Part shown: one piece after another, positions 1-64,000 of the stretch | Layout of the letters: each line of letters begins with the position of its first letter | How positions within the stretch are numbered: position 1 is the first letter of the stretch | Origin: an uncultured virus (IMG/VR IMGVR_UViG_3300037067_016944) | Lineage: Duplodnaviria > Heunggongvirae > Uroviricota > Caudoviricetes | Direction: 5' to 3' (one strand) | Virus record (IMG/VR): IMGVR_UViG_3300037067_016944 | Length of the DNA stretch: 64,000 nt | Program-made: the position numbers and the translations under genes | Notes under the pieces: model-generated | The model's database searches: none | What the model saw: the letters and a program-made list of their open reading frames with translations, nothing else | What the model was told of the DNA's origin: nothing

Positions 1-141
1 GCCCTTATCCGGGCGGGAAACGCTATTGCGGGTCGAGGGATGGTTGCAAGTCCCAGTGCCCCTAAGGCTAACAGCGGTTGCATCCGGAAGGTGTCCGCGA
101 TTGTGGTAATCCTTCGTCGTCGTCCGCCTTTTGGAGGATAT

Positions 142-342
142 ATGACTCGTAAAGAGATATTACAAGAGATTCTGCCATACACTGTTCAGATGTTGCATCG
201 GACGCAAGACACTCTTCGTAAGCATCAAACCGGTGTGTGGAGCAGCGACCCGAAATATATCGCTAACTCCGAGGACAAAGTTCAAAAGTGGGCTCGGTGG
301 CGCGATCTAATTGAAGAACTCATAGCGGAGTGCCCAGAATAA
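142..342 (+). CDS. hypothetical protein
   Basis: GGAGG Shine-Dalgarno upstream of ATG 142; abuts next gene. Confidence 0.6.
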   Translation: MTRKEILQEILPYTVQMLHRTQDTLRKHQTGVWSSDPKYIANSEDKVQKWARWRDLIEELIAECPE

Positions 343-343
343 C

Positions 344-1039
344 ATGGATGCTGACGAGCCTGTCGATTGCATTGCTACTAGGTCTGCAAGGGCTGCCGGG
401 GTACCTGTGGATGAAATTTGGGAACCGCCGAAGGCGCGTGGCATGAAGCTATCTGACATGTCTACGCCGAAGGACCAGTGGACTGAAATGGTCAATCTGT
501 TCTATTCAAGGACGGAACGCCACATCGTTCTTGTGCAGAAATATGCACAAATCATCTACGAGTATTTTGATCGTGTTTCTGCTGAGTTGGTGACTAACGC
601 ATTCAAGCACGATGCCAGCAAGTATCAGCCACCAGAATACACGCCCTACGTCTACCTGACTTGGGGAAAGCAGAACAACATGGATTTCACCAGTATTTGC
701 CGCAAAATGCCTGAATGCAAAATCCATGGCTTCAGGACGCCACGAGATATCCAAACGGCTATCGATAAAGCCACACTACATCATATTACGACCAACAAGC
801 ATCACCCGGAGTATTACGCTCCGAACGTGAGTGATGACAAGAACAAAATCATCATAGCAACAGCGATGGATCTTATCAGCTTGGCTGAAATGTGTGCTGA
901 CTGGGCTGCTATGTCGGAAGAGCTAGGGACAGATCTCGTTAAGTGGGCCTATGAGAAAATTGGTGTGAAGTGGCGGTTCCATCCACATCAAAAGCGTGAT
1001 ATCGCAGACTTTCTAACCATTTGCGTGAAAAATGGCTGA
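344..1039 (+). CDS. DUF5662-like HD-type phosphohydrolase
   Basis: Motifs HDASK, HHxxxNxHHPE, EMCADW; true start may be downstream. Confidence 0.7.
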   Translation: MDADEPVDCIATRSARAAGVPVDEIWEPPKARGMKLSDMSTPKDQWTEMVNLFYSRTERHIVLVQKYAQIIYEYFDRVSAELVTNAFKHDASKYQPPEYTPYVYLTWGKQNNMDFTSICRKMPECKIHGFRTPRDIQTAIDKATLHHITTNKHHPEYYAPNVSDDKNKIIIATAMDLISLAEMCADWAAMSEELGTDLVKWAYEKIGVKWRFHPHQKRDIADFLTICVKNG

Positions 1040-1186
1040 AACGATACAAGAGCTACAAGCCAAGCTTGACCGTTTGACACTAGCACGTGAGCATCACGGA
1101 ATTGGGCCAGCGACTAAGAACGAATTCACGAAATTGATTCGCTCGACGCGAGCCAAGATACGTCGACTGGAGAAGAAAAAACCATC

Positions 1187-1654
1187 GTGATACCAATGCA
1201 AGTCTTCCAGCTACAAGCACGTGGTAAAGACATATTTGGTTGTGAGCGGACAATAACGATATACAATACAGTCGTTTTCGCGACACACGCACTCGCTGAG
1301 AAGCGGATTGAAAAATTTCGTGAGGCTGTTGTTGATCGTATAATTCAACCAATAATTTTCATTGTGCCGATGGACGTGATCACAGACGAAACGAATGAAT
1401 TGCCTGTAAGCTACACGCCGTCTATTTACGGACCGCCAACAGTAGAGAAGCGCAATGAAGTTGTCTATGCTACTGGTTATGAAGAGAAGCCCGGTTCATT
1501 TGGGATGTACGATGGTCCGACACCATCGTTGCAGGAGATTCTAGAATCAATACCGTGTGGCATTAACCCGTGCATAATCAGATTCAATCTCGATGGGTCT
1601 GAGCAAGTCCTCTATCGATGGAGCGACAATGATCGTTCCTGGAAGCTACAATAA
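1187..1654 (+). CDS. hypothetical protein
   Basis: ORF in co-oriented run; stop overlaps next start. Confidence 0.6.
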
Positions 1655-2313
1655 TGGAAATACCCGAATCAGTTCAAAAGGCCGTTTTGATAGATGCGGC
1701 TGAGAATGACTGCGACATCGCTGCTGGTGAACTAGCGATGTCTATGCGAGATAGACTACGGGCCACGATAGACGAAGAAAGAAAGCCGTTTGCTGAAGAG
1801 ATTGCGGCATCGATAAAAGACGATCCGCCGAAAGTCGAGAGGCATACGTGTCATGATTGCGGTGTCTCCGAAGGAGAGTTCCATAAGCCAGGGTGTGATA
1901 TGGAACGCTGTCCTTTCTGTGGAGGGCAGTTGATTTCCTGCAGTTGTTGCTATGAGCTTCTAAGCATCGACCACGGTGAAGGGACATGGGCCTATTCAAA
2001 TGGGCTGACAGAAGGACAGCAAGTGCAGTGGGAACGAATGCTCAAAGCCAAAGGACTTGTGCCGTATATCGTCTTCCCTAATATCTGCTGTCGCTGCGGC
2101 GAGTTGTGGCCTGAAATGTTTGGTGTTCCTACAGCCGACTGGATAAAGTACGTCCCGATTCAGTATCGCAGAGAGATGTTGTGCTTAGACTGCTACAAGG
2201 CCATCAAGTTTATGGTCGATAGCGCAAACGGATCTGCTTGTGGTGCAACAAACCCAAGCGAAGAACTAGTGCAGCAAGTCGTCGACGGGACGGCTGCCGA
2301 GAAGAGGGCATAA
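1654..2313 (+). CDS. Cys-rich zinc-finger protein
   Basis: [23 protein letters not shown] and CCRCG..CLDC motifs. Confidence 0.7.
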
Positions 2314-2315
2314 TC

Positions 2316-2936
2316 ATGGAAGAGCAAAAGTTGAAGAAAATCAGGGTATCTGGTACGCAGCATCTCGGGTGCGACCAAGGTAGCGTTACTGTCGGCGAAT
2401 TGACCCCAGAAGAGATGGAGACGATAGAGGCGTTTACACTTGGTACTTGTTGGATTAGAGTGTCTGAGGATGGACGCCTTGAGAAACGAGAGAGATTTGC
2501 GGAGTTGCCGGGTCCGATTGAAGATCCGCACATTTTACCTAAATGGGTACCGCTAATCGACTGGACCAAAGAAGCTCCATTTCTTTGTAATCCACAGCCA
2601 CCGCTGCCGGATGAACCAGACCCGAAATACGACCATCCAGCCATCATAATTAAGCATCTCTGTGGCTACAATAACACGCCATATGAGGTGGAGGCCAGGA
2701 AGCTGCAATCTTATGGTTTTGAATGTCTTCGCTCTCGCCGTGGTAATGACGGGCGTTTTTGGGAAATCTGGTATCTGCCAAGCTATTATCATGCAAAAGG
2801 TGAGTTGAAATCCGTTATGGCTCTGAAAGGCGATTCAGCGGAACAGATTTCGGCAGCCGTCAATTTTTTGTGTCGTAATGTTTCGTTTGGTGCCCTTGAC
2901 GTATGCTATCAACGCGCGGCGATGGTAATAGATTAG
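2316..2936 (+). CDS. hypothetical protein
   Basis: ORF; start re-called at ATG 2316 after GAGG-type SD. Confidence 0.65.
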   Translation: MEEQKLKKIRVSGTQHLGCDQGSVTVGELTPEEMETIEAFTLGTCWIRVSEDGRLEKRERFAELPGPIEDPHILPKWVPLIDWTKEAPFLCNPQPPLPDEPDPKYDHPAIIIKHLCGYNNTPYEVEARKLQSYGFECLRSRRGNDGRFWEIWYLPSYYHAKGELKSVMALKGDSAEQISAAVNFLCRNVSFGALDVCYQRAAMVID

Positions 2937-2944
2937 GAGAGAAC

Positions 2945-3448
2945 ATGACGTTTGAAGACTTGTGGCGAGAATACGAAGAGGTAAAAGAAGAACTGAATGC
3001 TATGGAACCGACGCAAGGGCCGGTTACTGAACAACATCCAAAGATTGACGAATTGCGTGTAGAATTAAGACGCAAAGCCCAGGCAGTTATGGGGCATTAT
3101 TCCTCTTTCAGATGCGTCAAATGCTGGATGGTGGATGCCGTTGGGCATCAAACAGAATGCGATATTTCGCCCGAACTTGTTGCTGAGATAGAAGAAGACG
3201 CAACGCACGAGCTTGGCCATAAGTATGTTGAGAAGTTTGGTGCATTGCCGTCAGAAGTCAGAGAAGTTATGTCGAAATGGGACTTAACTGACTCTGGTGG
3301 TGGTTGTGGTAGTTGGCATTTAGGATGTCATTGCACAGATATAGAAGCTAAAGAGTTATGTCGCACCTTGCATGAGCGTTTTCAACATGCGATCGACAGG
3401 GGCATTCTCACTATCAGACGGTCATTCTGGTCGCTGAAGCTTCGCTAG
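2945..3448 (+). CDS. hypothetical protein
   Basis: AGGAG SD then ATG 2945. Confidence 0.65.
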   Translation: MTFEDLWREYEEVKEELNAMEPTQGPVTEQHPKIDELRVELRRKAQAVMGHYSSFRCVKCWMVDAVGHQTECDISPELVAEIEEDATHELGHKYVEKFGALPSEVREVMSKWDLTDSGGGCGSWHLGCHCTDIEAKELCRTLHERFQHAIDRGILTIRRSFWSLKLR

Positions 3449-3741
3449 ATTTCCAGCTTCTTGTGCTTCGCCAACTCGGCATCAAATCGCTTAAGCAGTC
3501 GTTTATTCTCTTGTCTTTGTCTGAATATTCGTAAATCTGCACCACTCATAGCTTGAAACGCTGCTAACTCTGCGTCGATTGGATTAGCTATATCGGCGGA
3601 TCGGAGTCTACGAAACTGCTCGCGATCAGATTCGGGTGCATTGAGAACGACTTGCCCAGGCCCACCACTCCATCTACCTGAATGCGAGTTCAGACTATAG
3701 GCTAAGAGATACTTATCAAGGATGTCTGAGGGCTTCGTCAT
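3445..3741 (-). CDS. hypothetical protein
   Basis: ORF, start re-called at MTKPS. Confidence 0.5.
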   Translation of the reverse strand: MTKPSDILDKYLLAYSLNSHSGRWSGGPGQVVLNAPESDREQFRRLRSADIANPIDAELAAFQAMSGADLRIFRQRQENKRLLKRFDAELAKHKKLEI

Positions 3742-4432
3742 ATACCGTAATTTTCGATGGCAACTCTTTGTGCCAAGCAATAAGTTTATCCAACCATTCG
3801 CTATCAGTTGGATAATGTGTGGCATCAGGTTTGCTTACCCACTCGTCCCCTTCCATTTCCATGGCGTTGTTCTCTTCATCGAGCCACCAGTGTTCCCCGA
3901 CGCCATAGCCGCCAACTGCAAGATAATTCGTGCCATCGGGGTAGCGAATCCAGTTGAATGAGACATAACACGGATCGGTAAGCATCTGCACAGCCCACCG
4001 AACCTCTGCCATGCTATTTGGCGTAGGCATGACACCGCCATGATAAAAAGGCCCGTCGTCAGAATCGTCCCACTCGCACGATTTCATCTCAACACCATTG
4101 ATGGTGATTTTGACGTAGCCCTTATGATTAACGAGTGCAATGCCGCCCATATTGCCAATAACGACATGGTGGGCGTGACCGGTGAGCCACTGATCCAATT
4201 CTGGCTCATTGTCGAGCTTGATAGCTCGCTCTTGTGTTTGTTGTTCTACTTTACCGAAGTTTGGATCGGCTTTTAATAGAGCATCGAATTTTAAACCAGT
4301 TGCTTGTTCTAGCGGCCTGTCGTCACCAGGGCCTTCTGAATGCAAGCTGGCGTCTTCGGCAGGCTTAAAGCGTTCAGGCTTTTCGCCGTCTTTGAATTTC
4401 CAACACAATCCGCCGTAATCGGAGTAGGACAT
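3716..4432 (-). CDS. hypothetical protein
   Basis: 238 aa ORF in minus-strand run. Confidence 0.7.
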   Translation of the reverse strand: MSYSDYGGLCWKFKDGEKPERFKPAEDASLHSEGPGDDRPLEQATGLKFDALLKADPNFGKVEQQTQERAIKLDNEPELDQWLTGHAHHVVIGNMGGIALVNHKGYVKITINGVEMKSCEWDDSDDGPFYHGGVMPTPNSMAEVRWAVQMLTDPCYVSFNWIRYPDGTNYLAVGGYGVGEHWWLDEENNAMEMEGDEWVSKPDATHYPTDSEWLDKLIAWHKELPSKITVYDEALRHP

Positions 4433-4456
4433 ATTAAGGCTCTTTTGCGTAGTTCT

Positions 4457-4723
4457 TTATTCACCAAAATTAACGGTTCGAATTTCGACAGCTTGTGGAT
4501 CAATAACCCTTTGGTCATTCTTCTCGATCATTCTTGACCCATCGGGACTATAGCAGGACAAACACTCTTGCGGTGCCCACTCATAGGGTGGGTTTTGCCA
4601 AACGCCGACACGCATTCTCACAACGATTTTGGCGTCCGCAAAACACCAACAACCACCCGACACGCTGCGATTGTAAAAGTCGTCGCGGCAGCCGTCGCAC
4701 ATTGATTTTGACTTTTCAGTCAT
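4457..4723 (-). CDS. Cys-rich hypothetical protein
   Basis: AAGGA SD; CDGC..CWC..CLSC. Confidence 0.6.
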   Translation of the reverse strand: MTEKSKSMCDGCRDDFYNRSVSGGCWCFADAKIVVRMRVGVWQNPPYEWAPQECLSCYSPDGSRMIEKNDQRVIDPQAVEIRTVNFGE

Positions 4724-4867
4724 AGTTTTCCTTTGTTGTGCAGATATATCACTATCGCAGCCGCCGAACCACCAAGTATGAAACCGACAACAGTGCCGAG
4801 TTGTAGCATTCGGCCAATATAACCGGCAGAGATACAAGCAGCTAAGAATACGACCGGGAATCGCAAC

Positions 4868-5092
4868 TCACATAGTACTTGACGTATCATTTGGTCTCAA
4901 TAACTTGAGTATTGGTTCATTCTCTGCGGGCATTCCGCCCCATGATTTACCGCACTGACACATAATCACGGTAGATCCGTCCGCATTGATGATATCGATA
5001 GCGCAGTGCAAATGGAACAGTATATGCCAGAAGCGTCTGAATCGCGCCCATGGGCGTATCTGCCGAAGGTAATACAACAAAAGACGCTTCAT
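4868..5092 (-). CDS. small hypothetical protein
   Basis: ORF in minus-strand run. Confidence 0.5.
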   Translation of the reverse strand: MKRLLLYYLRQIRPWARFRRFWHILFHLHCAIDIINADGSTVIMCQCGKSWGGMPAENEPILKLLRPNDTSSTM

Positions 5093-5139
5093 ACTGCTAT
5101 AAACTCCGAAAATTGCAATGGATCAAAGATGATGTCCTG

Positions 5140-5445
5140 TTAGCACATCCTTGCAAAATTATCGATACGCATCGCCTCCGTGCAGCTTATATCAGCGATA
5201 TTATCGCAATCGCTTGATTCCCACTCAACCCATGATCCTTCTTGCCCTTCGGTGTCGTCGTCGGGATCGAACTCCTCAAGACCACCCATATTGCTCACGT
5301 TGCCAATCATTCCGTTGCTGACTAGATAATTGTCATAGTCAGCAAGCGCTGAGAGGATTTGTTTGGCCTCAACGAGCCCGACAACGGGGACATAGAACGA
5401 TTCTTTATTCGGTGGATGATTCCACCAGACGCGAAGTTTCTTCAT
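5140..5445 (-). CDS. P22 gp17-like superinfection exclusion family protein
   Basis: KLRVWW..P...FYVPV...L..LA.YD...N.GGL...W.EW pattern matches recalled family. Confidence 0.65.
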   Translation of the reverse strand: MKKLRVWWNHPPNKESFYVPVVGLVEAKQILSALADYDNYLVSNGMIGNVSNMGGLEEFDPDDDTEGQEGSWVEWESSDCDNIADISCTEAMRIDNFARMC

Positions 5446-5446
5446 G

Positions 5447-5845
5447 TTATTTCTTGCAGTATCGAGCAGCCGTGATAGCTGAGACGCCGAGTGCCTTGCC
5501 GATTGCCCTGAACGATTTGCCCTTCGCGTGAAGCTGTTTCGCTTTCTTAGCTAGCCGCTCCCGCTTGACCTTCTCTGCCTTCGCAGCTTTCTCCGACACC
5601 ACCTTCTTGTCTGCGAGCTTGTCAGCACCGGCAGGCTTTTCGACTGCCTTGCTAACGGTTGTGCTACGGCACGCTGCTTTGTGCATGTTTTTGCCGAATC
5701 CAGCAATCATACCAGTCCCCTTGTTCTTCGAAATGAACTTCGCGAGATCATCGCAAAAGTCCAGATCGAGAACAATGCTATAGAATGCCGGTTTGATGTC
5801 GAACATTTGTTTAGCGTCGGGCTTCTTAGTGACTTTCTTCGCCAT
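5447..5845 (-). CDS. basic protein with C-terminal HTH
   Basis: GKSFRAIGKALGVSAITAARY helix-turn-helix. Confidence 0.7.
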   Translation of the reverse strand: MAKKVTKKPDAKQMFDIKPAFYSIVLDLDFCDDLAKFISKNKGTGMIAGFGKNMHKAACRSTTVSKAVEKPAGADKLADKKVVSEKAAKAEKVKRERLAKKAKQLHAKGKSFRAIGKALGVSAITAARYCKK

Positions 5846-5858
5846 TGGTGGCTCCTAA

Positions 5859-6914
5859 TTAAAGTGTGATACCGTATCTAGACTCACAGATTTGTCTATA
5901 CAGAGCCGCAATCTTTTTGCGGTCCGGTGAATCTCGCAGCGTTGACGCTTTACAGAGAGCATCCAATCGGGCGTCCAATCCGTCTGCGATAGCTTCGATG
6001 TCCTCATACTTCCATTCGCCTCTCAAAATCCCTCGCAATTCTTCTGCATCGGGACGTCTTACTAAGACCTTCTGATCGCGTAGGATCTCTTCGGCCATAC
6101 GAGATAGCCGAATTAGATGCATGCTATGCTTCACATCATAACCATACTTACGCTCTAGCTCTTTACGAGCCGGATTGCGCTCCTTGTCCCATTTGCGATA
6201 TGAATTCCAGACTTGCAGTGCTGTGGCATATCGCCTTTCTTTGGCGACTTGATCTTTCGAGCCATCAGCAGCCCACTCATCGGGAAGTGACAAGATAGCG
6301 TTCTGGTGTTCCTTCGGAATTTTGCTGTTTTCAGGCAACCCAAATTCCTGCCGAGTCGGTTGGTGGGTTGGCGGGTTAATCAGATAACCGCGATGTGTCT
6401 TTATACGCTTGAGTTGCTGAATGGCGTAACCGGCGAACGTCCAGCGAGCCTTCTTTGATAGGAACAGATCACGATGAGATCGTATCAATTCCCATTCGGG
6501 TGTACTGATATCAATCAGATGATCGACATATAGGAACTCGATGATGTTCGGGTTGCAATCAGCAGCCAGCTTCAAGAACTTACGTAACTCTTGTAACTCT
6601 GAGTCTTCGCCCGGTTTGTGGACCGTTTCAACAGACAATGACAGATCACCACGGTCGGTAGCTAGAGCAGCTTCAATCGAGTTTCTAGCTGCATGTGGAT
6701 CGGTGGCATCAATGGCGTCCAATGCACTATGCAATGCTTGTTTGATGGTACCAGAACCAACGAAACTCGTCTGGAAAATGTCGAAGGCGGAAGATAGCGG
6801 CGCAATGAAAACGCCACGCCTGTCAATATCGCTATCGGGTCGATTCGTTCCATATTGATGGGAACCGGATACGAATTGGAAGATACAATGCTTAATAGCT
6901 TCGTCGTAGTGCAT
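5859..6914 (-). CDS. DNA polymerase-beta superfamily nucleotidyltransferase (RlaP-like)
   Basis: GSHQYG..SDID.RG, NPNIIE, YDVKH..HLIRL, LRGILRGEW motifs. Confidence 0.88.
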   Translation of the reverse strand: MHYDEAIKHCIFQFVSGSHQYGTNRPDSDIDRRGVFIAPLSSAFDIFQTSFVGSGTIKQALHSALDAIDATDPHAARNSIEAALATDRGDLSLSVETVHKPGEDSELQELRKFLKLAADCNPNIIEFLYVDHLIDISTPEWELIRSHRDLFLSKKARWTFAGYAIQQLKRIKTHRGYLINPPTHQPTRQEFGLPENSKIPKEHQNAILSLPDEWAADGSKDQVAKERRYATALQVWNSYRKWDKERNPARKELERKYGYDVKHSMHLIRLSRMAEEILRDQKVLVRRPDAEELRGILRGEWKYEDIEAIADGLDARLDALCKASTLRDSPDRKKIAALYRQICESRYGITL

Positions 6915-6942
6915 TATTTCTTTCTTCGTCGCTTTAGAAATG

Positions 6943-7317
6943 CTAATAATCGGGCGAAAAAGAACCCGACAATGAATCCGATGGCAGAGTTGATGATGAC
7001 GTCATATTCTCTACACAAGCAGACAGCATACCCCTGGAAATATTTAGCTGATTGCGAAAAACTTCGATCTGACCAGCTAACGTATGCAGTAAATCTTGTG
7101 CGGCTTCGAGTGACTTGAATTGCAAGTACTCTTTTGACATAGTTATCGCGCCATTCTCACATGGCAAACATCCCACCATAGCCGTTGTTGCTGAGCCGTC
7201 GCCAGCCGCTCGTAAGAGAATGTCCTCGACACGGCCTAAAAGAGTTTCGCCGTTATCGTCCTCTTTGAATAGCTCTTCAAGGCATGTGAGAGTACGCAGT
7301 GTTTCGTTGCTAGCCAT
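6943..7317 (-). CDS. hypothetical protein
   Basis: ORF coupled to upstream gene. Confidence 0.55.
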   Translation of the reverse strand: MASNETLRTLTCLEELFKEDDNGETLLGRVEDILLRAAGDGSATTAMVGCLPCENGAITMSKEYLQFKSLEAAQDLLHTLAGQIEVFRNQLNISRGMLSACVENMTSSSTLPSDSLSGSFSPDY

Positions 7318-7817
7318 TAGCGTTGCTTTTGTTGTAATATGAAATCATCAAGATAGTTCGTTAACGGTAGCCCCATGACTGATATCAGCCCCTCAATATC
7401 CTTTTCTACGCGGTCTTTCAACCGTTTCAAACGTTTTTTGCGTTCCTGGTATGGATGTTGGTGTAACTGTTTATGGTCTCTCTTCGTATGACTCGCTGGC
7501 TGACCTTCATTAGTTGCAACGGCGTGCGCTTCAGATTTCGCAAGTTTACATTCTATCCTACCGCGAGCTTGGTTGCAAGCATAACATGCAATTACCTTAC
7601 GGATGACTTTGAGTTTACCACGCCTGTTTCTCCTGATGATGCCCAAATCACGTTCTTGGCGTCGTTCGTCCAACTTACTATAAAGGTGATCTATTGTTGC
7701 GGCATCGTCTGGCATAGTCTCATGGTCAGCGGGAATTATTAACTTGGTTGGACGTCGACACCAATAGCAGTGCGAGTCCTTTCTCCATAAGAATTCACGT
7801 TGACTCAATCTACCCAT
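7317..7817 (-). CDS. HNH endonuclease
   Basis: CYWC...ATIDHL...ACYACN; start at MGRLSQ directly after phage promoter (leaderless). Confidence 0.8.
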   Translation of the reverse strand: MGRLSQREFLWRKDSHCYWCRRPTKLIIPADHETMPDDAATIDHLYSKLDERRQERDLGIIRRNRRGKLKVIRKVIACYACNQARGRIECKLAKSEAHAVATNEGQPASHTKRDHKQLHQHPYQERKKRLKRLKDRVEKDIEGLISVMGLPLTNYLDDFILQQKQR

Positions 7818-8111
7818 GAGAAGTTTATAGCACCAAGGAACCAATTACTTAATAAAATGGTAGGTTGGAGTCGATACCAACTAGGCTCGGTAAGGCGACG
7901 ATCTAACCTGCGCACGCCGCTTTTAGTAGATTCCCTTGAATGACTTGCCGCTAGTATCGTTTCAACTAGGGTCCGGCCCGGTCGCATTGTAACCGTCATA
8001 TCGCCCCGAATGCATCTCTGTGTCACCACAGACGGGCAACTTGAAATCTTGAGCCAACACTACTAAATGTTGCACAGTCAATCTGTGCCACTACCATTCA
8101 GTAATAAAATA

Positions 8112-8726
8112 CTACCGCCCAGCGAAACTACCTATTTCTTCGTGAGCGTGATCAGATAGACTGGACAAGGCCGTATGTCTCAAATTAGCCTTAGAAACTG
8201 GAACATCCGGTCTAGTAGCTAATAGTTTCAGAGTGGACCTATCTATTTCATAACCATTCTGTGCCTTCTTATATGCTTTATTGGTGCTCAAAGCCCGAGC
8301 CTCTTCAGGAGTTAGTCCAAATCGTTTCACCACCACACCAATACCGGTCCAGATCGAATTATATGGCATATTTTGTGGCATGGCATCTAGCTTCTGAAGG
8401 ATTGATGCCATTGTCCGTGATTCGTCTGATTCAGTCAGCCCATAAAGCTTGGCTGATTGTGGATGGTATTTTCTGATAATCTTCTCGCCCTGTTCAACAC
8501 CTTTCTGCTCCCAGTCGTTGAGCGGCCTATATTTGGAGATCTTGCGTAGTATATCCATGCGTGTTATTGCTGCATGAAAATATCTCTCGCCCATACCACT
8601 CTGAGTGCAGCACCTAGCATCAGCTTGTTTCAATGCCTGCTCAAGTCGCCATAATTCGGTTCGTTGAGATTTGGATGTTTTCACACCCGATAATGCAGAT
8701 TCTAGTAATTTGTCGAAGCTACGCAT
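8112..8726 (-). CDS. hypothetical protein (possible virion internal protein)
   Basis: GAGGAG SD; N-terminus MRSFDKLLE. Confidence 0.65.
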   Translation of the reverse strand: MRSFDKLLESALSGVKTSKSQRTELWRLEQALKQADARCCTQSGMGERYFHAAITRMDILRKISKYRPLNDWEQKGVEQGEKIIRKYHPQSAKLYGLTESDESRTMASILQKLDAMPQNMPYNSIWTGIGVVVKRFGLTPEEARALSTNKAYKKAQNGYEIDRSTLKLLATRPDVPVSKANLRHTALSSLSDHAHEEIGSFAGR

Positions 8727-9210
8727 TTGCTTCTCCTCAGTATAGTCGCCACCCGAGTATATTTTTGGGCGACAGATGCAAAACTACTACGGAGGATATC
8801 ATGATTCAAGAGGCCAAAAAAGATCTGACAGAGGTTCCCGGCACTGCACCATACGCTCTGAAGCAGATATCAGGCGAATTAAAGGAAACCACAGACCTTA
8901 ATCAACTACTCTCTAGTTGATGGTGCTATTGGGCAATATGTTGGTCGTGGTTTATCGCCGGCGAACTATGAAAAATTCATCAACGATATTCGAAGAAGTG
9001 ACAGCATAGAGAAGGCACAATTCGTCATTTGGCAGTGGCTCGTCGCGTCATCAGGCAATCGCGTCATGTATACTGGTGGAGAACGGAGGCGGTGGGGGAC
9101 ACGAGAAGGAATTGAGGCAGTTGCTTCAATGATAACAGAAAATGTCAACTCCGTGTTATCGCCGACCAACATGCTATTGGCCGAGCTTCTTGAGCCATAT
9201 GGCTGCACTA

Positions 9211-9723
9211 TTATACCACTCTAATGATTTCCACTTCCAGGCCGAGCTTCTCGATCTGTTTGCGTAGATTTGTGGTAAATGTGCTTAGATTCTTCGCCTT
9301 TGGCGTTCTATAGCCAAATCCCAACAATGCTCGTTGGAAGAAAGCATCAAAACAGTAATTGTCGCTGTTCGACCATTCCTTAAAGCCGCTATATCTGGTG
9401 CTGTTTAGTTTGCGACCAACTTTTCTTGATGCTATTGTGTGGCGCAAGATCCACGCAAACCTGTCACATCTGACAATATGGACGCTACCTTTTCTAACCA
9501 AAAAGTTATAGATGTCGCGATCTGACGGAGTGGTGGCATCTTTTGTCGGATGGGTATGAAAAGATATCGGCTCATCGAGATTAGGCCAGCAATAAGAGCA
9601 GCCGCCGCGTTCATAGACGACACTCGTATTAGCTATATGTCCGAATAGCTCATGGTCGCGTTCTACCGGCAGCAGCCGACAAATTTGCGACAATTCCAGA
9701 CCTTTTCTGATCTTGAGCCTCAT
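9211..9723 (-). CDS. JAB/MPN+ (JAMM) metallo-isopeptidase-like protein
   Basis: E(HELFG)...FHTHP-x7-SDRD motif; leaderless start after promoter. Confidence 0.7.
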   Translation of the reverse strand: MRLKIRKGLELSQICRLLPVERDHELFGHIANTSVVYERGGCSYCWPNLDEPISFHTHPTKDATTPSDRDIYNFLVRKGSVHIVRCDRFAWILRHTIASRKVGRKLNSTRYSGFKEWSNSDNYCFDAFFQRALLGFGYRTPKAKNLSTFTTNLRKQIEKLGLEVEIIRVV

Positions 9724-9786
9724 AGATTATTATAGCATAATCAATTATATGAATTAATACTGAGACAAATATACACAAGTAATTAT

Positions 9787-9984
9787 TCACTTCTCTGTTG
9801 ACACGAATTCACCTAGATACTCCTGTCTGAATTCGCAATAGTCGGCTCTGGCTCTGGCCCTCTCGATATCAAAGAATGGATTCGGCACCTCATTGGGAGT
9901 CGAGATAAGCTTACGTAGGTATTTCTCTGTCTTAAGACGTTCCATAAAGATAGCTTCCAGTTCTTTACTTATCTCGTCGGACAT
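9787..9984 (-). CDS. small hypothetical protein
   Basis: GGGAG SD; ends FRQEYLGEFV. Confidence 0.55.
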   Translation of the reverse strand: MSDEISKELEAIFMERLKTEKYLRKLISTPNEVPNPFFDIERARARADYCEFRQEYLGEFVSTEK

Positions 9985-10428
9985 TTAGGGCTCCCTTGGT
10001 ATCTCTTGTTGTTTCCTTGGTATTTTCTTTGCATTCTGGCAACTTCAATGTAGTTCGAGAGGGTTTGCGTCTTCTAGCGTAAGAAGACCATTTTCTGTGC
10101 GTCGTTCGGGTTCGCATTGACTGGATAATATGACGCCGCACAAATCAAGATATAAGTATTGGTATTTCACATATCGGAGAATCTTATGCATTGCTATTGG
10201 GCGAATATGTGTGAGGAAATGACAGAGCTGCGTAGAAGGATTTGGAATAAGTGGTTATTATTGTGGTGGTATCGACTCTTCATACGACGCAACGAATTCC
10301 ATAGATCTCTCAACTCTGACTTTGACGCGATGTTGGCCATGGACAGCTCTGAGCTGAAGAAATTTTAAAGACCTCCAACACAGACGAAAAATCGCCCACA
10401 AAAGAGACTTACGTCGCTCTAAAGCATT

Positions 10429-10692
10429 ATGAACATCGTACAGATTTCAAAGGATCAATTCGAGCGGATGGGTTCTGGCTCATTAGTCGGCAAGGTTGCC
10501 GAAAAATTCCCTCCATCTGAGGTCACTATCAAATTCGAGCAGACGACGCTGAATTGGCGGAAGGCTAATGGCGGACCTGAAGAAATCATCGTTCCAGAGT
10601 ATCTTCCGATGTGCTTGTGTGGTGATATAGTTGATTTGATAAGACTTGGATACAAACTGACAATCGATGAATATTATACTAGACAGAATTAG
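10429..10692 (+). CDS. hypothetical protein
   Basis: ORF in plus-strand run. Confidence 0.55.
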   Translation: MNIVQISKDQFERMGSGSLVGKVAEKFPPSEVTIKFEQTTLNWRKANGGPEEIIVPEYLPMCLCGDIVDLIRLGYKLTIDEYYTRQN

Positions 10693-10866
10693 AAGCTGCA
10701 AATGGTCGGATCCCTTTACGCAGGATGATCTTACTCCAAACTGCCGCTGTCGGCACCAAAATGCGAAAAATGAGATCGATGCCAGCAGCAACGGTAAATT
10801 AGTTGACTGCTGGTGTTTAGGATTCATCGAGATGTGCCCATATTACGAACAAATAGAGAAATCATA

Positions 10867-11118
10867 ATGTCGCCAAGAGAATACACACTGTACAGAATCA
10901 TCCTACTTGGTTTAGACATTAAGGCACGTGAGGGTAGAGACGACTATAGAGTTAAGTCGCTTAGAGATCTTTACACAACACTAAAACAAGACATCGACAA
11001 CCCAGCACCTCACTTCTTAAAAATCCGGCAAAATTTTCTCGGCCTTGATCTGATTCATTTTGATAGGATTCTAGTTGATGAGACGGGAATCAACCAGTTC
11101 TTAAAGCGACAAGGATAA
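10867..11118 (+). CDS. hypothetical protein
   Basis: Start overlaps upstream stop (TAATG). Confidence 0.55.
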   Translation: MSPREYTLYRIILLGLDIKAREGRDDYRVKSLRDLYTTLKQDIDNPAPHFLKIRQNFLGLDLIHFDRILVDETGINQFLKRQG

Positions 11119-11296
11119 TCATGGAATGGTACTGGTGGGTTATCATCGGAATTGGTACGTATCTGTTCGCTTCGTTCACGCTTGCAACCTGGTATATCAT
11201 GTCGCCGACCATGAAGCCACGGCGGTGGATTGACTATTTCTGCTATCCTGCTGGGCTGGTAATACTATTACTCGCGTATCTGACCGGTAGAATAAA

Positions 11297-11506
11297 ATGA
11301 AGATCATCTCCAGTCTTGTGTTTGCTGCTGGGTTGGCTGTTATCTGCACCTCGTTCGCCTTAGAATTATGGTGGAGATGCCACAGCGACACCTTCAATTT
11401 GTTCCCATGGCAAGCGGGTGTTCTCTTATGGACTGGCACGCCAGGGATGATTCTCGTAATCATCGGCGGCTATCTCATTAGCATCACGAATTGGAGCAAT
11501 AAGTGA
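11297..11506 (+). CDS. small membrane protein
   Basis: Two hydrophobic segments. Confidence 0.5.
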   Translation: MKIISSLVFAAGLAVICTSFALELWWRCHSDTFNLFPWQAGVLLWTGTPGMILVIIGGYLISITNWSNK

Positions 11507-11772
11507 TGGACGAAGAGAAGAGGTACTATGTGGCTGATAACGGCTGCAGTATAATAGAATATCCGGCCAAGATCATCCACGAGAAAGATCGCACTCTGTT
11601 TGATGGCCAGGCTAATGGACAAGGCCCCAACTGGGTTTCAGTCCACGTGATGCCAGAGCACGAAATAGCTCACGACAGAAATATGCTCAGACTACACGAA
11701 TCGATAGCTAAAGCGGCTATCGAGTCTTGGGAAGTGTTCCGGGATGAAGAACCACATCTACTAAGCGAGTAA
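11503..11772 (+). CDS. hypothetical protein
   Basis: GTGA overlap with upstream ORF. Confidence 0.55.
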   Translation: MMDEEKRYYVADNGCSIIEYPAKIIHEKDRTLFDGQANGQGPNWVSVHVMPEHEIAHDRNMLRLHESIAKAAIESWEVFRDEEPHLLSE

Positions 11773-11775
11773 TCC

Positions 11776-12108
11776 ATGAGATATGCAGACAATCATTGCG
11801 ATTATGCCGAAAGCTTCGAGGGCGACGTGCACACCTATACCTTCACCGGCCCATGCGTCGTGACCGGGAAGTCTTACAGCGTAACTGTCCTAGGAAGTGA
11901 GCTTTACGCTTACCGAAGGGGTACCAAACTTCAGGACGCTTTCCGGAGCTTGTCGCCGGAAGACCGAGAATTCCTCTTCTCTGGCTTCTCGCCCGAGGGA
12001 TGGACGAAGACGTTCCCAGATGATGAAGACGACGGTAGACTCCCGGATGAAGAACCTTTGGACGAGCCTGTGAGCCAAGATATCGATCCAACTAACCCAG
12101 AGGTATAA
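11776..12108 (+). CDS. conserved phage hypothetical protein
   Basis: QDAF..LS..DREFL.SG..PE.W motif seen in many phages. Confidence 0.7.
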   Translation: MRYADNHCDYAESFEGDVHTYTFTGPCVVTGKSYSVTVLGSELYAYRRGTKLQDAFRSLSPEDREFLFSGFSPEGWTKTFPDDEDDGRLPDEEPLDEPVSQDIDPTNPEV

Positions 12109-12525
12109 ATGTACCAGCTAGAACTGAACAGTAGCCAAGCTTACGCCGTTGTCGCCGCTTTGGATGCTTTCTCTCGCATCCATACAGGTCAGGTCAATAT
12201 AGTTGCCGAGCTTTTGTCTGAAGGAGTGTATAGCTCTTACCAGATCGAGAAGGTCAGGGAGCTATGTGATGAGATTAAGCATATCCTTGGCTTCACACAT
12301 GGCTCCTCATTCGGCATCCATCATGAGAAGGTTCCGCAAATTGGCAAGAATTCATGGGATGTTGCTTGTGTTATACGTCAGGTTATCGCACGAGCGGAGA
12401 ACCACGGCAAGCATAGTGTCTGGCATCAAGACCCGCTTAAAAGCGATAATAGGAATCCTTTAGCGAAGTGTAAATTCGTCGAGGACCAGCCCGATTTGGA
12501 CGTGGGCACCCAAAGTATCGGTTGA
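12109..12525 (+). CDS. hypothetical protein
   Basis: GAGG SD, abuts upstream stop. Confidence 0.7.
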   Translation: MYQLELNSSQAYAVVAALDAFSRIHTGQVNIVAELLSEGVYSSYQIEKVRELCDEIKHILGFTHGSSFGIHHEKVPQIGKNSWDVACVIRQVIARAENHGKHSVWHQDPLKSDNRNPLAKCKFVEDQPDLDVGTQSIG

Positions 12526-12528
12526 TTT

Positions 12529-12846
12529 ATGAAGGTCCACATGATTAAATTGATGGGTAGGGACCTTTATTTCCAACTTACTGATGCCGGGGCATATAAA
12601 TTCACGAATTTCGGAGATGCTAGTGTCACCGATAGTATGGAGGTAGCCCAGCAAGTCGTCCTCCACATGCAGGACCAACAGCAGTTTAGCGATGACCTGT
12701 CGAAAGATATGGTCATGGAAGTAGTCACCTTCGAAGACTACGATATCATCAGACAAGCTACCAGGTTGAAGACCAGCTACAGCAACCCGAAATCGTGGAA
12801 TCCCGTTCGAAACATTTCTAATCTATTTGACGCAGGACTAGGATAA
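12529..12846 (+). CDS. hypothetical protein
   Basis: Co-oriented ORF. Confidence 0.6.
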   Translation: MKVHMIKLMGRDLYFQLTDAGAYKFTNFGDASVTDSMEVAQQVVLHMQDQQQFSDDLSKDMVMEVVTFEDYDIIRQATRLKTSYSNPKSWNPVRNISNLFDAGLG

Positions 12847-13139
12847 TGCTACAGATCATCCCAAGAGAGCCGACGTTCCAAGAAGAGCTTAGCCAGCTTA
12901 TCAACAGGTATTCACTAGAGAACGGGAGCAACACTCCCGATTTCCTCCTCGCCCTTTACCTACAACAGTGCCTCTCCACCTTCAACGACGTTATGCGGAA
13001 GCGAGAGGACTGGTACGGACGCCGATGCTCGATTGGAGGATGCATCGACCTGCACAAGCAGCAGCAAGAACGGGCAACCAATGCTCTTTTAGACGCAGAA
13101 GCCAGCCAAGCCTGTGATTTAGGACCGCGTTCATCGTGA
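12846..13139 (+). CDS. conserved phage hypothetical protein
   Basis: LINRYS.ENGSNTPDFLLA.YL motif. Confidence 0.7.
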   Translation: MLQIIPREPTFQEELSQLINRYSLENGSNTPDFLLALYLQQCLSTFNDVMRKREDWYGRRCSIGGCIDLHKQQQERATNALLDAEASQACDLGPRSS

Positions 13140-13317
13140 AGCTCACGGTTCACGGAAACACTATAGTTGAGGCCGCTCCTTTCGTTGATTGAAAGACAAG
13201 CTTGGGCTAAAACTACTTTCGGAGGCCGCTCGTCATCCAGGTCTTGGAGGAAGAGCAAAAGCCTTCTCTAGCCCAGCTACTTGAACGAGTCATCCAAGAA
13301 TACAAGGGGTTTTGAAC

Positions 13318-13659
13318 ATGAGAGAACTTACAAGCCACCGCGTCACTGTCGCTGAGAAGCTTTTCGCCGAGCTTAACGATGAGCTGTCTGTCTGTGTTGA
13401 GGATCACGGCGACTGCTCAACCTATATGATTTCTTCCGATTCCGAGATCTTCGGCAACGTTCTCATTCAAGACGAAGACTCCCTCGACCTTAATGGGGCA
13501 ACAGTTGAGTCTCTTCTTGCCATCGCTCTAGACAGTATTGGAGAAACTAGTCCTAGAGCATCACACCATATCCAGTGCGCTCTGGACGCTCTTCAACAGC
13601 ACATCTTCACCCGCATCGTCGAGGAGGGGAAGAAGCATGATACTACCAGAAGCTCCTGA
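13318..13659 (+). CDS. divergent Acb2/Tad1-like hairpin protein (putative nucleotide sponge)
   Basis: MRELTSH.V...NG.T.ESLLAI..D...AL..L pattern resembles the GVNG.T.E.LL.I.IDRL family. Confidence 0.45.
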   Translation: MRELTSHRVTVAEKLFAELNDELSVCVEDHGDCSTYMISSDSEIFGNVLIQDEDSLDLNGATVESLLAIALDSIGETSPRASHHIQCALDALQQHIFTRIVEEGKKHDTTRSS

Positions 13660-14119
13660 TGGATGTGTCGGATCTGACTCCAAGAATCCTATCTATGACG
13701 GCACAGCAGACCCTATAGTAGTACAGGGTACGAAAGATGATTGGTCTAGGCTTTTCAAGAAAGCCGTCGAGGACTACCCAGACCCGAATGGCGATCCTAT
13801 AGAATTGGCCGACAAGATAGAGGATCTTCAGAGAGGACATCTCTACGACGTCCTATATCGCGGAAGCCACGAGACAGGGTTCTTCTGTCGCTTCGAAGGC
13901 GGCATGGCCATCTTCTTCTGTTTCAACCTTGAATGCCAGGGCGACTATCTCTTCTTCCCTTCCGAGGAGATCGTAGTCGTCGAGCATCCCGAGAATTTAG
14001 CCTCTTTAGCTAGGACTATCTATTTTGAATGCGACAAGATTAGATGGCTTATAGAGTTTATGAAATGGGATAACGACGCCAATTTCGTTGTCGCTAAAGC
14101 CCGCAGAGGCATGATGTGA
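13637..14119 (+). CDS. hypothetical protein
   Basis: GGAGG SD upstream of ATG 13637. Confidence 0.65.
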   Translation: MILPEAPDGCVGSDSKNPIYDGTADPIVVQGTKDDWSRLFKKAVEDYPDPNGDPIELADKIEDLQRGHLYDVLYRGSHETGFFCRFEGGMAIFFCFNLECQGDYLFFPSEEIVVVEHPENLASLARTIYFECDKIRWLIEFMKWDNDANFVVAKARRGMM

Positions 14120-14126
14120 AAAGCCT

Positions 14127-14546
14127 TCACTGTAAAGAAGCTTCACTTCGCACCTTCATGAGTATCTTACCTAGCCAATTCTCACCCTCTCCGTCGCAGA
14201 CGCCCCAGAACTTATCTTCCCAGTCGTTTCCTTCGATAAGCTCTGCATCCCCTGTAGCCTTTAGCTTCTCTCTTAGAACCCTCTCATTGAACTTCTGCCG
14301 GATCAGGTCTTCCATTATCCTTAGCTTTATCGATTCCCAATCGTCTCTTAGCGTAACCCTATACCCTCTCCTCTTCGCCTGCCCTGCCGTTAGCAGCGCT
14401 ATCTCTTCCCTCTCGGCTATGTTCAGGGTCTTCGCCGCTTGGTATGCGTGTTCGACAGAGGGATATTCTATTCCTTCTATCTCGATTGTACAGGGGTAGA
14501 AATTCGACAAGAACCGATTCTCTTCGGAAAAGCTCGTTATGGCCAT
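14127..14546 (-). CDS. NADAR family protein (YbiA-like)
   Basis: FLSNFY, YPSVEHAYQAAK, L..TG..ELIEGN.W.D.FWG...GENWLGKILM. Confidence 0.93.
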   Translation of the reverse strand: MAITSFSEENRFLSNFYPCTIEIEGIEYPSVEHAYQAAKTLNIAEREEIALLTAGQAKRRGYRVTLRDDWESIKLRIMEDLIRQKFNERVLREKLKATGDAELIEGNDWEDKFWGVCDGEGENWLGKILMKVRSEASLQ

Positions 14547-14690
14547 TATTCTTCCTTACTCGCTATCTTGAACGTTTCTTTTGGTAGAAATCAAATACAG
14601 GATTCTTCCTTATAGCACGAAATGACACTGGAATGAACTTTAGTATTCGATAAGTGTCTAGGTCTTTCAGTCTCACTAAAGGACGATCCT

Positions 14691-15302
14691 ATGTCCATTA
14701 AACCAGGCCGATACAGACATTACAAGGGACAAGAATACATCGTCATAGGTGAGTCTACCCATACTGAAACCAAGGAGCAGATGGTCATTTACCAGCAAGA
14801 CTACGAGGATTTCAAGCTTTGGGTCCGCCCTAAGGAACTCTTTGAGGGTACGGTCGAGATAGGAGGGGAGGTAGTTAACAGGTTCACATATGTCGGACCT
14901 TGGTACTGCTGGGGCTGGTCATTTCCCGGTGATGAAATTGCGATAACACCTGCAACATTAACGGCTTGGGAGGATAGGATGACATATCAAGATATTCGAG
15001 ATAGAGGTGAGAAGCTACTAGAAGAGGCCAAGAAAGGCCAGAAAGTCATCGTTACGGCCATCCAGAAGTCCAAAGAGTTCAAACCCGGAGATAAGGTAGA
15101 GTATATCTCGGCTTCCGGAAAATCTTATACTGCCATTGTCGTCGAAATCCCAGAGAACCCTTGGCACCTTTCAACACCTCTCCCTACCCTCTCCCTTGCT
15201 TTTCGAGATGAGACAGGTCGGCTTATTCGAAAGCCGAGAGTATTACCTATCTCCGCATCCCTTCACAACCGTAAAGTCTATCGAGAAGTACAGAGACCAT
15301 GA
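14691..15302 (+). CDS. DUF1653 domain protein with extra C-terminal SH3-like domain
   Basis: GRYRHYKG..Y.V.....HTET.E.MVIY...LWVRP..LF. Confidence 0.85.
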   Translation: MSIKPGRYRHYKGQEYIVIGESTHTETKEQMVIYQQDYEDFKLWVRPKELFEGTVEIGGEVVNRFTYVGPWYCWGWSFPGDEIAITPATLTAWEDRMTYQDIRDRGEKLLEEAKKGQKVIVTAIQKSKEFKPGDKVEYISASGKSYTAIVVEIPENPWHLSTPLPTLSLAFRDETGRLIRKPRVLPISASLHNRKVYREVQRP

Positions 15303-15775
15303 AGGGTAAGGAGAAAGCTCGAAGACAAAAGGCCGACTCACCCTATATCGGCAACTTTATCCACAGATACTTTGAAACTAGGACATGCCGAAGGATGAAA
15401 GAAATAGAGACCGATATTAAGGTAATCAAGCCCATTAGACTCTTGGTAACGGGCGGACGGGCCTATTGGGACGAAGAGGAACTCTATAGGGTGTTGGATA
15501 AAGTAGCTGAAGACCGAACTATCTCTGTCCTCATCCACGGAGACGCAGCCGGAGCAGACACCTTGGCTGGATCGTGGGCTAAGGATAGAGGAATACCTAC
15601 TATTGCCATTCCTGCCGACTGGCAACGACTCGGTAGAAGAGCAGGACCTATCCGAAACCGCGTTATGCTTGAACAGTGTAGCCCCGATCTCGTCATAGCA
15701 TTCCCAGGAGGTCGAGGGACTAGAGATATGATAAGGATTTCGAAGGCAGCAGGGATAGAGGTAATAGAGATATGA
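15299..15775 (+). CDS. SLOG family protein (DUF2493/YspA-like)
   Basis: LVTGGR, IHGDA.GAD.LA..WA, AGPIRN..ML, AFPGGRGT.DM. Confidence 0.9.
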   Translation: MKGKEKARRQKADSPYIGNFIHRYFETRTCRRMKEIETDIKVIKPIRLLVTGGRAYWDEEELYRVLDKVAEDRTISVLIHGDAAGADTLAGSWAKDRGIPTIAIPADWQRLGRRAGPIRNRVMLEQCSPDLVIAFPGGRGTRDMIRISKAAGIEVIEI

Positions 15776-15953
15776 AGTGCGACGGAACCCGTATGTTCGA
15801 GTATTGCAAGAACGAGGCTATCACGGAAATCACTATGCTCCACGGTAATGTAGTCCATCTCTGCGATAGATGTGCGAAATTTACACAGATCTGCTCAGAG
15901 ATATTAGAGCCTATCGACCGAGAAATCATCAAAAACCTACAGGAATTATCCAA

Positions 15954-16190
15954 ATGACCATAAAGATTCTCGTCCTATTCCTCATTATCCCTGTCGTCAT
16001 TAGCGTTCTCTTTGGCGTCTTTGGCTCGCTTTTCGATGGCTATTTCGGCACCGAGCTTACCGGCCCTTTATTCGGGAGAGTCCTTCGCACGGTTGCCACC
16101 CAATTCTGTGGCGTCCTTTGGGCTGGATACCTCTATCTCGCTGTTTGGCTCTTAGTGAGAAGGCAGAAGAGTGATGCAAAAGGACTTTAG
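15954..16190 (+). CDS. small membrane protein
   Basis: Two hydrophobic helices; ATGA overlap. Confidence 0.55.
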   Translation: MTIKILVLFLIIPVVISVLFGVFGSLFDGYFGTELTGPLFGRVLRTVATQFCGVLWAGYLYLAVWLLVRRQKSDAKGL

Positions 16191-16389
16191 CGTTTTTCGA
16201 AAAGATGAAAGTCCGTCATGACACAACAGACTACAACAGAAAACCAAGATAAGATAAAAACATACGGTATCTCACCCTTAGACAGTTGTTTGTCTGTTTA
16301 TACCATGATGGTGATGTGGCAACATGCTTTGTATAAGTCGTTCTCATTACATTGTAAGCGTAGAGTGTCCGTAGGAGAGGAGAACAAGA

Positions 16390-16782
16390 ATGGCAGTTTA
16401 TGTAGATGAGTTGTTTGATACGGAGAAGACGCCACGTTGGAGATACGCTAAGGCTTGTCATTTAACGGCAGATACGTTAGAAGAGCTACATGAGTTTGCG
16501 GAGAGGATAGGGATGAAGAAGCAGTGGTTTCAGAATCACCCTAGGCACCCGCACTACGATTTGACGGTAGGAAGGAGAAGGACAGCAGTGAGGCTAGGAG
16601 CGGTAGAGGTGAAAGCGAGAGAGAAAGCGGAAGCAGAGAGGACACGTAGATTGATGGAAGCGTTAGATAGGGATGATTTAGTCCCCAGTGTAGGACCAGA
16701 GAACACGATACCGGGCATGGCATGGGCTTTCTCTACCGCCCAAGCTATTGATATAATGAGAAAACGCGGCCTGTCGAGATAG
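16390..16782 (+). CDS. DUF4031 family protein
   Basis: MAVYVD...CHL.ADT.EELH.FA.RIG....WFQ...HYDL. Confidence 0.9.
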   Translation: MAVYVDELFDTEKTPRWRYAKACHLTADTLEELHEFAERIGMKKQWFQNHPRHPHYDLTVGRRRTAVRLGAVEVKAREKAEAERTRRLMEALDRDDLVPSVGPENTIPGMAWAFSTAQAIDIMRKRGLSR

Positions 16783-16840
16783 TTGAACAGGCTTTACCAA
16801 TAATCTGATAAGCCCAAAGTAGTTCGGGACGTGGATGAAA

Positions 16841-17000
16841 GGGCCTGATGGTAGTTTGATGGTAGTCTAAAGGGCCTGAAGGGCCTGATGGGCCTGATGG
16901 GCCTGATGGGCGGCTGAAGGGCCTGAAAGAGTAGGCTAGCGGCTGAAGGGCCTGAAAGAGTAGGCTAGCGGCTGAAGGGCCTGAAAGAGTAGGCTAGCGG
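16841..17000 (+). repeat. tandem repeats: 9-bp GGGCCTGAW units, then 3 x 29 bp GCGGCTGAAGGGCCTGAAAGAGTAGGCTA
   Basis: 29-mers at 16910-16938, 16939-16967, 16968-16996. Confidence 0.95.
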
Positions 17001-17377
17001 ACAGGTAAATAGTTTTCTACGGTCCAGAATTACCCATAATTAAAAGTCTTCTCCTGAAAATATTGATAAGAGAAAAGGGATACAAGAGAGCTTTCGCACC
17101 CTCAAGAAGGGCCTTCCCGTGCCCGCGTGAAGCATCTTTGCTGATATTGCCTTGACTATTTCCAGGCTATTCAGAATGCAACGGGAGCTAAAGGAAATGC
17201 CTCCCGTGTCAAGCGAAGACCATATGGGCCTCACCACCCGGATTTTGAATGCCCGTTAATATTTACCTCTCAAGTTCCGAATACCCCGCCTTAAGTATAA
17301 GCCCCTCTTTCAGGCTATTTCGATATGTTTGATATTATTGAAATTTAGGAATTATTCCTGTCGTGCTATAACTAAGT

Positions 17378-17546
17378 GTTCACGGCAGACGCCTTTAGGC
17401 GGTCGTAAAGGGTGCATAGCCTAGTGCGTTCACCTGCTATACGTTTTGCCGCAATGAACGAGGCTCGACTTGGCGGAGGGAATAGTGATAATGTTCGGAC
17501 TACTGTCCTCACAGCAACACATCTCCCAAGACCCACTTCGAGCCTT
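17378..17546 (+). ncRNA. putative structured ncRNA
   Basis: Starts just after promoter 17361-17372; no ORF; nested stems GTTCA/TGAAC, CGGCAGA/TTTGCCG, CCTTTA/TAAAGG, ATAGC/GCTAT, AGGCTCGA/TCGAGCCT. Confidence 0.5.
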
Positions 17547-17554
17547 TAGACCAT

Positions 17555-17683
17555 AGCACGAGGAATTGATTCATAAACGTGAGGCACTTTCAGCAAAAAT
17601 TCTTTAGAATAAGAACTGGTTCAAAATTCTAAAGAACCTCGCTACGACTATTTTTGCTGGGTCTCTCTCCACTGTTGTAGACG
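17555..17683. repeat. 129-bp direct repeat copy 1 (internally palindromic)
   Basis: Identical to 18296-18424. Confidence 0.95.
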
Positions 17684-17764
17684 GGCGACACATGCTTTAT
17701 TGTGAATGACCTACCGCTTGTGGCGATAGTTATCTGTTTTCTCTAACCTCTAGGATATGCTCGA

Positions 17765-18292
17765 ATGTATCACTTCATGTTGCGTGGTTTGATGTGTCAC
17801 TGTGATTCGGCAATGGAGTTGAGGATTGTTTCGGAGATGCTAGCCAAGGAGAAGGCAATGGAGCAGTCGGCGGCTCCGAAGGACGATGTGAAGCGGACTC
17901 CTGTCCGAATCATCGCGGAGATCGCTGGTCATCTTGGTAAGCCGACGGAATGGTGGACGTCGGAGGCAGAGGGGCCGTTGAAGAAGGTGCAGTATGCACT
18001 GGAATCGATCGCCGACCAGAAGGCGGCTGAACTGGCCAAGAAGAAGGGACAGGAGGCGGCGAAGAAAGCCGTGGCGACGAAGAAGGCCGTGGCGACGAAG
18101 AAGGCGAAGAAGAAGCGCGAAGCCCGCTACTCGGTGAATCTCTCCAAGACGCCCCAGGAGCTCAAGGACATTCCCTACATCCAGGGCGGCATCACGTGGG
18201 CCATCGCCAACCGGATCGCCAAGAAGCTCGGTCGGGACGATATCGCCCAGTTGCGGAGCGACTTGGCCCAGCGGAAGAAGCTGCCCAAGTAG
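17765..18292 (+). CDS. basic Lys/Ala-rich hypothetical protein
   Basis: GC3-rich codons, KKAVAT repeats; lies between the direct repeats. Confidence 0.7.
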   Translation: MYHFMLRGLMCHCDSAMELRIVSEMLAKEKAMEQSAAPKDDVKRTPVRIIAEIAGHLGKPTEWWTSEAEGPLKKVQYALESIADQKAAELAKKKGQEAAKKAVATKKAVATKKAKKKREARYSVNLSKTPQELKDIPYIQGGITWAIANRIAKKLGRDDIAQLRSDLAQRKKLPK

Positions 18293-18295
18293 AAC

Positions 18296-18424
18296 AGCAC
18301 GAGGAATTGATTCATAAACGTGAGGCACTTTCAGCAAAAATTCTTTAGAATAAGAACTGGTTCAAAATTCTAAAGAACCTCGCTACGACTATTTTTGCTG
18401 GGTCTCTCTCCACTGTTGTAGACG
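18296..18424. repeat. 129-bp direct repeat copy 2
   Basis: Identical to 17555-17683. Confidence 0.95.
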
Positions 18425-18898
18425 CTTTCCATCTTGGAAATTCAATGCGGCCATCAGGACTTCAAACTGATGGCCGTCATCGTTTCTTGGGCATGCTTAG
18501 TACAGAGGGGAATCCCCCTGATTACCATGACGGCTTTAGATGGGCAATACACGGGCTTACCAGCCGGGTCCAGCCTAACTTCACGACGACAAGTTGTTCC
18601 TGGTGCTGGTTTGGTGATCCGCTCGTGCATGATACTGTGCCTATAGTAGGAAGGTTTCCAGAATGGAAATTCAACCTATCTACTTGCCCAGCGTCGTCTC
18701 CGCCTTCAATGCACTGCGGAATCTTTCTTTCTGAGCGGGCGTGAGAGTCTTCCAAATCTCGCGATTTCGAGGACTTAGCTCAAATAGAATCATGTCGTCT
18801 TCCTTGACGGGAGTCGTGAAGAATTCCCACACAGTCTGCAGGAAGAAGAACGGGAGAAAGATCCATCGCCACATAATCCGCCCTTTCCAAGCAGGAAA

Positions 18899-19114
18899 TT
18901 AGCTAAAGTCGTATTCGATCTCGTCGTAGCGAAGCATTCCTTCGGCAGGACGAGTCTCTGTTCCAGATACGCGCCACTCTGTCTCTTTATCGACGACCTT
19001 GATGATGGCATCGCGGATCTTATCGCCTAGATCCGCCACGTTGGCTTCGCCAGCCGCAATCATCGGAGCGATATGCCCTAGACGAACATCAAACCGCATA
19101 ACGTTGTGAAGCAT
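18899..19114 (-). CDS. hypothetical protein
   Basis: GGAG SD; minus-strand run. Confidence 0.55.
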   Translation of the reverse strand: MLHNVMRFDVRLGHIAPMIAAGEANVADLGDKIRDAIIKVVDKETEWRVSGTETRPAEGMLRYDEIEYDFS

Positions 19115-19257
19115 TCTATCTCCCGTCTGAGTGGTTGGCCTGATGGCATGTCGCCATCAGGAACGTAGTTATAGCACAAACGGCCATTAGTCCTAAACAA
19201 AGGAACTTGAAGCTCCAGAGTAAGAACCACTTGCCGGTATAAAAAGCGAGCGAAAGT

Positions 19258-19572
19258 TTATCGAGTTCTGCTATTCTCATGATTTCTGCTAGCGTCATCT
19301 AAAGGCAGTATCACTCGCCCGTCCGGCATGATGACGGTGCCGTTCGGATGGAATGGATGCGATGCGAAGAAAGCCAGGATCATTATAGCCCAGAAGACGA
19401 CAGCGATGAATAACCCTAGCCATCGTCCAACTCGCTCTTCTTCTCGCGTCCAACCATAGCCATCAGCAATAGCTTGTTGCAGCCCAGCCTGTTGGTCGGC
19501 AATTTCAGCGTCATCGAAGTTGTCATTAGGTTGTGTCAAATCGACCCACCATTTCCACTTTAGCTGGCTCAT
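19258..19572 (-). CDS. membrane protein
   Basis: Single TM segment. Confidence 0.55.
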   Translation of the reverse strand: MSQLKWKWWVDLTQPNDNFDDAEIADQQAGLQQAIADGYGWTREEERVGRWLGLFIAVVFWAIMILAFFASHPFHPNGTVIMPDGRVILPLDDASRNHENSRTR

Positions 19573-19577
19573 AGCTG

Positions 19578-20759
19578 TTAGTTGTCGAATTCCTCGTCAT
19601 CATCATCATCTTCATCGTAGTCGTCCTCGTCCTCGTCATCCCAGTCATCGTCGTCGTCCTCATCGTCATCCTCGTCTTCTTCAGCCGGTGGAGGATTGGG
19701 CTTCGTCATTGGAATGACGCGGCGGGGTTCTTCCTCTTCATCATCGTCGTCATCCACAAGACGACCAAGCAGAGCAGCACCAATCCCCACGGGGACGGCC
19801 TCTTCGAGATGCGGCGGAACGACGAATTCCTGCTCCTTCATCGGCTCCAGCAAGGGCAACTCGGTCGAGGATGGTAGCTGAGGTGCCGGTCGAGGTGCTG
19901 GTTTGGGCGTCCCGAGTGGACGGATGGCACGGAGCCGAATGGGAATGCTGAACCAGCGGCGGAACATGGCGACGAGAAATTCTTCCGACAGGTCGAACCC
20001 GGTTTTGTCGCCGATAACGGCATCGATGCCACAATTCGGGCAGATGGCCGTATCGCCTTCAGAGTAGACGATGATGGCCTTCGGATCGAAAACGGCTCGG
20101 CAGAAGAAACAAGCACACTTCGTACTGGCCTCAATCTCAGCCTTGTTGTGTTGGGAATGCTTGCGAACCGGCTTGTACAAGGTTTGGTAGGGGTCATACA
20201 ACGGTCCGTCATATGGAACCCCTCGGAGCTTGGCAAGCTGTTCACGGATACTGTCCTCGGCAACGCCAAGCTCAACCGTGAACTGGTTGAGAGCGTCCCG
20301 ATCCAGCCGGATTTCGTCCAAAGTGTGGACGAGGGTCGCTTCGGCTTGCTTCTCCTCGTCACCTAGGACCTTGGGTTCCCTTGATGCCTGTTGTCCCCTT
20401 GGTGCATTGGATTTCTTGCTGGCCTTGACACCATAGGGTTGATGGCCGATCTCCACCAACTTGGCATTTACTCGTTCCTGGTTCGCCGCCGACAACTTCT
20501 TGAAGTTCTGGACGAACCAAGTATTGGGGTATCCGGCTGCGTTCAGATGGATTGAGACCAATTCCTCAAATGGCATCTTGATTTCCCACTTGAGTTCAGG
20601 CTTGGGAGCGGGAGCGGGTGCTCCATTCGCAACCAAGTATTGATCTACTGCCGCCCGCACTTCAGGCGAATGCTCCATCATCCGCTTCATGAAGCGGCTA
20701 TTGCCGTGGCGCGATCCCTCGTAGAGAGATGCAATTTCTTGAATGAGTTGTTGATCCAT
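19578..20759 (-). CDS. zinc-finger domain protein with acidic tail
   Basis: CACFFC...TAICPNCGIDAVIG domain; poly-D/E C-terminus. Confidence 0.8.
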   Translation of the reverse strand: MDQQLIQEIASLYEGSRHGNSRFMKRMMEHSPEVRAAVDQYLVANGAPAPAPKPELKWEIKMPFEELVSIHLNAAGYPNTWFVQNFKKLSAANQERVNAKLVEIGHQPYGVKASKKSNAPRGQQASREPKVLGDEEKQAEATLVHTLDEIRLDRDALNQFTVELGVAEDSIREQLAKLRGVPYDGPLYDPYQTLYKPVRKHSQHNKAEIEASTKCACFFCRAVFDPKAIIVYSEGDTAICPNCGIDAVIGDKTGFDLSEEFLVAMFRRWFSIPIRLRAIRPLGTPKPAPRPAPQLPSSTELPLLEPMKEQEFVVPPHLEEAVPVGIGAALLGRLVDDDDDEEEEPRRVIPMTKPNPPPAEEDEDDDEDDDDDWDDEDEDDYDEDDDDDEEFDN

Positions 20760-20785
20760 ATCGCGAGCAGCCTTATAAATAGTGG

Positions 20786-21451
20786 TTAGTTGAGACTCTC
20801 ATCCACGCCAGCATCCCATTCCTGGTCAGCCCATTCTTCGTCCGGATCGGGAGTTTGGCCGCGACCGGTGTAGTGATTGAGCAGGTCTTTGAGACCAGCA
20901 GGGGCGTTGGGGTCGGCATCCACTTTGTCGGCATAGCCGAAGATTAGATCAAGCAAGGTCGGGCCGGGGACGATAGTAGCCGTCTCTTCCTTGGTCAGGT
21001 TCTGCCAAGTATCGGTATTGCCTTCTTCGCCGCTCATCAAGCGACGTGCACGGACGACCAGGGGTAATAGATAGAATGGCCCGCTGTTGCCCAACTCGTC
21101 GACCAAAGAGGCTTCCGCCACCTTGTCTTCTGCGGAGTTCTGCCAGCCGCTGAAATCGCCACCGAAAAATTGTATCTCTTTCTTGGTGGCGACGACGGGG
21201 ATGTCTTCGATGGACGCTGGTACTCGCAACTCCTTCGCACAACTTAGCATGTCGGTCGGAAGACCGTTGCCGCGTACAACCGTGAATCGAACCATGACCT
21301 CGATAATTCCAAGCGGTGTATCGGCCACCATGGGATAGGCGTGGTTGAGTGGGTTGTACTTGAGTGGAGCTTGCTCCAGGGGATTCCCATCATTGGGTTC
21401 AAGGTCCTGGAGGGAGTCTTCCATCTTGTCGAATTCGTTGTCATGAGGCAT
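20786..21451 (-). CDS. hypothetical protein (paralog of 21514..22017)
   Basis: Own promoter at 21489; shared Y.P..H.YPM and F..LP....AR.L motifs. Confidence 0.75.
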   Translation of the reverse strand: MPHDNEFDKMEDSLQDLEPNDGNPLEQAPLKYNPLNHAYPMVADTPLGIIEVMVRFTVVRGNGLPTDMLSCAKELRVPASIEDIPVVATKKEIQFFGGDFSGWQNSAEDKVAEASLVDELGNSGPFYLLPLVVRARRLMSGEEGNTDTWQNLTKEETATIVPGPTLLDLIFGYADKVDADPNAPAGLKDLLNHYTGRGQTPDPDEEWADQEWDAGVDESLN

Positions 21452-21513
21452 GATATGGTTCCTGTGTGGTGATGCACTTCGCCACCTTGTTATAGCACGA
21501 AAGACGCAAATAA

Positions 21514-22017
21514 TTAGTTCTGATACTTCTCGATGAAGCGATCGATAATGCCGATCAGCCTCTTAGGCACAAACTTGGATTCGATGATGCATTCTCGGAA
21601 CTCTGTAAAGATCTCGAAGAAATCGACATTTACCATAATCTCCCCAAGTTCTGTGGGTGAGATAGGCTCGCCGCCCTCGCCACCGGGCATGTTCTCTTCC
21701 GGTGGGCCTATTAACTTGCGGGCGGAAATAATAGCGGGCAGAATCCAAAAACCGCTACTGGTCGTCGTCCGCGCTTGGCCGGAGAAGAAATCGTCCGGAA
21801 TCTCGAAGCGTTTCTTGGTTTCGATCGGTAAGTCGACGTGATCGTCGGGTTCGAGTTGAATCGCTGTCCCCATCCGGTCGAAATCGACTTCACCCTTTAC
21901 GATGACGAAAGCGATGACAATTTCAACGAACCCTTTTTCCGTACCGAGTAGCATCGGATACAAGTGAATGAAAGGATCGTATTCGTCAGCATTTTCTGTA
22001 CTCATGGTTTTCTCCAC
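21514..22017 (-). CDS. hypothetical protein (paralog of 20786..21451)
   Basis: Shared motifs; start possibly 22005. Confidence 0.7.
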   Translation of the reverse strand: MEKTMSTENADEYDPFIHLYPMLLGTEKGFVEIVIAFVIVKGEVDFDRMGTAIQLEPDDHVDLPIETKKRFEIPDDFFSGQARTTTSSGFWILPAIISARKLIGPPEENMPGGEGGEPISPTELGEIMVNVDFFEIFTEFRECIIESKFVPKRLIGIIDRFIEKYQN

Positions 22018-22706
22018 TTTCGAACCGCACTGTCGGACACGCCGTATTTTCTACCAACACCACAATAGCCAAGTTCCGCGATTTCCTTTAAAAGCACATC
22101 TATTGTCGGCCTATTCGACGCTTTTCGTGGTGGTGGAAATTTTATGATATAACACTTGCGGCACAACCCGGTCTTGCTACGTTTTTTTAGCCGGCAACCA
22201 CAAGATGAGCATTTTATGAGATTTCTCGGTCTTACAATGCCATCTATGATTTCTCGTGGTTCTTTTCTTTGCGTACTGACTGCGTATGTTGGAGTTTGAG
22301 TATGACAATTAGGACACAGAATGCGGAGATTCTCTAGCTTGCAGTTCCTGTTATTTCCGTCCTCGTGGTCTAGGTGGAGTATTAGAGGTTTTTCATTCCA
22401 AATTGGCCCTTGACCGCATATCTCACAAACCTCTTTTTTGAGTCCCGCTTTGAGTAGTCTTTTCTTTAGTTTGGATGTTGAGATTATTGGACCATCTTGC
22501 ACCAGATAATCAACAAGCGGTCTTCTCTTGCCGATTATCTCTGATGGTGGTCGTTTCTTAAAAGTAATCCCTGCAAGCCTCTTCTTGTAGAGTTTGTGAT
22601 TTCCACCCATTGGCACAAGGCCAAGTTTTATCATAACATCGCATACCGAGTAGGATTCTCGTGCGATTTCGAACAACTCGTCGTCTGGTATCATTCGAAC
22701 CTCCAC
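22002..22706 (-). CDS. HNH homing endonuclease with C-terminal HTH
   Basis: CEICG...LHLDHEDGN..N...NLRILCPNCH; GRKYGVSDSAVRKW; adjacent to tRNA. Confidence 0.9.
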   Translation of the reverse strand: MEVRMIPDDELFEIARESYSVCDVMIKLGLVPMGGNHKLYKKRLAGITFKKRPPSEIIGKRRPLVDYLVQDGPIISTSKLKKRLLKAGLKKEVCEICGQGPIWNEKPLILHLDHEDGNNRNCKLENLRILCPNCHTQTPTYAVSTQRKEPREIIDGIVRPRNLIKCSSCGCRLKKRSKTGLCRKCYIIKFPPPRKASNRPTIDVLLKEIAELGYCGVGRKYGVSDSAVRKWRKP

Positions 22707-22730
22707 TACTATTTACGTAATGAAGGTTAG

Positions 22731-22819
22731 TAGCCGTGGCCGGATTCGAACCGGCAGCGTTTACCACTTGGGTATCAGTTCTTAAGACTAATGCGTTTCG
22801 CCAATTTCGCCACACGGCC
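22731..22819 (-). tRNA. tRNA-Leu(UAA)
   Basis: Cloverleaf GGCCGTG/CACGGCT, anticodon loop CT-TAA-GA, long variable arm, GGTTCGAATCC; CCA not encoded. Confidence 0.93.
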
Positions 22820-23050
22820 ATTGGGCGACTAAGAGTTTTTCCTTGCGTGTCAAGCACGCCAATTAGCCGCCCCCAAACCCGAAAATGGGATTGGATTAAA
22901 TAAAGGATAATAAAGACCGGACACCTTACGGCATCCGGGGAGGGCTACATTTCAGGCTCGTTCGTTTCGCTCCTCCAAGGAGATGGTGGCCATGGAGCAG
23001 ACCACCATCACTGTTCCCGACGATGCCAACGCGGGTCATCCCCGTCCGCA

Positions 23051-24268
23051 CTACTCAACTGTCGGAATGTCCGACACGTCGGTGAACCAATCGGCGAACT
23101 GCTCCTTCGACTCCTTGCTCCCCTCCAAGTCGTACTCGCTGCTTATGAAGTTGCCGACCTCTGCTTGGAGCAGACGGCCATTCTTTACTTCGCAGTGATG
23201 CGTGGCGACCTCGGTCGTGAAGTTTAGCAGGTCGTACATCGAGCAGTGAGCCGGAAGCTGCTGCATCTTCTTGCGGCTGAGCGCGTCCAAATGCGTCAAG
23301 CCGTAGATCGAGCAGAGGTCGCCGGTCATGCCAGCATAAGCCCGCATGATGCGAACCGTTTGTGCCGACGTCTTGGAACCTTCGGGAGTTCCGATATCGC
23401 CGATCACAGCCTCACGACGGGTGGCGAAGCGGTTGACGAGCTTCGCACCCTCGGTCGGCTCCTGCAAGAACATTCCCTTCTCGGCCATCTTGGCGAGAAC
23501 CTTGTAGACGCGGTTGCACTCGGCAATCGACGCCCACGACTGGGTGGCCTTCTCGAACCGCTGACGCAAGTCGGAGTAGCCCTCTTCGTTGCTGAACGAG
23601 TCGAGTGCACGTTCGAGCGAGAAGATGACGTTGGCGTTCTGGTTGTCGCCGCGACCCATCGAGATTTCGCTTCGGAAGCCACGGCTGTAGCCGATCATTC
23701 CGTTGCTGCAGACCTGCCGCAAGAGCGACAAGTAAATCAGCGGAGAGCCGAAGCCGTCGATGGGAGTTTCCAGGACGTACTGGTGAGCGAAACCGTCGCC
23801 AGCGATCTTGAAATCCGCCATGTGGTTCGGCGTGTGCGTCGAACGCACGATACCACCGCTGTAATCGACGGTGAGAGCATTGAAGCGTCCCAGCGTCTCG
23901 TTGATCCGCTCGTAGGGAATCACCGGTTTCGAGGGGAGCGTGACCGCCAGGATGTTTCCGGGGGTTGTGCCCTTGTCCTCGAAGGTGAAACGGATACGAG
24001 CCTTGTCGTCGCCGCCCAGGACGTCCGTCAAGCGTTGTAGCACTTCTTGGTGGCTGAACAGCTTGAAGACCTTCGTGGAGAGTCCATGGGTGCTGTAGGT
24101 GGAGCAGAGCGACGTCCAGAATCGGCTGGTCGGATAGAACTTCCGATCTTCGATGCTAAGGCATTGGACGACACCCTTCTCGCCGACCTCCTCGATCTTG
24201 ATGGCTCGGAGAGGAGCCGTGGAGTACTCGATCTTCGGGGGTGCTTTCGGAATCGCGGTCGCAGTCAT
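23051..24268 (-). CDS. DUF932-like protein
   Basis: LLRQVCSNGM motif; own promoter; GAGG SD. Confidence 0.6.
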   Translation of the reverse strand: MTATAIPKAPPKIEYSTAPLRAIKIEEVGEKGVVQCLSIEDRKFYPTSRFWTSLCSTYSTHGLSTKVFKLFSHQEVLQRLTDVLGGDDKARIRFTFEDKGTTPGNILAVTLPSKPVIPYERINETLGRFNALTVDYSGGIVRSTHTPNHMADFKIAGDGFAHQYVLETPIDGFGSPLIYLSLLRQVCSNGMIGYSRGFRSEISMGRGDNQNANVIFSLERALDSFSNEEGYSDLRQRFEKATQSWASIAECNRVYKVLAKMAEKGMFLQEPTEGAKLVNRFATRREAVIGDIGTPEGSKTSAQTVRIMRAYAGMTGDLCSIYGLTHLDALSRKKMQQLPAHCSMYDLLNFTTEVATHHCEVKNGRLLQAEVGNFISSEYDLEGSKESKEQFADWFTDVSDIPTVE

Positions 24269-24417
24269 GTGTGTTCCTCGTAAAAAAGGGTACAGGTTTC
24301 AAGTCTACCCGGTTATAGCACGGCGGGCAGCAATGGTTAATCGAAATCCAGTGGATTTCCCTCCACCGGTATTTCAAATACATGCATATGGCTCCAATAG
24401 CCTGGAAATAGTGAGGT

Positions 24418-25641
24418 CTAGTGAATGATGGCTCCACCGCCGAAGTTCCCCACCCATCCATGGGGCGGGTTGTCGAGTCCGCTGTCGTCTCGACGCGGGA
24501 GTCCGCTTTCTGTGGTACGATCAACGCGGCCATTGTCGTCTCGCTGCGAACGACGACGCCGACCCTTCGCCATTCTTTTAACGAGACCAGCAGGCATTTC
24601 AGTCTTTGTGTGAGCCAGGGTGATGCAAACTCGCATCGACACCTTCTCGATGGCTTCGCTCTGTGCGTAGCTCCGCCATTCGTTTTCCTCGGGCAGCCAG
24701 ACGGACGCATGGGCCGGTGCGGCGGTCCGCTGAATCGGCCAGTGAGTTAGTTTGCTTTGCACAATCTGCTTGAATTGGATGCCGCCGAACTTCCGGAAGA
24801 CACGGCCAGCCATCTGAATTGTCGGACCGCGTTGTGAGTTGCGAACAAAGACTGTTTTCAGACTCGGACTATCCCAGCCCTCGGTTAGCAGCACCATGTT
24901 TACCAAGACCTGCAACTCGCCGCTCTCGAATTGAGCGAGTTTCTCTTCTCGCTCACTTGCTGGCTGGTTACCAAAGACCGTCGCAGCCCTGATACCAGAC
25001 GCCACGAGTTGGTTGCAACACGCCTCGGATTCGTCACGAGTACGGAAGTAAATAGCCGACTTGCCCCAGCGTTCTGGCTCACGCAAATAGCATGATACTA
25101 CTTCGTCAACGTCCCACTTGGGAATCGTGTATTGGTGATAGGGCGATAGATAGCCAAGCTGAATGAGTTGATGAATGCCGATATCTCGGATGATTTTATC
25201 GAAGCTAAGCCGCATCCGGTCGGTACGGAAGGGCGTGGCCGTCATTCCGAGAATCCACTTCGGTCGCACAACGTTGTAGATGTTCGTCATGCTGCCAGCC
25301 GGGTCGTGTTGGCTCTCGTCCAGCACGATGATTCGGATAGGGCGACCGAACTGGTCGTGTGTCGGTGGATTGCGGTTGAACATCGAGAATGGAACGATTT
25401 GTGCTCCGACGCCCAGCTTCTCGTTCTCGGCGGTGATCTGCTTGAGCAGATTACGACGCATCGCGACCCAAGCGGCACCGACATTGTGCTGCTCTTGAAG
25501 ACGCTTTACAATGTCGAGTCCCATATAGGACTTGCCTGATCCTGTGGGCGAATTGAGAAGAACAGACTTAAAACCGTGATTAAAGAGATGAACGGTCTTG
25601 TCTATAAGCCGAACCTGATAATCCCGAACTTCTGCTACCAT
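24418..25641 (-). CDS. SF2 (DEAD/DEAH-like) helicase
   Basis: SPTGSGKS, DESQH, TATPFR, LTEGWD, QMAGRVFR. Confidence 0.92.
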   Translation of the reverse strand: MVAEVRDYQVRLIDKTVHLFNHGFKSVLLNSPTGSGKSYMGLDIVKRLQEQHNVGAAWVAMRRNLLKQITAENEKLGVGAQIVPFSMFNRNPPTHDQFGRPIRIIVLDESQHDPAGSMTNIYNVVRPKWILGMTATPFRTDRMRLSFDKIIRDIGIHQLIQLGYLSPYHQYTIPKWDVDEVVSCYLREPERWGKSAIYFRTRDESEACCNQLVASGIRAATVFGNQPASEREEKLAQFESGELQVLVNMVLLTEGWDSPSLKTVFVRNSQRGPTIQMAGRVFRKFGGIQFKQIVQSKLTHWPIQRTAAPAHASVWLPEENEWRSYAQSEAIEKVSMRVCITLAHTKTEMPAGLVKRMAKGRRRRSQRDDNGRVDRTTESGLPRRDDSGLDNPPHGWVGNFGGGAIIH

Positions 25642-25790
25642 GATTGTCCTGTGTGTCAGCGAGGATGGTGGTGGTTCCTTACCGGGTTATAGCACGAATC
25701 TAGGTCCGGCTTAACCATGCCGCGCTGCAAAGATAGCGAAGACCGCTATTTCTATGTATGGTTAAAATACACTATTACTAAGGTAAATCG

Positions 25791-25994
25791 ATGAAGTGCT
25801 TCGACAAACTCCTTCAGGATTTTGTTAGTGCGGCACGATCCGGTCAGGTTATAGAACCTACGACAGAGACGCAACGACGAGTCATACATGTTCTAGCCAA
25901 AAAGGCTGCCGACCAAGGGATCGAGCTAGAGGGGTTCGAGATTAGGGAGCTATCGCCTACAAACGGCTATAGCCGACAATTCGTTCTCACCTAG
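25791..25994 (+). CDS. small hypothetical protein
   Basis: AAGGT SD; N-terminus MKCFDKLLQ. Confidence 0.5.
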   Translation: MKCFDKLLQDFVSAARSGQVIEPTTETQRRVIHVLAKKAADQGIELEGFEIRELSPTNGYSRQFVLT

Positions 25995-26139
25995 CCTTGC
26001 TCGTCTCCAGTACACGGACACTACTACCGTTGTACATCTCGCGGGCTAGCCGTGCAGCAGCACCCGCATCATTGGCATCGACGCGAACTTGGGTGTTGCG
26101 TCCTTCGACAATCAGTTTCACGACATAAGTGGTCATCAT
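25987..26139 (-). CDS. small hypothetical protein (50 aa, not in ORF track)
   Basis: GGAG SD; MMTTYVVKLIVEGRNTQVRVDA... Confidence 0.55.
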   Translation of the reverse strand: MMTTYVVKLIVEGRNTQVRVDANDAGAAARLAREMYNGSSVRVLETSKAR

Positions 26140-26176
26140 AGAACTCCAAAAAGGTTTCCGTTCTGGAAATAAAACG

Positions 26177-26267
26177 AAGGCGGGCCGGGACTCACTAAGT
26201 GCTCACCCGAATCTTCCAGACCTTAGTAGTATCAGTCCGGTGTTTTTGGCCATTAAACTACCCGCCC
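26177..26267 (-). ncRNA. tRNA-like RNA with enlarged anticodon and T loops
   Basis: Acceptor GGGCGGG/CCCGCCT, D arm GTTT/AAAC, stems CCGGA/TCTGG and TCGGG/CCCGG; 15- and 16-nt loops; begins at predicted TSS of promoter 26273. Confidence 0.75.
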
Positions 26268-26480
26268 ACCTAGTTATAGCGTGAGGCAGGCATCCTCTTA
26301 ATCAAGCTCGACACTATCAACATACCAGTTGCCAGACCAGGTGCCTATTTCTTCGGCATAGAGACTCGCAGCTAGCTTTCTGGCCACATACCAACTGATA
26401 GCGACAATCTCAGGATATTCCTTGAGTGTCGCCTTGGTAGTTCTGTCGATGACAAGACACAAAAATCGCGTATTCACAAT

Positions 26481-26762
26481 TTACATTTTTTCAGCAATTA
26501 TAGCGGTGCGTAGCTCTTCAATCGTTCTGGTTGGTGGCTCAAAACATTCTGGCGGGGACTCTTCTTGCACACGTGCTGCAATTTTTGGAGAAACATTTGG
26601 CAGTGTATTCTGGACACAAAATCGAATGAAGTCCAAATCAATGCTGTCATTACCACTGGTAAAATTACCAACTTGTGAAATAAGATCTCGGACAGCTTCT
26701 CGCCAAGCATTATTCCAAGAGCGGCCAAAGGAATCACCAGTAAGCATCCATCCCATTTGCAT
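26481..26762 (-). CDS. hypothetical protein
   Basis: ORF in minus-strand run. Confidence 0.5.
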   Translation of the reverse strand: MQMGWMLTGDSFGRSWNNAWREAVRDLISQVGNFTSGNDSIDLDFIRFCVQNTLPNVSPKIAARVQEESPPECFEPPTRTIEELRTAIIAEKM

Positions 26763-26784
26763 AATTTCACCGTGAATGTAGGAA

Positions 26785-27072
26785 TTAGGTTAAGCCGGCT
26801 ACAACCATGTCGTAGACTTCATCGCGCATCGCTTCCCAATGTGGGTCGCCGGGTTCGAACACGGCATCTTCGATTTGCGTGATAATCCAGTCAGAAGCAT
26901 CGAGAGATTGGCCTCTGTTGTAATCAGGGAATATCTCGTAAGCCTGCTCGAACAGACCAGAAGGAAGGATCACTTCCTGGTAGAATTCCTCTGGGTCAGT
27001 AATGCGTTGTGCAGCCAATAACCTGCGGGCACTATGGCTCCAATGCCTCTGATCGTCTTCGTGAGTATTCAT
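26785..27072 (-). CDS. hypothetical protein
   Basis: Promoter 27088 plus GGAGG SD, start MNTHED. Confidence 0.7.
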   Translation of the reverse strand: MNTHEDDQRHWSHSARRLLAAQRITDPEEFYQEVILPSGLFEQAYEIFPDYNRGQSLDASDWIITQIEDAVFEPGDPHWEAMRDEVYDMVVAGLT

Positions 27073-27124
27073 CGTGTCCTCCAGGTCGTTATAGCACGAG
27101 CTACGGTAGTGTTTGATAAAAACA

Positions 27125-27159
27125 ACCAGCGGCACGACCGAGGATGTCGTGCCGCTGGT
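27125..27159 (-). terminator. intrinsic terminator
   Basis: 14-bp perfect stem followed by T-run on minus strand. Confidence 0.75.
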
Positions 27160-27182
27160 ACCCCAAGGAGGAACCACCCACC

Positions 27183-27977
27183 CTAGACTTTGATGGATCG
27201 GACACAAGCCGAGCCGATGGCGTCGAAGAATTGGGCGATACGAGCAGCATCGGCACCGCACAATTCGGCGGCACGATCGATGGTGTTGGGCTGCAGGTAG
27301 GTCTTCTCGACGCTGACCAGCAACGCTTCCTTCTGCTCGGTGCTCAATCGCGGGTCGGCCATCAGGGCGTTGCTGACGACCTCTGCAACGACGTCAAACA
27401 CCGTCTTGTCCTGCTTGTTCGCGGCCTGCTCATCCATCGTCACGAAATTGAACGAGACGACAGTACGCTTCTGGATGACTTTCGTTGCTCCATCCTGACC
27501 CAGCAGGCTTTCCAACAAGGCAACCTGCTCAGCGCTGATGGGATTCTGCTGGGACTTGTCGGCCATGATGTACGTGACCGATTCGCCGTTGTGATTGACG
27601 ACGTTCACTGGGGTCGGTGGCAGGACGCTCATTTTGGCCGTCAGCTTGACGACCTCGCCTTGTGCGTAGGTCATGAGGCGACCTTTCGCCAACGCCCCCT
27701 TGTTCTTCGCGGTCTTCTCTTCGGCACCCGCTTCGATAGCTTCGGTGACGGCTTGGTTGAGGATGGCAGACTCACCGATGAGCTTGCCTTCGGTATCCAA
27801 GTCCTTTGGAAGCGTGATGACCGTGCCCTTCGGCTTCTTCGGAGTATCGGCGGCTTTCTGAACCGCCTTGGCGAAGAGGTTGGTTTTCGGAGCGGCCTGG
27901 GTCGTGATGGGTTCTTTCTCAGCGGCCTTGGTGGTGTGGGTGGCGACACAATCAACTGCTTTTTTGGCTTTTGCCAT
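27183..27977 (-). CDS. hypothetical protein
   Basis: 264 aa, GGAG SD, upstream promoter 28083, downstream terminator. Confidence 0.8.
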   Translation of the reverse strand: MAKAKKAVDCVATHTTKAAEKEPITTQAAPKTNLFAKAVQKAADTPKKPKGTVITLPKDLDTEGKLIGESAILNQAVTEAIEAGAEEKTAKNKGALAKGRLMTYAQGEVVKLTAKMSVLPPTPVNVVNHNGESVTYIMADKSQQNPISAEQVALLESLLGQDGATKVIQKRTVVSFNFVTMDEQAANKQDKTVFDVVAEVVSNALMADPRLSTEQKEALLVSVEKTYLQPNTIDRAAELCGADAARIAQFFDAIGSACVRSIKV

Positions 27978-28382
27978 GACTTAAAAACTCCACGTCGTTA
28001 GGGTCGACGTAACCACTCGCCATTTGATTAGGGGCTGGCGTTGCCCACTCGCCATTGGAGGCTGGCGTTGCCTTGGTATTTTGTTATAGCACGAGAGGCG
28101 TGGGTTATTAACTGTCTTTGCATTTGTTGCAGCGTGGTTCGGATGCGGTATAGATGCCGCAAAACTCACAGGAGTACTCCTTGTCTCCAGGGTGCTCACG
28201 AACCCATTTACAAACACAATCAAAACCCATCTGCGGATTACCGCATGTGCAAACGCCAGTAAAGTCGTCGTTATTCATAAGAGCATCCGGGCTGAATCGA
28301 ACAGCCATTGTGTCCTGAAAGAATTTCGAATCCTCCCAAGGCTGCATGCAACGCCCATACCATTTGGACGACGGATGCGGTT

Positions 28383-28655
28383 TTATTGTCCTTCGTGCAT
28401 GTCTTGAATAGCACGAATGACGTCGCGATTTGTGACACGCTTTACGCCATCCAGCTTCTTGTAGATGACGAAGAACGTAACGATGGTATCCCATCCGAGA
28501 CCATCGACATCAACAACGATCGATTTCGCACTGGGATTTTTCAACGCGATCTTGACGGCATCGTCGAGGTAGTCGACAAAATCACATTCATTGATACGTT
28601 CGCCGCAAAGGCTGTGCTCGAAAAGGATTTCAACTTTTGGTGTTCTAGTAGTCAT
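28383..28655 (-). CDS. hypothetical protein
   Basis: Coupled to upstream gene. Confidence 0.6.
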   Translation of the reverse strand: MTTRTPKVEILFEHSLCGERINECDFVDYLDDAVKIALKNPSAKSIVVDVDGLGWDTIVTFFVIYKKLDGVKRVTNRDVIRAIQDMHEGQ

Positions 28656-29023
28656 TAGTACCGCCTTTCGATCTGCTCTTCGTTATCGCTGCGAATCGAC
28701 CCGTCGTAGTTGGTCCTCAAGTAGAAGCTGTCCGTGATGAGAACGAGCACCTTGTCCATCGAGTGCTCGACCTCCTCAAGCATTTTGGCATAGTCCTTTA
28801 CCTTGCGCTGCTTGAAGTATTCTTCTGCGGTTGCCTTGGTCATAGCACGACGAACGTTGACACGACAACGTGATGTGTCGTAGCGATGGACGTCAATGCT
28901 ACGTAGATCGACCGGCCTGCCTAGCTTGGCGAGGACTTGCTCCTCCGTTAGCTTCGTTGGCAGCTTGACCGGCTTCTCTTCCGGTGCATCCTTTGACGTC
29001 CTTCGTGTCTTCGTTGCTGTCAT
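28655..29023 (-). CDS. hypothetical protein
   Basis: Promoter 29053 plus AGGAG SD. Confidence 0.7.
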   Translation of the reverse strand: MTATKTRRTSKDAPEEKPVKLPTKLTEEQVLAKLGRPVDLRSIDVHRYDTSRCRVNVRRAMTKATAEEYFKQRKVKDYAKMLEEVEHSMDKVLVLITDSFYLRTNYDGSIRSDNEEQIERRY

Positions 29024-29431
29024 GTCAGCTCCTGCTGTGGTTGCGATGCTTGGTTATAGCACAACATATGTCATTGGTTAATCTCGATCGGCTGCGTTGA
29101 TATGCACCCGCCTTTTAAATACGTCGCCAGGAATTAATTCCCTGTGGCTGTCGTGCTATAACGAAACAGGAGGAACCACAAAATGGTCCAGCTTGACGAA
29201 AATCAACTCGCCGAAATCATCATCCCTCTATGCCATTGGTGCGGAGAACCACTAGACGGCGCTGGGGAGAACGGGATGCACGGCCCCTGCGCTAATGAGT
29301 GTAGTGAGGCAACCAGAGAAGCAGCCAGAGAAGCGGATGCCTATGATGAATAGTTCTGGGAGTATCTAAACTCCGGGTAGCTATTAACGCCACGACGGTC
29401 TCGTGCTATAATGAGACAGAGGAGAACACAC

Positions 29432-31489
29432 ATGGACAAAAACAAGCTAGCACAACTTCGCTCGGCGATCGATCGAGCGGCACAACTCTACTACACGCCC
29501 GGTTGCGAATCGCCAGTCACCGACGACGAATTCGAAGCGATGATGGGAGAACTGCGGGAAGTAGCTCCGGACGACCCCCGTCTGACTCGCATCGGCACTC
29601 CGTTCTCGACAGAGGACATGAGGGAGAAGCGGACACACTCGATTCCTATGGGGTCGCTCGACAACACCGATGGTGGCATCAGCGGGTTTGCGTCATGGTA
29701 CGACAAGACTTGTGCTCTGCTCGGCGTCGAGAGCTTCGCCGTCAACGCTTCCTTGAAAATGGACGGCAACAGCGTGGCATTGAGCTACGCCAACGGTGAG
29801 TTTGTTGAAGCGATCAGCCGTGGTAACGGTGAAATCGGTGAATCGCTCACAGCCAACGCTGTAAAGTGGATGGGTGTCCCGACTTGCTTGCCCGTCACAT
29901 TCACCGGCACGATTCGCGGCGAAGCGATCCTATACAAATGCTGGTTCGATGCAATGAAGGAGAACGACCCGACACTCACCAATCCAAGGAACGTCGGCAG
30001 CGGTATTCTCGGTCGTACCGACGGTACGCAGAGCGAATCAATCAACTTCGTTGCTTTCAACATCGTCGACCCCAAGGCGAGTTTCTCATCATTGAGCACG
30101 AAGTTCAAGGTTCTGAGCAAGCTCGGCTTCAACCCTGTGCAGCACATAGTCATCAGCGGCACTCGCGATGAAGTCATCAAATCGTTCGAGGACTACTTCG
30201 CTGAAATCGAATCCAGACGCCCCACACTGCCGTTTGAGATTGATGGCGTCGTGGTGATGGTCGATGACGTCCCAGCACAAAAATCAATCATGAAGGACCG
30301 CAAGGACGAGCTACGACCGAAGTACGGTCGGGCTGTGAAGTTCGTCACCGCCAAAGCACAGACCACAGTGACCGGCGTGACGATCACCATGGGACACACC
30401 GGCTCCATCATCCCAACAGCGATCTTGGAGCCAGTCTTCGTCGGTGGCGTCACTGTCACCAACGTCCTGCTCAACAACTGGAACGCGGATAGCGAAGCCC
30501 CGTCAGCCGCTCACGTCGCCATCGGTGATACCGTTGAGATTGCCAGACAAGGTGACGTCATCCCGAAGATCGTCCGCGTCGTCGATCGTCCAATCGACCG
30601 CCAGCCGATTGAAGAGCCGAAGGTATGCCCGGTTTGCGGCTCACCGACGACACGAATGCTCCGAGACAAGGAAGGCGTCGTCACCTACTGCACGAATGCC
30701 GACTGTGGTGGTGCATCGGTTCGCAAAATCAAGCACTACATCGGCGACTCCGATAAGGGTGCGGGCATCATGGGTGTCGGCGATAGCGTCCTCGAAGCTC
30801 TTACGAGTGGCGGACTCGTCAGTACACCCGGCGATCTGTACCGTCTCCAGGCCGAACAGTTGGTCGATTTGCAGATCGGTACGAGCAAGAGTGGCACACC
30901 GATTCGGCTCGGCAGCAGCAGAACTGCCAACCTGCTCGCAGAGATCGAGAAGTCCAAGCAGCTTCCGCTCACCAGATTCCTCGGTGGTCTCGGCATCTCA
31001 CTGCTCGGTCGGCGTCGTGTTGAGATCGTTGCCCAGGAGCAAGGGCTGACGACGCTTGAGGACTGGCTGAACGAGGAGAAGCTTGCTGCAATCCCCGGTG
31101 ATGTGACGCGAAAGACGATCATCGAAGGGCTGCAGAAGGTGCGTCCCATCATCGACGACCTGCTCTCTGTTGGCGTCGTCGTCTCACCGGTCGTACCCAT
31201 CGAAATCCTGGAGACTACGACCGTTGTAACAGCCGATGACGGCGTGACTGCCCCCAAACAGATTGCCGGATCGACATTCTGTTGGACTGGTTGCCGTGAT
31301 TACATCGCCGAAGTGAAGGCTAAAGGCGGCATCGAGAAAAGCGGCGTCAGCAAAGGACTCGATTATTTGGTCCAGAAAGATGCGACGTCATCGTCCGGCA
31401 AGACTATGAAGGCCGAAGCACTCGGCACGAAGATTATTAGTATCGACTGTTTACGTGAAGTCCTAGACGGCCTGCGAGAACTACCATGA
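29432..31489 (+). CDS. ligA: NAD-dependent DNA ligase
   Basis: KMDG adenylation motif, SRGNG..GE, RGE, NPRN, EIDGVV, OB fold, C4 zinc finger, HhH, BRCT; start re-called at MDKNK. Confidence 0.96.
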   Translation: MDKNKLAQLRSAIDRAAQLYYTPGCESPVTDDEFEAMMGELREVAPDDPRLTRIGTPFSTEDMREKRTHSIPMGSLDNTDGGISGFASWYDKTCALLGVESFAVNASLKMDGNSVALSYANGEFVEAISRGNGEIGESLTANAVKWMGVPTCLPVTFTGTIRGEAILYKCWFDAMKENDPTLTNPRNVGSGILGRTDGTQSESINFVAFNIVDPKASFSSLSTKFKVLSKLGFNPVQHIVISGTRDEVIKSFEDYFAEIESRRPTLPFEIDGVVVMVDDVPAQKSIMKDRKDELRPKYGRAVKFVTAKAQTTVTGVTITMGHTGSIIPTAILEPVFVGGVTVTNVLLNNWNADSEAPSAAHVAIGDTVEIARQGDVIPKIVRVVDRPIDRQPIEEPKVCPVCGSPTTRMLRDKEGVVTYCTNADCGGASVRKIKHYIGDSDKGAGIMGVGDSVLEALTSGGLVSTPGDLYRLQAEQLVDLQIGTSKSGTPIRLGSSRTANLLAEIEKSKQLPLTRFLGGLGISLLGRRRVEIVAQEQGLTTLEDWLNEEKLAAIPGDVTRKTIIEGLQKVRPIIDDLLSVGVVVSPVVPIEILETTTVVTADDGVTAPKQIAGSTFCWTGCRDYIAEVKAKGGIEKSGVSKGLDYLVQKDATSSSGKTMKAEALGTKIISIDCLREVLDGLRELP

Positions 31490-31661
31490 TTAACGTTGTC
31501 GTTCACATTGAAGGCGGATGTTGCACTTCGGTTGAAGCAACCGAAGACGGTCACGAGATCGAATTTGAACTCGACGTCATCGACCACGACGCCGAACACG
31601 TCGGCGACCTCGGTTAATACTGACCTGTCCTCGTGCTATAACCAAGCAGGAGGACACACAG

Positions 31662-32159
31662 ATGTCGAAATACCGAGTTTGTAAGTGCTGCGGTCAGAAG
31701 GTGCATCCCAGAATCCATTGCTACTACAGCGGTGATGGCTGCTTGTCGTTGAACTGGGTCTATGGCAAGGACGAGCTTGCGGTCGGCTGTCATCATGTAA
31801 CAAAGGCCCAAGCCCAACGTTATCTGATGCGGAAGGAGAACAAGCACCTATTCGACCGCAATTGGTTGCCGATTCTCATCAATGGCCGGTGGAAGCTTGC
31901 CCGCTATGTGAAGCGGACCGGACCGAACCGGCTCAACATCAGCGGCCATGTTTTCTACTACAGCGGCGTCAAGATGAAGGACGGCCGTATTTGGGATTGC
32001 GATCTCAAAGTCATGTTCAAGATGCGGGTCAAGGGCAAGCTTGTCGAGCACGAAATGCAGAACGTCAGCATTCGTGGCGAGATTCGCTTCTTCCTTGAGA
32101 ATGAGAAGGTCCTCAAACCGCAATTCAAGGACTTCAAACCGGTCAATGGAGAGATTTGA
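31662..32159 (+). CDS. hypothetical protein
   Basis: Promoter 31631 plus AGGAGG SD. Confidence 0.75.
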   Translation: MSKYRVCKCCGQKVHPRIHCYYSGDGCLSLNWVYGKDELAVGCHHVTKAQAQRYLMRKENKHLFDRNWLPILINGRWKLARYVKRTGPNRLNISGHVFYYSGVKMKDGRIWDCDLKVMFKMRVKGKLVEHEMQNVSIRGEIRFFLENEKVLKPQFKDFKPVNGEI

Positions 32160-32587
32160 TGACAGAAGTCAAAGAAGGCAAGACTTACGTTCATCGGACC
32201 GAAAAGGTGACGTATTCCTTTAACTCGAAAAAGGAGTTCATCTACCTCGGCCAGTTCGTGAAGATTGTATCGTTCAATGTTGACGAGACGGCCAACATCG
32301 TGACGCGGCTCGGTGAGTACGCCACCGTCCAAATGGACGAACTCAAACCAAAACCGACCGTGTTTTACGATGACATTCCGGTTGCTGAATCACATACGCC
32401 AATCGAGTATGACGGCCAGCCGGTGGTTGGTGATGCCGTCGATGGTCGTAAGGTTTTACGTGTGAAGCCGATAACGATAAGCACCATCGTCGGGTACAAC
32501 CACGATTGTAAGACGTTGGACGACAACATCCGGCTCCTGCAGCACAAACACCGCCCTATGGTGTTCTGGTGTGCCGAAATAGGGTAG
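32156..32587 (+). CDS. hypothetical protein
   Basis: Coupled ORF. Confidence 0.65.
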   Translation: MMTEVKEGKTYVHRTEKVTYSFNSKKEFIYLGQFVKIVSFNVDETANIVTRLGEYATVQMDELKPKPTVFYDDIPVAESHTPIEYDGQPVVGDAVDGRKVLRVKPITISTIVGYNHDCKTLDDNIRLLQHKHRPMVFWCAEIG

Positions 32588-32636
32588 GTTAACTGCCCGC
32601 CCTAGTCGTGCTATAACTAGTTACAGGAGAACCACC

Positions 32637-32855
32637 ATGTTAGATCGACAAGAGATTACGCTCGACGCTGCCAACATCCGTGACGACAACAGCGAGGATG
32701 TTGCTCGTATCGTGGTCGAGAACGAGAAGGGCGAGAAGGCCATCGTGTTCGTCACCGTGCAGATGGTGCACGGTCGGCCACGGTTTGCACTCATCGCCAA
32801 GAAGAACAAGGGAAACGAAACCGAAATGCGGGCCACACCAGATTGGAGGTTGTAA
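32637..32855 (+). CDS. small hypothetical protein
   Basis: Promoter 32606 plus AGGAG SD. Confidence 0.7.
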   Translation: MLDRQEITLDAANIRDDNSEDVARIVVENEKGEKAIVFVTVQMVHGRPRFALIAKKNKGNETEMRATPDWRL

Positions 32856-33295
32856 TGAACGCAATACTTCACGACATTTCTCTCGAATCCGACGCCGTAC
32901 TCAAGATCAAGGTTGCCGTTGATGGCGACGAGGGTCTCGGCATTTACATCGCTGGCTACTCGACCAACTGCGCCGCAGATGATTATGAAGATGCCATCTT
33001 TTACCTCGAAATCCAAGACGGCAAGCCTATTCTTCGCGTTTGGGCCGACATCAACCAAGAGGAGCCGACTCACACCATCGACCTATCTGGTGCCAATGTG
33101 AATCGGCGATTGACGCGGTTTAAGGGGAATCTCTACTACCTGGACGAGGAGAAGGCCAAGCACCATCTTGGTAGCTTCGAGGAGCAGGCCGAGACCGCCG
33201 TAGCACTTGAGCGGAAGGTCCTCGACAATCTTTGGGATGACCGGCTCGATGCGGCCAGTTGCTCGCCTCATTTTGAGTACGAGATAGTCAGCTAG
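32855..33295 (+). CDS. hypothetical protein
   Basis: GGAGG SD, TAATG overlap. Confidence 0.7.
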   Translation: MNAILHDISLESDAVLKIKVAVDGDEGLGIYIAGYSTNCAADDYEDAIFYLEIQDGKPILRVWADINQEEPTHTIDLSGANVNRRLTRFKGNLYYLDEEKAKHHLGSFEEQAETAVALERKVLDNLWDDRLDAASCSPHFEYEIVS

Positions 33296-33371
33296 TTTCC
33301 ACCCTGGAAACCGAAATTGGTAGATAGTACGCTTAATTGGCGTACTAATCTATCAAAAAGGTGACTACAGG

Positions 33372-33680
33372 ATGGCCGTAAGATTGTTTAAGCTTTCAAG
33401 TGGTGAGCTTATCATCACCGAAACAGATAGTGAGCAGGTCGAAGTAGACGGGCGGCAGTGTCTTATTATTAACAGGCCGCTCCAAGTGCTCATAATGGAG
33501 CAGGGCATTGCACTAAGAATGTGGATGCCTTGTGATCTGACTCGACCTCTCAACCTTCATATCGATTCAATTGCCGCTGATGCCGTGGTACCTGAACCGT
33601 TCGCGAGGGAATACCAATCGAAGTTCAACGCAAACAACATCGTTGCACCGCCAGAGCCTAAGCTAGTCGTTCCCGGCTAG
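33372..33680 (+). CDS. Sm-like fold protein of T4-like/jumbo phages
   Basis: KL.SGE.II...I..P...WMP...P pattern. Confidence 0.6.
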   Translation: MAVRLFKLSSGELIITETDSEQVEVDGRQCLIINRPLQVLIMEQGIALRMWMPCDLTRPLNLHIDSIAADAVVPEPFAREYQSKFNANNIVAPPEPKLVVPG

Positions 33681-33829
33681 TGGCTTGATGGTTATCACGA
33701 ACTGTTCGTCGGTTTGAACGTGTATCGTGCAATAGTCCTCGTCGCACGAGACGTCGGTTATGCCGTGCTTCTTGTATTCCTGTGCGAGGAAGTCGTAGAC
33801 CAGCTTCCCTAGTTCACTTTATGGCATGG

Positions 33830-34261
33830 TTAGTCGAGGTAGATGGTTCGGATGACGCCTTCCACGGGCAGAGCAGCCGTGTCCAAAGCTGGTCCGGTGC
33901 CGCCGAAGTATGGTGTTAAGGCTTGAGCGAGACGCAGCAGTTTATGCTGCAAGGCTTGGGGCGACTCACACGATACCTTGATGGGGTCGTAGCAACCAGC
34001 CGTCCGTAAGCACTTCTCAACGATCTGCACATCGGTCAGTTCGGCTACCTTCTGGGTTTTGCCGTTTTCGGCCAAATAAGCCTTGATGTGCTTGCAGGAC
34101 TTCGGAACCTCCTTGGAGAAGATCCATCCCTTGCAGTTGCAATGGTGAATCCCGTCCTTGAGCCGAATCTTGTATGGCTCTTCGCCCGGAGTGGTACGGC
34201 TCTGAACATGGCATACAACCACGCCGTATTTCTGGATTTTGTCGTTTTCGGTCATCGCCAT
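33830..34261 (-). CDS. SWIM zinc-finger protein
   Basis: Y.I......CNCKGW.......CKHI. Confidence 0.75.
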   Translation of the reverse strand: MAMTENDKIQKYGVVVCHVQSRTTPGEEPYKIRLKDGIHHCNCKGWIFSKEVPKSCKHIKAYLAENGKTQKVAELTDVQIVEKCLRTAGCYDPIKVSCESPQALQHKLLRLAQALTPYFGGTGPALDTAALPVEGVIRTIYLD

Positions 34262-34395
34262 TATCGTAATCCTCAAAAGAAATTGGACTTCGCTGTCGCC
34301 TCTAACTTCGCGATGCCCTAAGACCAGGAAGCTGTCGCAATGCGACGGTGGCACTGGTACCGGTCGATTTGTTATAGCACGACTCGCTACACCCT

Positions 34396-34854
34396 TCAAT
34401 TCTTGCCGTATCCCGGCATCGTCCGGATGGCAGCGGCGAGAATCTTCGCCTTCGCCATATCGCCAGCTTCTACGGCGTCGAGAAGGTGGAAGAACACCGC
34501 CCTTGCTTCCTGGTTGACCGGCTCCACTTGCGGCGTCGTCATGCCCTTCCGCTGTCGCATGGCAATCAAAGCCGGATGGTCAGGATTGGCATGGCCGACA
34601 ACGTTTGGGCGATGCTTCGGACCGAATTTGTATTGAGCACCTTGGCCCTTGACCAGGACACCGACAAACGGGTTGGCCGGTCGATTCGGCTTGATATCGA
34701 CGACGACCATCTGCTGTCGGCCACCATAAAGCTGCACGATATCGAAAAGCTTGATCTCTGGCATCGAGGTCGTCGTCATGGTTCTCCTCATGGCTTCCAA
34801 TCCGGCTTGGATTTGGGGGTTCGGATGGATAGGAGCAAAATCGGCGGCTTGCAT
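34396..34854 (-). CDS. hypothetical protein
   Basis: Promoter 34890 plus GGGAG SD. Confidence 0.7.
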   Translation of the reverse strand: MQAADFAPIHPNPQIQAGLEAMRRTMTTTSMPEIKLFDIVQLYGGRQQMVVVDIKPNRPANPFVGVLVKGQGAQYKFGPKHRPNVVGHANPDHPALIAMRQRKGMTTPQVEPVNQEARAVFFHLLDAVEAGDMAKAKILAAAIRTMPGYGKN

Positions 34855-34926
34855 TTCATTCTCCCTATGTGATGGTTCCCTCGTACTTGGTTATAGCACG
34901 ACTAGAGGGAACTATTAACCGGGACG

Positions 34927-35493
34927 CTAGAACTTAGCGGCTTTCGATAGCAACCCTAAATCACGTCCTAGGAAGCGTTGGATGGCTTTTACGTCATCCC
35001 TTAACATCCGCTCGTGGTCGTCGTATTCGAAAATCCATGAACCAGATAGCAGATTGAATCTCGATGCTATCAGCTTCGCTGAATTCCTCACAGGCGAATC
35101 ATCACCGTGCAGTATGAGATACTTTACGGGAGCACCCCGTTTCAAGATGCCTTTAGTTACACGGCCACGAGGAAGCCCGCTGTAATAGTTTGATATGCTC
35201 CTGACCGCTGCAGGGTCATCGAGACGCAGCATGGTGCTAGACCATTTCTTCCAGATCGTCGCATGATCTAGGTCAAGGCCATGGTTAGATGGGAATTGCG
35301 AATCGAAAAACGACTCCAAACGCCATCCTGATACTAGTGGAATCCAGAAGTATATGCCGGTTTGCGGTTCTTTTTGACCCTCGACAAGGTGCCGCAAGAA
35401 CCTCATAGCTGCTGCTCGTCTACGATAGTCCTTGATCCCCTCCTCGTCAATCAAGGACAACGTTTTCCAACCGTTCATTTCTGATAACTTCAT
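34927..35493 (-). CDS. hypothetical protein
   Basis: GGAG SD; GLPRGRV motif. Confidence 0.65.
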   Translation of the reverse strand: MKLSEMNGWKTLSLIDEEGIKDYRRRAAAMRFLRHLVEGQKEPQTGIYFWIPLVSGWRLESFFDSQFPSNHGLDLDHATIWKKWSSTMLRLDDPAAVRSISNYYSGLPRGRVTKGILKRGAPVKYLILHGDDSPVRNSAKLIASRFNLLSGSWIFEYDDHERMLRDDVKAIQRFLGRDLGLLSKAAKF

Positions 35494-35516
35494 GATAGGG
35501 TCTCCAACCTATCTTT

Positions 35517-35774
35517 TCAGAACCCGTTCTGCTTGAGCCATTCGACTTCGGCAGCAAGCGCGTCCGACCGTAATCGTCGTGGTTCTAGCTTCGGACCACC
35601 GACCGGTGACATGTCGGCTTGCCACATAATGTCGCCAGCTATGCTCTTGACCGGCTCCACGTGGCTTGCACGGCTGATTGTGGTTTCGCCTTCGTCGTAA
35701 AGAGGAGCAAAGGCGTCGTTGTGAATCGCACTGATGCTGCCGTCTTCATGGATCGTCATTTCAATGGTGCACAT
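35517..35774 (-). CDS. conserved protein of DUF1257/DUF2997/AAA clusters
   Basis: ISRASHVEP...W.ADMSPVGGP.L....RSDALAAEVEWL. Confidence 0.75.
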   Translation of the reverse strand: MCTIEMTIHEDGSISAIHNDAFAPLYDEGETTISRASHVEPVKSIAGDIMWQADMSPVGGPKLEPRRLRSDALAAEVEWLKQNGF

Positions 35775-35943
35775 GATTCGCCATGGTCTGCTGGTACATT
35801 TCTGGGGTGGGTTTGTCGGCGGTGACGGTGCCGAGAGCGCGTTCGACGGTCTTCGTGACGTCTTTGCAGGCTGTGCCAGCCACGCCATTCACCTTGATGG
35901 TCGGTGTCCCGTCAGGAGCGATTGTGATTTCGACGACTTGCAT
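35761..35943 (-). CDS. DUF2997 family protein
   Basis: VEITIAPDG...I.V.GV.G..C...T..VE.ALG. Confidence 0.85.
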   Translation of the reverse strand: MQVVEITIAPDGTPTIKVNGVAGTACKDVTKTVERALGTVTADKPTPEMYQQTMANHVHH

Positions 35944-35953
35944 GGTTGGTTCC

Positions 35954-36397
35954 TTATCGTTTTGTGCAGACGAGCCGCACATTGCCGTTTTGGTCTTGCT
36001 TCTCGCTGGTCGACCATCCCTGATTTCGCATAGTCTTGGTGGCGACCGCCACGCCGTAGCGTTGCTTAAGGTGGGCCATGCCTTGGCCGAACACCTTAGT
36101 CAAGCCACCAGCACTCCACTCGTCGGCGACGACCCGGAAAGAGCCGTTCGGCTGTTTGACCAAGCCGATGTCGTAGCTGCACTGTGGGTGGCTGATGATA
36201 TGATCACACTTGCCGTAGTTCTCAGGCTTGATGCCTTGGCGATACGCGGCGTTGTCCGCGCTGTAGTCGTTCATCCAGCGGCCATACCACCGGAACGTCT
36301 TCTGATCCCTGACAAGCTCGGCTCCGAGAGCTTTCGCAGCCGTTTCGAGAGCTTGCAGGTCCTTCACTTCGAGTTGGATTGCTACTACGTGCGACAT
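35954..36397 (-). CDS. DUF1257 family protein
   Basis: MSH......KDL.AL..A...LG; YDIG; D.W; LKQRY. Confidence 0.8.
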   Translation of the reverse strand: MSHVVAIQLEVKDLQALETAAKALGAELVRDQKTFRWYGRWMNDYSADNAAYRQGIKPENYGKCDHIISHPQCSYDIGLVKQPNGSFRVVADEWSAGGLTKVFGQGMAHLKQRYGVAVATKTMRNQGWSTSEKQDQNGNVRLVCTKR

Positions 36398-36749
36398 GGT
36401 TGGTTCTCCTGTACCTCGTTATAGCACGAGGTGACTATTTCCTTAATCGAGGTTGATGACCCTAATAGGGGTGTCAAGGTCAGGTATTTCTAAGGACTTC
36501 GGCTTGTTTTGTATGTCGGGTGGTTGGCCGGTCGTTGGTGGCCAGTGTATGGTTGAACCACCATAGCACCAAGTTGTACCAGTCCCCCAAGCCGTTGTCG
36601 TATCGGTGTCCTGCTTAAAGTAGATCGGCTCGTTGTCGGTTGTGTGGTCGAACAGTCCGCTATTGTCGAGGTTCGAGCCATCAGACCCGTCAAGAAGATA
36701 GAAGGCGGCTCGAATTGCTCGATATGGCCAAAGGAGGATACGCCAGAAG

Positions 36750-37718
36750 CTATTCATCGTCATCTTCATCGTCGTCAAGGTGAAGAACTCGGTTCGGCAA
36801 CTCCTGCAGGAGTTTGTCCAGGTTCTCTTTCACCACTGACATACGTGAAGCGACGAACGTCGAAGCTTCTTCATCCTCTCGGATTGATTCCGGAGTGCGA
36901 CCGGCGAGAACTTCTTTGGCTTCGTCGGCAAGCAGAGCCAATTCCTTATCGCCGCAGACGTTGCGGGCTGAGAATAGCTCCAGGAAATCGACGATCTTGG
37001 TGATGGTCGTGGCAGCGAACTTCTTGCGACTCCCATCGGGTCCAGGGGTCAGACGCTCAACAAGGTGCTCGATTAGCTTGTGGAAGCCGACACGAAGGGC
37101 AGCTTTGACCTGCAAGGCCATATCCTTGATTTCATCTGTATGCCGCTTGTTTTCCTGGTAGGCAATCGCTTTGCTTACCTTCTTGTCGTTGGACGGCGAC
37201 CAATCAAACCAACGTCGCTCGACCCAGAATTTGGAGCGAAGAGCAAGCCGACCTGCTTCGGTGCTTACGTCGAAATAGTTGGTGGCGTCGAACTGGTCTT
37301 TCAACTCGATCTTGGCTTCCTCTACCAAGTCGGCGTATTCGGCGACGAAGTGGTCGGCCCACGTGTTGTATGCCTGCTCTGCGTTGTCAATCTTGTCGTT
37401 GAGATCATCGACCAGCGGCAGCGGCATCAGGTGGGTGCCCTCCGAGAACGGAGAACCCGGCACTTCTCGCTTCTTGCAATAGCGGCGAAGATCACGAGCG
37501 ATCAACAACATGTCGTCGTAGTTCTCGCTTGTCATGATCTTCTTGTTGAGACCCAGACGGTCCTTGTTGGCGGCTGTTTGTATCTTGGCGATGTTTCCCT
37601 TGCGAATCAGGCCGGTCTTGTGAAACCGGAGTAATAGGCAAGTCGTTAGGTCGAGGATGTTCACTTCGGCCTTATCTTCTGCTCTGGCTTCTTCGATGGC
37701 TGTCATTTTGTTCTCCAA
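36750..37718 (-). CDS. DUF3150-like protein
   Basis: All-helical 322 aa, L.DQFD..NY; typical neighbour of the AAA/DUF1257 cluster. Confidence 0.5.
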   Translation of the reverse strand: MENKMTAIEEARAEDKAEVNILDLTTCLLLRFHKTGLIRKGNIAKIQTAANKDRLGLNKKIMTSENYDDMLLIARDLRRYCKKREVPGSPFSEGTHLMPLPLVDDLNDKIDNAEQAYNTWADHFVAEYADLVEEAKIELKDQFDATNYFDVSTEAGRLALRSKFWVERRWFDWSPSNDKKVSKAIAYQENKRHTDEIKDMALQVKAALRVGFHKLIEHLVERLTPGPDGSRKKFAATTITKIVDFLELFSARNVCGDKELALLADEAKEVLAGRTPESIREDEEASTFVASRMSVVKENLDKLLQELPNRVLHLDDDEDDDE

Positions 37719-37814
37719 TGTGGATTTCGTTCCGGTACTTGGTTATAGCACGAATACCGGGAATTATTAACCCCGACAATCGCCCCCGCCGACCGGGGGC
37801 GACCGCCGATACCC

Positions 37815-38096
37815 CTACCGCTTCGAGGGGTCCGCCAACTTAGGTTTCTTGGCCTTGAACCGGATCACCTTGATGATCTGATACCGGCGAGCCTCACCGA
37901 TCATATAATCGCCATGTGGCCCCGTGAACAAACGATAGTCCCCGACGAGCCGGTCGAACACGATCCAGACGTCCACGCGATGCTGGAACACCAGCGCACG
38001 AGCCTCACTGAGCAAGCCACGAGAACGGACAGCCGACAGCATATCAGCGTACAGCATAGCACCACCAGGGCAAGAGTAAGGAATAGTAACCGCCAT
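37815..38096 (-). CDS. hypothetical protein (leaderless)
   Basis: ATG 6 nt after -10 of promoter 38103. Confidence 0.6.
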   Translation of the reverse strand: MAVTIPYSCPGGAMLYADMLSAVRSRGLLSEARALVFQHRVDVWIVFDRLVGDYRLFTGPHGDYMIGEARRYQIIKVIRFKAKKPKLADPSKR

Positions 38097-38210
38097 CCCC
38101 TGGTTATAGCACGGCGAGCGGGAATTATTAACCGCTGCAGAGAGAGCATGAAAAGAGGATGCCCCTCCCAGACGACCACGAGCCATCTGGGAGGGGCAGC
38201 ACACACAGGA

Positions 38211-39797
38211 TTAGCCTAGGTTCAAAGCCCGTTCCGGCTCGACCTTCTTCGGAATCTTGTAGACGCCTTGATGACTGGCGGACAGGTAACGGTTGTCTGC
38301 CGATGCTCGAAGGCTTTGGATTTCCTCTCGATCGGTCAGGCCGACCGGCGTGATGTAGGTGGCGGCATCGGCAATCGAAATGTCCATTCGATACGCCTTG
38401 TCGCAGCACTTCTTGATGTTGCGAGCCACCCAGCCGTCATCGTCATCGAAAGGCTCGTCCTTGATGCCGTACTTCTTGAGCCACACATCCCAAATCGGGC
38501 TGCGTTCGGCCTTCGGTGGCAGATCAAAGAAGAATGTGTCGGTGAATCGGGACTTCATGGCCGACGACAAGCCGCTGATGCTGTTGCTCGTCGCCAGCCA
38601 CAGCGTATCGGTGCCGCCGATAGCTTGCACCACCTTCAACGCCGCTCTGATGTTGGTTTGGCTTTGACCGACCAAGGAACCTTGCATAGCTCCAAGGTCA
38701 ATCCGGATGACAACGCGGTCGAACTCGGAGCCAACCGCCTTGCAGATGGCTGACTTACCGCAACCAGGGACACCCAATAGCATGACGCCGAAGACATCGA
38801 AATCTTCCATCCAGGAAAGCAACGTGCCTTCCTGGTCCTGATTGACGCCGCTGGTGTCGCCACGAGAAGCCAAACCGGTCTTCTCGATTTCATCCAACCA
38901 GACGATCACTTTCGGCTGTCGCTTGCCGGTCATGATGCGGCTTAAGTAGGTCTTGATCTGGTCAAGACCACCAAGGTCCGCGAACTTCTCGCCACCCCGA
39001 TGGATCGAAAGCCCCTTCGTCTGCTCGACTTGCTTCCGCTTCGCAACCCAGCAGTGTTCGAGATCGATGCCGAATTTCGGCTTCTGACCGATGACCGGTT
39101 CGCTACGCAAGGCCATCGAAATGACCTGCTCTGCTCCAAAGTGAGGCAATCCCTTGACGGACTCGACAACACGGCCAATCGCGTCGTCATCCGCCACCGG
39201 TCGCTTCGTCTTGACGCCGGTGCCTTCGCATTTCTTGCAGGATGAACGAGGAGCATTCTTGCCCTGATTTGTGCAGTCGCACTGGCTTGCCAACTTATCA
39301 AGCCCCTTTGCCAACTTCGCTAGCTGCTCCTCGTTGGGCATCGGCTCGTCGATGATGACGACATCGTTCTTGAGATTGAGTGGTAAGACGATCACTTCGG
39401 ACAGCAGGACGAGGGTCTTACAGGACGCCTTGAACTTGTCGCGAAGATTCCAGACGGCTTGCTTGACGACCGGGTTTTCGAGCCAATCACAAGCACCCAG
39501 CATGAAAACGATCGTGTTTTCTGGTAGAGTGTCGGGATTAGCGAGTTGGCACAAGAACTCAATCGGCTGCGTGATTTGCGGGTTTTCGTTCAGAGCGGAC
39601 GCCGATTTCAGCGCCGCTTGATTATGACCAACAATTCCACTTGCCGCATTCCATGCCATCACGGGGGACGGGACAGGGATTTCGCTGCATTCCTTCAACA
39701 GCACGCTGATGGTAGCGGCAGCATCGTTCGATTCGATCCCAATGAGAGGGACACCAACACGACGGGCAGCGATGAATTGTTCGGTGAAAGAGAGCAT
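38211..39797 (-). CDS. Ycf46-like AAA+ ATPase with rearranged motif order
   Basis: FADLGGL, WLDEIEK (Walker B), GVPGCGKS (Walker A), GSLVGQS, ATSN, SRF..FFFDLP. Confidence 0.9.
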   Translation of the reverse strand: MLSFTEQFIAARRVGVPLIGIESNDAAATISVLLKECSEIPVPSPVMAWNAASGIVGHNQAALKSASALNENPQITQPIEFLCQLANPDTLPENTIVFMLGACDWLENPVVKQAVWNLRDKFKASCKTLVLLSEVIVLPLNLKNDVVIIDEPMPNEEQLAKLAKGLDKLASQCDCTNQGKNAPRSSCKKCEGTGVKTKRPVADDDAIGRVVESVKGLPHFGAEQVISMALRSEPVIGQKPKFGIDLEHCWVAKRKQVEQTKGLSIHRGGEKFADLGGLDQIKTYLSRIMTGKRQPKVIVWLDEIEKTGLASRGDTSGVNQDQEGTLLSWMEDFDVFGVMLLGVPGCGKSAICKAVGSEFDRVVIRIDLGAMQGSLVGQSQTNIRAALKVVQAIGGTDTLWLATSNSISGLSSAMKSRFTDTFFFDLPPKAERSPIWDVWLKKYGIKDEPFDDDDGWVARNIKKCCDKAYRMDISIADAATYITPVGLTDREEIQSLRASADNRYLSASHQGVYKIPKKVEPERALNLG

Positions 39798-39874
39798 GGC
39801 TTTTTATCCTGTGTGTTCGGAGCGGACCTCCCGCCCTCGTGCTTAGTTATAGCACGAACAAAGGGAATTATTAA

Positions 39875-39905
39875 CCGAGGGCCGGTTTACTGGACCGGCC
39901 CTCGG
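39875..39905 (-). terminator. hairpin/terminator before promoter cassette
   Basis: CCGAGGGCCGGT / ACCGGCCCTCGG inverted repeat. Confidence 0.6.
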
Positions 39906-39928
39906 ACCCCCATCAGATCACAAGCCGG

Positions 39929-40189
39929 TCACTCTTCGACCCGCTTTTCCGAAACAATCTCGACGGTCATTTTGAGCTTGTACTCGATGCCGTCGATGGT
40001 GGTGACGGCGGTGCCATCCATGTTGAATTCGACATGGTGGCCTTTGGTGTACTCGTCATGCCATCCTGTCGCAGTTTTGATGGGCGTTTTGTGATCCTTG
40101 TCGTAGACGCTCATGGTGTCGGTGCAAGCGACAGCCGGACTGATGAGCATTTCAAAGACTTCTTGCAGAACTTGTTCTTTCGTGATCAT
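39929..40189 (-). CDS. hypothetical protein
   Basis: Single-gene promoter cassette. Confidence 0.7.
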   Translation of the reverse strand: MITKEQVLQEVFEMLISPAVACTDTMSVYDKDHKTPIKTATGWHDEYTKGHHVEFNMDGTAVTTIDGIEYKLKMTVEIVSEKRVEE

Positions 40190-40273
40190 TTTGATTCCCG
40201 TGTGTGTGTTCGGGGCGGGCCTCCCGCCCTCATGCTTAGTTATAGCACGAGAAGCGGGGATTATTAACCGAGA

Positions 40274-40576
40274 CTAGGCGACGGCTTCGGCGACGGCTTC
40301 ATCTACCATCTGTTGAAAATACCCGCTAGTTTTGATGAAGTCTTGTGCGTTCTTGTAGGAGCAGTTCCCAAGGTAGTTCGTTCCCTCACGTTTCCCGCCA
40401 AGGACCGTAATCTTGACGGTGCACCAACCCCATCGACCCTCTGCCGTCTTCATGACCTCACGGACGGTTTTTGCGTAGCCTTTCATCGATCCGGTTCGCC
40501 TCTCGGATTGCTCTGGCGTCTCGTCTTCGGCCAATGCTTCGATGGTGATGGTGAGCTTGTTTTTGCCGGTTGCCAT
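40274..40576 (-). CDS. hypothetical protein
   Basis: Single-gene promoter cassette, AGGAG SD. Confidence 0.75.
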   Translation of the reverse strand: MATGKNKLTITIEALAEDETPEQSERRTGSMKGYAKTVREVMKTAEGRWGWCTVKITVLGGKREGTNYLGNCSYKNAQDFIKTSGYFQQMVDEAVAEAVA

Positions 40577-40638
40577 TTCGATTCTCCTGTGTGTTGGTCA
40601 TCCCTCGTACTTGGTTATAGCACGGAAGGCGGGAATTA

Positions 40639-41034
40639 TTAACCGGCTTGCTGGTCCTTGAAGGCAAATTCAAGTTCAGTGATGTGCTTGTCGGCCAGAG
40701 TCTTTCGAGCCTCTTGCTCTATCTCAGCGGTCCATTCTTCTCCCTGAATACACCGCCAACCAGACCCCCAACTGACGCGAAAATACGGCTTGCCAGCTAT
40801 GACGATCTTCTCAACAGGAATCAAGACCGGTGGTATAGCGTCGTCGTCCGGTTGAAAACAGCCGATGTTGTATTCTGCTGGACCGTATTTCGCCAACGTT
40901 TCACCTTCCAGCGGTCGCTGTTTTCTCCCAAATGTGACACGGAAGCGAAAAAGACCGTTGTGCCCCTCGATCTTCCAACGATTTATTCGCTTGCCGTTTT
41001 TCATGGCACGTTGTGCCAAAGGTAGATTGTTCAT
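40639..41034 (-). CDS. hypothetical protein
   Basis: Start re-called at MNNLP (ATGA overlap with the repaired upstream gene). Confidence 0.65.
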   Translation of the reverse strand: MNNLPLAQRAMKNGKRINRWKIEGHNGLFRFRVTFGRKQRPLEGETLAKYGPAEYNIGCFQPDDDAIPPVLIPVEKIVIAGKPYFRVSWGSGWRCIQGEEWTAEIEQEARKTLADKHITELEFAFKDQQAG

Positions 41035-41377
41035 TTGTTTTCGCCGGTTCGACAGGGTTTCGGCATCACCTTCCATCGGTTGCTGAGAAGAGCTTCCAGA
41101 TGCGTTTTGTCCAGCGTACTGTGTGCCATCAGGGCGGGGTTGACGTTATCGGCAGGTCGTCAAGCGCGTTCTGGAAGACGAAGGCAACCTCAACGGTCCC
41201 TGAATGCGGCTCTTCCCAAAGACGCACTTCGCAATGCTTCATCAGCATTTCTCGGTTGCCGCTCTTTTCGATCTTGAACTCTGGACCAAGCTTCCGCAAA
41301 AGCCGATCTCGCCAAGTGGTGGGAGCAACACCAACATCGCCCTCCAAGGAACAAGCTCTGTAGTCTGGCATCATCAT
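41031..41377 (-). pseudogene. frameshifted paralog of 42392..42748
   Basis: Similarity continues in another frame after about 41151 (NPALMAHS vs NPVLIAHS). Confidence 0.7.
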
Positions 41378-41490
41378 TCTCCTGTGTGTCGGAGCGGTAC
41401 TCCCGCCCTCGTACTTGGTTATAGCACGAGGGCGGGAACTATTAACCGGAAGGCCGGTCCACTTCGGTGGACCGGCCCCGCCCCGCGAAG

Positions 41491-41868
41491 CTACACCCCT
41501 ACAGGTTCGGCGTCTGATTTCTCCAGGTCAGCCCGCATATCAAAACCCCAGTCAGATTGGATTTGGGCTGCGGCTGCGGCGAATCGGGGGCTATCGAGAA
41601 TCGACCGGATTTGATTCTTTCTCTCTTCCGGCTTCCAGGACAGACCAGGATAAAAGTCCCATAAGAAGTCCTCGAAATCGTCGTAGCAATCGGGGAGGCC
41701 GTTCGCGGCGACACCCTCAAGATGACGGAGGTTGAACTCGACAAACCAAGCATCCGAATGCATTTCTCCCACTTTGGATGCTTCGGCCATCATGGCGTCA
41801 TGGATGGCAACTTCATTTTCAACGACGTGCGGATAGAAACGAGACATGTGAAACTCCTGTATGTACAA
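41491..41868 (-). CDS. hypothetical protein
   Basis: Promoter cassette; start likely 41847 (MSRFY) after AGGAG. Confidence 0.7.
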   Translation of the reverse strand: MYIQEFHMSRFYPHVVENEVAIHDAMMAEASKVGEMHSDAWFVEFNLRHLEGVAANGLPDCYDDFEDFLWDFYPGLSWKPEERKNQIRSILDSPRFAAAAAQIQSDWGFDMRADLEKSDAEPVGV

Positions 41869-41927
41869 AGGACGGAACCCCCGCCCATGTCAGGTTATAG
41901 CACGACGAGCGGAAACTATTAACCGGG

Positions 41928-42362
41928 CTACTTGAGCAGCAATTCACGCTGCCCACCAGCCTTGTGGTTGACCGGTCTCGGCGGTTTAACTGACTTGCCG
42001 GTCAGCTTCGCTTGGACTCCGTTCTCGATCAGCTCCTGCAATTCTCGCGTTCGGCGTCTGATCTCGTCATCCATTTCAGCACGGACTTGCTTCTCGGCTT
42101 CGGCTCGTGTGATCTTCTCCACGGCATGGTCGTGCCAACGCGACCACCCATAGAACTGACAGATGACGCTGCGAAGACTATTGAGCGTTTTCTCGTTCAC
42201 TTCGACGGCCACTTCTTTGCCGTCACGTGATTTGATGTTCAAGACGATACCTTGCTTGGTGCAATCGAGCAATGTCCTACCACAATAGTCGACAATCGTC
42301 GGGTGGCGGTCTTCGTGTTTGTGCCTGTAGTCTTTCCAAGGCTTTCCCGGAATGAGTGCCAT
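41928..42362 (-). CDS. hypothetical protein
   Basis: ACACAGGAG SD, start MALIP. Confidence 0.7.
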   Translation of the reverse strand: MALIPGKPWKDYRHKHEDRHPTIVDYCGRTLLDCTKQGIVLNIKSRDGKEVAVEVNEKTLNSLRSVICQFYGWSRWHDHAVEKITRAEAEKQVRAEMDDEIRRRTRELQELIENGVQAKLTGKSVKPPRPVNHKAGGQRELLLK

Positions 42363-42391
42363 CTTATTCTCCTGTGTGCGTCCTTGGGTGG

Positions 42392-42748
42392 TTATTTCGT
42401 TTGTGGCGGGATTGTCGGGTCTTCCAGCACTTCCAAACGCCATTGGTCGATGACCGGCTTTTTGTCGAGTTTCGCCAACAGCCGCTCCTTGTCCTGGTCG
42501 GAATGTGCGATCAAGACCGGATTCAGAGCTTTGTGAAGGCTCACGACGTCCTTCTTCGCGACATAGGCGACCTCGACCCATCCGGTTCTCAACGTCCTGG
42601 TCCAGAGGAAGACCTTGCATTGTTTCACAACCGCGAAGGTCGTTGCCGTTTCCGAGATTCGGAAGTCACTTCCGAGCTTTCTCAGTAGACGTTCTTGCCA
42701 TGTTTCAAGCAAGGTTTCACGAATGATGCAGATCCGGCTGCGTGTCAT
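42392..42748 (-). CDS. hypothetical protein
   Basis: Promoter 42786 plus GGAG SD, start MTRSR. Confidence 0.7.
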   Translation of the reverse strand: MTRSRICIIRETLLETWQERLLRKLGSDFRISETATTFAVVKQCKVFLWTRTLRTGWVEVAYVAKKDVVSLHKALNPVLIAHSDQDKERLLAKLDKKPVIDQWRLEVLEDPTIPPQTK

Positions 42749-43270
42749 TTTCGTAGCTCCAAGTTGAGTCGGTTTCGTCTGCTTGGTTATAGCACGACGA
42801 GCGGAAACTATTAACCGGACCGTTTGGATACTACGACGCCCATGGTGACGACGAGCCACCATGGGCGTTACACAGGAACATTATTTCGGTTTTTCGAAAG
42901 TGACTGGCGGACCATCCCACATTCGAATAGGTCGAGCAGGATAAAGCACTATGTCGCCTTGAGCGTTCAGTTTCACCATCCCTAGGGTGTTGCCAACGCC
43001 GTCCTTCAACTTCGTCAACCTAGAGGTTAACTTAATCTGTTTTGTTTCCATAGAGGAAAGGGCTAAACCACTCCTATCGGCAAGTCGGTCTTTTCGGTCG
43101 TCACCTTACCGCCGTTTCGGACAGCCCAATCGGCACGACTGGCGAAATCCCTTTGGGCGTCTCGGTCGTCCCAGTCGATAACCCGCTTGTGACACTCGCC
43201 CGTGTCGGCATAAAAGACAGTGCAGAGGACCTTCAACACGATTCATTCCTTTCCAGGTAGGAAACCAACA

Positions 43271-43612
43271 TCACCACTCGCCGATGATCTCGCGAAGCTC
43301 CTTTTCGAAGTCGTCGCTACGCCACGAGTTCAGGCCGAACTCGATGACACCGGCACCCAGCTTCTCGCGGTCAAATACGGCCACATTCCCCTTGTCCTTG
43401 AAGACCGTCGCCACCATCTTGTAACGTTCTCCCTCGAAGATGGAGTCGAAAGTAAGGACACAAAAGCCGTTGCCGACCATGCCATTTCTGTGGTAGGCTT
43501 TTTCAACCGTTCCAGGAACGATGGCAACGTCTTTGCCTTTCCCTGACCACTTCGGCACCGCTACTGGACCGAGTTTCGCTTTGCCGATGGCTTCACGCTG
43601 ATGGCTTCTCAT
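43271..43612 (-). CDS. hypothetical protein
   Basis: GGGAG SD; YHRNG..G.GF and NSWR.D.FE motifs. Confidence 0.7.
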   Translation of the reverse strand: MRSHQREAIGKAKLGPVAVPKWSGKGKDVAIVPGTVEKAYHRNGMVGNGFCVLTFDSIFEGERYKMVATVFKDKGNVAVFDREKLGAGVIEFGLNSWRSDDFEKELREIIGEW

Positions 43613-43635
43613 GCTCTCCCTTTCCAGTTAGGAAA

Positions 43636-43884
43636 CTAGCCCACATCCTCGACGACCACGTAGCTCAACGTCCAGAGCGGGTCTTCGTTCTCGAATTCAG
43701 CTCTGGTCAGATAGACTTCGCCGGTTTCGTCGTCGGCGTCGATGTTGAGTGGCTCTGTATCTTGAGCCTCCTTGACCATCTGTTCGGCGATTTCAGCGAT
43801 ACGGGTTAGGGTCGCCTGTTTGGTTGACCTGACGGCCAGTATCTCGTTCTGGTAGTCCATCTGGTTGCGGACGATCACGAACAT
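43636..43884 (-). CDS. hypothetical protein
   Basis: ACACAGGAG SD, start MFVIV. Confidence 0.7.
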   Translation of the reverse strand: MFVIVRNQMDYQNEILAVRSTKQATLTRIAEIAEQMVKEAQDTEPLNIDADDETGEVYLTRAEFENEDPLWTLSYVVVEDVG

Positions 43885-44005
43885 AGTCGTTCTCCTGTGT
43901 CGGTTCTGGCTGGCGGTGACGGCAGGGAGGGTGCAAGCACCGGTGCTGACGTGGAGGACAGCCAGAACCGACACCTCCCCGAAGGGAGGGCGGATGGCGG
44001 TTCTG

Positions 44006-44188
44006 CTAGATGGAGCAGACGACTGGGATTGCCGCCATGAGTTTGTCTTCGCTGGCACAGAGGGTCATGTCGACCAGGGTACGGGCACGGTCTTCGTCGG
44101 CGGGTGTCGCTTCCCGGTCGACGGCGATCTTGGCTACGACGTTGTTGACGAGGCGGCTGACGGTCTTGTTCAGGTCTTTCTTGGTCAT
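44006..44188 (-). CDS. small hypothetical protein
   Basis: Downstream of promoter 44268, start MTKKD. Confidence 0.6.
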   Translation of the reverse strand: MTKKDLNKTVSRLVNNVVAKIAVDREATPADEDRARTLVDMTLCASEDKLMAAIPVVCSI

Positions 44189-44389
44189 TTCGCGGAATCC
44201 TGTGTAGTACCAGGGTCGTGAGGGCCGGACCGAATTCGGTCGTCTCGTCACCCTCTCCCGGTACTTGGTTATAGCACGCGACGAGCCGGTCATTAATTCT
44301 CTCTTCGCCGACGAGCCGGTTAATAGTTCCCCTCTGTCGTGCTATAACAAGGTGGATTTCACCATTGTTTTTCTTTTTCGGAGTTTTAC

Positions 44390-44761
44390 ATGCCTCGTTT
44401 CTACCAGTGGGATGAGTATGCTAACAGCGACATCGCCGAAGGGTTTTCGACCATCGCTCTTCAAAAGGGTCCGCGTGGTTCTGATCCGTTCGTCGTCGAG
44501 TACGCTCTTTTGTTGCTTGAGGACGCCGTTGCTCGTGGTCTTCCAGACTTTTACCAACAAGAGGTGTACAAGAACGAGAACGCTTTCAGGATCTTCTTGC
44601 CTGGATTCTTTTTCATTCTTGGGTCTCCTCCCGATAGGCGATCTTGTCGCATTCGTTTGTTGCGTCTTATAAGCGACTCTCCCCGTTTCTCTCCTGTTGT
44701 TGATGCTGTTCAGCGCGACTGGGGCGTTGATCTTCGTGCTGAGTTTGAAGCGTCTGCGTAG
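44390..44761 (+). CDS. hypothetical protein
   Basis: Promoter 44337 plus GGAG SD; T-rich codon usage. Confidence 0.65.
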   Translation: MPRFYQWDEYANSDIAEGFSTIALQKGPRGSDPFVVEYALLLLEDAVARGLPDFYQQEVYKNENAFRIFLPGFFFILGSPPDRRSCRIRLLRLISDSPRFSPVVDAVQRDWGVDLRAEFEASA

Positions 44762-44814
44762 TACGGTTAATAGTTTCCTCCTCTAGTGCTATAACTAGGT
44801 AGGAGGAAAAGAAC

Positions 44815-45060
44815 ATGAGATCACCAGAGTTCAAAGCAGCCTGCAAACTGGCATTCGACAGAGTGGTTGACCTGTCGAGTGAAAACGACGACAGCTTTTG
44901 GGGTTTCGGCCTTCCAGGATTCAAGCCGATCATGGCGACGATCCGCCAAGCAGCCAAGGCCATCCGATACCAATGCTGGCAGCTTGACGGTGGTATCGAC
45001 AACGACAACCTACAGGAATGTCGGGTTGCCTTCCGCAAGAGCGTCACCGTCGTCGGTTAA
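44815..45060 (+). CDS. hypothetical protein
   Basis: Promoter 44784 plus AGGAGG SD. Confidence 0.75.
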   Translation: MRSPEFKAACKLAFDRVVDLSSENDDSFWGFGLPGFKPIMATIRQAAKAIRYQCWQLDGGIDNDNLQECRVAFRKSVTVVG

Positions 45061-45104
45061 CAGTTCCTTCTGCTCGTGCTATAACCAAGTAGGAGGAAAC
45101 CACG

Positions 45105-45347
45105 ATGGGATACCAAAAAGAGATCGAGCTAGCCAAGAGCCTTGGCTATACTGTCGAAAAGCAACGCTTGGTCGGTGATCCGCCGATCTTCAGCCGGTCG
45201 CGTCTACCACATCCTCGAATCAGGATTTGGGAATGCGTCCACGATTGCAAGATTCGTTGGGCGTGTGCCGAGTTGGACAACGGTGGCTGGAAGAATCACC
45301 GCTACTATGCGGACTTGACCGAAGCCATCACGAAGGAGGCGAAATAA
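45105..45347 (+). CDS. hypothetical protein
   Basis: Promoter 45074 plus AGGAGG SD. Confidence 0.75.
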   Translation: MGYQKEIELAKSLGYTVEKQRLVGDPPIFSRSRLPHPRIRIWECVHDCKIRWACAELDNGGWKNHRYYADLTEAITKEAK

Positions 45348-45595
45348 TGGAATACGCAGAACTTGGCGACAGTGTGTGCTGGTGGCTCAAGAAAGACCAT
45401 GGAGTAAGAGCCAATGTGACCGGACTTGTCGGAAGTCTGGAGGTCAAGGGCTATGAAATGCACGGCTTCACTGGCCCTGTCGCCCTGTCCGACTTACGTC
45501 AGGTCGGCGACCATTGGATTGTGAAGGTCAACGGCATTTGGTGTGACGCTATCGGCAGAGCCATCGCCGGTCTGATTGTCGGATATGGTGGTTAA
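45347..45595 (+). CDS. hypothetical protein
   Basis: GGAGG SD, TAATG overlap. Confidence 0.65.
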   Translation: MEYAELGDSVCWWLKKDHGVRANVTGLVGSLEVKGYEMHGFTGPVALSDLRQVGDHWIVKVNGIWCDAIGRAIAGLIVGYGG

Positions 45596-45922
45596 GCTGG
45601 ATGGCCTGTCGTGCTATAACTAAGTAGGAGGGACGAAGATGAACCGCGACTACTGGTTGGACCAAGCCGAATTGCAGCTACAGCAAACAGGAGACGACTA
45701 CAATGAAGCGGACGTGTCGAGTTTAGCTGATGCCATGATGATCGAGGAGCAGTGCACATGTTAGCAACAATCATGCTGGCCTTACCACCAACGGGCTGGC
45801 AAATCATAGAAGACGACGGAGAGACCGCCCCCGTCATTATGGCGGTCGACGGAGGTTGGCCTTGACGGGGCTGGCCTGCCGTCGCAATAGACGCCACGTG
45901 GTAATGGCGTAGCGACGACAGT

Positions 45923-45957
45923 AGGGAACCGCCCCCATTTTAGCAGGGGCGGTTCCC
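45923..45957 (+). terminator. intrinsic terminator
   Basis: GGGAACCGCCCC / GGGGCGGTTCCC stem followed by TTATTATTT. Confidence 0.7.
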
Positions 45958-46629
45958 TTATTATTTCTCTTCGGCTTCTGTGCCGACAAGGTTCTTTTCG
46001 TATCAACCGTCTAATCTTGACGGCCACGGAAATAATCCCGCGATGCCTGAACAGGGCACATCTTGGGTATTTCTATATACCGAACCCCCACCCCCTCTAT
46101 GGGGAGAGTATAGGTAATTATGCCCCAAAAGTACTACTGTTAAGCCTATGGGGGTCGGGTTTTTCTCCCTATCGAATATACTTTCCGCATGCGTGAGAGG
46201 CTGATATATTCCTCTTTCAGTCCGAGCATCTATTAACTGCTCTCTTTCCTTCAAGATGATGGCTTCCGTCTCCGTTTTTCTTTCAGACTTCACTTTTCGC
46301 TTTTAGGCTAATCAAGACCGGGAAGATTGGGAAGCGGGGAAGCGGGGAACGTTCGTCATTTACTTCTCCCCCGGAACAATGCTCAATGCACAGGAGGACC
46401 CGATATCGAATTTCCGCGAGAATAAACTTCCAAATGTGCGAAGGGATGACCATATCCCAAAGCGACTCTATGGTTGGAAAGAGCGGGCGATGCAAGCCTT
46501 TCAGACCCCAGATAGCGAAAAACTCCGTTTTGAGTAATTGGCCTGGGGGTCCAAACGACGAAAAGGACTCTAATGTGGAGAAGACGAATCAGGCACCTTT
46601 AGACACTAACAGAGTCACTCAGAGGTTGT

Positions 46630-47007
46630 TCAACCTCTGTCGGCCAATAAAACAAGGCAGCAATGGGCAAGTTTTTTCTGCGACAGCCCGATTGTTTCGC
46701 TTGCTTTTATTAGCTTTTGATGGGTTGCGATATCGACAATGCGTGTTTTACGGCCCAATGCCTTATCGCACCCCATTCTTTTGAAAAGCGACAAAACATC
46801 TTCGAGATATCGATCGCAAGCTATTGTAAGGGCTTCACGAAAATTCTCGGCACCAGAAAGTCGAATCACATCTGTAAGAAACTGGGAATCGGCCTCAAGA
46901 TTTATCATGGATGTGCTTGGCCGCTTCTTACCACACATCGGGCAAAATGGAGTCGTTCTAGTCTTACCACAACAGACGAACAATGTGAGGTCTTTAGTTC
47001 TTCGCAT
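46630..47007 (-). CDS. zinc-ribbon plus putative ribbon-helix-helix protein (paralog family)
   Basis: CCGKTRTTPFCPMCG; shared C-terminal domain. Confidence 0.7.
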   Translation of the reverse strand: MRRTKDLTLFVCCGKTRTTPFCPMCGKKRPSTSMINLEADSQFLTDVIRLSGAENFREALTIACDRYLEDVLSLFKRMGCDKALGRKTRIVDIATHQKLIKASETIGLSQKKLAHCCLVLLADRG

Positions 47008-47008
47008 G

Positions 47009-47572
47009 CTATTCTGGTTCTTGGGGCTTAGGTGGCAAATCAGTATCGGCAAAAAGAGTCATGACCGCTCTTATGATATCAGTGCGAGGAACACCATATT
47101 TCGATGCAACCTCGTCAAGTTCTTCGATATTCGATATGCTGACGGGCCAGATTCTTATATTATCTGATTGTCGCTGGCTAAATCCGGCAGATTGTAAGTT
47201 TTTATCGACAACCGGCAGAAATGTGCCAATGGCTTCGTCCAACGCATCACGAAAATTACCGGTCTTTACCTTAGCTCTTGCTCGCTCAACAATTTCCGGT
47301 GCGAAGCCTATCTTCACCATTTCACGCTTGCCGATATTACGCCGCATGCCTTTCGGAATATCTCCGATATCTGGAAATTGGTGTCCGCAGCCGCATTTTT
47401 GGTCACGCCATTTAACCCATCCTCTGCATACCGGACACATCCGACGCCCAGTACCCGGCGTATAATGGACCAAAACGCCGTTGACATCGCGAAAGAAAAC
47501 AAAGCCACATTGGCATGTTGATACGGCACCTGGAACGTGTTTGAAGCAGTTGGGACAATGCCTATTTGCCAT
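47009..47572 (-). CDS. double zinc-ribbon plus putative RHH protein (paralog family)
   Basis: CPNC..CQCG, CPVC..CGCG; NFRDALDEA..; YGVPRTDIIR. Confidence 0.7.
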   Translation of the reverse strand: MANRHCPNCFKHVPGAVSTCQCGFVFFRDVNGVLVHYTPGTGRRMCPVCRGWVKWRDQKCGCGHQFPDIGDIPKGMRRNIGKREMVKIGFAPEIVERARAKVKTGNFRDALDEAIGTFLPVVDKNLQSAGFSQRQSDNIRIWPVSISNIEELDEVASKYGVPRTDIIRAVMTLFADTDLPPKPQEPE

Positions 47573-47610
47573 TTAAAGATCCTTTAGTCCTGGTCTATCT
47601 TACCTGGAAG

Positions 47611-47862
47611 TTAGCAGACGCCGTGACACTTTGGTCCTGGCATACTTGCCAAAACTACGCCGTCATCGTAAGCATGTCCGCTATGAAGTTCGCTATTGCT
47701 AGCACCCGTGCGGTCCACGACGCTCAACTGGTCCCCTTCGGTCATGAATTCGAGCCGTTCAGGGCACGCCTCTAGACACCGTTTCATCCGATAAACCCAC
47801 TTACGTTCTTCTGGCGTAAGGTGTGGAACTTTCAGCTTAGAGTTTTCGATGATTTTGAACAT
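47611..47862 (-). CDS. hypothetical protein
   Basis: AGGAG SD. Confidence 0.6.
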   Translation of the reverse strand: MFKIIENSKLKVPHLTPEERKWVYRMKRCLEACPERLEFMTEGDQLSVVDRTGASNSELHSGHAYDDGVVLASMPGPKCHGVC

Positions 47863-48257
47863 GGTTCTCCTTTCTGCAATTCCTCATCAACATAAACCTT
47901 AAGGCAGCAACGAGCTAATTCTGCGCGTGTTATGCCTAAAAGGGCACTAGCTCTAGTGATCTTGTCATAGGTATCATACGATATCTGATACCCCAGAGTG
48001 TTCTCAATATTGGGACGCATATAACCGGCATGCAGAAGACGCTCAACTACCGTATCGAGGCATTTATCACACGCTGCTGCAAATGCTTGACGAAAAGGTG
48101 GTCCTATTGAAGATACTAGCCGTTTCGCCATACCGGGATCGAGATGAAGTTTCATCTGTACCAGCGGTGGTTTTACACCTAGTCGTTTGCCACATATAGG
48201 ACAAAATGGAGTTGCTCTCGTTTCACCGCAGCAAGCATATGGCGTAATTTCGTTCAT
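47832..48257 (-). CDS. zinc-ribbon plus putative RHH protein (paralog family)
   Basis: CCGETRATPFCPICG; LGITRAELARCC. Confidence 0.7.
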   Translation of the reverse strand: MNEITPYACCGETRATPFCPICGKRLGVKPPLVQMKLHLDPGMAKRLVSSIGPPFRQAFAAACDKCLDTVVERLLHAGYMRPNIENTLGYQISYDTYDKITRASALLGITRAELARCCLKVYVDEELQKGEPCSKSSKTLS

Positions 48258-48258
48258 A

Positions 48259-49410
48259 TTACTTCTTACGATTCTCCCAGTTCTTTGGTGACAACGCTAT
48301 TTCTGGCGGGTATGATTGCAGTCTGCCAAACAGACTTGGAGGTGTGATCCCAAGCCTGTTTGCCCACTGAGTGAGTGTCATCGTTTCGCCGTCGCAAGTG
48401 AGCGAATTTTTGCGTGTGTGTAGCTTTACGGCCTGCTCAATGGTGTGATCCCGAAGATATTGGTAAAGAGTGTTCTCTTTGCACCGTAGCTTGGTTGCCC
48501 ATTTCCTTATCGATAGCGTTTCGCCATCATGCGTATATTCCTTGTCCAGCCAATCAGGGAGGCCAATCCAGAATCTTTTCATATCTCTGCTTTTACCAAC
48601 CCAGGTTGGATTCGCCATAGCTATCTGGCGATGAAACTCCTCGTCTTTTTTAATCAATCGAACCAACCGTCTGGCTAATTTAGGCTGCTCTTTGATTGAT
48701 GGCCGCTTGACTCCGCTCGCAACCATTTCGAGGAACATCTTCTTTTCTTTCTCGTCTTCATGCCGCACAATCTCAACCTTGGTGTCGCGGAACCAGTCGG
48801 GACGAATCAGTTTCAACTTGGCGGTGAACTCGGCGTCGTAGGCGTGTTGGGAAGGAGAAGTGAATCGCTCGATGGCTTCAGCGAATCTCATCTCTTCATC
48901 GTTCTTGGCAGACTTCCTGTGTATTCGCTTGCCACCGGCTAAGGCGTATGCCAATATCTCTTCCTTGAGCTTGATAACTCGTTCGTCTCTGTCGGGGTCG
49001 AACCATTCCGGGCGAAGGGGCTGGAATATCTCGGGATGTCGACCAATCTGGTTATCTATCGCCATACCATGCTTGCCAGATCTCCACCCCGGTCGCGGTG
49101 CCCCGCTTTTAGCAAGTTTCAAGGCTTCCTGAAAAGCCTTTGCAGATCTCTCACGCCTATCGGGGTCAAACCAATCGGAAGGGACGGCACGTACTCTAAT
49201 ATCAAAGGAGAAGTCGTATGCATCGCCTCCCTTATCACAAGCTGCGTCAAGAGTCCTAGCCAAACTACTCTCGTCAAGATCTTTACTATACCTGTTTGGA
49301 CGCGGCTGACCAGAGCGAACCATCTCCAGCAATCTGGCTTTTCTGGCTCCAATTGCTATGTGTATAGCTTCGCGGGTCATGCCAGCAAACCAAAGCTCTC
49401 TTCGTGCCAT
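48259..49410 (-). CDS. repeat protein with C-terminal DNA-binding modules
   Basis: Four ~60-aa units ending in a P.WF-like motif; two T.DGET....WA..L modules. Confidence 0.75.
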   Translation of the reverse strand: MARRELWFAGMTREAIHIAIGARKARLLEMVRSGQPRPNRYSKDLDESSLARTLDAACDKGGDAYDFSFDIRVRAVPSDWFDPDRRERSAKAFQEALKLAKSGAPRPGWRSGKHGMAIDNQIGRHPEIFQPLRPEWFDPDRDERVIKLKEEILAYALAGGKRIHRKSAKNDEEMRFAEAIERFTSPSQHAYDAEFTAKLKLIRPDWFRDTKVEIVRHEDEKEKKMFLEMVASGVKRPSIKEQPKLARRLVRLIKKDEEFHRQIAMANPTWVGKSRDMKRFWIGLPDWLDKEYTHDGETLSIRKWATKLRCKENTLYQYLRDHTIEQAVKLHTRKNSLTCDGETMTLTQWANRLGITPPSLFGRLQSYPPEIALSPKNWENRKK

Positions 49411-49539
49411 ACATAACCTCCAACGTCATGGTTATAGCACGAGAGGCGGGAACTATTAATTCCGTGATAACTAACAGCCGAGTTAATAATCACTCGCGTT
49501 CGTGCTATAATTTCATGAACCGCCAACCAGGAGAACAAT

Positions 49540-50442
49540 ATGGCTAAATGGCACGAATTTCGGACGTTGTGGGCAAATGCAAACTCTAACCCCCGGATGA
49601 GGGGTGCGTGCATCGACATCCATCAATTTTATGCTGGTCTCATTAAGCGATACACCGATAGGCAGAAGAGAGCGAGACCAGGATCGGCTGAGTCGTACGA
49701 CAGTGCGATGGAGACAAGGTGCGAATACTACTGGATACGGACCGGGAAGCCGTACTACCGGCTGTACCCAGGTGTCATCAAGCCATTCCTCAGGCTTGAT
49801 GCAGATAAAGTGGACACAGGTCTGCTGAAGATACCCACCAATAACACGCTGATGATCCAGATGCCGGTGGGTGGAGTGGTTGTAAACGGCATCGAATTAC
49901 GCAACATCGTCTTGTGCAAAGTGAATATAAACGATCGGCAGTCAGACGGTATGTATGCGATGATAGAATATGCCGAAGAAGGAACAATGCCGCACGAAAA
50001 CGAAAAGATTTATACGGCCTACCTGACGACGCCATTCAAATCAGGGTTGATGTTAGGAGCGTTACTGAACGAGTCGTCCGTGACAGTAGAAGGCGGGATG
50101 GCAATACCAAAAGAATTACAGAAAGCTGCAATAAAGATTGTTGCAGTTTGTCTGCTGCTGGAGAATGATCCGGAAGTCATTCAGCCGGACGTGTTGAACG
50201 ACGACTTGGCGAAGTTCAAACAAACTCTCGATCCGAAATACATCGAGAAGGCGAAACGACGCGGTAAGTTCGGATGGGTCATTGGACGAGATATTGAGGT
50301 TTCGCCGCATGTTCGAGCGGCATCGCCATTTGCTCTGTATTGGACAGGAAAGGGGCGAACAATACCGATCATCCGTTATCGCAAGGGTTGCATCGTCCAT
50401 CGGGAATTGGTTGAAAAAATTCCAACCGGATTTGGAGGGTAA
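49540..50442 (+). CDS. conserved phage hypothetical protein
   Basis: Promoter 49500 plus AGGAG SD; C-terminal PH.R....W.G.GR motif. Confidence 0.75.
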   Translation: MAKWHEFRTLWANANSNPRMRGACIDIHQFYAGLIKRYTDRQKRARPGSAESYDSAMETRCEYYWIRTGKPYYRLYPGVIKPFLRLDADKVDTGLLKIPTNNTLMIQMPVGGVVVNGIELRNIVLCKVNINDRQSDGMYAMIEYAEEGTMPHENEKIYTAYLTTPFKSGLMLGALLNESSVTVEGGMAIPKELQKAAIKIVAVCLLLENDPEVIQPDVLNDDLAKFKQTLDPKYIEKAKRRGKFGWVIGRDIEVSPHVRAASPFALYWTGKGRTIPIIRYRKGCIVHRELVEKIPTGFGG

Positions 50443-50443
50443 G

Positions 50444-50749
50444 ATGCGAGAACTTAAACGTCCACGTCGTTATCAAGTCGTCAGAATACATCAAGAAGAA
50501 TACGACGCTTTGTATCGATTCTACAGGAGAGTTGGAGTAGAGAGATATGATGCTATGCTCCAACTAACCAAGCATGTGAAAAACATTACTGATGACGATT
50601 TTCCAGCAGAACCGACCGCAGCAGCACGTCTGGTATTGCCACCAGAACTCGATGAAGAAGTAAAGACACAAGCAAAGCGTCTTGGTCGATCGTATGTTCG
50701 AGTGTTGATGGCTGCAGTCAAGAGATGGGAGAAGGCGAACACAAAATGA
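50444..50749 (+). CDS. putative RHH/CopG-like DNA-binding protein
   Basis: LVLPPELDEEVK..AKRLGRSYVRVLMAA. Confidence 0.6.
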   Translation: MRELKRPRRYQVVRIHQEEYDALYRFYRRVGVERYDAMLQLTKHVKNITDDDFPAEPTAAARLVLPPELDEEVKTQAKRLGRSYVRVLMAAVKRWEKANTK

Positions 50750-51393
50750 CGGATAAAGAATTAGCGTTTGTTGATTATTTAGCAAGGAAATATCTGACGC
50801 CCAAAGGAAATATTAGTTGTGTTTTTACCAAACAGATGGATCTAACAACGCCGGAGATACGTAATGCGGTGTGGGAGAAGATAGGCGATAAAAGGGAGCT
50901 CGACTATCAGCAATCAAAGAATAGAAAATCCAGTTGGCAAGCGGCGAAATTGGTGATGCGGGAGGAGAGCGAGACCGTCTCTAATCCGTTCATATGCTGC
51001 AACGGCCAGATCATCACGACGCCAAGATGCCCAGTCTGTGGTAAAGGTGAGAATGGTAGGAACGTCAAGATCGAAAACAGGAGATGGATATGCTTGAGGC
51101 TTTATGACGACGATTTCGATTTCATGAGGTCGCTGGCGAAGAAGACTAACAGCCCCACGCTATATGACGCATTAGAGAAGCTGATACCGACTGTCAACAA
51201 CCTGACACATGAGGACGTACCAACACCAACCAGGAAAGGAAGAAGAGTATCGATCTCACATGCACTCAACAACGCCATCGTAGCGAAGATGGAAGAATTG
51301 AATGCTGGTATACCGGCATCGTCGTTAACCGCACGAGCAACTTTCATGCGAGTGCTGCTGGTCGCAGCCAAAAAGTATGCGAGAGAGGAATAA
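50746..51393 (+). CDS. zinc-ribbon plus putative RHH protein (paralog family)
   Basis: CCNG..ITTPRCPVCG; TFMRVLLVAA. Confidence 0.65.
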   Translation: MTDKELAFVDYLARKYLTPKGNISCVFTKQMDLTTPEIRNAVWEKIGDKRELDYQQSKNRKSSWQAAKLVMREESETVSNPFICCNGQIITTPRCPVCGKGENGRNVKIENRRWICLRLYDDDFDFMRSLAKKTNSPTLYDALEKLIPTVNNLTHEDVPTPTRKGRRVSISHALNNAIVAKMEELNAGIPASSLTARATFMRVLLVAAKKYAREE

Positions 51394-51435
51394 AAGATAA
51401 GCTGCGTCCATCAACAGATACCGGAGATATGAAGG

Positions 51436-51777
51436 CTATTCACCGAATACCATATCGCTGGCACTCTTCACGAAGGCATCAACAACTCTAGCCTCGCCTT
51501 CGTTAATAGACCCATCAGCAATACCTTTTTCAGTCAGGCGTTTTATGATGGGTTCTGCTTGGAGTACCGTATTCTCAAGCTTAGTGGCTCGCAGATCAAG
51601 GTCTGCGATTGGTCTGCGAAGACGTTCAGCAATGCCGTCGCGAACAGAACCAGCCAATCTGCATGCTACGCTGATGCACTCATCAAGCGACTGCCCAACT
51701 ATGCGTTCTCTGACGTAATCACGCAACCCACCACTGGCAAGTTTCTTGACACCGCCAATATCAATACGAATTGCCAT
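51436..51777 (-). CDS. hypothetical protein
   Basis: ORF; start uncertain. Confidence 0.5.
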   Translation of the reverse strand: MAIRIDIGGVKKLASGGLRDYVRERIVGQSLDECISVACRLAGSVRDGIAERLRRPIADLDLRATKLENTVLQAEPIIKRLTEKGIADGSINEGEARVVDAFVKSASDMVFGE

Positions 51778-51897
51778 CTTGAAATTGTAATGAAGAATGT
51801 GCTTGACCACGGCTAGCACGCTCTACAGTACCCATTGGACGACCGACTTCTGCCATGCCTATCTCCTTTTGTTAGAGGCATGGATGAAATACATCAG

Positions 51898-52542
51898 CTA
51901 GTCTGGTGCTTTGGCTATCAATCTAGCGGCTGCGAGTAGAATAGTCAAGAAAGGTTCATTATTGGATATTCTCCGAGCGATTGCCGCTTCAAGCTCATCT
52001 GGTATGTCGATCCTGCACGACTTCCTGTTATGCTTTTTGATTTTTTCAAATGCACCAGAATTATCAAGCGATTTGATAATCGGCACCAATTCGCAAAGAG
52101 CTTCATGGCGGGTGACGATACCGTGGCGACCACGACCAAGATTTAGTAGCAACTCCCTGTCTTTGGATGGAAGCCGTAGGATAATTGTTTTTCTACTCAA
52201 TCCAGCTTCTTCTTTTTTGCGTCTATTGCGTTCAGTTTCCGTATAGCTGTCGCGATCTGGTTCATTCCAATTGTCATCTATTGGATGTTCTGCACGATAA
52301 TGGCGTGCCGCTGTTAGCAAAACGTGGAGATACTTGTGATCGGTCTTATTCGTATTCGACCTATATATACGCCTAATTGCAGTTTCAAGTTCATTTGGTA
52401 TTTTCAGACGCAGTGGTGCGCGGTCTTCTATTTGATCTGGTTGAGTTTTAACGACCGGTATAAGGTCTACCAATGCTGATAAATCAATGGAGTGTAATAA
52501 ATCGCGGTCTTCTGGATACAGAGCGAAAATTTTATGGGACAT
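51898..52542 (-). CDS. tandem-duplicated putative RHH protein
   Basis: Internal repeat RLKIPNELETAI..VLLTAAR / RIDIPDELEAAI..ILLAAAR. Confidence 0.7.
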   Translation of the reverse strand: MSHKIFALYPEDRDLLHSIDLSALVDLIPVVKTQPDQIEDRAPLRLKIPNELETAIRRIYRSNTNKTDHKYLHVLLTAARHYRAEHPIDDNWNEPDRDSYTETERNRRKKEEAGLSRKTIILRLPSKDRELLLNLGRGRHGIVTRHEALCELVPIIKSLDNSGAFEKIKKHNRKSCRIDIPDELEAAIARRISNNEPFLTILLAAARLIAKAPD

Positions 52543-52546
52543 AATG

Positions 52547-53023
52547 TTAAATCTGCTCCAACAAAATGGAGGCGTAGATGGACGCTTCGCGATTCGGGAT
52601 GTACCGAACGTCGTCTGGAATGTCGTTCGTTGAACACCAGAGATAAGGTGGTGGGTCGGCTGCCGTCCACCTGACACCAAGGGTCGTGGCAGCCGTTTTC
52701 AAGTGCCTGATACTGAAATCAACTATCTCCTGCTCTTGCAACAAGCCGACCCAGCAGTGCATTTCGGGAAGGTTCCCGAGAGCGACGGAGAAAGCACTCG
52801 TAATGTCGCCGGGGCTCCACATATAAGCGAAGTGGGTAGAGACGACGCCATCGTCATCCTCTGGACGTAAGCAGGGCCACTGTAGGGAGCCCGCTTGGAT
52901 GACGGCCTTATATCCGTGGCGAGCGAGGACGGCTATCGTCTCTTTGGCATAGTAGATGCACAAACCGGGCCTATCGTCCAGATTCGAAATAGCCTGTTCG
53001 ATCTCTAATACTAACTCTCTCAT
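52547..53023 (-). CDS. hypothetical protein (Cys-His-Asp, possible transglutaminase-like fold)
   Basis: GLC....; MHCWV; EIVD; leaderless after promoter 53029. Confidence 0.6.
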   Translation of the reverse strand: MRELVLEIEQAISNLDDRPGLCIYYAKETIAVLARHGYKAVIQAGSLQWPCLRPEDDDGVVSTHFAYMWSPGDITSAFSVALGNLPEMHCWVGLLQEQEIVDFSIRHLKTAATTLGVRWTAADPPPYLWCSTNDIPDDVRYIPNREASIYASILLEQI

Positions 53024-53077
53024 ACTAGATTATAGCGTGAGAGAAGGTAATTATTAATATGCTAGCAAAGTTATGGT

Positions 53078-53725
53078 ATGAAATTAAACCTACTAGCTGA
53101 AGCGTGGAGGCGGCCAAGAGTCGCAAAGCCGACAGAATATGTCAATCTATTGAGATTATATGAAAAATACTGTGCTGGTGATAAAGACGCACTAAGGAAA
53201 TTCGTCGATACTGCAGACGGCATATTGTTGTTCTATCTCGACAACAAATTTCCGTATTATTTGACTATTGAGGACTTAGAAGATGCTGCCAATCGTGCTA
53301 TAGCGTATGTAGCAACACGCAAAATGCCTGGAAAGTTCAAATCGGCTCGTCATCTGTTGAACTATCTCGAAGCTGCGGCTAGAACCGGTGCTATAAACGC
53401 CATACAAAAATCGCAGCGATTTGATAAGGGAAATGCCGGATATGCATCTTCAAAACCAGAAGAAATACCGAAAACACCAGAACCCCTTGTGCCTCTAGAT
53501 AAATTGCTTGATGCGTACAGAAAATATTACGCCGAACAATCGAAGATAAGGCAAATGCCTCCGATGGCAAGATCAGTAAAGATATTGCAGAGACGTGCAA
53601 ACGGTCAGAGTCTTGAGGAGATTGGCAACGATCTTGGGATTACAAGAGAGCGGGTTAGACAGATTGAAGCAAGAGGCATAAGAAACCTGCAAGTCTTTGC
53701 TCAACATTATACTTCTGATAACTAA
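53078..53725 (+). CDS. sigma-70-like protein (region 4)
   Basis: SLEEIG..LGITRERVRQIEARGI region 4.2; degenerate region 2. Confidence 0.8.
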   Translation: MKLNLLAEAWRRPRVAKPTEYVNLLRLYEKYCAGDKDALRKFVDTADGILLFYLDNKFPYYLTIEDLEDAANRAIAYVATRKMPGKFKSARHLLNYLEAAARTGAINAIQKSQRFDKGNAGYASSKPEEIPKTPEPLVPLDKLLDAYRKYYAEQSKIRQMPPMARSVKILQRRANGQSLEEIGNDLGITRERVRQIEARGIRNLQVFAQHYTSDN

Positions 53726-55203
53726 ACAAAGCAGCGATTGAACCATTGCCGCTCTTTGAGAACGACGCCGGTTAATTCTGTAAGGTGGCTACTATAAAGC
53801 TCGTCGTGGCCGTGAAGACCAACTGCACCATGGACGTATTCGTGCAGGGCCTTAGATAAGATGGCCCACCGTCCGGCAGGTGTGAATTTCCATCGTTTTG
53901 CCATCGACCGGCTGTTGTTGTTATCTTGCTTGACGATCTGGATTGGATTGATGTAGTAGACGTCGCCGTAGCCCATACCAGATTCGAATTCAGCCGCCCG
54001 GTCCTCGTCGAAAATGAAACCGACAGAGAACGTAGCTTCCTTATTGAAGAGATCGTGCAATGCAAGCATAACTGAAATCCAAATCCGTGTGAGCCTTCTA
54101 CTATAATCGCTGAACTCGCTTGGGAGATAGTGAGTTGGTATTTCCATGCCGGTCGTGTTCTTAACGATGAACTCGTGATTGATTTGTGACTGGCGACCCT
54201 GTTGCGTAGTCGTTTTCGGCGGTGGCGCGAAACTCGTCTTCTGGTCCTCGGCGATGATTTCGCCCTCTTCTTCGACCTTTCTGTCGGGCAGAGTGGCATA
54301 AGCAGCCGCTACGATTTCGTGCATCGCTTCGTGGGCTTTTATATGTTGATTAGAAAGCTTTTCGCCCTTGTAATGAATGTAGGCGGGTTCCACATCACGA
54401 AGAGCGGAAATTTTGTTGACGGTGAGTTCGTCGATGAAGGCGTCAAGCTGGCTCTGATACTCATGCTTGAGAGCATCGCGATTCGATTGAAGGATGGATG
54501 CATCACCAGCCTTCAATTCAACAACGACGCATCGCTTGTTGCTATCGACGTAGCGATAGAACATAGGAATGCCGTGAATGCGGACGATCATGCGGTTTGG
54601 AAACATCTTATTGGTGTAAACGACGCCCCAGTCGAATTCGCGGCGGCGTGATCCCTTGCGAAGACCGGCTTCGAAGATCTGTCCGTTGACCTTGACGGTT
54701 CCGCTCCATTGGGCCATATAGAGGAACTGGATAAGATGAACAATTAAGACGTCCTTGACGTCGCCTTCGAGCGTCACTTTCGTGAGGGTACCAGGATAGT
54801 AGTGGTCGCGTTCTTCGAGGGTGTAGTTGCCACCACTTCCGACCACATAAAAGTGGCCGGTATATATTTCGTAGTGGAGATGGCACATTACCAATAGCTC
54901 TTTGGCTTTTCCAAAGCCACCAACGGCACCATTTTGGAAGTCCTTACCTGATTCTCCGAGAGTCATGAACTTATTAACGAGAACATCCTTACTCATTGGG
55001 TCGCCATCGTTACCCCACGAAAAAACCGTGTTGCCATCCTTAAGCTCTACCCAGACTTCAATATTCTTGGAGTGTGGCGCGTCCATGCTATTCTGTAATG
55101 CTTCCCTTGCCATTGCCCATCGCCAATCACGATAGTCATTGAACGATTTCTTAAAGAAGTTCGGACCGATTCCAACTTGCATCTGCATTATGGCTTTCTC
55201 CAA
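53722..55203 (-). CDS. GHKL-family ATPase with C-terminal HExxH domain
   Basis: REALQNSMDA, NDG.PM, GGFGKA; LHEYVH...GHD. Confidence 0.85.
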   Translation of the reverse strand: MEKAIMQMQVGIGPNFFKKSFNDYRDWRWAMAREALQNSMDAPHSKNIEVWVELKDGNTVFSWGNDGDPMSKDVLVNKFMTLGESGKDFQNGAVGGFGKAKELLVMCHLHYEIYTGHFYVVGSGGNYTLEERDHYYPGTLTKVTLEGDVKDVLIVHLIQFLYMAQWSGTVKVNGQIFEAGLRKGSRRREFDWGVVYTNKMFPNRMIVRIHGIPMFYRYVDSNKRCVVVELKAGDASILQSNRDALKHEYQSQLDAFIDELTVNKISALRDVEPAYIHYKGEKLSNQHIKAHEAMHEIVAAAYATLPDRKVEEEGEIIAEDQKTSFAPPPKTTTQQGRQSQINHEFIVKNTTGMEIPTHYLPSEFSDYSRRLTRIWISVMLALHDLFNKEATFSVGFIFDEDRAAEFESGMGYGDVYYINPIQIVKQDNNNSRSMAKRWKFTPAGRWAILSKALHEYVHGAVGLHGHDELYSSHLTELTGVVLKERQWFNRCFV

Positions 55204-55260
55204 GCAAAGATAACTCGTTTTGCACTTCCGAAACCATGAATCTGGTTATAGCACGACAAA

Positions 55261-55821
55261 ATGGCAGATTTAATTGTTTCAGCCGGTTTCAAATCTGGTA
55301 AATTGACGGCCATCGAGCCAATTCTTGGCGGCAAGTTTTGGCTATGCCATTGTGAATGCGGAAAAACAACGAAAGCCTCAAAATGGCACCTATTGAGGGG
55401 GTTGCGACAGAGCTGCGGATGTCGTACTAAGCAAAAGCCACAAATAATCACCTGCGTGATATGTGGCCACGAAGGAACAATAGATGATTTCTATTCACGT
55501 AAAAATGGTAATATAAATTCATATAAGTGTAAGAGGTGCTTAATTAGGTTGTCGCATGAAAGACAACGCAAAACACGTCTAAAGGTATTACGACACTATG
55601 GTGGAGAGACGCCGAAATGTGCATGCTGCGGAGAATCACATACAGAATTCCTATCTATCGACCATATCAATGGTGGCGGGAATAAGCATAGGAAAAATAA
55701 CAAGATAGTGTCAATATACGCTTGGCTTTATAAACACAAGTTTCCTGATGGTTTCCGCGTCCTCTGCCATAACTGCAACTTTTCTTACGGCTTGTACGGC
55801 TATTGCCCGCACGTTAAGTGA
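55261..55821 (+). CDS. HNH endonuclease
   Basis: W.C.CECG..SCGC N-terminal module; CACCGE...IDHING...LCHNCN. Confidence 0.85.
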   Translation: MADLIVSAGFKSGKLTAIEPILGGKFWLCHCECGKTTKASKWHLLRGLRQSCGCRTKQKPQIITCVICGHEGTIDDFYSRKNGNINSYKCKRCLIRLSHERQRKTRLKVLRHYGGETPKCACCGESHTEFLSIDHINGGGNKHRKNNKIVSIYAWLYKHKFPDGFRVLCHNCNFSYGLYGYCPHVK

Positions 55822-55907
55822 ACCTTCGGCCTCTGAGACATGTCCTTGACAGGGAGGGCAAATACGTATTTAATTAATTATTGGTCAGTTTTGTGCTATA
55901 AGCAAAT

Positions 55908-56060
55908 GTGCTGTGTGGCGCAGAGGTGGGCTACTTCGCCTACGGAGCGGGTGGTCGCGGGTTCGAATCCCGTCGTTGGAGCAACACTGGAAACAGTCGC
56001 GCTCGACGTAGCTCAGTTGGTAGAGCACCTACGTACCTACTTCGCTTATTCCCACAGCAC
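55908..56060 (+). ncRNA. Y RNA (YrlA-like) 1, permuted tRNA mimic with ACG anticodon-like loop
   Basis: Terminal stem GTGCTGTG/CACAGCAC; T arm GGTTCGAATCC precedes D arm TAGCTCAGTTGGTAGAGC; upstream of Ro60; starts at promoter 55891. Confidence 0.85.
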
Positions 56061-56072
56061 TTTTTGACAATA

Positions 56073-56120
56073 AAGAGCACATGAACTCGCGGTAATATGA
56101 CTGCGACGGATTGTGCTCTT
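56073..56120 (+). other. long hairpin between Y RNAs
   Basis: AAGAGCACA/TGTGCTCTT and TCGCGGT/ACTGCGA stems. Confidence 0.6.
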
Positions 56121-56126
56121 ACGATT

Positions 56127-56210
56127 TGCTGCATGGCGTAGAAACGGGTTACTTCGACTTGAAATCGATTGTCCGAAAGGACATTGCTCGTTTCGCTTGT
56201 TCCTGCAGCA
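56127..56210 (+). ncRNA. short Y RNA 2 with UGA anticodon-like loop
   Basis: Same TGCTG..TGGCGTAGA / TTCGCT..TTCC..CAGCA core as neighbours; no D or T arm. Confidence 0.8.
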
Positions 56211-56221
56211 TTTTTTGAAAC

Positions 56222-56620
56222 ATGCCATTTCGCGATCCGGAAAAACGACGGACTTACCAAAGGAAATATGGAGCGCAGCACTACCGAGCAAATAAGGAGT
56301 ATTACGCCGAGAAGCGTGCTGTCAGAGCGACAAAGATCGTTAAACAACTCCGCCTTTTGAAGTCTACGCTGCATTGTGCTTTGTGTCCGGAGAGTGACGA
56401 AGCAGCTGATTTTCATCATTTCGATCCATCTAAAAAAGAATTAGAGATATATCGTGTCATCTGTCTTGGCACTGGGTGGAAGAAAGTGGTAGCGGAAATT
56501 GAGAAATGCGTATGTCTGTGTGCTAACTGCCACAGAAAGGTACACAAATACAAGTCATGGGCGAAAAAGATCAACAGTAACATGCTGATAATTGTCACGG
56601 CAGAGCTACGTGATATTTAA
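56222..56620 (+). CDS. HNH endonuclease
   Basis: CALC...DFHH.DP..K...EIEKC..LCANCHRKVH. Confidence 0.85.
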   Translation: MPFRDPEKRRTYQRKYGAQHYRANKEYYAEKRAVRATKIVKQLRLLKSTLHCALCPESDEAADFHHFDPSKKELEIYRVICLGTGWKKVVAEIEKCVCLCANCHRKVHKYKSWAKKINSNMLIIVTAELRDI

Positions 56621-56631
56621 GCCCTACGAAA

Positions 56632-56766
56632 TTGCTGCGTGGCGTAGAGGTGGGATACTTCGAATGCTAATCGAGAGGCATTGGTTCGAGTCCAATCATC
56701 AGAGCAATCTGGTGTAGCTCAGTTGGCAGAGCGCTAACGTACCTGCTTCGCTCATTCCCGCAGCAA
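56632..56766 (+). ncRNA. Y RNA (YrlA-like) 3, permuted tRNA mimic with GCU anticodon-like loop
   Basis: TTGCTGCG/CGCAGCAA stem; anticodon arm, T arm, 7-bp acceptor closed by GCAA, D arm; 22 nt upstream of Ro60 ATG. Confidence 0.88.
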
Positions 56767-56788
56767 CTTTCAATCTACGAGGTTCACT

Positions 56789-58186
56789 ATGGCAGCCATC
56801 AACAAGAAGACGAAGAAGTCACACGTTTATGCCGACGAAAAGTTGGCTGGCGGGTATGGCCCAAGGGCTGCCAAGCAGAACGCAGAGGCAACTTTACGCC
56901 GTCTTGTCATGACGTGTCTCCTGTGGGAGGATAACGCCTATTGCGACGGAAAAACTGTCGTAGATCAGATCAAGGCGTTGGTGCCACAGGTGCCGAACGT
57001 TGGCAAGATTGCTGTTGAGGCTCGCTATGAGCAGAAGCTTCGACACGTGCCGTTGATGCTTGTCCGTGAAATGACCCGTCATCACATGCCGGATGTGGCC
57101 GAGACGTTGGCGAAAGTGTGCAACCGTCCGGATGAGATGACGGAATTCGTCGCCATGTATTGGGCGGACAACGCTAAGAAGAAGTCTCTTGCGGCTGCCG
57201 TGAAGAAGGGTTTGGCGAAAGCGTTTGGTAAGTTCGACGAATACCAACTTGCCAAGTACAACCAAGTTGATCAGGAAGTGAAGCTGCGAGATGTCTTGTT
57301 CTTATGTCACGCAAAGCCGACCGATGATCGTCAGAATCTCTACAAGCGACTCATTGCTAACGAACTCAAGACTCCCGACACATGGGAAGTCGGTATGTCG
57401 GCGGCTAAGAGCGTTGCCGAGAAGCGAGCGGTTTGGGAGCGATTGATCGAGGACCGAAAGCTTCCGGCATTCGCTTTCCTTAAAAACCTGCGAAACATGC
57501 AGGAAGTAAGCGTCTCACGTGAGTCGATGGCGAAGGCGTTTGCGAACTGCAAAGTGGACATGCTGTTGCCAATCGATTTCTTGAAGGCTCGTAAGTATGC
57601 TCCGGATTGGACCCGAGAGATCGAGGAATTGATGTATCGGTGTGCTCAGACGTGGCCGAGACTTTCGGGCTGGACGACTTTGGCCGTCGACGTTTCGGGT
57701 TCAATGGGAAGTACCGTGTCCGATAAATCCGAATTTTCTCGGATGGATGCAGCCGCTTCTATGGCGGTTTTGGCGGCGGAGTGCTGCGACCATGTTTCCA
57801 TCTATGCTACGGCTGGAAACGATGGTACGCGAAAGCACGCTACGAAGAAGATAGAAGCACTTCGTGGTTTCGCCCTAGCCGACAAAATCTTGGAAGCGAA
57901 GCATGCTCTCGGTGGTGGAGGCATCTTCACCAGACAAGTCTGCGATTTCATCCGCAGCAAAGAAGAAGTACCGGACCGGCTGCTCATTTTCAGCGATTCG
58001 CAAGACTGCGATGCACCTGGATCGGGCCTACCAAAGCCGCACGGCAAGAGCAACTACATCATTGACGTCTCTTCACATTCGCACGGCGTCAATTACCAAG
58101 GCGTTTGGACTGCCGAGATTGCTGGCTGGTCCGAGCGTTTCTTGAAGTTCGTTGCGATGATGGAACAAGCTGGTAGCTTGAACTAG
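56789..58186 (+). CDS. rsr: Ro60/TROVE domain RNA-binding protein with vWA domain
   Basis: FDEYQLAKY, KLRDVLFLCHAKP, TPDTWE, LKNLRN, DVSGSM MIDAS, SDSQ. Confidence 0.93.
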   Translation: MAAINKKTKKSHVYADEKLAGGYGPRAAKQNAEATLRRLVMTCLLWEDNAYCDGKTVVDQIKALVPQVPNVGKIAVEARYEQKLRHVPLMLVREMTRHHMPDVAETLAKVCNRPDEMTEFVAMYWADNAKKKSLAAAVKKGLAKAFGKFDEYQLAKYNQVDQEVKLRDVLFLCHAKPTDDRQNLYKRLIANELKTPDTWEVGMSAAKSVAEKRAVWERLIEDRKLPAFAFLKNLRNMQEVSVSRESMAKAFANCKVDMLLPIDFLKARKYAPDWTREIEELMYRCAQTWPRLSGWTTLAVDVSGSMGSTVSDKSEFSRMDAAASMAVLAAECCDHVSIYATAGNDGTRKHATKKIEALRGFALADKILEAKHALGGGGIFTRQVCDFIRSKEEVPDRLLIFSDSQDCDAPGSGLPKPHGKSNYIIDVSSHSHGVNYQGVWTAEIAGWSERFLKFVAMMEQAGSLN

Positions 58187-58191
58187 CAATG

Positions 58192-58223
58192 AGAACGGGC
58201 CTAGGAAATCCTAGGCCCGTTCT
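58192..58223 (+). terminator. terminator hairpin after Ro60
   Basis: AGAACGGGCCTAGG / CCTAGGCCCGTTCT. Confidence 0.7.
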
Positions 58224-58455
58224 GCTCATCTTGTGTCGTCATGTCAAGTGCCGTTAGGACCAGTGAAGTCGAATCGGGAAACGGCAGGTCCTGACCTGGT
58301 ATAAGGTTAGCTAGATGAATGAAAAGCTCTTGTGTTGTCGGGTAGCGTGTAGTCGTGTTCCGTAACGTCAAGACCGGTCGTAGCATGACAAGTCTGGACA
58401 CACGCTGTTGGAAGCTTAACCTGATGTTATCTGTCGCGGAAAACCACTTACCTCG

Positions 58456-58668
58456 TTACCTGTCGTAAGAGACGAGTGCAGCAGTATCGGAGTTAAGTTG
58501 ACTTTTCGGGCGGAGTGTGATATCGACCCGACCAACTGGCATCTTACCAAGACCACAGATACGTAAAACATTCGTGGTCTTGAATATTTCAAGGGCTTTC
58601 TCGTCAGCCGTGTGAAAATAGATGACGCCGCGTTCGTGGTCAATCTCTAAGATGCCAGGTATTTCCAT
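58456..58668 (-). CDS. small hypothetical protein
   Basis: Start MEIPG coupled to upstream stop; LEID..RGVIYFH. Confidence 0.65.
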   Translation of the reverse strand: MEIPGILEIDHERGVIYFHTADEKALEIFKTTNVLRICGLGKMPVGRVDITLRPKSQLNSDTAALVSYDR

Positions 58669-58811
58669 TATTGTCTCTTGATGTCGATGATGAATGTATT
58701 GCTGCACTTGCGACATCGGACACCACGGCCAGTCAGTTTAGGTAATATCCAATACCCGACACGACAATGCGGGCAACGAATGTAAACCTTGTCGTAAGTG
58801 CGTTTTCCCAT
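58668..58811 (-). CDS. small zinc-ribbon protein (47 aa, not in ORF track)
   Basis: IRCPHC..Y......G..VRCRKC..TF; leaderless after promoter 58817. Confidence 0.7.
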   Translation of the reverse strand: MGKRTYDKVYIRCPHCRVGYWILPKLTGRGVRCRKCSNTFIIDIKRQ

Positions 58812-58875
58812 AGTTCATTATAGCACGATGATACATAACTATTAACTGCACGGTATAGCCGTGCTATAATGAACT

Positions 58876-61800
58876 ATGGAACAAGGATATTATAGATTGA
58901 TTGAGCGTATCGACGAATCCGAAGACCGCGATGGCAACCGGTGTGAGGTCGGAAGCCTATGGTATTTGTCGGAGATCGAGGGAGACGAAGTAACGCTAAT
59001 CCAGGGTGAGCACACTTGGACATTTTCACTTGACACTTTCTTGGACCATTTTGCCTATGCTCCGGAGGGGATTAGAGAGCGACAAGATGAGCTTGCCGAT
59101 CTCATGTCGAGTTTGCATGCAGTCGGCGACCGCCAAGACAACCTCATCGAGTCGGCTTCGACGCCGAAATTATTAGCCGATAATACTCGGCCAGCCCAAA
59201 GACAACCGACCAGCACTGACCTCGTTGCGATGGCGAGCCGCACGAACCCGGCTATCGCCGCCAAGAATCTCAAGCGAGTGAAGACGGCGTTCGCAGTCAC
59301 GAAGAATCAGATAGCGAAGCGTCATTCAGCATTGCAGACACTCATCCAAGAGCAAGCATTGATTCTGAAAGCGAAAACGGCCATTCTGACAAGGCAGATT
59401 GAAATGGCACAGGAAGCCATTTACATGATTAATGTCTATCTTGGTCAGGATGAAGAGATTGTCCGGATCAAATCAGGTGAACCGGCATCAGAAGACGAGA
59501 AGATTGTTATTCGGCAGCAAGTTCTGTTCATGGATGAAGAATCGGCGGTAGCTGCAGATTTTGCAAAACGCGGTGGTCTCGATTTCAAAGCGGTCGAAGA
59601 GTTTGATACATGGGTTAGCGACCCAGAGCATCTAAAACAAGTTCTTCCTGAGGTTAGGGGCGTCGTCGCGATCAAGCCGCGTCGTAATCCGAAGTTCTAC
59701 GACGACAATCCGTTCGTCAATTCGGAGCTAAACCGGCAAAACAAGTGCCTCTATATCCTGATTCGAAACGGTGAGAACTTATACCGAATCCACACAACGT
59801 TATGGGTCGATGAAGTGTTCTTGCCGAGAAAAGACGAATTCGAACACTTCTTCTATGAGTCGCACACCGATTGGGATACGCACGATAAGGTGAAGAAGCC
59901 GTTGACACCGGGTTCTGCAAAATATATGCAGGCCATGGATAAGGCGGAAGCGAAGAAGCGTCGTTTCTATACCGTCCTTATCATGATCCAAGGTCTGCTT
60001 GATCGAACGAAGGTGTTTCATCCGCTTCCAATCAACGAGCCGATTAACGTCTGCAATTTGGAAGGGCAGAAGCATGTAACGCTTCGATACGATGCTGAGA
60101 ATCTGCTTGGAACGGGACGACCCGACTTCGACAAATGGTTGAATGTTGTGAATGGTGAGTTGGAGGTCGGCTGCAGAATCATAGGCGAATTTGAGGGCTA
60201 TTACGCTGGTAGACGTGATCTGAATGAACGGCAAGGTACCAAACATGCATATAGGCCGTCAAGCGACGAAATTCACATCATCGACAGAAAGGTCGATGAA
60301 AGAAGTTTCAGGTTCCTCTATAAATCGGACCATAACAGTTGGAAAGGTCGAGATCAATCTGCGCCGCGTGTGAGCTATCTGATCTACAAGGCCGACGATT
60401 TCATCATCAACATCGATAGCGTTACTGTTGCCGATATCGAGTTTTATATTCGGTCGCGGACGAATCGGCATCATTACCTCAACATGATTCCGCTGCTCAA
60501 GGTCGCGCTCGCGATTAAAAAGAAGGAAGCAGAAGAAGAAGCTCCATTTCGTCAATTGCTGATCGGCATCATTGCAGGAAAGCACGATGTCTCATTCGCA
60601 AGAGCCGAGCGGAGCGTTGATGCATTGATCAAATGGTGGAAATTCAAGACACGAGAGCATCGGGCATTGCTGTCCGAAGACGCTAAAGCGTTGCGAATGA
60701 TTGTGGCCGAGTTTGGTCGTCGGAAATTGCTCGACAATGATGCATTGACTGAAGCGCATGAACAAGCGGTAGAAAAACTTCTAGACGACAGGACTCTTGC
60801 GGTTTTCTATCGACCAGACAAAAGCTATGCAGTTCTACGGTGCGAGAACTCCGAGAACGTTTGGATCCGAGAAGAGATCTGGAAATTGTGTGCCGATACG
60901 CAGCTTGGATCGGTTCTTGCATCCACAAACGGCGAGAACATCATACGATTTGATTGTGGTGTGTTTGTGCGTCGCGCGTCCATGAAAGAATGGACTGTCG
61001 TCGACAAACGCCATGAGAGTTGGCAGTTGGTGTGGAGCCATACGCGATGGAATGAATGGTTAATCGGTGCACGATCACAAGAACATCTGACCGATGCAGA
61101 GCGGAAGCAAGCTGCTGATTACGCATTGGCAGAATTGGCTGATGTGGCCGCAAATCCACCTGAATGGTCAGAGTTTCTTGATGGAAGACGCGAGCATGGT
61201 CGTAGGCCGTGGCTAAAGCCGCTTGCGGTAACTGCCGATCCAAAGGACGAGAGTGTCTGTCTCTATTACCTACAATATCATGCTTCGATGACGAAGAAGC
61301 TGATGACAGGCCGTGTCGAAAGCCCGGAATGTGCAACAATTCGTGTCAGATGGGAAAAGAAGCAAGATGAATTGCATTTCAGGTTATCTGGCTGTCGCGG
61401 TATTGCTATGAAATCAGACGATCTGGTTTGGAGAAATCAAACCGTCGTTACCATCTTCGAAGACAGCATCACTTCGTTCGTGGCAGAGGAACAGAAAGCT
61501 GAAAAGGCGAAGAAAAAGGAACGGCTGATGAGAAGGCCGATCCATGCTATAGAACAAAAAGCGTATGAGTTGATCAGAGCAGCTTGGTATGAAGAGCAAC
61601 GTACCAAATTCCTCGAAGATTACGTTGATGACGACGGCGACCTGTGGGAAGATCACAAAGAAGATCTGTCGGTGCCAAGTAATCTCTGGCCTAGATGGAT
61701 CGAGAATATGGTTGGTTACGTCATCGAACGCGGTGTCGATATCAACGGCTGGACGATTAACAAGCTGTATTATCACGCCAATCAATATGGATGTAGTGTG

Positions 61801-61893
61801 AAGGTCGAAGAGATCGAGTATTACGAGAAAGTAAAAGACATGGAGGTCGAATACGTACCTGCCACGGAAGATGACGACGACGAAGACTACTAA
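58876..61893 (+). CDS. large hypothetical protein with N-terminal coiled coil
   Basis: 1005 aa ORF, leaderless after promoter 58859. Confidence 0.85.
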   Translation: MEQGYYRLIERIDESEDRDGNRCEVGSLWYLSEIEGDEVTLIQGEHTWTFSLDTFLDHFAYAPEGIRERQDELADLMSSLHAVGDRQDNLIESASTPKLLADNTRPAQRQPTSTDLVAMASRTNPAIAAKNLKRVKTAFAVTKNQIAKRHSALQTLIQEQALILKAKTAILTRQIEMAQEAIYMINVYLGQDEEIVRIKSGEPASEDEKIVIRQQVLFMDEESAVAADFAKRGGLDFKAVEEFDTWVSDPEHLKQVLPEVRGVVAIKPRRNPKFYDDNPFVNSELNRQNKCLYILIRNGENLYRIHTTLWVDEVFLPRKDEFEHFFYESHTDWDTHDKVKKPLTPGSAKYMQAMDKAEAKKRRFYTVLIMIQGLLDRTKVFHPLPINEPINVCNLEGQKHVTLRYDAENLLGTGRPDFDKWLNVVNGELEVGCRIIGEFEGYYAGRRDLNERQGTKHAYRPSSDEIHIIDRKVDERSFRFLYKSDHNSWKGRDQSAPRVSYLIYKADDFIINIDSVTVADIEFYIRSRTNRHHYLNMIPLLKVALAIKKKEAEEEAPFRQLLIGIIAGKHDVSFARAERSVDALIKWWKFKTREHRALLSEDAKALRMIVAEFGRRKLLDNDALTEAHEQAVEKLLDDRTLAVFYRPDKSYAVLRCENSENVWIREEIWKLCADTQLGSVLASTNGENIIRFDCGVFVRRASMKEWTVVDKRHESWQLVWSHTRWNEWLIGARSQEHLTDAERKQAADYALAELADVAANPPEWSEFLDGRREHGRRPWLKPLAVTADPKDESVCLYYLQYHASMTKKLMTGRVESPECATIRVRWEKKQDELHFRLSGCRGIAMKSDDLVWRNQTVVTIFEDSITSFVAEEQKAEKAKKKERLMRRPIHAIEQKAYELIRAAWYEEQRTKFLEDYVDDDGDLWEDHKEDLSVPSNLWPRWIENMVGYVIERGVDINGWTINKLYYHANQYGCSVKVEEIEYYEKVKDMEVEYVPATEDDDDEDY

Positions 61894-61905
61894 TTTGGAG
61901 CTACG

Positions 61906-62418
61906 ATGACGAAGATTATCAATGGCTGCGCAATCGTTTCGCAGTACACTCAGAACCGTATGTCACCGCGACCTGAATACTATTCTGGTCGAGGGGCTGT
62001 CAGGTCAGATCTCAATTCCGATCTATTGGAATTGATCTACGCAGGAATCAAACAAGAGGTCGGTGACGAGGCAGCCGCCAACTTCGTCCAATTTGTTTGT
62101 GATTTCGACAAACTGGCGGCTACGACGTTTCTCAACGAATTCTACACATTTTGTGATTGCGGCTGTGTTTACGTACCACGAAAGCACTCGGTCATCGATG
62201 AACTGGACCCAGGACCAGACAACGGCTCTCGCGATGCTGTCGGTATAGGTATGATGATGTCCGCTATTAGCGGAATGATGGACAGAGACGAAACAGAATC
62301 TATCCGCAATGCATTCTTAGCACGGCATCGTGGCGAATTCAAGCCATGTCCAGGTCGCATGAGCAAACATATGTTTGTTAGCTCAAACGGCGACGTTTAT
62401 TTCGATGGTGGCTATTAA
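61906..62418 (+). CDS. hypothetical protein
   Basis: GGAG SD. Confidence 0.7.
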   Translation: MTKIINGCAIVSQYTQNRMSPRPEYYSGRGAVRSDLNSDLLELIYAGIKQEVGDEAAANFVQFVCDFDKLAATTFLNEFYTFCDCGCVYVPRKHSVIDELDPGPDNGSRDAVGIGMMMSAISGMMDRDETESIRNAFLARHRGEFKPCPGRMSKHMFVSSNGDVYFDGGY

Positions 62419-63170
62419 GCGGCAGCTTTTAGCGATTGGAAAATCTGAGTCAGCGGCCTAGTATCCAGTTGCCTAAAGCTTGGCACCCTTTTTGCTGGTG
62501 CTGTCCACACATTAGCTAAAGTGCGGAAATGCGCTTCATCGTGTAGAATCATCACGTAGCGAGTGATTAGACTATCGGTTGGCGTGAAATCGCCACGCAA
62601 GACGACGCATAGCTTCTCGATTGGTGTCCCACGGTCATATACGACAGTCATGCCATGTCCTGGATAGATCTGATAGACTTTACCTGAATTGGCACGGACA
62701 GACACGAAACCATTTCGTAAGAATCGTTGGAATCCATCGTCGCCTAGTATCTTTCGGAGAGTCTGACGGGCTCTCATTTCTCGCTCTTCGGCAGCAGCTT
62801 TAATTGGGGTGCGAGAGGTGATGAAGAGCGGAGCTTGGCGAGATTGGAGAATCTGGCGGAATCGGTCGCTCAGAGGGATCGGCGGTGCCATCGGCTCCGC
62901 TGACCACGTATTGTATCCGCCCCAACCACTCTTCCAAATGTAGTTATAGCAGGAAGTATTATTGATGTTATCTTCCAAAGATGTTGTTGTAGCATATGAC
63001 GCACGATACGCCTTATAGCTGTGAGCAATAGCCATACAATCCATGATCTTTTTGATGTGGAGTTTGTTGCCGTTGCCGTCGTTGTAGATGATGCTCTTTG
63101 TTGGGTACATCAGCGATGCATAAGTATGCGGATCGTAAGTTATTGTACCAGACGCTTGACTATAATACAT
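62415..63170 (-). CDS. conserved hypothetical protein
   Basis: Start re-called at MYYSQ; RA...L...L..F...GF..V...SG..Y.I...LC...P.D.......DE..F...AN. Confidence 0.7.
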   Translation of the reverse strand: MYYSQASGTITYDPHTYASLMYPTKSIIYNDGNGNKLHIKKIMDCMAIAHSYKAYRASYATTTSLEDNINNTSCYNYIWKSGWGGYNTWSAEPMAPPIPLSDRFRQILQSRQAPLFITSRTPIKAAAEEREMRARQTLRKILGDDGFQRFLRNGFVSVRANSGKVYQIYPGHGMTVVYDRGTPIEKLCVVLRGDFTPTDSLITRYVMILHDEAHFRTLANVWTAPAKRVPSFRQLDTRPLTQIFQSLKAAA

Positions 63171-63171
63171 A

Positions 63172-63522
63172 TCAACCTCCTGCATGAAGCTGCTGTCCGG
63201 GTAGGAATATGACCTGTTCGGCCATCGGGTCGAATTCGTCCATCTTCTTCGATGTAGCCTTGCCACCGGTGCCGACGTGATATGGTTGCGAGCCTTGTTT
63301 CTTCAAATCATCAAACATTTCTTTAGCTGCTCTGATCTCGGCTAAACTGTCTGAATTCCAAACGACGCGCTTATCGCCATCTTTTGGATTTATGATATGA
63401 AACATGCCGTGTTTAGGTGGCGGAACCGCTCCGTCCAACACGTGCAACGGCTTCGGAATAGCGACTGGTACCGTTAAGGTACACCCTTGAAATATAGGGA
63501 CATCCACGAAATCAGTAGTCAT
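63172..63522 (-). CDS. small conserved protein ending in Gly-Gly
   Basis: GD...W.....I.AA..MFD.L...G...Y.V...FDP.AE.VI..P...GG. Confidence 0.75.
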   Translation of the reverse strand: MTTDFVDVPIFQGCTLTVPVAIPKPLHVLDGAVPPPKHGMFHIINPKDGDKRVVWNSDSLAEIRAAKEMFDDLKKQGSQPYHVGTGGKATSKKMDEFDPMAEQVIFLPGQQLHAGG

Positions 63523-63941
63523 GTTCTAGCTCTCCCTAGAAATCTGTCCGTCCAAGACTCGCGTATAATCGTTTCTGCTGTATCGAAAGGTGCGGCAATA
63601 AGATCTCGCTCGTCCTTAATAACAGCACCTTCTCTTTCTTTCTTGTAGTCCTTGTCCTTGACAATCTTTTGCATACATCTGGTGCGTGGCGTTTCAGACC
63701 AAGCAGCGATCGTAGGGCATAACTCTTCTTGAGACTTGCCGTTATATCTGCCAGATTCAGCAACTTGACCATCAATAATTGCGCGTTGATGCTCGTGTTT
63801 GCATTTTGGGCAAATTATTGTTACGATCCGGCTGATAGAGACATCGAGTTTGACGAGGATGAATCCGCCGCAGCCGCCGCCACTAACGGGACAATGGATT
63901 TCTTGCCAGATTTTTGGTTTTGGTTGCTCCAGCTCCATCAC
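63519..63941 (-). CDS. zinc-ribbon protein
   Basis: CP....GC and CPKCKHEH. Confidence 0.65.
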   Translation of the reverse strand: MMELEQPKPKIWQEIHCPVSGGGCGGFILVKLDVSISRIVTIICPKCKHEHQRAIIDGQVAESGRYNGKSQEELCPTIAAWSETPRTRCMQKIVKDKDYKKEREGAVIKDERDLIAAPFDTAETIIRESWTDRFLGRART

Positions 63942-64000
63942 TTCTTCCCCGTAGTGAATTCATGGAGCGCCTTAAACGTGTCGCTCATTACGATCTTGGC

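Follow-up and report, generated by a model that had tools for sequence, protein, structure and literature searches.

A conserved tRNA-derived RNA with enlarged anticodon and T loops in a clade of jumbo phages

Some phages encode small stable RNAs that resemble tRNAs, and to our knowledge these tRNA-like stable RNAs remain unexplained. Phage T4 produces RNAs C and D. Comparable RNAs of phage T5, RNA1 (144 nt) and RNA2 (125 nt), are annotated as 'tRNA-like stable RNA with unknown functions' (AY543070). Phages also carry working tRNAs, and according to three articles these counter host defences that target tRNA by replacing the cleaved host tRNAs (PMC10264068, PMC11555353, PMC11464382). In PMC7824862, RlaP, Ro60/TROVE proteins with YrlA-like RNAs, and RNA ligase are described as means by which jumbo phages answer the anticodon nucleases of their hosts; the same article deals with the YrlA/Y RNAs (RF02553), the partners of Ro60, which are tRNA mimics that do not decode. 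Outside phages, PMC3399842 describes Bacillus cereus tRNA-Other as a pseudo-tRNA that has no role in translation and affects cell physiology, and two further articles describe archaeal and red-algal tRNAs with several short introns, which also occur in the T arm (PMC4090602, PMC9602550). Full-text searches of the literature, subscription journals excepted, yielded neither a phage tRNA-like RNA in which both the anticodon and the T loop are enlarged nor a tRNA decoy against anticodon nucleases.

The window, the whole 64,000-nt stretch of DNA analyzed here, belongs to an uncultured virus (IMG/VR record IMGVR_UViG_3300037067_016944). Its minus strand contains a tRNA-shaped element, hereafter the pseudo-tRNA, whose features are listed in Table 1. 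The acceptor stem has 7 bp and opens with a G1.U72 wobble. The D arm consists of a 4-bp stem and a 9-nt loop containing GG, the anticodon arm of a 5-bp stem and its 15-nt loop, the variable region of 5 nt, and the T arm of a 5-bp stem (first pair U.G) and its 16-nt loop. A sequence-only reading of the same DNA had given the transcribed sequence and the four intact stems, and both proved exact on re-reading; the two loop lengths that it reported are confirmed in the window and are constant in all six variants described below. The range that it assigned, 26177..26284, contains the element, but the RNA proper runs from 26267 to 26178 and the remainder includes the GCTATAAC box of the promoter.

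The anticodon loop varies at two positions: position 35 is A in five variants and G in one, and the second base of the insert is U or A. The outer two bases on each side of this loop may pair and extend the stem to 7 bp, leaving a loop of 11 nt. The T loop has a U at its start and GAGU at its end, with 11 nt in place of the two bases 55-56, a net insertion of 9 nt at the elbow compared with 8 nt in the anticodon loop. The T-loop insert possibly includes a CAC-YUA-GUG mini-hairpin, and the sole variable base of the T loop (U or C) falls in the apical triloop of this predicted hairpin. The stem-extending bases and the CAC/GUG hairpin are both invariant across the six variants and so give no covariation signal. 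Readings of the T-loop insert as a K-turn, a loop E or a T-loop motif were tried by eye and none fitted. A likeness of ACUAAG to the sequence that follows the phage -10 box was dropped because it amounts to a shared 6-mer. As candidate antisense sequences, the reverse complements of both loops matched only themselves in the window, apart from one match with three mismatches at 48361, which is within chance.

Table 1. Positions of the pseudo-tRNA and associated features in the window
Feature	Position	Strand	Basis
-35-like element GATTAAG (consensus GGTTAAT)	26297..26303	minus	TTAA at the consensus offset from the -10 box
-10 box GCTATAAC of phage promoter	26273..26280	minus	motif enrichment; invariance upstream of six variants
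tRNA-derived cloverleaf RNA (pseudo-tRNA)	26178..26267	minus	90 nt; sequence read, covariance model R1, 21 pairs, RNAalifold
Anticodon loop, 15 nt	26221..26235	minus	CUGAUA plus 8-nt insert; 13/15 positions invariant in six variants
T loop, 16 nt	26190..26205	minus	15/16 positions invariant in six variants
A/U-rich hairpin UUUCC-5 nt-GGAAA, then CCUUUUU and GGAG ribosome-binding site	26155..26169	minus	5/6 carriers (not L012); absent from non-carriers
Conserved 50-aa ORF directly downstream	25987..26139	minus	tblastn matches in 15 related loci, 39-100% identity
YrlA-like (RF02553) match, sub-threshold	55950-56029		beside the TROVE gene
YrlA-like (RF02553) match, sub-threshold	56648-56760		beside the TROVE gene

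The helicase adjoining the pseudo-tRNA is 87% identical to that of G001, a viral contig of 388,105 bp that is 99% complete by the estimate of its source collection. A covariance model, R1, was built from the pseudo-tRNA copies of the window and G001. R1 detected no paralogues in the window and none in the 388-kb relative, indicating one copy per genome.

Among the described systems, T5 RNA1 and RNA2 share with the pseudo-tRNA that they are phage-encoded, apparently non-decoding small RNAs framed as a tRNA and closed by an acceptor-type helix. The T5 RNAs lie inside a tRNA cluster, whereas the pseudo-tRNA stands alone at a promoter and measures only 90 nt. Minimum-energy folds of RNA1 and RNA2 place a hairpin with a 7-nt loop at the T-arm site and the extra length in the middle of the molecule, whereas in the pseudo-tRNA the T loop itself is rebuilt. 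R1 did not match either T5 RNA at E <= 10. By sequence and predicted fold, we class the pseudo-tRNA with the phage tRNA-like stable RNAs, in a family different from RNA1 and RNA2. It resembles the anti-defence phage tRNAs in being a tRNA-type gene with a non-standard anticodon loop in a genome that carries RNA-repair genes. Those are working tRNAs with 7-nt loops, whereas the pseudo-tRNA has loops of 15 and 16 nt and departs from decoding tRNAs in the ways given below. The words 'decoy', 'pseudo', 'insertion' and 'enlarged' do not occur in PMC10264068.

A second comparison is with the YrlA RNAs, which are likewise tRNA mimics without a decoding role, and the window has a Ro60/TROVE gene with two sub-threshold YrlA-like matches beside it (Table 1). 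These matches carry the loop motifs of the YrlA model (UUCGA; AGCUCAGUUGG) in the stretches aligned with the T and D arms, whereas the T loop of the pseudo-tRNA lacks them. The pseudo-tRNA also lacks a Ro-binding stem, and 30 kb separates it from the TROVE gene. Its identification as a YrlA RNA was rejected because RF02553 gave no match at 26178-26267, either at E <= 10 in a local search or at E <= 5 in a search of the window. Bacillus tRNA-Other is similar in being a tRNA-shaped RNA retained for a non-decoding role, but it is cellular and unrelated in sequence, and we know of no enlarged loops in it. Archaeal and red-algal intron-containing tRNAs have extra sequence at the same two places, the anticodon loop (37/38) and the T loop. 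Their introns are cut by a splicing endonuclease at a bulge-helix-bulge, whereas the inserts of the pseudo-tRNA are shorter, its T loop is not restorable and G001 has neither the endonuclease nor RtcB. Unlike that of those tRNAs, the setting is of bacterial type, with an extended -10 promoter, GGAG ribosome-binding sites and a LigA-type ligase.

Homologues were collected through the adjoining helicase. Alignment of 39 of 120 listed helicase relatives was used for a metagenome scan, and the loci of the best 80 of 133 relatives were searched with R1. At these loci R1 gave seven strong matches (101.7-116.6 bits): the window's own, two with the G001 sequence, and others, together six distinct variants. 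The window's own copy scores 116.6 bits and the five other variants 101.7-114.6 bits. R1 also gave three weaker matches (20.5-42.6 bits), with lengths of 72-74 nt; two receive ARAGORN calls, one as tRNA-Asp and one as tRNA-Ile(UAU), and the third is at locus L080. With filters off, R1 found only tRNA-Leu genes (<=16.2 bits) in 14 further relatives with upstream flank. When viral contigs were scanned with DNA patterns, three patterns matched only the G001 contig and one matched nothing. The loop pattern had no match in 185,579 species genomes, and a pattern of the 5' half, used to look for a cellular source of the tRNA, had one uninformative match in cellular genomes, a fragment in an actinobacterial MAG without an ARAGORN call. 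No match to the 1.7-kb region around the pseudo-tRNA was present in a phage DNA collection. DNA contigs of four sequencing runs contained only variants that were already known, and no joints. The lineage is a clade of roughly 390-kb jumbo phages, and the variants come from a few environmental metagenomes.

In a helicase tree all carriers fall within one clade of ten rows (support 100/100), of which six have the RNA and four do not. It is absent from all six rows outside this clade, and the branching inside the clade is poorly resolved. The four non-carriers differ at the locus. L018 has a 14-nt piece of the acceptor and D arm, 13/14 identical and in register after the promoter, together with the T-loop octamer. 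L017 has kept the octamer alone, L011 has a different small ORF and L021 has unrelated sequence. The octamer, CACYTAGT, was considered as a recurring motif and rejected, as its counts show no enrichment over expectation in the window (4 against 3.9) or in G001 (10 against 24.8). Because it is not common, the pieces in L017 and L018 are read as remnants of erosion. The simplest history would be one gain at the base of the clade, selected retention in six lineages and loss in four. Since four clade members do without it, the RNA is dispensable. Such an accessory pattern of gain and loss would fit a gene involved in conflict.

The six carriers were compared to assess conservation. Mean pairwise identity of the pseudo-tRNA is 0.895 (range 0.835-0.944). 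Over the same six carriers, mean identity at third codon positions is 0.58 in the helicase, 0.63 in the 50-aa ORF and 0.78 in a 405-aa ORF, and it is 0.615 in the 60 nt upstream of the pseudo-tRNA and 0.577 in the downstream spacer. The excess over third codon positions and flanks points to purifying selection and not to decay, which bears out the earlier view that this is no decayed pseudogene. The 21 cloverleaf pairs are formed in 125 of 126 cells across the six variants, the sole exception being an A.G at 13:22 in L009. Double compensatory changes occur at two pairs, 13:22 (U-A, C-G, U.G) and 31:39 (A-U, G.U, G-C), and seven further pairs vary on one side yet stay paired (G-C/G.U or U-A/U.G). 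Shuffle controls for covariation were weak, with 32/500 and, in a second analysis, 42/500 shuffles reaching the score, and covariation evidence from six closely related variants is thin. A control with slid partners was clear (95.8% paired versus 27-54%), and RNAalifold returns the cloverleaf without structure input. The cloverleaf is above chance, because compensatory changes maintain it across six variants. On the plus strand each of its 15 wobble cells would become an A.C mismatch; the folded strand is accordingly the minus one, which the promoter would transcribe. The loops are the best-conserved parts (Table 1; the D loop is invariant at 8 of 9 positions). Taken as comparative evidence, these results show the pseudo-tRNA to be a selected RNA with a conserved predicted fold.

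Ancestry in a tRNA is apparent from both model searches and individual bases. R1, although built from the pseudo-tRNA alone, finds real tRNAs, namely the tRNA-Asp at L052 (42.6 bits) and the tRNA-Ile(UAU) at L054 (35.4 bits), and among the annotated tRNAs of phage T5 it matches five (E < 0.01). All six variants (alignment A5) have U8, A14, R15, G18-G19, A21, U33, R37, Y48, G53, U54, A58 and C61, which we take to be bases of the tRNA core. The four-stem cloverleaf with conserved core nucleotides is that of canonical tRNA (RF00005). Compared with the T loop of the tRNA at L052, that of the pseudo-tRNA retains the initial U and the final tetranucleotide GAGU. These comparisons show, at the level of sequence, that the pseudo-tRNA descends from a tRNA.

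The region ahead of the pseudo-tRNA matches a promoter motif that recurs in this genome. The window contains 40 copies of the octamer TGCTATAA, against an expectation of 1.15; 0 of 100 shuffles contained that many copies. From 45 GCTATAA sites in the window the consensus is GGTTAAT, about 17 nt, then TCGTGCTATAAC, usually with a GGAGG ribosome-binding site within about 12 nt. GATTAAG and GCTATAAC upstream of the pseudo-tRNA are spaced as in this consensus, and the -35-like element overlaps the stop codon of an upstream 59-aa ORF. GCTATAA is invariant upstream of all six variants, and G1 follows it by 6 nt in each. A generic sigma-70 scan reported no promoter at the locus; the promoter is a phage-specific motif, since that scan misses it. 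The claim that the 5' end coincides with the start site of the element's own promoter is upheld as regards the phage motif and the 6-nt distance from the -10 box to G1. Transcription would start at or next to G1, as we infer from that spacing, and the pseudo-tRNA is presumably transcribed from a standard phage promoter.

Directly downstream lies the 50-aa ORF, which belongs to no Pfam or PHROG family. Its sequence is conserved as in a protein-coding gene, with identity of 0.92 at codon positions 1 and 2 versus 0.63 at position 3, and it is probably on the same transcription unit as the pseudo-tRNA. The A/U-rich hairpin that precedes it received no terminator call in a consensus scan. In the non-carriers L017 and L021 the promoter stands directly ahead of the ORF, with no pseudo-tRNA between. 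Because non-carriers have the same promoter and the same ORF, the pseudo-tRNA, and in five of six carriers the A/U-rich hairpin, sits between a pre-existing promoter and its gene.

This arrangement raises the possibility that the cloverleaf acts in cis, as the 5' leader of an mRNA that encodes the 50-aa ORF and possibly genes beyond it, either protecting the end or serving as a processing signal of the RNase P/RNase Z type. In all six carriers the cloverleaf follows the promoter and precedes the ribosome-binding site of the ORF, with no consensus terminator before the ORF, and the 6-nt distance from the -10 box would lock the first transcribed bases into the acceptor helix. That the same promoter serves the same ORF in non-carriers also agrees with a leader. 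However, a stabilizer or cleavage signal has no need of near-invariant loops of 15 and 16 nt, phage tRNA genes often lie within operons from which they are simply cut out, and the ORF is served without the pseudo-tRNA in L017, L021 and L011. We regard a leader function, the main rival to the reading favoured below, as rather unlikely.

The sequence-only reading had proposed that the two inserts pair with each other, in an intramolecular pseudoknot or in intermolecular kissing, and that such pairing is what the RNA is for. The complementarity that it noted in the window is real, comprising 7 bp with six Watson-Crick pairs and one U.G, but it is not above chance. The loops of the window form a predicted duplex of -7.6 kcal/mol, an energy equalled or bettered by 9.5% of 2000 shuffled loop pairs. 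The loops of L010 give -6.7 kcal/mol (14% of 2000 shuffled pairs as good). The loops of the other four variants give only -4.2 to -5.1 kcal/mol, which is at the mean of shuffled loops (36-51% of 2000 as good). Homologues, in which compensation had been expected, gave none: the seven-pair helix is formed in 36 of 42 cells in six variants, and both of its variable pairs break. The bases at 46:71 form an A-U pair in two variants but an A.C mismatch in the other four, and those at 41:76 form a U.G wobble in four variants and an A.G mismatch in two. In favour of pairing, the window and L010 share a contiguous 6-bp Watson-Crick match, ACUAAG/CUUAGU, an invariant 4-bp core, ACUA/UAGU, remains between the loops and is joined by G47-C70 in all six variants, and the four variants with C allow six pairs in a shifted register with one bulged A. 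RNAalifold favours local pairs instead, the 7-bp anticodon stem and the 3-bp CAC/GUG hairpin of the T loop, which compete for the same bases as the inter-loop helix. An L-shaped tRNA holds its anticodon loop at a long distance from the elbow. The conserved tRNA core implies this L shape, and the loops would then be too distant for intramolecular pairing. The case for pairing between the loops is weakened, the invariant core notwithstanding, and we consider it improbable.

Several observations bear on whether the RNA could decode. The anticodon loop has 15 nt in all six variants in place of the 7 nt of a working tRNA. The T loop has 16 nt in all six and begins U-G-A, whereas a standard one has 7 nt and begins U54-U55-C56. 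No 7-nt combination of a T-loop prefix and suffix begins U-U-C, and a standard T loop is thus out of reach of any single excision. As the sequence-only reading expected, tRNA finders rate the element poorly. ARAGORN does not call it in the window, where it reports two other tRNA-type genes, and at default settings it calls none of the six variants, whether introns are allowed or not. At lowered thresholds the amino acid that it assigns differs from variant to variant (Phe, Leu, Thr, Glu and others), and these calls are noise. Rfam has no match at the locus at gathering score, at E <= 10 in the local 901 bases or at E <= 5 in the whole window, and its scans place no intron family there. Five variants have GAU as their 'anticodon' and the sixth has GGU. 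The discriminator base is U, U, U, C, U and A across the variants, and CCA is not encoded. In the 99%-complete relative G001 no tRNA-splicing endonuclease (PF01974), RtcB or CCA-adding enzyme was found. G001 does encode five ordinary tRNAs (Leu-UAA, Ser-UGA, Arg-UCU, Thr-UGU and Met-CAU), all at Rfam gathering score; their loops are normal, and loop enlargement is therefore a peculiarity of the pseudo-tRNA gene. These features suggest that the pseudo-tRNA most likely does not decode.

The contrary reading is that the element is the precursor of a working tRNA-Ile(GAU), whose inserts are removed or tolerated and which is charged and used in translation. If the 8 nt that follow position 37 were cut out, the anticodon loop would have the standard 7 nt (C-U-GAU-A-G). 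The GAU is kept in most variants, and G001 lacks a tRNA-Ile(GAU) of its own but has an RNA ligase. The T loop speaks against this reading, as do the missing enzymes and the failure of ARAGORN with introns allowed. The anticodon and the discriminator base are identity elements for isoleucine charging, and here the one changes to GGU and the other varies. At 8-9 nt the inserts fall short of the length of group I or bulge-helix-bulge introns. They also show stronger conservation than the stems, whereas spacers should show weaker. A precursor is very unlikely. Least credible of all is a dying tRNA gene whose conservation reflects recent common ancestry: there are only six close variants, and loss is possible, as erosion in L018 and L017 and absence from L011 and L021 indicate, but over the same divergence flanks (0.58-0.62) and third positions (0.58-0.78) have changed far more than the RNA, in which substitutions keep the pairing.

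We tentatively favour a lineage-specific, tRNA-derived mimic RNA that does not decode, borne on a promoter ahead of the conserved 50-aa ORF. The acceptor, D, anticodon and T stems are kept together with the core nucleotides, and conserved inserts have rebuilt both working ends of a decoding tRNA, the anticodon loop and the elbow. The tRNA body may serve as a recognition handle for a tRNA-binding protein, and the two enlarged, conserved loops would confer a different specificity. The likeliest partner, its identity being speculative, would be a tRNA-binding protein in the contest between phage and host over tRNA. Candidates are a host defence that cleaves tRNA and an enzyme of tRNA processing or repair. 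One variant differs at position 35, and an RNA that imitates the anticodon of a single tRNA might not withstand such a change.

The genomic context of this putative mimic is jumbo-phage DNA, to judge from the recurrent promoter octamer, gene content and relatives. Most ORFs of the window have no family assignment. Those that do are of phage type: an SF2 helicase, an NAD-dependent DNA ligase, HNH endonucleases, a nucleotidyltransferase of the RlaP type, a TROVE/Ro60 protein, domains of the NADAR and SLOG families and a protein with sigma-70 region 4. TROVE is also encoded by G001, together with an Rnl2-type RNA ligase. A distance of 20-30 kb separates the pseudo-tRNA from the RlaP and TROVE genes, which are not adjacent to it. 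Any link to tRNA-targeting defence is speculative and is drawn from this context, not from linkage.

A narrower form of the mimic reading, which we think rather unlikely as it stands, is a decoy. The tRNA body would lure a host nuclease that targets tRNA, or another factor, while the rebuilt poles would bar the RNA from the ribosome, and the attacker would be titrated or blocked. If this were true, the phage would practise counter-defence by RNA mimicry beside a repair kit of RlaP, Ro60/Y-RNA and RNA ligase.

The pseudo-tRNA offers a compact case, selected and of only 90 nt, in which both functional poles of a tRNA are rebuilt and the body kept, making it a clean test object. Even if it binds neither a defence nuclease nor a processing enzyme, it would still represent an uncatalogued RNA family of jumbo phages. 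If it does bind one of these, phages would use tRNA mimics besides replacement tRNAs.

Most genes in the window are preceded by a phage-specific two-part promoter, GGTTAAT followed after about 17 nt by TCGTGCTATAAC. There are 45 such sites, for example at 29155, 31635, 44788 and 45078. The leaders 3' of the promoter are very short, and GGAGG follows the -10 box by about 12 nt. The window also encodes a sigma-70 region 4 protein, which might read this promoter. The G+C content rises from about 0.47 to 0.52-0.555 between approximately 18000 and 46000 and falls again past 46 kb, although the promoter motif is common to the whole window. The shift could reflect genome modules differing in origin or expression class.

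On the minus strand at 39.8-41.9 kb, near-identical leaders with a GC-rich GGGCGGG...CCCGCCC hairpin lie 3' of several promoters. Matches to these leaders by R1, a covariance model made from the pseudo-tRNA copies of the window and of the closely related viral contig G001, cover the acceptor stem only. The hairpin leaders may be a repeated 5'-leader element. In L109, an actinobacterial locus matched by the pseudo-tRNA 5'-half pattern, a second tRNA-like sequence has its 3' end immediately before the matched tRNA-like fragment. ARAGORN made no call on L109, and the fragment may be an integration scar.

Features of the window and of related loci
Feature	Position	Strand	Evidence
RlaP-family nucleotidyltransferase (RNA-repair pathway)	5859-6914	-	
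tRNA-Leu(UAA), then HNH endonuclease gene (phrog_10822) directly 3'	22002-22819	-	tRNA 55.3 bits
Hairpin-bearing leaders	39853-39901, 40213-40246, 41425-41483, ~41901	-	R1 matches
Sigma-70 region 4 protein	53078-53725		
YrlA (Y RNA-like) match 1	55950-56029	+	34.8 bits
YrlA match 2	56648-56760	+	26.8 bits
TROVE/Ro60-like gene	56789-58186	+	Pfam TROVE, 58.8 bits
Rnl2-type RNA ligase	G001:C1:194736-195230		PF09414, 47.6 bits
tRNA 5'-half-like fragment	L109 151-175 (genome_contigs, actinobacterial MAG)		identical to degenerate 5'-half pattern over 25 nt

The tRNA-Leu(UAA) is 90 nt long in the window, compared with 84-86 nt in nine related variants, and is retained in all close relatives, including those without the pseudo-tRNA. 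RtcB, a CCA-adding enzyme and a splicing endonuclease were not found in G001 (99% complete by estimate).

The TROVE/Ro60-like gene, present in G001 too, is preceded by both YrlA matches, which score below the gathering score of 69. A phage promoter at 55894 marks the start of the first. ARAGORN calls a 'tRNA-Arg(acg)' at 55909-55982, overlapping part of this match; the Rfam tRNA model does not support the call. The whole block (55894-58186, plus strand) probably encodes a Ro60 of the phage together with the Y RNAs that belong to it.

Follow-up and report, generated by a model that had tools for sequence, protein, structure and literature searches.

Walker B ahead of Walker A: a phage and prophage family of probable AAA ATPases with two core blocks exchanged

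One gene in the 64,000-nucleotide stretch of uncultured Caudoviricetes virus DNA analysed here (the window; IMG/VR record IMGVR_UViG_3300037067_016944) encodes a protein, P0001, that is very probably a functional classical AAA ATPase of the Ycf46-like two-domain type, belonging to a large clade of phage and prophage proteins whose AAA core has two of its blocks in swapped positions. The Walker B block (beta3, loop, alpha3) comes first, and the block carrying Walker A and pore loop 1 (beta1-alpha1-beta2-alpha2) comes second. To our knowledge, all described AAA proteins run from Walker A to Walker B to sensor 1. A literature search, with most subscription journals outside its scope, turned up neither an account of a permuted AAA core nor a function for the gene module in which the protein sits. 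The AAA core is among the best-studied enzyme folds, and here it occurs with two internal blocks exchanged in a large natural clade. The family indicates that the fold tolerates a change of connectivity that is not circular, with catalytic residues and gene partners kept.

Motif order and domain architecture

The AAA gene is present as an open reading frame of the extent given in an earlier note on this DNA. It divides as follows.

38211..39797, minus strand: whole AAA ATPase gene, 528 aa (P0001), stop codon counted; match to PF00004
39027..39797, minus strand: N-terminal domain, residues 1-257, alpha/beta plus helical, without Walker motifs; from the model and phrog_8638 positions 22-201
39216..39281, minus strand: four-Cys zinc-knuckle-like insert, CxC...CxxCxGxG, residues 173-194; from sequence
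38916..39026, minus strand: linker and helix alpha0 with the GGL motif, residues 258-294, now running into the Walker B strand
38793..38915, minus strand: relocated block with beta3 (IVWLDE, Walker B D302 and E303), GDTSG loop and alpha3, residues 295-335
38613..38792, minus strand: Walker A block with beta1, P-loop GVPGCGKS, alpha1, beta2, pore loop SLVGQS and alpha2, residues 336-395
38514..38612, minus strand: beta4 with sensor-1 N405, alpha4, K415/R417 (Arg-finger region) and beta5, residues 396-428
38214..38513, minus strand: C-terminal helical lid and tail, residues 429-528; from phrog_8638 positions 408-558 and the model

From N to C terminus, the motifs are GGL (276-278), IVWLDE (298-303; nt 38889-38906), GDTSG and LLSWMED (within 313-332), GVPGCGKS (342-349; nt 38751-38774), SLVGQS (374-379; nt 38661-38678), ATSN (402-405) and SRF (416-418). 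These residue positions bear out the order read in the earlier note, which had also identified Walker A correctly while placing it one base away. The core order is beta3-alpha3-beta1-alpha1-beta2-alpha2-beta4, and not the classical beta1 (Walker A)-alpha1-beta2-alpha2-beta3 (Walker B)-alpha3-beta4 (sensor 1).

GVPGCGKS conforms to the Walker A pattern GxxGxGK[ST], and IVWLDE to the Walker B pattern hhhhDE, though it is placed ahead of Walker A. The second region of homology (SRH), a sensor-1 Asn plus Arg, is represented by N405 and R417, which align to the SRH of VAT and p97; residue 415 is Lys, against Arg in the family consensus. Pore loop 1 of classical AAA proteins is usually aromatic-hydrophobic-Gly after beta2. 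In SLVGQS a Leu occupies the usual aromatic position; across the family alignment V376 and G377 are found in at least 90% of sequences and S379 is invariant.

The four cysteines (C173, C175, C187 and C190, then EGTG) had been described as a zinc finger inserted in the linker. The motif is there and is a clade-specific insert, present in 34 of the 340 family sequences examined. Its location is different: the insert belongs to the N-terminal domain, after strand-rich residues 1-171 and before helices 204-257, and the AlphaFold2 model gives it a pLDDT of 74-76.

Pfam AAA (PF00004) matches the protein at 55.4 bits (cutoff 21.2, E 1.1e-14), in two stretches. In NCBIfam we found only weak matches to the P-loop region (IteA, CdvC and PAN; 17-31 bits against cutoffs of 500-650). 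The best Pfam stretch is 54 residues long, and colinear profile methods catch only half of the domain; permuted AAA proteins are therefore under-annotated.

Conservation across the family

The permuted order is widespread. It was found in 389 of 540 pooled relatives (150 have the normal order and 1 is truncated), and in all 11 homologs examined individually. Order was scored by profile alignment and block profiles, motif regular expressions having left 76 of 261 proteins without a pattern. Among the best 150 representatives, 144 match the family profile in one full-length stretch and the other 6 (688-896 aa) in two. A profile search at E <= 1e-30 returned 3,556 representative clusters, some normal-order kin included.

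The catalytic residues of the permuted family are under strong conservation. In 261 family proteins the D302 position is Asp in 257 and Glu in 4, E303 is present in every one, K348 in 258 (the remaining 3 are alignment gaps), and N405 and R417 in 253 each. These counts agree with the earlier note, to which the catalytic motifs looked intact, and the homologs with the same order that it had proposed to search for number in the hundreds.

Could the relocated block be something other than Walker B? On that reading WLDEIEK only resembles the motif and lies away from the active site, and the protein is inactive or relies on other acidic residues. The block arrangement has no precedent that we found in print, and ATPase activity is a prediction. 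We nevertheless regard a pseudo-enzyme as very improbable, because an inactive protein is not expected to keep all of D302, E303, K348, N405 and R417. Moreover, the stretch from Walker A to sensor 1 contains no further hhhhDE, and block profiles detected no protein with two Walker B blocks among the 540 pooled relatives. Nor does any of the 540 carry a second Walker B after Walker A; the structural use of such a second motif was among the outcomes that the earlier note had named as counting against its interpretation. The P-loop is split by inteins in some homologs, and covariation (below) sets the moved strand beside beta4 and beta2; both also speak against the pseudo-enzyme.

Out-of-order homology

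The two blocks match their normal-order counterparts in reverse. Residues 291-334 alone match PF00004 positions 56-96 (E 2e-4), and residues 338-391 match positions 1-54 (E 2.5e-9). Against phrog_8638 (E 7.3e-34) the match is not colinear. It falls into four separate stretches covering positions 22-201, 365-403 (Walker B block), 307-364 (Walker A block) and 408-558, so that positions 365-403 are matched before 307-364. A profile of 62 homologs aligns to VAT chain 5vc7_A out of order as well (256-306 to 377-429, 299-356 to 321-378, 363-431 to 426-501). In Smith-Waterman comparison with a normal-order protein of Streptococcus satellite phage Javan368 (QBX09687, P0123), z scores measured against 200 shuffles were 8.3 for the Walker B block (aligned with P0123 residues 332-368), 21 for the Walker A block and 15 for the C-terminal part. 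The permuted family aligns to a normal-order alignment (A3) with an hhalign probability of 100% (E 6e-49, 438 columns).

A circular permutation joins the old termini and opens new ones. Here, alpha0 with its GGL motif and everything from beta4 onward keep their places, and the N-terminal domain, GGL helix and sensor-1/C-terminal part are colinear with normal-order relatives. At the level of sequence, the core order is an exchange of two adjacent internal blocks and not a circular permutation, because the flanks stay in place. The earlier note had called this an internal segment swap in a Ycf46-type protein and had suggested profile alignment as a check; the Pfam, PHROG, PDB-profile and pairwise comparisons all agree with the swap, and the protein is indeed of the two-domain Ycf46-like classical AAA type.

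We also considered that nothing was transposed. The normal Walker B unit might have been deleted, and an unrelated strand-helix unit before Walker A might have evolved the same motif. The absence of an intermediate with two Walker B units (0 of 540) is in keeping with this, and the evolutionary path is not directly visible because no such intermediate was found. Yet the relocated block has the family-specific signature of the normal-order block, well beyond the DE pair; this signature reads DEIEKGL..G.TDSGV...GTLL.W..D in the normal-order proteins closest to the family. The z score against the P0123 Walker B block and the matches to PF00004 56-96 and phrog_8638 365-403 likewise tie the relocated block to its normal-order counterpart, and independent invention is a most unlikely account.

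Structure and covariation

The earlier note had asked for an AlphaFold monomer, and the AlphaFold2 model is confident (pLDDT 91.7, pTM 0.85), with the Walker B unit ahead of Walker A: strand 297-301 and helix 318-332 precede strand 336-342. Residues 259-504 superpose on p97 D2 (3cf0_A; Z 17.1, rmsd 2.4 Å, 203 aligned); Vps4 and spastin superpose as well. The N-terminal domain, which has a homolog in the normal-order relatives, superposes on p97 D1; residues 2-504 together superpose on p97 210-763 (D1-D2; Z 18.3, 399 aligned). About 200 of the roughly 255 domain residues align sequentially to p97, which would fit the skipping of the moved 40-residue unit.

Covariation (329 sequences, Neff 254, 17205 pairs ranked) puts the moved Walker B strand between beta4 and beta2. 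The best beta3-beta4 pair ranks 11 of 17205, with 6 such pairs in the top 200, and the best beta2-beta3 pair ranks 26; beta1-beta5 (rank 101) and beta1-beta4 (rank 170) come lower down. V297-G394, the top covarying pair, joins the start of beta3 with the end of alpha2. A beta1-beta2 signal at rank 71 is unexpected for a 5-1-4-3-2 sheet. From covariation and geometry, rather than from model coordinates, the usual 5-1-4-3-2 sheet is probably kept with new connections. Only three loops would need re-routing (alpha0 to beta3, alpha3 to beta1, alpha2 to beta4), and in each case the strand now reached is one or two places away from the strand reached before.

Covariation is blind to the difference between contacts within and between chains, and the beta3-alpha3 unit might instead complete the sheet of a neighbouring subunit in an oligomer. 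Such domain swapping in trans is hard to reconcile with the lengths of the junctions, which are fixed: 1 residue between the blocks in 373 of 379 family proteins, and 2 residues at a second junction in 349 of 379. In the model, alpha3 ends at residue 332 and beta1 starts at 336, a link of 3 residues. The connection is consequently too short to extend to another subunit, and the confident monomer model has the unit in cis. We think it extremely unlikely that the unit acts in trans.

Integrity of the assembly

A mis-join in the contig as the source of the odd order is refuted and has next to no chance of being right. The window is a metagenome-type contig, and near 39810-39900 a repeated intergenic element causes some contigs to loop back. 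All three junctions (nt 38915, 38792 and 38609) are nevertheless crossed by contigs that stem from runs of two other studies, with no indels listed, and the order is common to 389 proteins from independent sources, with the genome of the cultured phage Tunturi_3 besides. One record (X3 record 17) spans 38634-39021 with 0 differences, and the rest of the junction region is spanned by X2 records 10, 11 and 12 and X4 records 25 and 26. No RNA data set was listed as containing this stretch. The mis-assembly raised as a concern in the earlier note is therefore not borne out.

Origin of the swap

The block swap arose once on the tree. In a tree of 66 rows, the 21 permuted rows form one side of one branch (SH-aLRT 99, 1 change), and the nearest rows are 4 normal-order viral proteins. 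The most likely route would be a tandem duplication of both blocks and then deletion of the outer copies; the two-Walker-B intermediate of that route was absent from the 540 pooled relatives, as noted above.

Comparison with known systems

The closest comparison is with the normal-order Ycf46-like phage AAA proteins, which form the nearest branch on the tree and have the same gene partners. Examples are phrog_8638, the Javan368 protein, Aeromonas phage HJ05 H10PHJ05_65 (P0263) and viral contigs L131 and L144-L146. These proteins share with P0001 the N-terminal domain, GGL helix, P-loop, LVG pore loop, GD(S/T)G loop, sensor 1, Arg-finger region and C-terminal tail. They differ in having the Walker A block ahead of the Walker B block, and are about 21-27% identical to P0001. 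JGI names them 'SpoVK/Ycf46/Vps4 family AAA+-type ATPase'.

Fold and motifs are also shared with the classical AAA motors p97/Cdc48, Vps4, spastin and VAT. By contrast with these, the chain order of the P0001 core is changed and its N-terminal domain is without any Walker motifs. Judging from clade membership, P0001 would form a ring with ATP at the subunit interfaces, R417 acting in trans, and would pull a protein substrate through its LVG pore loop.

Among 50,697 phage records, only one isolated phage was found to have a member of the permuted family. Tunturiibacter phage Tunturi_3 gp103 (PP885686, annotated 'ATPase') has the permuted order, without the four-Cys insert, and is 35% identical over 97% of the query. 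The record's annotation is silent on block order; our literature search found no paper on this phage. After gp103 come DUF1257 and DUF2997 genes and then, at a greater distance, a DUF3150-like gene that the record labels 'HNH endonuclease'.

Changes of chain order in other enzymes have left a conserved alpha/beta nucleotide-binding core in working condition. One such group is the circularly permuted GTPases. Another is the permuted DNA methyltransferases, which are treated in PMC7824862 and represented by Bujnicki 2002 among the references of PMC10853773. Both of those permutations are circular and create new termini, whereas P0001 keeps its termini and flanks and differs by the exchange of two internal blocks.

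The rewiring may not be neutral. It may alter how binding of a substrate or partner is coupled to ATP hydrolysis, an idea that we put forward tentatively and think rather unlikely. The N-terminal domain and alpha0 now lead straight into the Walker B strand, pore loop 2 and alpha3 into the P-loop, and pore loop 1 and alpha2 into sensor 1; hydrolysis might, for example, be gated by the N-terminal domain or by DUF1257/DUF2997. If so, this could explain the wide spread of one ancient swap in phages and prophages of many bacterial phyla, and the family would offer a natural way to gauge how far allostery in AAA motors depends on covalent connectivity. Whatever its effect, permuted and normal-order forms within one gene module are matched natural pairs, in which one could ask what loop connectivity does to folding, to the assembly of the ring and to the coupling between ATP hydrolysis and pore-loop movement.

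Gene module and flanking elements

In the window, the AAA gene lies close to genes for DUF3150-like, DUF1257 and DUF2997 proteins, all on the minus strand. These, and two elements flanking the AAA gene, are as follows.

36750..37718, minus strand: DUF3150-like protein, 322-aa open reading frame, likely start an ATG 12 nt downstream; weak PF11348 match and atlas clusters
35954..36397, minus strand: DUF1257 (Ycf35-like) protein, 147 aa; PF06868 E 3e-8, 34.2 bits against a cutoff of 22.2
35761..35982, minus strand: DUF2997 protein, 73-aa open reading frame; PF11211 E 8e-15, 54.9 bits against a cutoff of 24.1, and phrog_23133
39810..39879, minus strand: copy of the repeated intergenic element, directly upstream of the AAA gene start; promoter-like by eye
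38160..38198, minus strand: terminator-like hairpin, an 18-bp stem then a T-run, just past the AAA stop codon

P0001 would act in the same four-gene module as its normal-order relatives. Among 51 viral contigs with a permuted AAA gene, 48 have the DUF3150-like gene, 27 DUF1257 and 24 DUF2997; in 29 viral contigs with the normal-order form, the corresponding counts are 17, 24 and 23. Both sets were counted with rebuilt, cleaner profiles, the first iterative DUF1257 profile having drifted to over-long open reading frames. In Aeromonas phage HJ05 too, the normal-order AAA gene is followed by DUF1257 and DUF2997. The DUF3150-like gene adjoins the AAA gene in 66 of 80 sources, and the module is placed among phage replication and early genes.

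The window's DUF3150-like reading frame falls under the PF11348 cutoff (E 0.005, 16.6 bits against 24.9), which its homologs L074, L054 and L025 pass. An NCBIfam search of the neighbours of the AAA gene gave no match. The DUF1257 protein was modelled with a pLDDT of 84.7, and the model has no clear fold match (best Foldseek E 0.069, Z 5.0 in a wide structure search, PDB profile E 0.058). A promoter scan for sigma-70 sites gave no call at the repeated intergenic element.

A transposed Walker B block

The AAA protein of the window carries its Walker B block ahead of its Walker A block. An earlier note had read this order from the sequence, and it is borne out along the 528-residue protein:

38211..39797, minus strand: AAA open reading frame, 528 residues
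residues 276-278: GGL
residues 298-303: IVWLDE, Walker B
within residues 313-332: GDTSG loop and LLSWMED
residues 342-349: GVPGCGKS, Walker A
residues 374-379: SLVGQS, pore loop
residues 402-405: ATSN, sensor 1
residues 416-418: SRF

For Walker A, the motif and its place in the order stand, but the nucleotide coordinates first assigned to it were wrong by one base.

Four independent comparisons agree that the blocks are out of order. First, the Pfam AAA domain (PF00004, E 1.1e-14, 55.4 bits against a cutoff of 21.2) matches in pieces, the best of which spans no more than residues 338-391 (profile positions 1-54). Submitted alone, this segment returns the same positions (E 2.5e-9), and residues 291-334 alone match positions 56-96 (E 2e-4). 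Second, the Walker A piece matches positions 307-364 of phrog_8638 and the Walker B piece positions 365-403, with the N-terminal domain at 22-201 and the C-terminal part at 408-558; phrog_8638 is therefore a normal-order sister, and the overall architecture is common to both. Third, a profile of 62 homologs aligned to the VAT chain 5vc7_A first through profile 299-356 (chain 321-378) and then, out of order, through profile 256-306 (chain 377-429) and 363-431 (chain 426-501), a pattern repeated in three other structure chains listed. Fourth, against a normal-order homolog from the Streptococcus satellite phage Javan368 (P0123; z over 200 shuffles), the Walker B block aligned best with residues 332-368 (z 8.3), the Walker A block with 272-328 (z 21) and the C-terminal part with 376-502 (z 15).

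A profile-profile alignment with 44 normal-order relatives (probability 100%, E 6e-49, 438 columns) is colinear outside the moved block, and the normal-order Walker B block lies opposite a gap. Because the flanks stay in place, two adjacent internal blocks have been exchanged, which upholds the proposed internal segment swap over a circular permutation. As an observation the block exchange is well supported, and it will surprise the specialist. The literature searched, which excludes most subscription journals, describes neither an AAA core in which Walker B precedes Walker A nor a function for the AAA/DUF1257/DUF2997/DUF3150-like module.

Mis-assembly as the cause of the block order is rejected, since each of the three junctions (near nt 38915, 38792 and 38609) is crossed by contigs that were assembled from two other studies' runs, with no indels listed. 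Record 17 of run X3 spans 38634-39021 with 0 differences, and the remainder of the junction region is spanned by records 10, 11 and 12 of run X2 and records 25 and 26 of run X4. Run X1 covers the whole region, though the window itself may derive from it.

Predicted fold and covariation

An AlphaFold2 monomer built with the 62-homolog profile is confident (pLDDT 91.7, pTM 0.85), and in it strand 297-301 and helix 318-332 precede strand 336-342. There follow helix 348-358, strand 362-366, helix 376-394, strand 398-404 and strand 418-424. Residues 259-504 of the model superpose on p97 D2 (3cf0_A; Z 17.1, rmsd 2.4 Å, 203 aligned), and also on Vps4 and spastin.

Strand neighbours were assessed by mean-field DCA (329 sequences, Neff 254, 17,205 residue pairs). 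The best strand pair is β3-β4 (rank 11, 6 pairs in the top 200), followed by β2-β3 (rank 26), β1-β5 (rank 101) and β1-β4 (rank 170); strand pairs unexpected as neighbours rank 224-508, except β1-β2 at 71. The top pair overall, V297-G394, joins the N-terminal end of the moved strand to the C-terminal end of helix α2, positions whose equivalents are consecutive in normal-order proteins, and many α3-α2 pairs also rank high. Covariation supports, short of proof, a sheet that keeps the 5-1-4-3-2 order, with three loops re-routed. It is unlikely that the moved unit instead reaches into a neighbouring subunit. The block junctions are tight and hold a constant length (1 residue in 373 of the 379 proteins; 2 residues in 349 of them) and the α3-β1 link in the model has 3 residues, which together argue against such a reach.

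The N-terminal domain (39027-39797, minus strand; residues 1-257) lacks Walker motifs and is common to normal-order relatives. When the whole model is superposed on p97 D1-D2 (7lmz_C; Z 18.3, 399 aligned, model residues 2-504), this domain falls on the D1 AAA domain of p97/Cdc48. Since this domain resembles D1 in the model and lacks Walker motifs, the protein appears to be a tandem AAA protein whose first domain is degenerate. The CxC...CxxCxGxG insert, reported earlier as lying in the linker, is real (residues 173-194), but the model places it within the N-terminal domain and not in the inter-domain linker. Of 340 family sequences 34 carry it, and a double CxxCxGxG form is seen in more distant members.

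Homologs and where they occur

The permuted order is widely shared. Of 8000 candidates scored in a word-index search, 420 proteins reached E ≤ 0.001; the top 120 match over the full length with identity down to 38%, and all 11 homologs inspected are permuted. An exhaustive profile search of representative clusters gave 30,333 at E ≤ 0.001, 9,546 at ≤ 1e-10 and 3,556 at ≤ 1e-30. Among its best 150, 144 align as one full-length stretch and six (688-896 aa) as two stretches, two of these six (P0016 and P0075) with intein domains. Block profiles sorted 540 pooled proteins into 389 permuted, 150 normal-order and one truncated; because the searches were seeded with both forms, these numbers do not measure how common each form is. 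None of the 540 carries Walker B blocks at two positions, and the second Walker B after Walker A that the earlier note named as a contrary finding is thus absent from this pool.

The catalytic motifs are intact, as had been supposed from the sequence.

Conservation of catalytic residues in 261 family proteins aligned to the profile
D302, Walker B: D in 257, E in 4
E303, Walker B: 261
K348, Walker A: 258; the other 3 are alignment gaps in intein-bearing rows
N405, sensor 1: 253
R417, Arg finger: 253

Inteins (PF14890, PF05203, PF14528) occur in homologs P0015, P0016, P0063, P0075 and P0084, and further in P0074, P0126, P0243, P0249 and P0267. In both intein homologs whose sequence was inspected the P-loop is split as GVPGC / intein / GKS.

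Among 50,697 isolated phage records, 42 match and one is a full-length relative, gp103 of Tunturiibacter phage Tunturi_3, which has the permuted order. Species-representative genomes encode at least 322 relatives among the 602 pattern matches listed, several bacterial genomes having several copies; the 80 genome loci kept come from Acidobacteriota (54), Nitrospirota (10), Armatimonadota (5), Planctomycetota (3) and six other phyla. Among 595 pattern matches in viral contigs, 151 encode relatives; the 80 viral loci kept comprise 51 permuted and 29 normal-order.

The surrounding module

Three genes that follow the AAA gene on the same strand complete the module:

36750-37718: DUF3150-like gene, weak in the window, with homologs that exceed the Pfam cutoff
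35954-36397: DUF1257 gene
35761-35982: DUF2997 gene (E 8e-15)

In 80 sources with an AAA open reading frame (78 genome loci, several of them short contigs, Tunturi_3 and the window), the DUF3150-like partner is present in 66, DUF1257 in 62 and DUF2997 in 61.

Partners in viral contigs
Permuted (n=51): DUF3150-like 48, DUF1257 27, DUF2997 24
Normal-order (n=29): DUF3150-like 17, DUF1257 24, DUF2997 23

Aeromonas phage HJ05 likewise has a normal-order AAA gene followed by DUF1257 and DUF2997. Because the partners are common to both forms, the permuted protein is the counterpart of the normal-order protein in one conserved module.

Four of five bacterial loci scanned (L056, L010, L018, L050) have as neighbours class II ribonucleotide reductase, DnaG-type zinc-ribbon proteins, SNF2/ResIII helicases, SSB, pol III beta clamp, RusA, Sipho_Gp157 and AEP primase; the fifth scanned, L006, gave no neighbour matches. 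The window also encodes an NAD-dependent ligase, a helicase, HNH endonucleases and a nucleotidyltransferase, which places the module in a neighbourhood of phage replication and early genes. The replication-type neighbours and multiple copies suggest that the bacterial loci lie in prophage-like or other mobile elements.

Judging from clade membership, our best inference is that the AAA protein would assemble into a ring and use ATP to remodel or unfold a protein, the small partners being its putative adaptors or substrates. Ycf46 is an AAA protein of cyanobacteria and plastids, of the same type as the phage proteins. In cyanobacteria a DUF2997 gene, ycf35 (DUF1257) and the ferredoxin gene fed7 form a conserved cluster (PMC4284462). 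Set beside the phage module, that cluster hints that Ycf46 may be functionally linked with Ycf35/DUF2997.

Tunturi_3 gp96 (L001, 9696-10655) is named 'HNH endonuclease' in its record; the protein fits the profile of the DUF3150-like partner (E 1e-104) and matches nothing in Pfam at E ≤ 0.01, and the annotation looks doubtful.

Origin of the permuted form

A tree was built from separately aligned blocks (IQ-TREE quick search; 238 columns) with 66 rows, 21 permuted and 45 normal-order, chosen from 528 proteins by a redundancy filter; rows longer than 680 aa and rows whose blocks were over-long were left out. A single branch (SH-aLRT 99) separates all 21 permuted rows from the rest, so one change is enough. 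Nearest to them are four normal-order viral proteins (L131, L144, L145 and L146), split from the other 41 normal-order rows with support 100; these four share with the permuted proteins the short linker from α0, the GGL helix, to β1, and the block signatures. The simplest reading of this unrooted tree is one ancient swap within the phage lineage. Both blocks may have been duplicated and the outer copies then lost; block profiles detected no duplication intermediate among the 540 pooled proteins.

Elements around the AAA gene

A strong terminator-like hairpin (38160-38198, minus strand), whose 18-bp stem includes 11 GC pairs and is followed by a T-run, comes immediately 3' of the AAA stop codon, so the gene looks like a separate transcription unit. 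The open reading frame listed at 37815-38204, without a family match, is probably not a gene.

An intergenic element of ~40-70 nt recurs upstream of many genes on both strands, including AAA, DUF3150-like and DUF1257. Its core on the plus strand is TTGGTTATAGCACGA, then 6-9 nt, then GGGAAyTATTAACC:

Copies: 34854-34923, 36408-36447, 37706-37775, 38074-38133, 39810-39879, 40203-40272, 40578-40647, 41382-41451, 41858-41927, 42757-42816, 44258-44297
Inverse orientation: 44317-44374, 44764-44821, 45054-45111, 45605-45631

AGGAGG and ATG come after the forward copies. By eye the element resembles a -35/-10 pair with a 17-nt spacer; a simple sigma-70 scan did not call it a promoter. The copies may constitute a phage-specific promoter set.

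G+C content is 52-55% in the middle 28 kb (18000-46000) and 45-49% in the flanks (1-18000 and 46000-64000), and phage-type genes are found in both parts.
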